A stretch of 30,573 nt of DNA from Clostridia bacterium. Its GTDB lineage: Bacteria > Bacillota > Clostridia > UMGS1883. Position numbers and translations under genes: made by a program. The stretch's first letter is position 1, and each line of letters opens with the position of its first letter. Below, piece by piece: positions 1 through 30,573 of this stretch. Where the stretch lies: positions 1-30,573 of the forward strand of contig JBJDXJ010000047.1 of NCBI GenBank assembly GCA_051866635.1, in the 5' to 3' direction. The notes below the pieces were generated by a model. The model searched no databases, had not been told where the DNA came from, and was given only the letters and a program-made list of their open reading frames with translations.

Positions 1-23
1 GGGTTATACCCGAAAATGAAATA

Positions 24-49
24 CCACCCGCTATTGCGGGTGGATATTT
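24..49. terminator. GC-rich hairpin, probable intrinsic terminator for the thrE pair; possibly an IS200/IS605-type end
   Basis: CCACCCGC-TATT-GCGGGTGG (24-43) with A-rich and T-rich flanks, about 90 bp beyond the stop of the minus-strand gene at 135. Confidence 0.6.
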
Positions 50-134
50 ATTGTTTTACCATTTAAAAGGTAAGGAGCAGCTTAAAACAGTATAATCATA
101 TGTCTTTCAAACAAAAAAGCTAACTGATTTTACG

Positions 135-584
135 TCAGCTAGCTTTCTTTAGTGCCGAATAATTTCGTACACATTTCATTATTGTGTTTACTATAACAAT
201 GCCTAAAAGTATTGCTCCGATTGTTTTGCCCATAATGATAAAATAACGAAGAGCATCTCTAAATTCGCCACGGAAAAAAGCATTTATTGTGTAATAAAGG
301 AAGGAGCCGGGAACAAGGGGCAGAATTGTTGGTGTAAGGAAAACCGTTACAGGGGCTTTTATTGTTTTTGCCAAAAATTCCGAAGCAAAAGCGGCAAAGA
401 TTGATGCAGTAAGATTTGCAATAAAATCATCAAAACCGAAATGGATAAAAATGAGATAAACTGTATAGCAAAGTGCCGTTGACACTGCGATTATGGGAAT
501 ACGGTCAAAACGAAGCCTTAACATAAGGGAAAAGCCTATTGTACCCATAACGGCGGCTATTACAAGAATAATATTTTCTACCAT
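135..584 (-). CDS. Threonine/serine exporter family small subunit (ThrE_2 / YjjB-like)
   Basis: Hydrophobic ~149 aa protein with 'KAPVTVFLTPTILPLVPG' motif; ATG at 584 overlaps the stop of the upstream ThrE gene. Confidence 0.85.
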   Translation of the reverse strand: MVENIILVIAAVMGTIGFSLMLRLRFDRIPIIAVSTALCYTVYLIFIHFGFDDFIANLTASIFAAFASEFLAKTIKAPVTVFLTPTILPLVPGSFLYYTINAFFRGEFRDALRYFIIMGKTIGAILLGIVIVNTIMKCVRNYSALKKAS

Positions 585-1351
585 GATAACACCCCCGTCA
601 AAATCATTGCAAACCAAAAGCCTAATGCAATGGCGAGAGCCGTTAAAAGTGCCTCACAAAAACGGAGGAACCCTGCCATTGTATCGCCGTTCATCATATC
701 CTTGACTGCGTTGGTAAGCATAAGACCGGGTATAAGAAGCATAATGTCACCAATCATAATTTTGTCTAAGTTTGCACCAATCCCCAAGGCGGAGGCATAG
801 AAAGCCGCAACCCCGGCAAAAAGGGAGGATATGAAATTATAGAACATACCGTTAATTGAAAGGCGGGTGAAAATGCGTTCAATTAAGAAAATCGGCACGG
901 CAATCAATGCGGCAAAGGTTGCATCCAAAAGTGAACCACGGAACATAAGACAAAAGCCGCCTGACGTAAATATAAAGCCCAGCATCCTCAGTCGTTTTGA
1001 AAAATGGCTGTGTTTTAATATTTCGTCCAAAGCAGTCTGGAAATCCTCTGCTGAAGGGGTGCTTTTACAAACTGTGCGTGACAGAGCGTTTAACTCCTCT
1101 AACCTGTAAAAGTTAAACACATAGCTTATTATACGCCTTGATTGAGAAAAGCGTTTGTCCTCTTTATCTTTGACGGTTACAAGAATAAGGCTTGTAATTG
1201 AAAAAATTTCTGCATCATGAAGTCCATAAGCGGTACAAATACGGGAAATGGTGTCTTCCACACGGTTTACCTCAGCACCGCACATGAGCATTTCTTTGCC
1301 AAGGTTCATAATAACAGTTAAAATCTTCTCTGTATCTATATTAGTAATCAT
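578..1351 (-). CDS. Threonine/serine exporter family protein (ThrE / YjjP-like)
   Basis: 'GAEVNRVEDTISRI' N-terminal motif, 'LNALSR', 'MLLIPGLMLTNAVKD' and C-terminal TM helices. Confidence 0.9.
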   Translation of the reverse strand: MITNIDTEKILTVIMNLGKEMLMCGAEVNRVEDTISRICTAYGLHDAEIFSITSLILVTVKDKEDKRFSQSRRIISYVFNFYRLEELNALSRTVCKSTPSAEDFQTALDEILKHSHFSKRLRMLGFIFTSGGFCLMFRGSLLDATFAALIAVPIFLIERIFTRLSINGMFYNFISSLFAGVAAFYASALGIGANLDKIMIGDIMLLIPGLMLTNAVKDMMNGDTMAGFLRFCEALLTALAIALGFWFAMILTGVLSW

Positions 1352-1383
1352 AGCTTTAATCTCCGTAAAGTATTTACATAATC

Positions 1384-1412
1384 ATTATATAACAGCAATT
1401 TAGTTTTGTAAA
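1384..1412 (-). promoter_or_regulatory. Sigma-A promoter for the thrE pair
   Basis: Minus strand TTTACA (1412-1407)-N17-TATAAT (1389-1384). Confidence 0.65.
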
Positions 1413-1423
1413 TACCTTAGTTG

Positions 1424-1452
1424 TTGACAGGAAAATGTTCCTGTGATAAAAT
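1424..1452 (+). promoter_or_regulatory. Sigma-A promoter (extended -10) for the methyltransferase/ecf operon
   Basis: TTGACA (1424-1429)-N17-TAAAAT (1447-1452) with TG at 1444-1445; AAGGAGG RBS before ATG 1489. Confidence 0.75.
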
Positions 1453-1488
1453 ACACTAGATATAATGTGGACTTAAGGAGGACACACT

Positions 1489-2343
1489 ATGTGGGCTACA
1501 GAAGAGTGGAAAGACTATGAATGTATAGACACTTTTGACGGAATGAAGCTTGAAAGATGGGGAGATGTGATTTTATCACGCCCCGACCCTCAGGTCATCT
1601 GGAAAAAGAAATGTAATGAAAAGGCGTGGCAAGATGCAAGTGCCGTGTATAACCGTTCCTCCTCAGGTGGCGGAAGCTGGGATGTGCGAAAGAAAATCCC
1701 CGACAGATGGACAATAAGCTATAAGCACCTTACCTTTAACATAAAGACAATGGGCTTTAAACATACGGGGCTTTTTCCCGAGCAGGCTGTCAATTGGGAT
1801 TATATGGCTGAAAAGCTGAAGGACAGAAAAGGTGCAAATGTGCTGAATTTGTTTGCATATACAGGCGGTGCAACTATGGCTTGCAGTGCGGCAGGTGCAA
1901 ATGTTTGTCACGTGGACGCATCAAAGGGCATGGTTGCATGGGCAAAGGAAAATGCACAATCCTGCAATCTTACGGACAATTATATAAGATATATTGTAGA
2001 TGACTGCATGAAGTTTGTGGAAAGAGAAATAAGACGTGGTAAAAAGTATGATGCCATTATTATGGACCCTCCCTCTTACGGAAGAGGACCCGGCGGTGAA
2101 GTGTGGAAATTGGAGGAGTGTCTGTGGGACTTTGTAGAACGCTGTGCCATTCTTTTGTCAGACGACCCAATATTTTTCCTGATAAATTCTTATACTACAG
2201 GACTCCAGCCTGCTGTAATGAAGAATATACTTGAACTGACACTTCCCAAGGGAAAGGTTACCGCTGACGAAATAGGACTTCCTGTAACAAGCGGGGGAAT
2301 TTATCTTCCTTGCGGTGCAACTGCCCGTTGGGAAAAGTGTTAA
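1489..2343 (+). CDS. Class I SAM-dependent methyltransferase, RlmI/RlmK-like (putative 23S rRNA MTase)
   Basis: 'HTGLFPEQ', 'VLNLFAYTGG', 'HVDAS', 'IIMDPPSY' motifs. Confidence 0.85.
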   Translation: MWATEEWKDYECIDTFDGMKLERWGDVILSRPDPQVIWKKKCNEKAWQDASAVYNRSSSGGGSWDVRKKIPDRWTISYKHLTFNIKTMGFKHTGLFPEQAVNWDYMAEKLKDRKGANVLNLFAYTGGATMACSAAGANVCHVDASKGMVAWAKENAQSCNLTDNYIRYIVDDCMKFVEREIRRGKKYDAIIMDPPSYGRGPGGEVWKLEECLWDFVERCAILLSDDPIFFLINSYTTGLQPAVMKNILELTLPKGKVTADEIGLPVTSGGIYLPCGATARWEKC

Positions 2344-2383
2344 GCTATAAAATGATTTTTCTAAAGGGAAAGATTTATTAATT

Positions 2384-3235
2384 ATGATAAAATGTGAAAA
2401 TCTCACTTTTAAATATGAAAGTGAAGAACAGGGCAAAAAATTAATACTTGATAATATAACAGTTGAAATAGAAAAAGGTAGCTTTGTGGCAATTTTAGGG
2501 AGAAACGGTTCGGGAAAATCCACTTTGGCAAAGCATTTTAACGCCATACTTCTGCCCTCGGGCGGCAAGGTATACGTGTCGGGCATGGACACAAACAAGG
2601 AGAAGAATGTGTTTAAAATAAGGCAAAAAGCGGGGATGGTCTTTCAGAACCCCGATAACCAGATTGTTGCCACAACAGTGGAAGAAGATGTTGCTTTCGG
2701 ACTTGAAAATTTAGGTGTGCCTTATGAAGAAATGGTTGTAAGGGTACGTAATGCACTAAAGATTGTGGGCATGGCAGACAAGGCGAAAAGTGAGCCTCAC
2801 CTTTTAAGCGGAGGACAGAAGCAAAGGGTTGCAATTGCCTCTGTGGTTGCTATGGAGCCAGAATGTATTGTTTTGGATGAACCTACTGCCATGCTTGACC
2901 CGAAAGGGCGTAGAGAGGTTATGGCAACTATTAAAGAGCTGAACAAAAAGCAAAACATCACTGTTATTCTAATTACCCATTACATGGAGGAAGCGGTGAA
3001 GGCTGACAGAATAATTGTTATGGACAAGGGTAAAATTGTGAAGGATGCTACCCCAAGGGAGATTTTTTCCTCTGTCCGGGATATTGAGAAGCTCGGTCTT
3101 GATGTACCGCAGGTGGTACAGCTTGTTCACCGCCTAAAAGAAAAGGGTGTCAACTTAGGTGACGGAATTTTAAGGACAAAGGAATGTGCAGCGGCAATAG
3201 AGAGATTGATAAGTGAGGCAAGAAAAATTGATTGA
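2384..3235 (+). CDS. ecfA1: ECF transporter ATPase A1
   Basis: Walker [18 protein letters not shown]-loop, [17 protein letters not shown]; followed by a second ATPase and EcfT. Confidence 0.93.
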
Positions 3236-4076
3236 GTTAAAAAATGTATGGTACTCATATGATGAAAATTCGCCTGACATGGTAGATGCGGTAAAAAATG
3301 TGTCGCTTAAAATCGAAGACGGTGAATTTTGGGGTATAATCGGGCATACAGGCTCGGGAAAATCTACCCTGACAGAGCTTATGTGCGGTCTTATAAAGCC
3401 AAAAAGCGGTCAGGTTTTAATTGACGGCGAGGATATAGGTCAGGTTAAAAACGTTGTCAGACACCTTCACGGTAAGGTGGGGATGGTGTTCCAGTACCCT
3501 GAACATCAGCTTTTTGAAGAAAGCGTAATAAAAGATATTTGCTTTGGTCCGAAAAATCTTGGCTTTTCCGAAGATGAATGTATAAAAAAGGCAAGAGAGG
3601 CTATGAAATTGGTGGGTCTTAGCGAAAGGTTTGAAGATTTGTCACCTTTTGAGCTGTCCGGCGGTGAAAAAAGGCGTGTTGCCATTGCATCTATCCTTGC
3701 AATGGAACCAAAGGTCCTTATTTTAGACGAGCCTACAGCAGGACTTGACCCGGTGGGGCGGGAAAATCTTCTGAAAATGCTTCTTGAAATAAAAGGCAGT
3801 TTGTGCAAAAGCCTTATTCTTGTAAGCCACAGTATGGAAGATGTGGCAAGGTGCTGTGATAAGGTACTTGTGATGAACAAGGGCGAGATACTTAAAAAAG
3901 GCACTGTCCGTGAGGTTTTCCGAGACAGTGAAAAGCTTGATAAGGCAGGACTTGACTTGCCGCAGATTACGAGGCTTGTAAAACATATTAAGAGCATGGG
4001 ATATGAAATAAAGGACGATATACTTACCGTAGACGAAGCGGTGGAGGAGATATATAATCTTATAAAGGGGAGATAA
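3228..4076 (+). CDS. ecfA2: ECF transporter ATPase A2
   Basis: [43 protein letters not shown]; start TTG 3228 (alternative GTG 3213). Confidence 0.93.
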
Positions 4077-4078
4077 GC

Positions 4079-4891
4079 GTGTTAAGAGATATTACAATTG
4101 GAAAATATTATAATGTTTCTTCCCCTGTTCATTCCCTTGACCCAAGGACGAAGCTTATTTTGCTTTTAGTGTTTATGGTTATGATTTTTACTTTAAGCAC
4201 ACCTTTGGAGTATTTATTAATGGGGATAATTACACTTTTGTGCATTGTTTTGTCAAGGGTGCCGTTTTCCTATATTTTAAAAGGTATGAAGCCCATATGG
4301 CTTCTGATTGTATTTACTGCCGTAATAAACCTCTTCTTAAGCGGCGGTGAAAATATAATATTCAAATGGAAAATTTTTTCTGTAACAGAGGAATCTGTAT
4401 ATGTTGCAATAACCATGATGGTAAGGATTGTGCTTTTAATAACAATGAGTAGCCTCCTTACCCTTACAACATCGCCTATGGAACTTACGGGCGGAATGGA
4501 AAAGCTGATGAAGCCTTTGGAAAAAATACATTTCCCTGCCCATGAAATTGCAATGATGATGAGTATTGCCCTTCGCTTTATTCCCATATTGACAGATGAG
4601 GCAGAAATAATAATGAAGGCTCAGGCATCAAGAGGGAATGACTTTGAAAGCGGTAACATAATTCAGAGGGCAAAGGCGATGGTGCCTTTATTAATCCCCC
4701 TTCTTTTAAGTGCCTTCCGCCGTGCCGATGAATTGGCAACAGCTATGGAGGCAAGATGTTATCAGGGCGGAGTAAATAGAACAAATTTCAGACAGTTAAA
4801 GTATAAAAAGGGCGATTGTGTGGCGTTTTTGTCCTGTGCTTTTTGCGTTTTGGCTTTAATTGCAAGCCATATTGTGGGTGTGATGGTATGA
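4079..4891 (+). CDS. ecfT: ECF transporter transmembrane component T
   Basis: 'HSLDPRTKL', 'IALRFIP', conserved ASRG and MEARCY X-Arg-X motifs. Confidence 0.93.
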   Translation: MLRDITIGKYYNVSSPVHSLDPRTKLILLLVFMVMIFTLSTPLEYLLMGIITLLCIVLSRVPFSYILKGMKPIWLLIVFTAVINLFLSGGENIIFKWKIFSVTEESVYVAITMMVRIVLLITMSSLLTLTTSPMELTGGMEKLMKPLEKIHFPAHEIAMMMSIALRFIPILTDEAEIIMKAQASRGNDFESGNIIQRAKAMVPLLIPLLLSAFRRADELATAMEARCYQGGVNRTNFRQLKYKKGDCVAFLSCAFCVLALIASHIVGVMV

Positions 4892-5619
4892 AACTTAAAC
4901 TTACAATAAAATACGATGGAACAGCTTATCACGGTTGGCAGATACAGCCCAACGGTGTAACGGTACAGGAGGTTTTAACAAATGCCTTATACTGTCTTTC
5001 AGGGGAAAAAGTTACTGTAACAGGTTGCTCCAGAACTGATGCAGGGGTTCATGCGGCAATGCATGTTTCAAGCTTTGACATGAATACCTCTATCCCCATA
5101 AGTAAAATACCTTTGGTTTTAAACAGGTATTTACCGCCTGACATACGTGCAGTTGATTGCAGTATGGCAGATGAGAATTTTAACGCAAGATATGACACTG
5201 TGGAAAAAACATACCGTTACAGAATATTGAATGCCGAACATAACGACCCATTTTTGTCAAGATATGTGTGGCATTATCCCATAGCCCTTGATGTGGAAAA
5301 AATGAAGGTTGCGTCAGGATACATGGTTGGTGAAAAGGACTTTACCGCATTTATGGCATCAGGCAGCAGTGCAAAAACAACCGTCAGAAATTTAAAGCGT
5401 GTAGATGTTGAAAAAACAGGTGATGTAATCACGATTACCGCTACGGCAAACGGATTTTTGTACAACATGGTCAGGATTATTGTGGGAACGCTTGTTTATG
5501 TGGGTAACGGAAAGCTTACAGCCATGGACGTTCGGGAAATTTTAGAGAAAAAGGACCGCAGATTAGGTGGTGTGACAGCACCGCCCCAAGGGCTTATGTT
5601 AGAAGAAGTTGTGTATTGA
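4888..5619 (+). CDS. truA: tRNA pseudouridine(38-40) synthase
   Basis: 'YDGTAYHGWQIQ', 'SRTDAGVHA', 'GFLYNMVRIIVG', 'TAPPQGL'; ATG 4888 overlaps the ecfT stop (ATGA). Confidence 0.95.
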   Translation: MKLKLTIKYDGTAYHGWQIQPNGVTVQEVLTNALYCLSGEKVTVTGCSRTDAGVHAAMHVSSFDMNTSIPISKIPLVLNRYLPPDIRAVDCSMADENFNARYDTVEKTYRYRILNAEHNDPFLSRYVWHYPIALDVEKMKVASGYMVGEKDFTAFMASGSSAKTTVRNLKRVDVEKTGDVITITATANGFLYNMVRIIVGTLVYVGNGKLTAMDVREILEKKDRRLGGVTAPPQGLMLEEVVY

Positions 5620-5636
5620 TTACAGGGGGTATGAGG

Positions 5637-6761
5637 ATGAAACGAAAAACTCTGGAAATAGTGAAAACGCTTTTACTTATTGCGGCGTTGGCTTTTTTTG
5701 TTATAATAGCAACTTTTCAGCTGTATGAAATGAATGAAGTAAAAATGGAAAGCGAAAGAATTGTGCTGGGGGTTAACAGCTCCACCAGTGATAATTTCGG
5801 GCAGGCGTTAAAGGGTCAGCCTGTGCCTATCGGCAAATATATGGGTCTTGTATCCGGGGGACGGTTTACTGTTATTGATAAAAATGCCCGTGAGAAAAAC
5901 GACGAGGAAAATTTGCTCTCCGACCCTGTCCTTCATGCCAAGGGTGAATTTTGTATAGTGGCAGACTACGGCGGAACTGTGGCAAAGCTTTACGAAAATG
6001 AAAAGATTGAAACAGTTGTTGAAACAGAAAAAAAGATTATTTCCGTTGCAACAAATTCCCACGGCTTTTTTGCTATTGCAACAGAAGGTGTTGGCTATGA
6101 TGCCGTAATTACCGTATACAGAAAAAACGGCGAGGCAATTTACAGATACAATATTGCCAAAAACGACTTTGTTGACATGGAAATAAGCGAAAATAACCGC
6201 AGACTTATTATTGTGGAATCAAACCTTTCTACAGGTGTAGTGGCAAGCAATGTGGTTGTGGCTGAATTTAACCGTGCTGATGCACAGAATGTTTTTACAG
6301 AGGTTTCAAACCTTTATGTGAAAGTGCATTGCAATAAAGACGGCTCATTTGTTTGCATAGGCAGTGAAAGAAGCGATTTTTACCGTGCTGACGGTAAAAA
6401 GTATGCCAAAATTGAGTATGGCGGAAAAACACTGACAGGTGCCGAATTCAATAGCGATGATATTTTGTACCTTTCCTTTGACGGAATAAATGAAAATGAA
6501 ACAGGTGTTTCTGTAGTTGAGATTTATGATAAGAAGGCAAATCTCAAAGGAACGTGTAATTTTACGGACAGTGTTGAATATATATGTGCCAATGGAGCTT
6601 ACTGCAGTGTGGCAACCGGGGATGAAGCAACCATAATAAAGTCTAACGGAAAAATTAAAAAGACTTTTTCTATGACTGCCCCTGTAAAATGTGCGGCGGC
6701 ATTTGCCGATGGGGAAACAGCTGTTATTTTTTCGGGCGGTAATACTACAATTGTGAAATAG
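5637..6761 (+). CDS. Membrane-anchored beta-rich (propeller-like) protein, DUF5711-like
   Basis: One N-terminal TM helix followed by repeated short beta-strands; located directly before cvpA as in other Clostridia; family assignment from recall only. Confidence 0.6.
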   Translation: MKRKTLEIVKTLLLIAALAFFVIIATFQLYEMNEVKMESERIVLGVNSSTSDNFGQALKGQPVPIGKYMGLVSGGRFTVIDKNAREKNDEENLLSDPVLHAKGEFCIVADYGGTVAKLYENEKIETVVETEKKIISVATNSHGFFAIATEGVGYDAVITVYRKNGEAIYRYNIAKNDFVDMEISENNRRLIIVESNLSTGVVASNVVVAEFNRADAQNVFTEVSNLYVKVHCNKDGSFVCIGSERSDFYRADGKKYAKIEYGGKTLTGAEFNSDDILYLSFDGINENETGVSVVEIYDKKANLKGTCNFTDSVEYICANGAYCSVATGDEATIIKSNGKIKKTFSMTAPVKCAAAFADGETAVIFSGGNTTIVK

Positions 6762-6770
6762 GTGATTAGA

Positions 6771-7382
6771 ATGTATTTTGATATATTTGCTTTTGTTTTT
6801 GTTTTGGCTTTTTCATTTATAATGATGAAAAAAGGCGGTGCACAGGCACTTTTAAGCCTTATAAGCCTTATTTTATCAGTGGTGATTGCACTTTTCGTTT
6901 ATCCGTATTTGTCCACTCTTTTGTACGAAACTCCCGTTGACGAAAACATAAGTGCTATCATATCAGAGTCCCTGATGGACAAAAGTGTGAATGAAATGGC
7001 ATCAACCATTTCAGCTATGCCTGATTTCATAGCAGGACCTATGGAAAACTTAATAGCCGAAGATGTACAAACCACATGCGATAGAGTTTCGGATATAGTA
7101 ACAAAAAATATCGTCAACATAATAACCTTTATACTTGTGCTTGTTGTAACAAAGCTGATTCTTGCAATGCTCTTTAAAATGCTTGACATTTTTACGGGGC
7201 TACCACTTATAAAACAGGCAAATTCTCTGGTGGGATTTTTGTGCGGCCTTGTGTTGAGTTTTGTGATTTTAAGCGTTGTTGTACATATCTTAGGCATATT
7301 TGCAGTGGGCAATGAAAGCATTGCACCGGTTTTGGAAAACTCTTACGTAGCAGAGATTGTTGAAACTGTATCGCCATTTTAA
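6771..7382 (+). CDS. cvpA: CvpA family membrane protein
   Basis: About four TM helices, N-terminal 'D...KKGG', 'LPLIKQANSLVGFLCG' and terminal 'ENS' typical of CvpA; alternative start GTG 6762. Confidence 0.75.
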   Translation: MYFDIFAFVFVLAFSFIMMKKGGAQALLSLISLILSVVIALFVYPYLSTLLYETPVDENISAIISESLMDKSVNEMASTISAMPDFIAGPMENLIAEDVQTTCDRVSDIVTKNIVNIITFILVLVVTKLILAMLFKMLDIFTGLPLIKQANSLVGFLCGLVLSFVILSVVVHILGIFAVGNESIAPVLENSYVAEIVETVSPF

Positions 7383-7394
7383 AGGAAGATTGAC

Positions 7395-8474
7395 GTGACT
7401 TTAATTGAGTTCTTTGATGAAGAAATTATTGACAATGTGGCTGGAACTTTGCTTTTAAGACCTTTCAGGACGGTGTTTTTATACAGCGGTGAAAAAAACA
7501 TTGCTTTTGTAAATGCCATGGAAAAAATACTGGCAAGAAGAAAAATTGAAACCCTTATTGTTATGGAAAGCATTGACATAAGAAGTGTTGAAAGTGCAAG
7601 CTCTAAAATAGAAGAATGTATAAAAAAGTATGATGACTGTCACTTTGACATTTCAGGAGGAAATGACATTATGTTAGTTGCCATGGGAAATGTTGCAAAG
7701 GCATACAATTTACCCATGCACGGTGTTAACCCTATGAAGAATACCGTGACGGCAATAAACGGTAAATTTGACTATACTGTTTATGACGATGCTTTTCTTA
7801 CAGTTGAAGAGCTTATTATGCTCCACGGCGGAAAAGTGAAGCGTGATTTTTCTCGCCCTGAAACTTATACATGGACAAGGGACAGGCACAGTGAAAATAT
7901 TATTGAAAAGACATGGAATGTATGTAAAAGTGATGTAGGTGCATGGAACAGGGCAATCGGCACAATGAAAAGCTACAAAGTTCAAGACAAGAACCTTCTT
8001 AGTATGGTGTGGTCAAAGCTTAAGGCGGCAGGGCTTGTGTACAAGGAAGGAAACACGGTAAAGTATAAAAGCGATATTGTAAAATACCTTATTAATAAAC
8101 AGGGCACTGCCCTTGAAATGTTTACCTTTATTGCGGCAAAAAGCACGGACTTTTTTGAGGACGGGCAGTCAAGCGTTGTGATTGACTGGAAGGGCAGACG
8201 TGACATTGAAAACGAGATAGACGTTGTTTTAACTAAAGGTCTGACAGGCTATTTTATTTCCTGCAAAAACGGAACGGTGGATTCTGATGAATTGTACAAG
8301 CTTAGCATTGTTTCTAACCGTTTCGGCGGAAAGTACGCAAAAAAGATACTTGTTTTGTCAAAGTTTGAACCTGACATGGGCTTTATGAACAGGGCAGAGG
8401 AGTTGGGCATAAGAGTTATAAAGAACGTAAGGCTTTTATCAAAGGAGAGCTTTGGGAAAAAACTTATAAAATAA
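7395..8474 (+). CDS. Card1/Can2-like (DUF1887) CARF domain + PD-(D/E)xK endonuclease
   Basis: CARF-like N-terminus ('NVAGTLLLRP', 'FDISGG'), 'LTVEELIMLHG' linker, C-terminal 'GTALE...NEIDVV...ISCKNG...ELYKL...FGG...RA' nuclease signature. Confidence 0.8.
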   Translation: MTLIEFFDEEIIDNVAGTLLLRPFRTVFLYSGEKNIAFVNAMEKILARRKIETLIVMESIDIRSVESASSKIEECIKKYDDCHFDISGGNDIMLVAMGNVAKAYNLPMHGVNPMKNTVTAINGKFDYTVYDDAFLTVEELIMLHGGKVKRDFSRPETYTWTRDRHSENIIEKTWNVCKSDVGAWNRAIGTMKSYKVQDKNLLSMVWSKLKAAGLVYKEGNTVKYKSDIVKYLINKQGTALEMFTFIAAKSTDFFEDGQSSVVIDWKGRRDIENEIDVVLTKGLTGYFISCKNGTVDSDELYKLSIVSNRFGGKYAKKILVLSKFEPDMGFMNRAEELGIRVIKNVRLLSKESFGKKLIK

Positions 8475-8477
8475 AAA

Positions 8478-8635
8478 GAGACTGTAAAAAAGTCTCTAAA
8501 TAATTTAAGACCATTTGGAACAGTCCCCCTTATGGCAAATTGGGAGACAATTTGCCAAAGAAACCTCTAAAGGTTTTGTTGGGACAGTCCCGAAATGGTC
8601 TTTTTGTTATCTCAGTGTTGACTTTTTACAGCCTC
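8478..8635. mobile_element. Non-autonomous MITE/REP-like element with nested inverted repeats
   Basis: Terminal IR GAGACTGTAAAAAAGTC (8478-8494) / GACTTTTTACAGCCTC (8620-8635); inner IR 8507-8527 / 8581-8602; two central hairpins; no ORF. Confidence 0.55.
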
Positions 8636-8642
8636 ATTTTTT

Positions 8643-9935
8643 TTAATTTAGCGAAAATTCTTTGAACTTTTCTCCACGGTCCTCAAAGTTTTTAAAAAAG
8701 CCGTAGCTTGCGGCGGCAGGTGACAAAAGACAAATTGTGCCCTTTGGAGTAACACTCTTTGCCAAAAGAACGGCTTCCTTTAAATCACGGGCAAAATGAA
8801 ATGCTGCCTTGTGATATTTTGTGCCAAATTCTTCAATAATGCGGTTTCCGGTATCATACATGAATATTACGTTGTCCACAGGTGCATCCTTTAAAAAGTC
8901 AATAAGGGGTGAATAGTCAATTCCGCGGTCCATACCGCCGATTAAAAGTGTGCCCACATGGGGAAGGGCATTAACCGCCTGTATTGTTGTCTGGGGAATT
9001 GTTGATATGGAATCGTCATAAAAGATTATTCCGTCCTTTTCGCCGATTTTTTCAAGGCGGTGAGGAAGCGTTTTAAATGTCTTTAAAGCACGTAAAAAAT
9101 CATCCTTTGAAACGCCAAAGCTGTTTGTGACAGCATATGCGGCGGCAATGTTATTTACGTTGTGACTGCCTAAAAGAGGACAAGTGTAATCAAGTGTGAT
9201 TTCATCACCCTTAAAGATAAATGAGTGGGGCATTATTTTTATATTACCAATACTTCCGAAGGATAAAACATGGGCGTTTGTGTGAGCGTCAACGCCTTCC
9301 CCTACTACTAAAAGGTCCCCTTCCTTCTGGTAGCGGTAAATGTTTTTCTTTGCATCGTAATACTTTTCAAAAGTTCCGTAATGGTCAAGATGCTCGGGAA
9401 AAATATTTAAAAATACAGCTTTTGAAGGTGATACGTTTGTATATTCCAACTGATGGCTTGAAAGCTCAAAAACAATTGTATCGGAACTGTTTATCACTCC
9501 GTCAAAGGGCGGTATGCCGATATTTCCCAAAAGAACGGCACTTTTTCCACACTCGTTTAACACATGGTAAATAAGTGAGGAGGTGGTGCTTTTGCCTTTG
9601 GTGCCTGTTACGCCCACCGTCCTGTCACCATAGACGGAAAGAAAAATTTCGGTCTGGGAATAAATCTTTAACATATCCTCAAGGACACCGTCTTCCAAGA
9701 CAATGCCGGGACTTTTCATGATGATATCAAAATCATTAAGTGACGCCTGATAATTTTCCCCTGTTATAATATTCACATTGTCAATTTGCCCGACAGGATT
9801 TAAGTCGCATATTGTAATTGATTTAAAAACCCCTGCCTTTTTAAAAAGGTTGTATGTGCTTTTACCTTCCCTGCCAAAGCCTAAAATGCACACATTTTTA
9901 TCTCGTATTAAATCTGAAACGTAATTTATCAGCAT
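8643..9935 (-). CDS. murD2: MurD-family ligase, MurD2 type (UDP-MurNAc-L-Ala:L-Glu ligase, inferred)
   Basis: Mur ligase motifs GFGREG, KSPGI, GVTGTKGKSTT, ELSSHQL, EHLDHY, PHRLE, DDSIST, LLSPAAAS..FKNFEDRG; start overlaps the murL stop (ATGCTGA). Confidence 0.85.
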   Translation of the reverse strand: MLINYVSDLIRDKNVCILGFGREGKSTYNLFKKAGVFKSITICDLNPVGQIDNVNIITGENYQASLNDFDIIMKSPGIVLEDGVLEDMLKIYSQTEIFLSVYGDRTVGVTGTKGKSTTSSLIYHVLNECGKSAVLLGNIGIPPFDGVINSSDTIVFELSSHQLEYTNVSPSKAVFLNIFPEHLDHYGTFEKYYDAKKNIYRYQKEGDLLVVGEGVDAHTNAHVLSFGSIGNIKIMPHSFIFKGDEITLDYTCPLLGSHNVNNIAAAYAVTNSFGVSKDDFLRALKTFKTLPHRLEKIGEKDGIIFYDDSISTIPQTTIQAVNALPHVGTLLIGGMDRGIDYSPLIDFLKDAPVDNVIFMYDTGNRIIEEFGTKYHKAAFHFARDLKEAVLLAKSVTPKGTICLLSPAAASYGFFKNFEDRGEKFKEFSLN

Positions 9936-11275
9936 AAGTTCAGCTCCCTTTCAACTATATCACGATACCCCAAGGGCAAAAGGTTTTGTCTGTCATAGTA
10001 GGTAGGGTAGGGGTTTGTCATTTCACAATACTTTTTATAAAGGGGTGTAGTCATATAGTATTTATAAAGTGCGGGAAGTTCTCCGCCTTTTTTTATTGCT
10101 TCACAGATGGCAAAGTTGATTTCATCACGACTGCCAACACATTCAAAGGGCTTTTCGTTACTTTCGTGTCCGATAAGCTGATTTAATGTGGGGATAAGGT
10201 TTTCATCATCTGCCATATTTCTGCCGAAAATATCGTTTAAGCTTTCAAAGGACATGAAAGGGGACAATATAAGGTAAACAAATAGACACTTTGAACACTC
10301 GCCGCACCAGATATTTGTGTGACTGCCGCGGTTACAGCTTTTGAAAACCTTGTGATAAGGAGTAAGACGTGAAAAATATGATGCTATCTGATATTCCGAA
10401 AGGGGGCGGAGAAGACTGAAATAGTAAACGCCGCTTTTTATATATTCCTTTTCGTAGTTATTGAAATCACGTTCAAATTCAAAGCTTTTTGAATACTGGT
10501 GGTTAACTGTAGAGTTGGCAACAGTTGATTCATTTGCAGAAGATTCATTTGACAAAACCACATATTTTAAATTGTTGGCATATGCGGTAATAATTGAAGA
10601 AAATGCCACGATAGCAGAAAAGGGGGTGTGTCCGTTAAGGTAGCCCTCTTTATTTAATCTCAGCATTTCACCATCCAATGTGCGTTTTGCAATAAGCTCA
10701 CGACCTGCATATCCCCCTGCCTTAACGCTGTCAATTGTGGCACCTCGGGGATTTATAATGTAAGGATAATTATCATCTTCAAATTCTTTTAAAAGCTCCA
10801 ACGAAACAGAGGAGTCTTTTCCGCCGCCGATGGGAATAAGGTTACCCTTTAAAAAGCGTGTGGATTTATTTGGAGCAGAAACGCTGTTTCCGCATTCAAT
10901 CCGCATAAAGTTTTCACAGGCAGTTATGCCGTTAAGGTAGAAAAATTCACCAAGTCCGTGGAAATAAAGCTTTTTCCACCAGCTAATCTGTGACGGGGTA
11001 AGAGAGCCACACTCAATTATAACGGTGGGAGAACATGTTATTTTCCAATAGCTTACAAGCTCGGCAAGGCCAAGATTGAATACCATAGCCTTAAAATTTT
11101 CGTCCTCTGTGTCAAAATCTTCAGGAACAGGGAAAACCCAGCTTGGGGAAAATGTGGAAAGTTTTGAAATTTCAAAGGTGTATGTAACGGTTAATTCAGG
11201 TCCGTTTTTTAAAATTTCATAGTTTTTATAAAAAAATGTGGGATGAGCCTCCCGCAGGAGTGAATATGTCTTCAT
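9929..11275 (-). CDS. murL: UDP-MurNAc-L-Ala-L-Glu epimerase
   Basis: 'SYWK', PP-loop-like 'IPIGGGKDS', 'NGHTP', 'SNESSA', 'VNHQYSKS', 'SCN...WCGECSKC', 'KPFECVG' - MurL signature blocks; adjacent to a MurD ligase. Confidence 0.88.
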   Translation of the reverse strand: MKTYSLLREAHPTFFYKNYEILKNGPELTVTYTFEISKLSTFSPSWVFPVPEDFDTEDENFKAMVFNLGLAELVSYWKITCSPTVIIECGSLTPSQISWWKKLYFHGLGEFFYLNGITACENFMRIECGNSVSAPNKSTRFLKGNLIPIGGGKDSSVSLELLKEFEDDNYPYIINPRGATIDSVKAGGYAGRELIAKRTLDGEMLRLNKEGYLNGHTPFSAIVAFSSIITAYANNLKYVVLSNESSANESTVANSTVNHQYSKSFEFERDFNNYEKEYIKSGVYYFSLLRPLSEYQIASYFSRLTPYHKVFKSCNRGSHTNIWCGECSKCLFVYLILSPFMSFESLNDIFGRNMADDENLIPTLNQLIGHESNEKPFECVGSRDEINFAICEAIKKGGELPALYKYYMTTPLYKKYCEMTNPYPTYYDRQNLLPLGYRDIVERELNLC

Positions 11276-11313
11276 ACTGTGCCTCCAAACAAAGAAAAAA
11301 TACCTTTTTTAAT

Positions 11314-11341
11314 ATTATATCATAATGCAAAAAAAAGTAAA
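11314..11341 (-). promoter_or_regulatory. Sigma-A extended -10 promoter for murL-murD2
   Basis: Minus strand TG-A-TATAAT (11322-11314), weak -35 TTTACT 16 bp upstream; GGAGG RBS at 11286-11282. Confidence 0.6.
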
Positions 11342-11568
11342 CACATAAAAACCAAAAAAGCACCATACTGTTTTAAACATTATGTTTTTCCCATTTCATA
11401 GGGAGAAAAAGAATTTTATTACTTTGTGTATAAAATATGTATTAAAGTTTTGTTATAGTGCCAAAAATACATTTTGTGTTACTAAAATTTGCCGACACAA
11501 TATATAGGCGTGACGTCAAAATCCCTCAAATTTCCTTGAAATTATCGAAAAAATTTATTAAAAAAGTA

Positions 11569-11597
11569 TTGAAATTTTGAATTTTCTATAGTAAAAT
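11569..11597 (+). promoter_or_regulatory. Sigma-A promoter of the dcw operon
   Basis: TTGAAA (11569-11574)-N17-TAAAAT (11592-11597), AT-rich upstream. Confidence 0.7.
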
Positions 11598-11605
11598 GAG
11601 CATGC

Positions 11606-11676
11606 AGTGGCACAAAGTGGTGACTTAGTGGCACAAAGTGGTGGAAGCTGTGGAAAACCTTGTGGAAAAGTAGTGG
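11606..11676 (+). promoter_or_regulatory. MraZ-binding GTGG repeat array
   Basis: GTGG at 11607, 11617, 11628, 11638, 11650, 11662 and 11673 (10-12 bp period) just downstream of the promoter and upstream of mraZ. Confidence 0.8.
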
Positions 11677-11713
11677 GAACATGAAAGTTTTCCACAATGG
11701 AAATTGTGGAAAT
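11649..11713. promoter_or_regulatory. DnaA-box cluster
   Basis: TTTTCCACA on the minus strand at 11649-11657 and 11661-11669 and on the plus strand at 11688-11696; degenerate copy at 11705-11713. Confidence 0.55.
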
Positions 11714-11735
11714 TTGAAAGAAGGAGGCGAAGCTT

Positions 11736-12176
11736 ATGTTATCAGGTGAATACAGTCATAGCGTTGATGCAAAAGGCAGAATAATTTTGCCCAGTAAGCT
11801 TCGTGAAGAAATCGGTGACTCCTTCTATGTTACAAGAGGTTTTGAAGGATGTCTTGCAATTTATTCCGCAGAAGAATTTGAAAAGTTGGGAAAAGCAATT
11901 CAGACTTTGCCCGGTAACATGAGAGAGGCAAGACAGCTTCAGAGAATTATTATCACAGGTGCACATCCTTGCGAAGCGGACAAGCAGGGCAGATTTGTTA
12001 TTCCCCCAAGACTTAGGGAAGTGGCAAAAATTGAAAAGGAAGTTACAGTTGTAGGTAACGGCGACCACGCTGAAATATGGAACAGCGATTTGTGGAACGA
12101 GTATATGTATGGTGAAAATTCACTTTCATTGGAAGATGCTGCGGAAGCTTTACAGTTACAGGGATTGTCTCTGTAA
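11736..12176 (+). CDS. mraZ: Transcriptional regulator MraZ
   Basis: 'GEYSHSVDAKGRIILP' and 'DKQGRFVIP' twin DxxxR motifs, 'EIW'. Confidence 0.96.
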   Translation: MLSGEYSHSVDAKGRIILPSKLREEIGDSFYVTRGFEGCLAIYSAEEFEKLGKAIQTLPGNMREARQLQRIIITGAHPCEADKQGRFVIPPRLREVAKIEKEVTVVGNGDHAEIWNSDLWNEYMYGENSLSLEDAAEALQLQGLSL

Positions 12177-12200
12177 AATATAGGGAAGGATGATAAGTTC

Positions 12201-13130
12201 ATGGAATTTTCCCACGTCAGTGTTTTACTTAATGAAACAGTTGATGCCATAAACGTTAAAGAAGGCGGTCTGTACGCCGATATGACAATGGGCGGCGGCG
12301 GACACAGTGCGTTAATTCTTGAAAGAGGCGGAGTCTTATACGGCTTTGACCAGGATATTGATGCAATAGAGGCTTGCAAGAGACGATTTTGTGATATGGG
12401 TGACAGATTTAAGCCCATACATTCAAGTTTTAAAAATATTAAAAATGAGCTTGATCTAAAAGGTGTGGACAAGCTCGACGGTATAATTGCAGATTTGGGC
12501 GTTTCTTCCTATCAATTGGACGAAGCGGAAAGAGGATTTTCCTATATGCATGACGCACAGCTTGATATGCGTATGGACAGGAGAAATCCCATAGATGCAA
12601 AGGTTGTTGTGAACACTTACAGCGAAGAAAAGCTTTGCGAAATTATATCAAAGTACGGCGAAGAAAAATGGGCGGTACGAATTGCAAAATTTATAGCTGA
12701 TGCCAGAGAACAAAAAGAAATTGAAACAACAGGTGAACTTGTTGAGATTATAAAGGCTGCCGTTCCCGCATCTGCAAGAAAGGACGGACCCCATCCTGCA
12801 AAGAGAACCTTTCAGGCAATAAGAATTGAAGTTAACGGTGAACTGAGAATTTTGGAAAATGCAATACGTGACGGTGTTGAAAAACTTAAGTGCGGAGGAA
12901 GAATGGCAATAATTACATTCCATTCTTTGGAAGACAGAATTGTGAAGGAAACTTTTAACTCGTTGCAGAACGCATGCACTTGCCCAAAAAGCTTTCCCGT
13001 TTGCGTGTGTAATAATAAAAACAGTGTCAGGGTGATTACAAGAAAGCCCATCCTTCCCACAAAGGAGGAAATTGACATTAATCCCAGAAGCAGAAGTGCG
13101 AAATTAAGAGTGTGCGAAAAGATTATATAA
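12201..13130 (+). CDS. rsmH: 16S rRNA m4C1402 methyltransferase
   Basis: 'HVSVLLNE', 'GGGGHS', '[10 protein letters not shown]', 'FQAIRIEVN', 'FHSLEDR', '[10 protein letters not shown]'. Confidence 0.97.
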
Positions 13131-13158
13131 GATTTTGAAAGGTTGGTGCCTTGTACCC

Positions 13159-13635
13159 ATGTACAATTACGGTTCTGAAGCAAGAAATATAGAAGAAACA
13201 AAGGCATTTGAGGGTAGTAGCGTAAAAGTAAGCCGTGAACAGAAAAGAAAGGCTTTGATGAATAAAAGAGTGGAAGAAATGAAAAGAAGTGCGTTAAAAT
13301 CCCTTGTGGTGATTGCACTTTTGCTCACGGTTGTTATGGCAAGGGAAGCAAAAATTGACCAGCTTTGCGGACAGATTTCAGCAAAGGAAGCCACCTTAAA
13401 AAATGTAAGTGCAGTTATAACCGAAAAGGAAATGCAGCTTACAGGCAAGATGGATTTGAACATGATTGAAGAAATTGCAGTAACAAGATTGGGCATGAAG
13501 AAACCTGACCGAATTTTGGAAATTGATGTAGCCCGAGAGGACGGCGGCGAAATTCTTACAGAGGATGCCACCGTGAACAGTGGCTTTACCGCATTTATAA
13601 ATAAAACAAAAACTCTGTTGGAATATTTGTATTAA
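13159..13635 (+). CDS. ftsL: Cell division protein FtsL-like
   Basis: Between rsmH and the PBP gene; TM helix, coiled coil, then 'IEEIAVTRLGMKKP'. Confidence 0.75.
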   Translation: MYNYGSEARNIEETKAFEGSSVKVSREQKRKALMNKRVEEMKRSALKSLVVIALLLTVVMAREAKIDQLCGQISAKEATLKNVSAVITEKEMQLTGKMDLNMIEEIAVTRLGMKKPDRILEIDVAREDGGEILTEDATVNSGFTAFINKTKTLLEYLY

Positions 13636-13665
13636 GAACCGATATATTTACATAAGGAAGTGCTT

Positions 13666-13724
13666 TTGAGTGCCTTCCCGGGCGCAAGATATATTCGCTC
13701 AGGGTAGCACTCAATTTAATTTTA
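13666..13724 (+). other. Intergenic stem-loop followed by a T-rich tract
   Basis: TTGAGTGC (13666-13673) / GCACTCAA (13707-13714) with inner CCC/GGG and GGGCG/CGCTC stems. Confidence 0.55.
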
Positions 13725-13736
13725 GTGGAGGGTAAT

Positions 13737-16001
13737 ATGGCGAGGGTATCCGTTAAGGCAAAAAATCGAATAGTGAGAATGTTTGTAGCCTACATTTTGC
13801 TGATGTGTATTGTTGTAGGTGCTTTGGTGTATTATCAGCTGATTAAAGGCGAAGAGTATAAGGAAAAAGCCGCCGAACAGCAGACTCAGGACCAAAAGGT
13901 CGAAGCAAAAAGAGGCAGTATTTACGACAGAAACATGAAAGTCCTTGCCCAGTCAGCCTCCTGTGAAGATGTTATGATTAACCCAAGACAAATAAAGTCT
14001 ACCGCAAAAGCACAGGAAAAAAGAAGAATAGCCGCAGAAAGCGAAGGCAAAGCCTTTAAAGAAGAGGATGTAATTGAAAAAATAGTTAAAAACCTTACAG
14101 AGCTACTTGAAGTTGACGAACAGTGGCTCAGGGAAGAAATAGAAGCCGATTATGCCAGCAGGCGTATTAAGAAAAAGGTTGACCAATCTGTTGTCAATAG
14201 CATTCGTGCTTTGGATTTGCCAGGTGTGTTCTTTGTTGAATCCACAAAACGCTACTACCCTTATTCAAGCTTTGCATCACATATAATAGGCTTTACAGGC
14301 GATGACGGAAACGGTCTTGAAGGTTTGGAAAAAACCCTTAACAGCACACTGGCAGGTACAGCCGGCAGAATACAGGTTGTAAAGGATGTTCATAATAACG
14401 ATACACCTTATGAATACGAAAATTACATTGCCCCCGAGGACGGTAAGGGCGTTGTTCTTACGATAGATGAAGTTTTGCAACACTATGTGGAAAAGTACCT
14501 TGAGGAGGTATATACACTCCACAAGGTTCAGAAGGGTGCCGCCGCTATTATGATGGATGCAAAAACAGGGGAAATATTGGCGATGGCTGTAGAACCTAAT
14601 TTTGACCTTAACAATCCCAGATACGTGGATGCTGATTTAAAAGAATTGGTGATGGGCGGTACAAAGGAAGACGGCAGTGAGTACACAGATTATGAATTTT
14701 TAACAAAGCTTTGGAGAAACAAGGCTGTTTGTGATACTTACGAACCAGGCAGTACTTTTAAGTCAATTGTTGCGGCATCAGCAGTTGAATCGGGCGTTGT
14801 AAACCCTGCAACGGACACATTTGTATGTACAGGTTCAAAAAGGGTTTCTGTTCATACTATAAGATGCCATAAGCGTTCAGGTCACGGTGCAGAAACCTTC
14901 TATCAGGCGTTGGAAAACAGCTGTAACCCTGCCTTTATGGAAATGGGTGCAAGGTTAGGCTATAAGAAATTCCGTGAATATTTTGAAGCCTTTGGATTTA
15001 TGGACGAAACAGGCTTTGTCCTTCCGGGTGAATCAAAGGGTATTTTCTTCAGCCCCAATAATTTTAACGAAGCGGAGCTTGCAACAAGTAGCTTCGGTCA
15101 GGGCTTCTCAATTACGCCACTTCAGATGATTACTGCCTTTTCGGCAGTTGTAAACGGCGGTAACCTTATGAAGCCTCAGCTTATTAAGGCATACACCGAC
15201 AATGAAGGCAATATTATCGAAAATGTAGAGCCTGAATTGGTAAGAAAGGTTATAAGCGAATCTACAAGCAGTGTCATGCGTGCGGCATTAGAGGGCGTTG
15301 TTGCCACAGGTACGGGTAAAACTGCTTATGTGGAGGGCTACAGAATAGGCGGTAAGACAGGCACAAGTGAAAAACTGCCACGTGGTCAGGGTAAGTATGT
15401 TGCCTCCTTCATAGGCTTTGCACCTGCGGATGACCCACAGATTGTGTGTCTGATGCTTCTTGATGAACCCGGTGCAGGGCAGACAGGCGGTAGTGCTGTT
15501 GCGGCACCTGCGGTGGCGAAAATTCTGACAGACTCTTTGAAATATTTAGGATATGAACCTGAGCTGTCTGACAGTGGTGCGGAATTGACATATGTTCCCT
15601 CTGTAATAGACAAGAGCGTATCGGAAGCAACAAAGCTCTGTAAGGAAGCTGGTCTTGAGGTTACTATAAGCGGCAACGGTCAGGTTATAAAAAATCAACT
15701 TCCCAAGGCTAATACAAAGAGATTAAAGGGAAGCCCTGTTGTTCTTTATACAGATGTAACCGAGGATGTAAAGGTGGAAATGCCAAACTTTTTGTACATG
15801 ACAAAAGCGGAGGTTGAAAAGGCGGCAAAGGATGCCGGCTTGGGCCTTGTTATAACAGGCGGCGGTGCAACGGGAGTTGTTACCGACGACATGGTTGCCG
15901 TAGACCAGGGAACAGCGGCAGGTGAGGTTGTTGTTGTGGGAAGTGTGGTAACCGTACATTTTGCAGATAATATAGTAGAAGGTCAGGATATGATTGAATA
16001 A
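13737..16001 (+). CDS. Class B penicillin-binding protein (SpoVD/FtsI type) with two PASTA domains
   Basis: 'RGSIYDRN', 'KRYYP', 'YEPGSTFK' (SxxK), 'SCN' (SxN), 'KTGT'; C-terminal PASTA repeats; GGAGG RBS before ATG 13737. Confidence 0.92.
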   Translation: MARVSVKAKNRIVRMFVAYILLMCIVVGALVYYQLIKGEEYKEKAAEQQTQDQKVEAKRGSIYDRNMKVLAQSASCEDVMINPRQIKSTAKAQEKRRIAAESEGKAFKEEDVIEKIVKNLTELLEVDEQWLREEIEADYASRRIKKKVDQSVVNSIRALDLPGVFFVESTKRYYPYSSFASHIIGFTGDDGNGLEGLEKTLNSTLAGTAGRIQVVKDVHNNDTPYEYENYIAPEDGKGVVLTIDEVLQHYVEKYLEEVYTLHKVQKGAAAIMMDAKTGEILAMAVEPNFDLNNPRYVDADLKELVMGGTKEDGSEYTDYEFLTKLWRNKAVCDTYEPGSTFKSIVAASAVESGVVNPATDTFVCTGSKRVSVHTIRCHKRSGHGAETFYQALENSCNPAFMEMGARLGYKKFREYFEAFGFMDETGFVLPGESKGIFFSPNNFNEAELATSSFGQGFSITPLQMITAFSAVVNGGNLMKPQLIKAYTDNEGNIIENVEPELVRKVISESTSSVMRAALEGVVATGTGKTAYVEGYRIGGKTGTSEKLPRGQGKYVASFIGFAPADDPQIVCLMLLDEPGAGQTGGSAVAAPAVAKILTDSLKYLGYEPELSDSGAELTYVPSVIDKSVSEATKLCKEAGLEVTISGNGQVIKNQLPKANTKRLKGSPVVLYTDVTEDVKVEMPNFLYMTKAEVEKAAKDAGLGLVITGGGATGVVTDDMVAVDQGTAAGEVVVVGSVVTVHFADNIVEGQDMIE

Positions 16002-16009
16002 AGGAAGGA

Positions 16010-17446
16010 ATGGTGGCAGTGCGTCTTGGAAAATTAATTGAAAAAACACAGGCTGTAGCAAATGAAATTATGTCAAACTTAGAAATAAGTGACGTTGTTT
16101 ATGATTCCAGAAAGGTGACAAATGGGTCATTATTTGTGGCGGTCAGGGGATATAAAAGCGACGGTCACAAATTTATTGCACAAGCCATCGAAAAGGGTGC
16201 AAAGGTTATTGTAGGTGAAGATGAATATGATTGGGAAAACTACATCCGTGTACCTGACTCAAGAAAGTTTTTGGCAATAAGCTCCAAAAACTTCTTCGGA
16301 AACAGTGCCGACAGACTGAAAATTGTGGGCATTACAGGCACAAACGGAAAGACAACCGTAAGCTACCTTATAAAGCAGATTCTTGAACTTAAGGGATATA
16401 AGTGCGGACTTATCGGAACAAATCAGATTTTGGTGGGGGATGAAGCAATCGAGTCTGAAAGAACAACCCCCGAATCACGGGAATTGCACGAGCTTTTCGG
16501 AAGAATGGAAAAAAGCGGTGCAGAATATGTGGTAATGGAGGTTTCAAGCCATTCCTTGTATCTTGACAGAGTTTATGGGATAGAGTTTGAAACTGCAATA
16601 TTTACAAACCTTACACAGGACCATCTTGATTTCCACGAAACAATGGATAACTATGCCAAAGCAAAGGCTAAGCTTTTTACAATGAGTAAAAATGCAGTTA
16701 TAAATGTTGACGACCCTTACAGTAAAGTAATGATAGGTGACAGAGAAGATGTTATCACTTACTCTGTGGATTGTAAGTCCTCGTTAAAGGCTGAAAATAT
16801 AAGAATGAGTGAACGAGGCGTTATTTTTGATGTAAAGTATAATGGCGAAACAAAAATGATGCGGCTTGGCATCCCCGGCAGATTTTCTGTGTATAATGCA
16901 CTTTCCGCTTGCGGTGGGGCACTGTCAATGGGTCTTAGCTTAGAGGACATTGAAAAAGGGCTTCTTTTAGCACGTGGTGTGAAGGGCAGACTTGAGGTTG
17001 TCCCCACTACAACGCCTTATACTGTTATAATTGACTATGCACATACACCTGACGGGCTGGAAAACGTTATAAAGGCAGTAAGGGGCTTTGCAAAAAGAAG
17101 GGTAATTACGCTATTTGGTTGCGGCGGTGACCGTGACAATACAAAGAGACCTATAATGGGCCGCATTGCCGGCGAATTGTCCGATTATGTGATTGTCACA
17201 AGTGACAACCCCAGAGGGGAGGAACCCGCATATATTATTCGTGATATAGTAAAGGGTATTGAAAGGGACAATTATATTACAATTGAAAACAGAAAAGAAG
17301 CCATAGGCTATGCCCTTGATTTTGCAAAAGATGGGGACGTTATTATCTTAGCCGGTAAGGGACATGAAACATATCAGATTTTTAAAGAAGGTACAATACA
17401 CTTTGACGAAAGAGAAGTAGTTAAAGAGTTTTTATCAAACAAATGA
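16010..17446 (+). CDS. murE: UDP-MurNAc-tripeptide synthetase (meso-DAP type)
   Basis: 'GITGTNGKTT', 'TTPE', 'MEVSSH', 'DHLDFH', 'DYAHTPD', 'DNPR' (DAP-specific), 'AGKGHE'; alternative start GTG 16019. Confidence 0.95.
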   Translation: MVAVRLGKLIEKTQAVANEIMSNLEISDVVYDSRKVTNGSLFVAVRGYKSDGHKFIAQAIEKGAKVIVGEDEYDWENYIRVPDSRKFLAISSKNFFGNSADRLKIVGITGTNGKTTVSYLIKQILELKGYKCGLIGTNQILVGDEAIESERTTPESRELHELFGRMEKSGAEYVVMEVSSHSLYLDRVYGIEFETAIFTNLTQDHLDFHETMDNYAKAKAKLFTMSKNAVINVDDPYSKVMIGDREDVITYSVDCKSSLKAENIRMSERGVIFDVKYNGETKMMRLGIPGRFSVYNALSACGGALSMGLSLEDIEKGLLLARGVKGRLEVVPTTTPYTVIIDYAHTPDGLENVIKAVRGFAKRRVITLFGCGGDRDNTKRPIMGRIAGELSDYVIVTSDNPRGEEPAYIIRDIVKGIERDNYITIENRKEAIGYALDFAKDGDVIILAGKGHETYQIFKEGTIHFDEREVVKEFLSNK

Positions 17447-17463
17447 TTTAAGGAAGTGACGAA

Positions 17464-18414
17464 ATGAACTGGGGAATAAGTCTTATAATAGCCTTTATTA
17501 TAACGAGCGTTGTTACACCTTTGCTCATTCCTTTTTTAAGAAAACTAAAGTTCGGTCAGACAATTTTAGAGGATGGACCCATATGGCATTCAAAAAAGCA
17601 GGGTACACCTACTATGGGTGGATTGGCGTTCATCCTTGCAATTGCCGCCGCAACACTACTTGTATCACGGGATAAGTATGCACTTTATGTTGTTGTATCA
17701 GGTTTGCTTTTCGGTGCGGTTGGATTTATTGACGACTATATTAAAGTTGTAAAGAAAAGAAATAAAGGCTTTTCCGCCGCAGCAAAATTCCTTTGCCAGA
17801 CACTTTGTGCTGTTATCTTGGCGATTTTCGCCTTTTTGGAGGGTTTAACTGAAATAAGAATTCCCTTTGTTTCGGGTGTATTTAATATCGGCGTACTTAT
17901 TATTCCCTTTACGGCATTTGTATTTTTGGCAACTGTAAACAGTGTCAATCTTACAGACGGTATTGACGGCTTGGCATCAAGCGTAAGCTGTGTGTGTGCA
18001 CTTTTCTTTATGGCGGCTGCCGTAAAGCTGGGGAACGGTGCGGTAAGCGTTGTGTTAGGAGCAACAATAGGCGGACTTCTTGGATTTTTGATATATAATT
18101 TTTTCCCGGCAAAGGTATTTATGGGCGATACAGGTTCACTGTTCTTAGGCGGTATATTGTCCGGTGCGGCAGTTGTACTGGGAATGGAATTTTTCCTTAT
18201 TATTGCAGGATTTGTATTCCTCAGTGAAACAATGAGCGATATTATACAGGTTAGTTATTATAAAAAGACAAAAAAGAGAATTTTTAAAATGGCTCCGCTT
18301 CATCACCACTTTGAAATGTGTGGTTGGAAGGAAACAAAAATTGTGGGCATATTTACGCTTGTAACAGCCATTTTGTGTGCTGTTTGTTATTTGGGATTAA
18401 TTGTGAAAGGATAA
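17464..18414 (+). CDS. mraY: Phospho-MurNAc-pentapeptide transferase
   Basis: 'KQGTPTMGG', 'GFIDDY', 'NLTDGIDGL', 'FMGDTGS', 'MAPLHHHFE'. Confidence 0.97.
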   Translation: MNWGISLIIAFIITSVVTPLLIPFLRKLKFGQTILEDGPIWHSKKQGTPTMGGLAFILAIAAATLLVSRDKYALYVVVSGLLFGAVGFIDDYIKVVKKRNKGFSAAAKFLCQTLCAVILAIFAFLEGLTEIRIPFVSGVFNIGVLIIPFTAFVFLATVNSVNLTDGIDGLASSVSCVCALFFMAAAVKLGNGAVSVVLGATIGGLLGFLIYNFFPAKVFMGDTGSLFLGGILSGAAVVLGMEFFLIIAGFVFLSETMSDIIQVSYYKKTKKRIFKMAPLHHHFEMCGWKETKIVGIFTLVTAILCAVCYLGLIVKG

Positions 18415-18420
18415 TTTCTG

Positions 18421-19581
18421 ATGGCTAAAAAGGTTCAGGACAATGTTGTAGCACTGAAGACAAAAAAAGAAAAAGGAAGCATAGATGTGGACTTTACCCT
18501 TTTGTTTTGTATTCTTTTGCTTCTTATGTTGGGGCTGACTATGGTGTTTTCCACGTCCAGTGCCGCAAATATGATGTCGGGAGATGTATACGACCCCATT
18601 ATAAAACAGGCCCTTTTATCATTCGTTGGTCTTATACTTATGTTTATAGTTTCAAGGCTTGACTACAGATATTTGAAGCCTTTTACAACACTTATGTATC
18701 TTTTTATACTGGGCGTAATGCTGATGGTTGGTATTTGGGGTGTTGCATCCCACGGTGCTGTAAGACAGATTAGCTTAGGACCATTGGGTAGTATTCAGCC
18801 TTCGGAATTTTCCAAGTATTTTATGATTTTATGGCTTGCAATGCGTTTTTCCTCCATGTCAAAGGCAAAGCTTAACACATGGCGTGAGTTTTTGATAACC
18901 GTTGGCGGTGTTGGCTTTGTTGTTATGGAATGTATTGTACTTCAGCGTCACGCATCAGGTGCAATCATCCACCTTTTGGTAGGTGTTGCAATGATTGTGG
19001 CGGCAGGCGTTGACTGGAAAAAGCTTATACCCGTTGGATTGATAGGCTGTGGTGCACTTGTTGCCATTATCCTTACAACGGATTTCCGTACAGACAGAAT
19101 TACAAGTTACTTCCACCGAGGAGCCGACCTTCAGGGTGCAGACTGGCAGTCTACACAGTCATTATACGCTGTAGGAAGCGGCGGATTATTCGGTCTGGGA
19201 CTTGGTAACAGCAGGCAAAAGTACTCCTACCTTCCCGAAGCGGAAAACGACTATATTTTTGCAATTGTTTGCGAAGAGTTGGGATTTATAGGTGCACTTT
19301 TAATTATTATTATTTTCTGCATTGTAATCTGGCGTGGCATAAGCATTGCACTTAATTGCCGCGATGCTTTCGGTACTTATGCGGCTTTCGGAATTACTGT
19401 ACTTATAGGTTTTCAGGTACTTATAAATATGTGTGTTGTGTTGCACCTTATTCCTTCTACAGGTATGCAGTTGCCACTGTTTTCTTCGGGCGGTTCCAGT
19501 GTTATAGCCGTCCTGGGCGGATTCGGGATATTGCTATCTATATCACGCGAAAACATAAAAAACTCCAAGGGAGGGGTTTAA
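18421..19581 (+). CDS. ftsW: SEDS peptidoglycan polymerase (FtsW/SpoVE)
   Basis: 'IQPSEFSK', 'GSGGLFGLG', 'LPEAENDYIF', 'EELGF', 'LPLFSSGGSS'. Confidence 0.92.
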   Translation: MAKKVQDNVVALKTKKEKGSIDVDFTLLFCILLLLMLGLTMVFSTSSAANMMSGDVYDPIIKQALLSFVGLILMFIVSRLDYRYLKPFTTLMYLFILGVMLMVGIWGVASHGAVRQISLGPLGSIQPSEFSKYFMILWLAMRFSSMSKAKLNTWREFLITVGGVGFVVMECIVLQRHASGAIIHLLVGVAMIVAAGVDWKKLIPVGLIGCGALVAIILTTDFRTDRITSYFHRGADLQGADWQSTQSLYAVGSGGLFGLGLGNSRQKYSYLPEAENDYIFAIVCEELGFIGALLIIIIFCIVIWRGISIALNCRDAFGTYAAFGITVLIGFQVLINMCVVLHLIPSTGMQLPLFSSGGSSVIAVLGGFGILLSISRENIKNSKGGV

Positions 19582-20688
19582 ATGAGAGTATTGTTAACAG
19601 GGGGAGGCACTGCGGGGCATATTAACCCTGCTGTTGCCGTAGCAAAATATATTCAGAATAAAGAGCCTGAAAGTGAGTTCCTTTTTATCGGCACGGAGCG
19701 TGGTTTGGAAAAAACTTTGGTGCCAAAGGAGGGCTTTCCCATTGAGTTTGTAAAGGTAATGGGATTAAGGCGTAAAATTACTCTTGAAAACTTAAAGGTT
19801 TTAAAGGAATTTGTAACAAGTAAAATCGAAGCCGGCAAAATTGTTGACAGATTTAAGCCCGATATTGTTATAGCCACCGGTGGGTATGCGTGCACACCTG
19901 CGGTTTATGCGGCAAAGAAAAGAAATATTCCCGTGATTATACACGAGCAGAATGTATATCCCGGTCTTGCCATAAAGATGCTCAGCAAAAAGGCGGATAT
20001 TACTGCCATAAGTTTTCCCGAAACGGAAAAATTACTTGAAGCTAAAGCATGTGCCCTTACGGGTAACCCCTTAAGACCGAACCTTTTTGAAAAAACTGAC
20101 AGGGAAGAAGTTTTGAATGAGTACGGCTTTGACGACAAGCCTATTGTGCTTTTCTTCGGAGGTTCTTTAGGTGCGGAGAGAATGAACGATGCCCTTATAG
20201 GCATGATTGAAAAAGGGTTTGACTCCTTTAACCTTATTGCGGCAACAGGCGAAAAGCATTACGAGGGCATAAAGGGCAGGCTTAAAGAAAAAAATGTTGA
20301 TATTGACAATATGAAAAACCTTGCACTTTTGCCCTATATTTACAACATGAATTCTGTTTTGGGAAATGCTTCCCTTGCAGTGTGTCGTGCAGGTGCAATT
20401 ACAATAAGTGAATTGAACGCTTTGGGTAAGGCATCTATCCTTATACCAAGCCCCTATGTTGCTCACAATCATCAGGAGCAGAATGCCCGTTATCTTGAAG
20501 AATGTGGAGCGGCAAAGATACTTTTGGAAAGCGAGCTTTCGGAGGATGCACTTTTAAATAGCATAACTTCCCTTCTTTCAGACCCTGATGAACTTAATAA
20601 AATGTGTGAAAATTCGGAAAAAATGGGACAGAAGAATGCCTGCGAAAAAATTTATCAGCTTGTTTTAAGGCTGACTGAAGAAGGGTAA
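19582..20688 (+). CDS. murG: Lipid II synthase (GlcNAc transferase)
   Basis: 'GGGTAGHINP', 'HEQN', 'GNPLR', 'GGSLGA', 'RAGAITISEL', 'HQEQNA'. Confidence 0.96.
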   Translation: MRVLLTGGGTAGHINPAVAVAKYIQNKEPESEFLFIGTERGLEKTLVPKEGFPIEFVKVMGLRRKITLENLKVLKEFVTSKIEAGKIVDRFKPDIVIATGGYACTPAVYAAKKRNIPVIIHEQNVYPGLAIKMLSKKADITAISFPETEKLLEAKACALTGNPLRPNLFEKTDREEVLNEYGFDDKPIVLFFGGSLGAERMNDALIGMIEKGFDSFNLIAATGEKHYEGIKGRLKEKNVDIDNMKNLALLPYIYNMNSVLGNASLAVCRAGAITISELNALGKASILIPSPYVAHNHQEQNARYLEECGAAKILLESELSEDALLNSITSLLSDPDELNKMCENSEKMGQKNACEKIYQLVLRLTEEG

Positions 20689-20690
20689 AT

Positions 20691-20740
20691 GACAAGAAAG
20701 AGACCTTCTGCATAGTATGTAGTGTATATTTGCAGGAGGT
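20691..20740 (+). promoter_or_regulatory. Putative sigma-E/K-type promoter with an RBS-sequestering hairpin before murA
   Basis: GACAA (20691-20695)-N15-CATAGTAT (20711-20718); ACCTTCTGCA (20703-20712) pairs with TGCAGGAGGT (20731-20740), which contains the RBS. Confidence 0.55.
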
Positions 20741-20747
20741 GTAGCAT

Positions 20748-21995
20748 TTGAAATACGTTATCAGAGGAGGAAAACCCTTGGAGGGCGTTGTCCGTGTACA
20801 GGGGGCGAAAAACAGTGTGTTGCCGATTTTAGCGGCAAGTATTTTATCCTCGGATAAATGCGAAATTTACGATTGTCCCCATCTTAAGGATGTGGATATA
20901 ACGCTTGAAATTCTACGTAATTTAGGATGCAGTGCCCTGTGGGAGGATGACTGTGTTGTTGTGGATTCCTCAATGGCATTTTCATGGGAAATCCCGGAGG
21001 ATTTAATGCACAGCTTACGCAGCTCCATTGTTTTTTTAGGTGCTGTGACCATGAAAATGGGCAGAGCCAGGGTTTCCATGCCCGGAGGATGCCTTTTGGG
21101 GGCAAGACCTATAGACTTGCACCTTAAGGCTTTAAAACAGCTTGGGATAAAAGTTACGGAGGATGCGGGATTTATTGAAACAGATGCCTCCGGTGCCCAT
21201 GCCGCAAATGTGCATCTGGCGTTTCCAAGTGTAGGTGCTACTGAAAATACCATACTTGCGGCTGTTAAAATAAAAGGCGACAGCGTAATAACAAATGCCG
21301 CCCGTGAGCCTGAAATTGTAGATTTGGTCAATTTCTTAAACGCCATGGGTGCGAAAATTGAAGGTGAAGGGTCGGGAACCATACATATACATGGCGTTCC
21401 ATCCCTAAAGGGTATAAGCTACAGAATTATACCTGACAGAATTTGTGCCGCAACTTTTATGTGTGCGGCAATGGCATCTGGCGGTGAAATAGAAATAGAA
21501 AACGTTAAGGCAAATCACTTAACCGCCATAACAAACGAATTGAGAGAAGAAGGAGCACGCATTGAGTTTTTCGGTGACCGTGGATATATCCGTGCACCGA
21601 GGAAAATAAAAAGTGCTTCTGTTATAAAAACAATGCCTTATCCCGGATTCCCCACAGATGCTCAATCGGTGTTTATGCCCCATTTGATAAAGGCGGATGG
21701 AACCAGCGTAATTGTAGAAAACATTTTTGAAAACAGGTTTAAAATAGTTTCCGATTTGTGCCTTATGGGTGCGGATATTGTCACAGAAGGCAGAAGTGCT
21801 GTAATACGTGGAGGACGAAAGCTTAAAGGTGCTCATGTATATGCACCTGACCTTCGTGGCGGTGCCGCACTTATTTTAGCGGCTCTTTCGGCACAGGGGG
21901 AAAGTATTGTGGAGGATACGGGTCATATTGAGAGAGGATACGAAAAGATTGCCGAGAACTTACTTGGGCTTAAAGCAGATATAAGGGTGGAATAA
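20748..21995 (+). CDS. murA: UDP-GlcNAc 1-carboxyvinyltransferase
   Basis: 'GAKNSVLPIL', 'PGGCLLGARPIDLH' (catalytic Cys), 'SVGATEN', 'YPGFPTD', 'DLRGGAAL', 'RGYE'; TTG start. Confidence 0.95.
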   Translation: MKYVIRGGKPLEGVVRVQGAKNSVLPILAASILSSDKCEIYDCPHLKDVDITLEILRNLGCSALWEDDCVVVDSSMAFSWEIPEDLMHSLRSSIVFLGAVTMKMGRARVSMPGGCLLGARPIDLHLKALKQLGIKVTEDAGFIETDASGAHAANVHLAFPSVGATENTILAAVKIKGDSVITNAAREPEIVDLVNFLNAMGAKIEGEGSGTIHIHGVPSLKGISYRIIPDRICAATFMCAAMASGGEIEIENVKANHLTAITNELREEGARIEFFGDRGYIRAPRKIKSASVIKTMPYPGFPTDAQSVFMPHLIKADGTSVIVENIFENRFKIVSDLCLMGADIVTEGRSAVIRGGRKLKGAHVYAPDLRGGAALILAALSAQGESIVEDTGHIERGYEKIAENLLGLKADIRVE

Positions 21996-21998
21996 AAA

Positions 21999-22751
21999 AT
22001 GGATGAAAAGAAACGTAGAAGAAGAAAAAGACGTAGGGTTAACCCCGGGTGCCTGTTGTCTTTTGTGATGCTTGTTCTGGCGGCAGTTGTTTTGTTTTTA
22101 ACTCCGCTTTTTGAAGTGGATAGGATTGTGGTTAAGGGAAATTCCAGAATAAGCAGTGAGGTTCTTATAGATGCGTCGGAGATTACTGAAGGAAAAAATA
22201 TTTTTATGGCAAATACCTCCCTTGCGGAAAAAAACATAAGAAACGTTCAATATGTTGACAGTGTTAAGGTGAAAAGGATTTTGCCGGGAAAAATTGAAAT
22301 CCGCGTTACGGAGGGCGTTGTTGCAGGATATATAAATTGCGAAGACAGCTTTGTGGGAATAAGCCTTCAGGGAAAGACGCTTTGTTTTATTGACAAGGCG
22401 TCTTATGAAGGAAATGTCCCCATTATATACGGCTTGAGCGTGAAGGAGGACGTTTTGGGAAGCGAGATTGTTGTAAATGAAAAGAAAAACTATAAGGTTG
22501 CAATGACCCTTTTAAATGAGTTTAGTGAAAATGATATGCTTATGCATATTACACATCTTGATGTTACAAACGCAAACAATATTGCTTTCCGTTATGGGGA
22601 AAACCTTAAGGTTGAGCTGGGGGATATGAGCGATGTGGACTATAAGTTTTCACATTTGGTAGAAATTATTAATTATTTAGGCGAAAATCCGTCGGGGTTA
22701 ATCAATATGAAAAACACCGATAATATATCCTACAGACAGTCAATAGAGTGA
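21999..22751 (+). CDS. ftsQ: Cell division protein FtsQ/DivIB
   Basis: Basic N-tail, one TM helix, POTRA domain ('F.VDRIVVKGN', 'VKVKRILPGKIEIRVTE'). Confidence 0.88.
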   Translation: MDEKKRRRRKRRRVNPGCLLSFVMLVLAAVVLFLTPLFEVDRIVVKGNSRISSEVLIDASEITEGKNIFMANTSLAEKNIRNVQYVDSVKVKRILPGKIEIRVTEGVVAGYINCEDSFVGISLQGKTLCFIDKASYEGNVPIIYGLSVKEDVLGSEIVVNEKKNYKVAMTLLNEFSENDMLMHITHLDVTNANNIAFRYGENLKVELGDMSDVDYKFSHLVEIINYLGENPSGLINMKNTDNISYRQSIE

Positions 22752-22777
22752 AAAAACAAAAAAAATAAAATATTTGC

Positions 22778-22806
22778 TTGAATATGAAAAAACATTGTGT
22801 TATAAT
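22778..22806 (+). promoter_or_regulatory. Sigma-A promoter of ftsZ
   Basis: TTGAAT (22778-22783)-N17-TATAAT (22801-22806), extended TG, upstream A-tract. Confidence 0.75.
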
Positions 22807-22860
22807 AAAGTAAATATAATGAAAAATAATGTATTTTTATGAATTAAGGGGGCTTTCCTT

Positions 22861-23922
22861 ATGAGAATGGAATATGCGGATACAATGGATCTTGCACAGA
22901 AGTTAAAGGTTGTAGGCGTTGGCGGCGGCGGTAACAATGCTGTTAACAGAATGATTGAAGCAGGTATTAAGGGTGTTGAATTTGTTTGTGTTAACACAGA
23001 CAAGCAGGCACTTCTTCGCAGTCAGGCTGAACAGAAAATTCAGCTTGGGGACAAGCTTACAGGAGGCAAGGGTGCCGGCGGTAAGGCAGAAATAGGCAAA
23101 AAGGCCGCTGAAGAAACAAGAAATGAAGTTGAACAGGCTATTAAGGATGCTGACATGGTATTCGTTGCCGCAGGTATGGGTGGCGGTACAGGTACAGGTG
23201 CGGCTCCAATTGTAGCAGGTATTGCAAAGGAGCTTGGTATCCTTACAGTAGGTATCGTTACAAAGCCCTTCGCTTTTGAAGGTAAAAAGAGAATGACACA
23301 GGCTCTTCAGGGTATTGAAGAACTCCGTAAGAATGTTGATACGTTAATTGTTATTCCCAATGACAGACTTTTGGACATATCCAACAGCAAGACAAGCCTT
23401 ATGGACGCTTTCAAGACAGCTGACGAAGTTTTACGTCAGGGTGTTCAGGGTATTTCAGACCTTATCACTGATACAGGTCTTATCAACGTTGACTTTGCCG
23501 ACGTAACAACTGTTATGAAGGGTGCAGGCTATGCACATATGGGTATCGGTTCTGCTAAGGGTGAAGACCGTGCAGAAGTTGCCGCTAAGGCCGCTGTTGA
23601 AAGTGCACTTCTGGAAACAACTATCGATGGTGCTACAGGCGTACTTATTAACATCACAGGCGGTGCTAACCTTAACCTTCTTGAAACAAATGCCGCAGCT
23701 CAGCTTATTGAAGACAGAGTCAGCGAAGATGCTACTGTTATCTTCGGTGCTTCTATTGATGAATCTCTTGATGATGAAATCAGAATTACTGTTATTGCAA
23801 CAGGTCTTGACGGCGAAGGCACAAACACGGTTAAGAGCGAAAGTAAAAGTGCAGAGGACAATTTCTTTGCTTCTTTGATGAAGAACGAAGATACAATTGA
23901 AGTTCCCAACTTTTTAAAGTAA
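22861..23922 (+). CDS. ftsZ: Cell division GTPase FtsZ
   Basis: '[10 protein letters not shown]', tubulin signature GGGTGTG, 'INVDFADV', C-terminal 'IEVPNFLK'. Confidence 0.98.
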
Positions 23923-23932
23923 TTTAAAATTT

Positions 23933-24009
23933 AAAAGCGGTTTCCCCTATGGTACGTATAGTGAAGGTTAGTACTTTTACCTGTGTATCATAAAGGAAAT
24001 CGCTTTTTT
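23933..24009 (+). terminator. Long rod-like hairpin with U-tract after ftsZ
   Basis: Three helices (13+11+8 bp) spanning 23933-24007, ending in TTTTTT. Confidence 0.65.
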
Positions 24010-24039
24010 CGTTATATCCTATTGAAAGGTGGAAGCATT

Positions 24040-24852
24040 ATGAAAGACAAAATGCTTGTTTTAGACATAGACGGAACACTTACAAATTCCAAAAAGGAAA
24101 TAACAAGTGCCACAAAGGAAGCTATAACAAAGGTTCTTAAAATGGGGCATGCAGTTGTAATTGCATCGGGAAGACCTACACCCGGCACAAAAAAAGTGTG
24201 TGTGGAATTAAATCTTAGCCGATATAACGGCTATGTGTTAAGCTACAACGGTGCAAAAATTACAAAGCTTTCCGACAACAGCGTTGTATACCAGAAGGTT
24301 CTGGAAAATAAGTTTGTGGGCGAAATTTATGACTATGTAATTAAAAATGACATGGGCATGATGACCTATGAAGAAAATGATGCCATTACTGGCACAAGAA
24401 TTGACAAATATATGGAATTAGAAGCAAGGATTAATTCCATCGGATTAAGAGAGGTTGAAAACTTTAAGGAATATGTCAATTTCCCCGTGAATAAATGTTT
24501 GTTGACGGCAGAGGATAATATAGCAAAATTACATTGTGAACATTTGGCACAAATCTACAAGGACAGCTTAAGTGTTTATCGCTCCGAACCTTTCTTTGTG
24601 GAAATTATGCCAAAGGGCGTTGACAAGGCAAATTCGCTGGAGGTTTTAAGACAAATTTTAAGTATTGAACGGGAAAACATAATCGCCTGCGGTGACGGGT
24701 TTAACGATTTGTCAATGATAAAATATGCAGGCGTTGGCGTTTGTATGAGTAACGGTGTCCCCGAGTGCAAAAAGGCGGCGGATTACATTGCACCGAGCAA
24801 TGACGAAGACGGACTTTGTGCTGTTGTTGAAAGATTTTTTACAAATGTTTAA
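24040..24852 (+). CDS. Cof-type HAD-IIB hydrolase
   Basis: 'DIDGTL', 'ASGR', 'NGA', 'GVDKA', 'GDGFNDLSM', 'SNDEDG'; ATG 24040 after AAAGGTGG. Confidence 0.92.
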   Translation: MKDKMLVLDIDGTLTNSKKEITSATKEAITKVLKMGHAVVIASGRPTPGTKKVCVELNLSRYNGYVLSYNGAKITKLSDNSVVYQKVLENKFVGEIYDYVIKNDMGMMTYEENDAITGTRIDKYMELEARINSIGLREVENFKEYVNFPVNKCLLTAEDNIAKLHCEHLAQIYKDSLSVYRSEPFFVEIMPKGVDKANSLEVLRQILSIERENIIACGDGFNDLSMIKYAGVGVCMSNGVPECKKAADYIAPSNDEDGLCAVVERFFTNV

Positions 24853-24924
24853 AAAGATGCAATAAGATGATATAAATTTGTTAACAATTGTATATTAGAC
24901 TGAGGCAAAGAAAGGGTGGTAGAT

Positions 24925-26349
24925 ATGTATAACGATGAAGAAAACAGAAACAATGAATTGGAAAATGTTGAAGAAAACACATTGAATGAAGCAGTAAATG
25001 AAGCAGTTAATGAAGCAGTTTCCCATGAGGAAGATGCAAAGAATATCGGCTTTACAAATGAATTCACATACGAAGAAGCCGCCAAAGAGGAGAAAAAAAA
25101 GAAGGGTATTTTAAAACCCATACTCATAACTGCACTTTGTGCTTGCGTTGCAGGTACAGTGTTCAGCTTTACAGCCGAATTTACCGAAGAAATTGCCTCA
25201 AATGCCGCAAAGAGAATAACAACAACACAGGAAGCCTTGAATAAAGACGAAGATGTGGAAGCGGCACTTTTAAGCTTTTCCGAATTTTCATCCTCTGACG
25301 GTGTGATGAGTGTGGAAAGCATTGCAGAGGCATGTCTTCCCAGTGTAGTTTCAATTACAAACAAGGGCGTAAGCGAAGTTATGACATTCTTCGGCAATTA
25401 CCAGATGGAGATGGAGTCATCAGGTTCGGGCATTATCATAGGCAAAAACGACAGCGAACTTCTGATTGTTACAAACTATCATGTTGTGGCAGACAGTAAG
25501 GAACTGACAGTTGTATTTTCCCACGATGAAGCATTGGCTCAGAAGGGTGACGATACTTATATGAACCATGCTCTTATAAAAGGCTACGATGCAGACAAGG
25601 ACGTTGCGGTTATTGCTGTAAAGCTCAGCGAAATTTCCGATGAAACAATGAGTAAGATAAGAATTGCAACAATCGGTGATTCCGACAACATAAAGCTTGG
25701 TAGCGGTGTTGTGGCAATCGGTAATGCCTTAGGCTATGGACAGAGCGTTACACACGGTATTATAAGTGCAATTGACCGTGAGGTTACAATGGAAGGCGTA
25801 AGTGGCGGTAAGATTACAAATGAATATATTCAGACAGATGCTGCAATTAACTCCGGTAACAGCGGTGGTGCACTTTTGAATATGAAGGGCGAGCTTATTG
25901 GCATTAACTCTGCTAAAATTTCCTCAACAGGTGTTGAGGGCATGGGCTATGCTATTCCCATAAGCGATGTTAAAGATTTGATAAATAATCTTATGAGCCT
26001 TAAGACACGTGATGTTGTTGATGAAGAAAACCGTGGCTACTTAGGTATTTACGGCTTTGATGTAACAAGCAGTGACTCAAAAAGATACGGTATGCCCGTA
26101 GGCGTATATGTACAGGAAGCTGCAGAAAATTCTCCCGCACAAAAGGGCGGAATTTGTGAAGGCGACATTATAGTCGCAATTGACAATGCTTCCGTAAGTA
26201 ACATGAGTGATTTACAGAACAGACTTGCCTATTATGAAGCAGGGGAAACTGCCAAGATTAAAGTTAAGAGAGTAAATGGCAGAGAGTACGAAGAAATCGA
26301 ATTGGAAGTAAAACTTGGTTCTAAAAGCGAGGCAGGAATAGAGGAATAA
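24925..26349 (+). CDS. htrA: HtrA/DegP-like membrane-anchored serine protease with PDZ domain
   Basis: 'SGSGII', 'TNYHVV', 'DVAVI', 'IQTDAAINSGNSGG', 'GYLGI' PDZ; acidic N-tail plus TM helix; alternative start GTG 24916. Confidence 0.92.
   Translation: MYNDEENRNNELENVEENTLNEAVNEAVNEAVSHEEDAKNIGFTNEFTYEEAAKEEKKKKGILKPILITALCACVAGTVFSFTAEFTEEIASNAAKRITTTQEALNKDEDVEAALLSFSEFSSSDGVMSVESIAEACLPSVVSITNKGVSEVMTFFGNYQMEMESSGSGIIIGKNDSELLIVTNYHVVADSKELTVVFSHDEALAQKGDDTYMNHALIKGYDADKDVAVIAVKLSEISDETMSKIRIATIGDSDNIKLGSGVVAIGNALGYGQSVTHGIISAIDREVTMEGVSGGKITNEYIQTDAAINSGNSGGALLNMKGELIGINSAKISSTGVEGMGYAIPISDVKDLINNLMSLKTRDVVDEENRGYLGIYGFDVTSSDSKRYGMPVGVYVQEAAENSPAQKGGICEGDIIVAIDNASVSNMSDLQNRLAYYEAGETAKIKVKRVNGREYEEIELEVKLGSKSEAGIEE
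24985..25020 (+). repeat. 12-bp tandem repeat x3 encoding NEAV
   Basis: AATGAAGCAGTA AATGAAGCAGTT AATGAAGCAGTT. Confidence 0.9.
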
Positions 26350-26375
26350 AAAAAGCCCATTGGGCTTTTTTTATT
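26345..26375. terminator. Intrinsic (bidirectional-type) terminator after htrA
   Basis: AATAAAAAAAGCCC-ATT-GGGCTTTTTTTATT. Confidence 0.75.
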
Positions 26376-26405
26376 TGCAGAAAAGACTTAATACACCTTT
26401 TCATA

Positions 26406-26434
26406 TTGCAAATAGTGTTAAATAGAGGTATAAT
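26406..26434 (+). promoter_or_regulatory. Sigma-A promoter of the M42-hslO operon
   Basis: TTGCAA (26406-26411)-N17-TATAAT (26429-26434). Confidence 0.7.
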
Positions 26435-26462
26435 AAACGTATCAAATTATGGTGGTGAATTT

Positions 26463-27497
26463 ATGGAAACGAAAGAGCTTTTGAAAAAACTAACCAATCC
26501 TGTGGCTATTTCAGGAAGTGAAGGCAACATAGGCTGTATTATAAAAGAGCTTTTAAAGGAACATGGCTGTGAAAATATTATAACTGATCCTATGGGTAAC
26601 ATCATAGGTGAATATAAATGCGGAAAAGAAAACGCACCAAGGCTGATGATAGAGGCACATATGGATGAAATCGGTCTGATGGTGTCAGGCATAAGCGATG
26701 AGGGCAGTTTATTATTTGTTCCCATAGGCGGTTTTGACGGTAAAGTTCTTCCGGGAAGCTGTGTTACCGTGCATACGGAAAAGGGTGACATTTTCGGGAT
26801 TATCGGGGCAAAACCTCCGCACCTTATAACAGAGCGAAATAAATGCGTAAAAATGCAGGATATGAGTGTTGACATAGGCTTTTGTCGTGAAGAAACTTTA
26901 AAGAGGGTTAAAATCGGTGATTTAATCAGCTTTAACAGCCTTTTTACTCCTCTTGACAAAATGGTTGCATCTCGCTCCTTTGACGACCGAGGTGGCGTTG
27001 CGGCTATGGTAAAAACCCTGGAATACGTGAAGGATTATAAAATTGAGTGCGATATTGTTTGCGGTATAACCGTTCAGGAAGAGCTTGGTATGCGTGGGGC
27101 AAAGGTTATATGCGAAAGTGCAAAGCCCGATGCGGCAATATGCATCGATGCGGGCTTTGGCACAAGTGCAAATTCTTCGGAAGGCTTTGACCTTGGAAGC
27201 GGTGTTATTTTGTCGGTGGGACCTAATTTGCACCCGAAGCTTAATGATTTAATATTACAGGTGGCAAAGGATAGTAAAATTGATGTTACTGTTGATGTTG
27301 AAAACGGAAACACCGGTACAAATGCATGGGCAATACAAGTTTCGGGAATTGGTGTGCCTACAGCACTTTTGTCTTTCCCACTTCGGTATATGCACTCAAC
27401 ATATGAGGTTATAGATGAAAAGGATATTGAAAGTATCGGCAGACTTATTGCACAGACTGCTCTTAATTACAAAGGAGGGGATCAGTTATGTTATTGA
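26463..27497 (+). CDS. M42 family metallo-aminopeptidase (paralog 1)
   Basis: 'AHMDEIG', 'FDDRGG', 'QEELG', 'CID', 'RYMHS'. Confidence 0.9.
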   Translation: METKELLKKLTNPVAISGSEGNIGCIIKELLKEHGCENIITDPMGNIIGEYKCGKENAPRLMIEAHMDEIGLMVSGISDEGSLLFVPIGGFDGKVLPGSCVTVHTEKGDIFGIIGAKPPHLITERNKCVKMQDMSVDIGFCREETLKRVKIGDLISFNSLFTPLDKMVASRSFDDRGGVAAMVKTLEYVKDYKIECDIVCGITVQEELGMRGAKVICESAKPDAAICIDAGFGTSANSSEGFDLGSGVILSVGPNLHPKLNDLILQVAKDSKIDVTVDVENGNTGTNAWAIQVSGIGVPTALLSFPLRYMHSTYEVIDEKDIESIGRLIAQTALNYKGGDQLCY

Positions 27498-28489
27498 TGG
27501 AAATGTTAAAAACAAATTCACCCTCCGGCTGTGAAGATGAAATGCGTGAGCTGATACTTGAAAATGTACGCCATATGGAGCATTTTATTGACACCATGGG
27601 AAATGTAATTGTGCATAAACCGGGAAAAGGGAAAAAAGTTCTTGTCAGTGCACACATGGACGAAGTTGGTTTTATCGTGTCAAAAATTACCGACAGCGGG
27701 GAGTTAAAATTTAAAAATGTTGGCGGAATTGAAACAACTGTTTTAGCAGGGAAAAAGGTGCTTATTGGTAAAAACCGTGTTCCCGGCGTGACGGGTGTTA
27801 AGGCGATACATCTTCAGTCAGGTAGTGAGAGAGATAATATGCTGAATGTTTCCGATATTGTTATCGATATCGGTGCCAAAGATAAAAATAGTGCGGAAAA
27901 CCTTGTTAAGGTGGGAGATTACGGAACATTTGCATCGGAAGCGGTTGAATTTGGTGACAACCTTTTAAAGTGCAAAGGCTTGGATGACAAGGTTGGCTGT
28001 GCGGCAGTTTTAGAAATATTGAATATGGAAACAGATGTTGATTTGTACGGTGCTTTTACAACACAGGAGGAAGTGGGTTGTCGTGGAAGCATTATTGCGG
28101 CAAACTTTGTAAAGCCTGATTACGCCATTGTTTTTGAAGGCACAACCTGCTCTGATGTGTTCCCCACCCCGAAAGAAAAGACAGTTACAATTTTAGGTAA
28201 CGGCTGTGCTTTGACGGCTATGGACCGTGCGGCAGTATCTGACAGAGAAATGCTTGAATTGGCAAAAAAAGTTGCAGATGAAAATAATATACCTTATCAG
28301 GTGAAACGCACCACAATGGGCGGCACTGATGCAGGAAGCATACAGAGAACGGGAAGCGGCGTAAAAACCTTGGTTATTTCCACACCTTGCCGTTATATTC
28401 ATTCCCCGGTTTGCGTTATGAACAAAAACGACTTTAATGCACAGGTGGAATTGGGAAAAGCGGTCATTAAAGAATTGGGGACAATGTGA
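27488..28489 (+). CDS. M42 family metallo-aminopeptidase (paralog 2)
   Basis: 'AHMDEVG', 'LDDKVG', 'QEEVG', 'VFEGT', 'GGTDA', 'RYIHS'. Confidence 0.9.
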   Translation: MLLMEMLKTNSPSGCEDEMRELILENVRHMEHFIDTMGNVIVHKPGKGKKVLVSAHMDEVGFIVSKITDSGELKFKNVGGIETTVLAGKKVLIGKNRVPGVTGVKAIHLQSGSERDNMLNVSDIVIDIGAKDKNSAENLVKVGDYGTFASEAVEFGDNLLKCKGLDDKVGCAAVLEILNMETDVDLYGAFTTQEEVGCRGSIIAANFVKPDYAIVFEGTTCSDVFPTPKEKTVTILGNGCALTAMDRAAVSDREMLELAKKVADENNIPYQVKRTTMGGTDAGSIQRTGSGVKTLVISTPCRYIHSPVCVMNKNDFNAQVELGKAVIKELGTM

Positions 28490-28502
28490 AAGGAAGATTA
28501 AA

Positions 28503-29483
28503 ATGGAATTATTGAAGAAAATAATAGAAGCCTACGGACCTTCAGGCAGAGAGGACCAGGTAAGGGAAGTTATAAAAAATGAGATAACGCCTTTTGTTGA
28601 TGAAATCATTGTTGACAATATGGGAAATCTTATCTGCCACAAAAAGGGCAAGGGCAAAAAGCTGATGATGGCGGCACATATGGACGAAATAGGCGTTATC
28701 GTAACGCATATTGACGAAAAAGGCTTTTTACGCTTTAGCTCGGTAGGTGGCGTTTATCCCACAAACTGCATTAACCGTACCGTAAGGTTTGAAAACGGAA
28801 CTATTGGCGTAATTTCAGGGGAAGGAAAAACTGCCCCTAAGGATTGGAGCCTTGACAAGATGTATATTGACATCGGTGCCGAAAGCTATTGTGAAGCGGC
28901 TACCAAGGTTCAAATCGGAGATATGGGCGTATTTGACAGCTGTTTTAGCGTGATGGGCAAAAAAATTACAGGCAAAACAATGGACGACAGAGTGGCTTGC
29001 TATGCCCTTATTGAGGCTGTTAAGAAAATTGAAAACTGCCCCAACGATTTTTATGCGGTGTTTACAACCCAGGAGGAATTAGGTCTCAGAGGGGCAAAAG
29101 TTGCCGCACAGATAATTGAACCTGACATGGCGATTGCCGTTGATGTGTCAAGTGTTGGAGATACACCTGAAAGCAAAATTATTGACCTTACTTTAGGCAA
29201 GGGACCATCTGTTAAAATAAAGGATGCGTCATATATTATAAGCCCTGTTGCACGGGACTTTATGATTAAGTGTGCAAATGAAATAGGTATTCCCTATCAG
29301 CTTGAAGCGGCAAGTTTCGGCGGTACTGATACAGGTGCTGTTATGCTTACGGGTAAGGGTGTTCCTTCTGCTACAACAAGCATACCTTGCAGATATATTC
29401 ATTCTCCCCAGGAAACTGTCCATGCTGACGATGTGGAAAATGAGATTAAGTTTTTGATTAAGATGATAGGAACGGAAATTTGA
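28503..29483 (+). CDS. M42 family metallo-aminopeptidase (paralog 3)
   Basis: 'AHMDEIG', 'MDDRVA', 'QEELG', 'AVDV', 'GGTDT', 'RYIHS'. Confidence 0.9.
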   Translation: MELLKKIIEAYGPSGREDQVREVIKNEITPFVDEIIVDNMGNLICHKKGKGKKLMMAAHMDEIGVIVTHIDEKGFLRFSSVGGVYPTNCINRTVRFENGTIGVISGEGKTAPKDWSLDKMYIDIGAESYCEAATKVQIGDMGVFDSCFSVMGKKITGKTMDDRVACYALIEAVKKIENCPNDFYAVFTTQEELGLRGAKVAAQIIEPDMAIAVDVSSVGDTPESKIIDLTLGKGPSVKIKDASYIISPVARDFMIKCANEIGIPYQLEAASFGGTDTGAVMLTGKGVPSATTSIPCRYIHSPQETVHADDVENEIKFLIKMIGTEI

Positions 29484-29484
29484 T

Positions 29485-30369
29485 ATGAAGGATTACATTG
29501 TAAATGCTATTACAAGTTGCGGTTCAATTCGTGTTATTGCCGCATCTACAACAAATATTTGTGAAAAAGCACGTGCAATACACGGCTTTTCACCTACTGC
29601 AACGGCGGCTGTTGGAAGGTGTCTGACAGCGGCGGCAATGATTGGCAGCACTTTAAAGGGCGAAAAGGATACCCTTACATTGCAATTTAAAGGCGACGGT
29701 CCCATCGGGCGTGTTGTTGCGGTAAGCGACAGTAAAGCTAAGGTGAAAAGCTATGCAGGGGACCCATATGTTGACTTGCCCTTAAAAAAGAACGGACACT
29801 TGGACGTTGGCGGTGCTGTTGGCAGAAACGGATATTTAAGCGTTATCCGTGACTTTGGCTTAAAGGAGCCATATGTAGGTCAGGTTGAGCTTGTAACAGG
29901 TGAAATTGCGGAAGATTTAACATATTACTATGCTAAAAGCGAACAGCTTCCTTCTGCGGTGGCATTAGGCGTAATTGTGGATAAAGATTTGAGCGTGAAA
30001 AGTGCAGGGGGATTTATAATTCAGCTTCTGCCCGGTGCAATGGATGAAGATATTGACCGCATTGAAAAAGCCATCGGAGAAATCGGCGAGGTGCCTAAAC
30101 TTATCGAGGAAGGGAAAACCCCTGAAGATATTATTTCAATGCTTCTTGACGGCTATGAGGTGGAATATTTTGATAAAATGGAGCCTGAGTATTACTGTGA
30201 CTGTTCAAAGGACAGAATGGCGAAGGCTATTATCAGCATAGGAAAAGACGAAATCAGAAGCATGATTGAGGAGGACGGACAGGCAGAAGTGTGCTGTCAG
30301 TTCTGCGATAAAAAGTACCTGTTTAGTAAAGAAGAACTTGAAGAATTGGGAAAGAATTGTTCGCATTAA
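29485..30369 (+). CDS. hslO: Redox-regulated chaperone Hsp33
   Basis: 'GDGPIG', 'GEIAEDL..YY..SEQ.PS', 'AGGFIIQLLP', Zn motif CDC...CQFC. Confidence 0.95.
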   Translation: MKDYIVNAITSCGSIRVIAASTTNICEKARAIHGFSPTATAAVGRCLTAAAMIGSTLKGEKDTLTLQFKGDGPIGRVVAVSDSKAKVKSYAGDPYVDLPLKKNGHLDVGGAVGRNGYLSVIRDFGLKEPYVGQVELVTGEIAEDLTYYYAKSEQLPSAVALGVIVDKDLSVKSAGGFIIQLLPGAMDEDIDRIEKAIGEIGEVPKLIEEGKTPEDIISMLLDGYEVEYFDKMEPEYYCDCSKDRMAKAIISIGKDEIRSMIEEDGQAEVCCQFCDKKYLFSKEELEELGKNCSH

Positions 30370-30378
30370 CTTACCTAA

Positions 30379-30416
30379 CTCAAATAAAATCCCTAAAATT
30401 AGGGATTTTATTTGAG
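30379..30416. terminator. Perfect 18-bp inverted repeat after hslO (terminator-like)
   Basis: CTCAAATAAAATCCCTAA-AA-TTAGGGATTTTATTTGAG. Confidence 0.6.
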
Positions 30417-30450
30417 GGGATAAAAAAGTATAATTTTTTCAAAAAAAGTG

Positions 30451-30479
30451 TTGACAAATTATAAAACCCCTGTTATAAT
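30451..30479 (+). promoter_or_regulatory. Consensus sigma-A stable-RNA promoter
   Basis: TTGACA-N17-TATAAT with extended TG and an upstream A/T-tract UP element. Confidence 0.9.
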
Positions 30480-30520
30480 AACTATTGTTGTTGAGATACA
30501 ACAAAGTCAAAATGGTGTAT

Positions 30521-30573
30521 GGGAGTTTAGCTCAGCTGGGAGAGCATCTGCCTTACAAGCAGAGGGTCATAGG
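30521..30573 (+). tRNA. tRNA-Val(TAC), 3' end truncated by the window edge
   Basis: GGGAGTT-TA-GCTC D-arm, anticodon arm TCTGC-CTTACAA-GCAGA (TAC at 30554-30556). Confidence 0.93.

Follow-up and report, generated by a model that had tools for sequence, protein, structure and literature searches.

A MurL–MurD2 gene pair as a probable racemase-independent route to cell-wall D-glutamate in a Clostridia bacterium

The closest described counterpart of the locus analyzed here is the MurD2/MurL system of Xanthomonas oryzae, the subject of work dated 2017 and 2019 that is covered by a review (PMC8788868). The known MurL reaction is an ATP- and Mg-dependent, AMP-forming, unidirectional L-to-D epimerization of a terminal glutamate, and the same reaction is predicted for the protein considered below. 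An ATP-to-AMP stoichiometry is reported for MurL in the pertinent passages of that review (PMC8788868), and passages of two reviews, PMC8788868 being one of them, present the enzyme as being without known domains. As for its holders, the sections on distribution in PMC8788868 and a second review list Gamma- and Alphaproteobacteria and rare actinobacteria, and mention low-similarity matches in a fungus, cyanobacteria and an amoeba.

Here, we analyzed a window of 30,573 nucleotides (the whole stretch of DNA under study) from a gut-type Clostridia bacterium. Two minus-strand open reading frames agree with the pair described in the initial annotation, one encoding a 448-aa MurL-like protein (9929..11275) and the other a 430-aa MurD-like ligase (8643..9935). 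We conclude with good confidence that this pair provides a racemase-independent route to the D-Glu of peptidoglycan and is functionally orthologous to MurD2/MurL of X. oryzae.

The murL-murD2 locus

The 448-aa protein is a member of the MurL family, as had been proposed from the blocks GGGKDS, NGHTP, SNESSA, VNHQYSKS, WCGECSKC and KPFECVG, all of which are found in its translation. It matches the NCBIfam MurL model NF041275 with an E value of 4.8e-71 (residues 57-390 on positions 53-390 of the 447-position profile), and the precomputed Pfam annotation of the identical protein assigns both PF26299 (MurL_N) and PF26298 (MurL_epimerase_C). With the TIGR01087 match of the ligase (E 6.4e-94), the family matches of both genes are thus far beyond chance. 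The MurL score of 239.6 bits lies far under the equivalog cut-off of NF041275, set at 700 bits for a model trained on Xanthomonadales; since the model is lineage-specific, failing its cut-off does not decide function. None of 400 genomes sampled across the class reached that cut-off, and a search of 14 control genomes with the same model returned no match. The protein comprises an N-terminal domain (residues ~1-140) and a QueC-like PP-loop core from residue ~143, with GGGKDS at 150-155. Alignment columns show a cysteine cluster (Cys314, Cys324, Cys327 and Cys330) and an invariant Cys379.

The two genes overlap by 7 nt (ATGCTGA, 9929..9935, minus strand), the minus-strand junction reading GAACTTATGCTGATAAAT, where the ligase ATG occupies 9935-9933 and the TGA stop of murL 9931-9929. 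A Shine-Dalgarno-like GGGAG (9948-9944, minus strand) lies 9 nt 5′ of the ligase ATG, and a GGAGG ribosome-binding site (11282..11286, minus strand) lies 6 nt 5′ of the murL ATG at 11275. The overlap noted initially is present, while the translational coupling claimed along with it is itself read from the overlap; the two genes are probably co-transcribed and translationally coupled. A candidate sigma-70-like promoter on the minus strand (11314..11341; TTTACT-16-TATAAT with a TG extension, 10/12 matches, by consensus only) is located ~40 nt 5′ of murL, inside the 460-bp divergent intergenic region common with mraZ. Shuffled versions of this region predict 10.1 promoter-like sites and 7 are observed, which is no excess; an Rfam search of the region gave no match. 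Downstream, 3′ of murD2, a terminator-like hairpin followed by a T-run (8477..8497, minus strand), a consensus match only, overlaps the 3′ end of a convergent gene (7395-8474); the terminator scan found 4 such elements against 3.2 expected from shuffles, again no excess. In organisms with the pair, the two products are currently annotated as 'hypothetical protein' plus 'MurD'.

Divergent from murL-murD2, mraZ and rsmH (11736..13130, plus strand; TIGR00242 and TIGR00006) form the head of a division and cell-wall (dcw) cluster, and they adjoin the pair in all seven same-genus loci examined, showing that the neighborhood is conserved in the genus. Further along the plus strand, an ORF at 16010..17446 matches NF001126 with 609.9 bits (cut-off 373). 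We also considered, and rejected, the idea of a murD moved out of the dcw cluster. In MurL-less relatives, 0 of 27 canonical murD loci had mraY, ftsW, murG, mraZ or rsmH within 1.5 kb, and a missing murD between mraY and ftsW is therefore uninformative.

Specificity residues of the ligase

The ligase passes the cut-off of the canonical murD model TIGR01087 (315.5 bits against 211.95), aligning to positions 1-438 of 441, with a P-loop TGTKGKST at residues 110-117. Pfam Mur_ligase_M scores 89.1 bits in it, and the N and C domains fall under their cut-offs (22.5 and 22.7 bits). The segments GFGREG, TGTKGKSTT and DDSIST on which the initial annotation drew all occur in its translation. That a canonical equivalog cut-off is passed speaks for an alternative in which the ligase is an ordinary D-Glu-adding MurD, with D-Glu taken up from the surroundings (D-amino acids of gut or rumen) or made by an unrecognized racemase, and in which MurL has some other job, for instance epimerizing a different peptide or recycling muropeptides. 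We regard this alternative as unlikely, one reason being a residue at a specificity position of the ligase.

In X. oryzae MurD2, Glu197 and Arg358 correspond to Asp182 and Lys348 of E. coli (Ec) MurD, and the E197D/R358K double mutant prefers D-Glu, its specificity being switched, according to the mutagenesis summarized in PMC8788868. Alignment to E. coli MurD structures places Glu181 of our ligase at Ec Asp182 and Arg337 at Ec Lys348, so that by both specificity residues the enzyme is of the MurD2 kind, in agreement with what had been suggested. At two further positions, Ala409 and Tyr411 stand where MurD2 has Pro433 and Phe435 (Ec Ala414 and Leu416); P433A and F435L left the specificity of MurD2 unchanged in the same summary (PMC8788868), and these positions are therefore not a determinant.

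The Glu and Arg residues follow the presence of MurL. They occupy the two positions in 12/12 MurL-linked ligases of relatives, whereas 28/28 ligases of MurL-less relatives carry N and K. Of 76 named loci, drawn from the best 80 of a scan that matched at least 592 species genomes (identity to the query 43% or higher in all 80), 67 have the pair E,R and 8 the pair D,R, the last being a truncated sequence. The ligase part of 39 MurL fusions has E (35) or D (4) at the Ec-182 position and R in all 36 sequences that cover Ec-348. Among 41 canonical MurD proteins from across the class, the pair is N,K in 25, D,K in 14 and another in 2, with Arg at Ec-348 in a single case. Arg at this position is also found in the D-Glu-specific MurD of S. 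mutans (as reported in the passage of PMC8788868 on that enzyme) and, by alignment, in the S. agalactiae MurD structure, and this streptococcal precedent counts in favor of an ordinary MurD. Against it, Glu at Ec-182 occurs in 0/41 canonical ligases and tracks MurL (12/12 versus 0/28).

Physical linkage of the two proteins also argues against unrelated roles. Among the 12 MurL-carrying relatives, the ligase gene is directly downstream of murL on the same strand in 10, and the ligase is adjacent to or fused with MurL in 76 of the best 80 named loci. Fusions of the two proteins make up 39 of 150 family representatives and exist in both gene orders. In a tree of MurL-linked ligases and canonical MurD of the class, a single branch with 98% local support splits the 38 former from the 41 latter, the groups being apart only relative to these sequences. 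The ligase shares 65-71% identity with the MurL-linked ligases found in its genus and in the sister genus, compared with just 29-34% for MurD proteins from sister genera of the family. A complex prediction of the ligase with MurL scored 0.00 and gives no verdict.

Two other candidate markers of the ligase type were discarded. The DDSIST variant, initially put forward as characteristic, is not diagnostic, since Ile at the E. coli Lys319 position is common to the canonical MurD of MurL-less relatives (NSSIDS / NDSIAS), which rules it out as a MurD2 marker. The HMM score separates ligase types in the 41 relatives (288-321 versus 344-393 bits), but it fails in the wider class, which includes canonical ligases with 280-317 bits that overlap the MurL-linked range.

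D-glutamate supply and the proposed pathway

The initial annotation had proposed checking the genome for the absence of murI, dat and a canonical murD. The ligase is the only MurD-family enzyme in its genome, a 96.6%-complete assembly in 63 contigs. Searches of this genome gave no match for glutamate racemase MurI (TIGR00067) or for the Asp/Glu racemase family (PF01177), and for Dat (TIGR01121) they gave just 41.8 bits in a 362-aa frame, a match of a kind present in all 41 relatives. MurI and Dat-like proteins of relatives used in tblastn likewise had no match at E 0.01. Profiles and tblastn thus agree with the anticipated absence, which a draft of 63 contigs does not prove for murI and dat.

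The draft state of the assembly favors another explanation, in which the pair is a second, redundant route and the true murI or dat is hidden in the 3-4% of the genome that was not assembled. So does G003, a same-genus genome (59% complete) that has MurI besides the pair and shows that coexistence is possible; its MurI is encoded on one half of a 2,981-bp contig, and the other half has 71% nucleotide identity to the genome studied here (G000). We nevertheless consider redundancy very unlikely. MurI was not found in 9/10 genomes of the genus, among them G000, or in the sister genus g2, and a Dat-like enzyme was found in none of the 12 MurL carriers among relatives. The same absence recurs in 15 + 5 independent carriers described below, many of them 96-100% complete and two being single-contig genomes. 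Moreover, as each genome has a single MurD-family ligase, the main pathway has to run through the E/R ligase regardless of any additional enzymes.

In the set of 41 relatives, MurL+MurD2, MurI and Dat-like enzymes nearly exclude one another. MurL is present in 12, one of which also has MurI, while among the 29 MurL-less relatives 20 have MurI and 8 of the other 9 have a Dat-like enzyme (226-240 bits). A wider sample of the class yielded MurL in 17/400 genomes; MurI exceeds its cut-off in 0/15 of the new carriers (0/17 in all) versus 349/399 genomes overall, and it was also found in 0/5 named MurL carriers. This absence is expected if MurL supplies D-Glu but not if its role is unrelated, and it again disfavors an ordinary MurD accompanied by a MurL with another job.

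Altogether, the MurL/MurD2 pathway is real and probably functional in this organism. In a first step, the product of murD2, by its residues and family a Mur-family ATP-dependent ligase, would attach L-Glu, which would then be flipped. For this second step, family, fold and motif suggest that MurL would bind ATP at the PP-loop GGGKDS, adenylate the alpha-carboxylate of the terminal L-Glu and invert the alpha-carbon, with invariant Cys379, His216, His259 and Lys263 as candidate acid/base residues. The four invariant cysteines of the cluster are predicted to bind a structural Zn, a feature of QueC-family proteins; this reading is based on the cysteine pattern, the fold match and the part of the QatC paper that deals with the Zn site (PMC13279940). 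MurE of the adjacent dcw cluster would then continue the canonical pathway, and the pair would be the organism's sole source of cell-wall D-Glu.

Spread and comparison with known systems

At least 592 species genomes in the collection carry the pathway. Carriers include Lachnospiraceae, Ruminococcus, Erysipelotrichaceae (Erysipelotrichales) and Bacteroidota. Judged by these family matches, its distribution goes far beyond what the reviews describe, and this seldom reported route is common among anaerobic commensals. The pathway had been presented as uncharacterized in Clostridia, and our literature search found no paper on MurL/MurD2 in this class; Pfam and automatic cluster names, however, already assign such Bacillota proteins to the MurL family. 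Clostridia are a new lineage for a known MurL/MurD2 system that Pfam families have already captured.

This spread weakens the argument for a narrow-spectrum target made in the initial annotation: with the pathway in so many species genomes, a drug acting on MurD2/MurL would also affect many commensals. If our reading is true, the published narrow-spectrum case for MurD2/MurL against Xanthomonas and Stenotrophomonas needs revising, while glutamate-racemase inhibitors would spare this organism and many commensals that carry the pair. Important rumen and gut fiber degraders, including Ruminococcus flavefaciens-type MAGs, Pseudobutyrivibrio xylanivorans DSM 14809 and many Lachnospiraceae, would appear dependent on the same enzymes, and both genome-scale metabolic models and automated annotation would mistake carriers for D-Glu auxotrophs. 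Concrete handles on the mechanism of MurL come from the natural fusions and from its QueC/QatC-like PP-loop fold.

Like MurD2/MurL of X. oryzae, the system described here consists of two adjacent genes, with a MurL family match and a MurD-like ligase bearing Glu and Arg, in a host genome without detected MurI and Dat (here a draft assembly). It differs in that its host belongs to Clostridia, its MurL scores under the Xanthomonadales equivalog cut-off, and Ala and Tyr replace Pro433 and Phe435; in addition, the genes overlap by 7 nt and are fused in many relatives. With the canonical MurD plus MurI or Dat of most of the class, it shares the three-domain Mur-ligase architecture, the pathway step, the downstream MurE and a TIGR01087 score above cut-off. 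Unlike these, the ligase has E/R instead of N/K or D/K and falls on the other side of the 98%-supported branch, and no racemase or D-amino-acid aminotransferase was found in the genome.

The third comparison is with QueC-family PP-loop enzymes, whose PP-loop motif is present in MurL. A PDB sequence search found no MurL structure. The AF2 model of MurL (pLDDT 95.0, pTM 0.93) is closest to QatC of the QatABCD defense system (9y01_B; Z 18.8, rmsd 3.9, 320 residues aligned over model residues 7-409), followed by QueC (Z 12.5-13.3) and Cap9 (Z 12.3), and its PP-loop aligns to TtuA (E 1.5e-4). The predicted QueC/QatC-like fold fits the published ATP-to-AMP chemistry. These structural matches would also suit a QueC-family enzyme that serves deazapurine metabolism or a defense system rather than the cell wall, which we hold to be extremely unlikely: identity to the QatC, QueC and Cap9 structures is 9-18%, a Pfam scan at E 0.01 found no QueC family match (PF06508 / TIGR00364) in a protein that the MurL model recognizes so clearly by sequence, the conserved partner is a Mur ligase adjoining the dcw cluster, and no qatABD or CD-NTase gene is among the annotated neighboring ORFs. 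QueC gave just 20-bit matches in the genome, none counting as present. The initial annotation had opposed grouping with QueC or other PP-loop enzymes to membership in the MurL family; the protein is MurL by sequence, but the opposition is a false dichotomy, the MurL family itself having a QueC-like PP-loop fold. By its fold, MurL would act as an adenylating PP-loop enzyme; by sequence, with no QueC match, it falls outside the QueC family.

Within this group, the resemblance of the MurL model to QatC extends beyond the core. Both appear to have an N-terminal extension, C-terminal helices and, between them, a QueC core carrying a Zn site, the extensions around the core being a likeness to QatC and a difference from QueC and Cap9 (type IV CBASS), and C314/C324/C327/C330 of MurL parallel the QatC Zn site C334/C354/C357/C360 given in PMC13279940. 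A term search of two papers on QueC-family enzymes returned no mention of MurL. By analogy with the X. oryzae enzyme, the substrate of MurL would be a UDP-muramyl dipeptide and not a deazapurine carboxylate or a protein N-terminus, and the outcome epimerization and not amide or nitrile formation. A broader reading, which we advance tentatively and lean slightly against, is that murL-murD2 is a self-contained two-gene, often fused, cassette that has repeatedly replaced murI and murD in gut and rumen anaerobes (Clostridia, Erysipelotrichales and Bacteroidota) and is a major D-Glu route there, and that MurL and QatC are of common ancestry. On this reading MurL, as a full-length structural relative of QatC, would share with it a common ancestor that adenylated carboxylates for peptide or protein termini.

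The overlapping murL-ligase gene pair

Both genes lie on the minus strand, the MurL homologue (448 aa) at 9929..11275 and the MurD-type ligase (430 aa) at 8643..9935 in the ORF listing. The initial annotation had described overlapping MurL-like and MurD-fold genes, which the ORFs, the junction and the family models confirm; every sequence block it quoted was found in the two translations. The minus-strand junction reads GAACTTATGCTGATAAAT, where the genes overlap by 7 nt (ATGCTGA), from the start codon of the ligase (ATG, 9935-9933) to the stop codon of the gene upstream (TGA, 9931-9929). GGGAG is located 9 nt 5' of the ligase ATG, and GGAGG 6 nt 5' of the murL ATG. By consensus match, a promoter-like site (TTTACT-16-TATAAT with TG; 11341-11314, minus) lies ~40 nt upstream of murL and a terminator-like hairpin at 8497-8477 (minus), and such sites showed no excess over shuffled sequence in the consensus scan.

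The 448-aa protein scored 239.6 bits (E 4.8e-71) against NF041275, the NCBIfam MurL model, below an equivalog cut-off of 700 that was set for Xanthomonadales; this model matched none of 14 control genomes. A Pfam profile scan of the protein returned DUF6395 alone, sub-threshold, and an identical sequence is annotated in the protein database with PF26298 (MurL_epimerase_C) and PF26299 (MurL_N). TIGR01087 (315.5 bits; cut-off 211.95) identifies the 430-aa protein as a Mur ligase of the MurD type, and Pfam matches its Mur_ligase_M domain (89.1 bits).

The pair is divergent from mraZ-rsmH-(ORF)-spoVD-like PBP-murE-mraY-ftsW-murG-murA-ftsQ-like, plus ftsZ. The dcw cluster, from the PBP gene to the ftsQ-like gene (13725-22751, plus), carries neither murF nor murD, and in MurL-less relatives canonical murD likewise lies outside it. 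In the same genus, the pair sits beside mraZ-rsmH at all seven loci examined, a count that excludes genomes G005 and G008, where it is located at contig ends. Convergent with the ligase gene, a plus-strand gene (7395-8474) encodes a 359-aa protein with a C-terminal Card1-like endonuclease domain (PF09002, 36.5 bits) and no NCBIfam match. Upstream of it, 5616-7382 (plus) encodes a DUF5711 protein (381 aa), then a CvpA/colicin V production family membrane protein (206 aa). Three M42 glutamyl-aminopeptidase family paralogues (363, 333 and 348 aa) follow one another at 26406-29483 (plus), and the window ends in a partial tRNA (30521-30573, plus; Rfam 36.2 bits) that ARAGORN did not call.

Glutamate-site residues and phylogeny of the ligase

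Excerpts of the review PMC8788868 list four Glu-site differences between X. oryzae MurD2 and E. coli MurD (Glu197/Asp182, Arg358/Lys348, Pro433/Ala414 and Phe435/Leu416); there, E197D/R358K switched MurD2 completely to D-Glu, and P433A and F435L changed nothing. We aligned the window ligase to E. coli MurD chains, verifying the numbering through Lys115 of GSNGKST. Glu181 and Arg337 correspond to E. coli Asp182 and Lys348, so the ligase has both MurD2 determinants. In the same alignment, Ala409, Tyr411 and Ile310 correspond to Ala414, Leu416 and Lys319.

Of the 41 relatives in our comparison set, 40 have exactly one MurD-family ligase. PEHLD and GGMDRG (E and R) occur in the ligases of all 12 MurL-bearing relatives, PNHLD and GGxDK (N and K) in those of all 28 MurL-less relatives that have a ligase. 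The DDSIST motif, initially listed as a variant of the ligase, is not diagnostic, since its Ile is common to both groups. Across 76 named loci the residues are E,R in 67 and D,R in eight, with one incomplete ligase; the ligase part of 39 MurL-ligase fusion proteins has E in 35 and D in four, and Arg in all 36 that cover the Lys348 position. Asp thus replaces Glu in 10-11% of MurL-linked ligases. Among 41 canonical ligases (12 from relatives, 29 from other families of the class), Glu never occurs and Arg once. Arg by itself is not specific to MurD2, as streptococcal MurD has it too.

Sequence identity of the window ligase is 65-71% with MurL-linked ligases from its own genus and the sister genus, 45% with the one in genome G025, and just 29-34% with MurD from other genera in its own family. 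In a FastTree phylogeny, 38 MurL-linked ligases and 41 canonical ones fall on opposite sides of one branch (local support 98%); this quick, unrooted tree has 79 rows chosen from ~185 ligase sequences and includes no characterised MurD2.

Distribution of D-glutamate enzymes

We further investigated other sources of D-Glu in the genome that carries the window, a 96.6%-complete assembly of 2.33 Mb in 63 contigs. Neither TIGR00067 (MurI) nor, at E 0.1, PF01177 had a match, and tblastn with MurI from two relatives and Dat-like proteins from two relatives returned nothing at E 0.01. The sole match to TIGR01121 (Dat) scored 41.8 bits in a 362-aa frame; all 41 relatives have a similar weak match (36-49 bits, frames mostly ~360 aa), and we therefore take it for a class IV aminotransferase of another kind. 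Apart from this match, profiles and tblastn thus found neither murI nor dat. Canonical MurD queries (tblastn) brought up nothing beyond the window ligase, MurE and one further Mur ligase.

The 12 MurL carriers among the relatives comprise the genus in full (10 genomes), one sister genus and a single genome from another family. None has a Dat-like enzyme, and MurI exceeds the cut-off in one, G003, a 59%-complete same-genus MAG. Among the 29 MurL-less relatives, 20 have MurI and eight of the remaining nine a Dat-like protein (226-240 bits). Three different D-Glu solutions are thus represented within a single order. When the class was sampled evenly, MurL occurred in 17 of 400 genomes (12 of 216 genera, at least nine families) and MurI at E 1e-30 in 349 of 399. 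MurI exceeded the cut-off in none of the 15 new carriers from this sample and in none of five named carriers (Pseudobutyrivibrio xylanivorans DSM 14809, Lachnospiraceae bacterium AC2028, and MAGs of Ruminococcus flavefaciens, Marinifilum and Solobacterium). Related genomes are not independent in these counts; the pattern of MurL without MurI recurs across families and phyla.

The MurI of G003 (238 bits; G003:C34:1-2981, locus L172) occurs in addition to murL-murD2. The other half of its 2,981-bp contig matches the genome G000 (C46:6606-7982, 71% nucleotide identity), so the contig cannot be set aside as contamination; the two routes may coexist in G003, or this may be an intermediate stage of replacement. 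Genera g10 (seven genomes) and g14 of family f3 (e.g., loci L055 and L056) have neither MurI nor MurL; their Dat-like class IV aminotransferases (226-240 bits) fall below the 277-bit equivalog cut-off. The ninth MurL-less relative without MurI, G011 (genus g3, from the family of the window's genome; 96% complete), has no MurL, no Dat-like protein and no MurD-family ligase at E 1e-40 either, and its sole aminotransferase match is the weak class IV hit shared by all relatives, which points to missing contigs or a different handling of the D-Glu step.

Altogether, family matches, the Glu/Arg determinants and the apparent absence of MurI and Dat support the MurL-MurD2 interpretation first proposed, and the pair very probably forms a working route, as judged from its sequence.

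MurL linkage, fold and relation to known systems

In 10 of the 12 MurL-bearing relatives, the ligase gene lies 3' of murL in the same orientation; in the other two, the pair is split at contig ends. Among the best 80 named loci, out of at least 592 matching species genomes, 76 have a ligase immediately 3' of murL or fused to it; one of the other four ends after murL, and three (L136 in Lachnospiraceae bacterium AC2028, G042; L096; L127) have no ligase within 3 kb. The AC2028 genome has no MurD-family match at E 1e-40 anywhere. Among 1.84 billion representatives searched, MurL matches comprise 2,610 clusters when the threshold is E 0.001 and 1,157 when it is 1e-30. Both parts share one chain, in either domain order, in 39 of the best 150 representatives (P0124, P0131, P0183, P0217, P0149, P0190, P0158 and 32 further), and NCBIfam confirmed the fusion in all eight tested. 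A 1,019-aa fusion frame is also present in a member of the class whose genome is one contig (G078:C1:598513-601503). P0158 (1,247 aa) has an M20-type amidohydrolase/carboxypeptidase domain at its C-terminus as its third domain.

A 38-member MurL alignment shows invariant G151-G152-K153-D154, H216, P218, N243, N258-H259-Q260-Y261 and K263, and cysteines C314, C324, C327, C330 and C379. By profile alignment, VGGGKDS matches the TtuA PP-loop VSGGKDS (E 1.5e-4). For the AlphaFold2 model (pLDDT 95.0, pTM 0.93), Foldseek ranked QatC and QueC top (E 8e-4 to 1e-2, probability 0.99-1.00). VIA-align gave Z 18.8 for QatC 9y01_B (rmsd 3.9, 320 residues aligned, model 7-409), 13.3 for QueC 2pg3, 12.5-12.6 for QueC 3bl5 and 12.3 for Cap9; in an unbiased search, other PP-loop enzymes reached at most 8.9. 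MurL uses one ATP and releases AMP (excerpts of PMC8788868). A QueC/QatC-like PP-loop fold fits this and supports a mechanism whose activating step would be adenylation of the Glu alpha-carboxylate; residues that would abstract and return the proton can be proposed by inference only.

Excerpts of PMC8788868 list MurD2/MurL for Xanthomonadales, three alphaproteobacterial and four actinobacterial genera, and those of a second review add low-similarity matches in a fungus, cyanobacteria and an amoeba. Full-text searches on MurL/MurD2 found nothing on the route in Firmicutes or Clostridia; several papers matching "MurL" look, by their titles, like misprints of MurI. The view that the route is uncharacterised in Clostridia thus holds for the papers searched, but MurL family labels are already attached to Bacillota proteins by Pfam 38.1 families and in automatically assigned cluster names. 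With the route published and these labels in place, the finding extends a known system to a new lineage and does not represent a new kind of system. Its substantive novelty lies in its breadth (Clostridia, Erysipelotrichales and Bacteroidota), in the MurL-ligase fusions, in how cleanly a single order divides among three D-Glu routes, and in the QatC-like architecture predicted for MurL. Excerpts of PMC8788868 and of the second review describe MurL as without known domains, and term searches in two QueC-family papers found no mention of it. QatC comprises a QueC core (residues 145-377), a four-Cys Zn site and N- and C-terminal extensions (excerpts of PMC13279940); in the predicted model, the MurL homologue appears to share this layout, with a QueC-like core, a four-Cys cluster and extensions at both termini.
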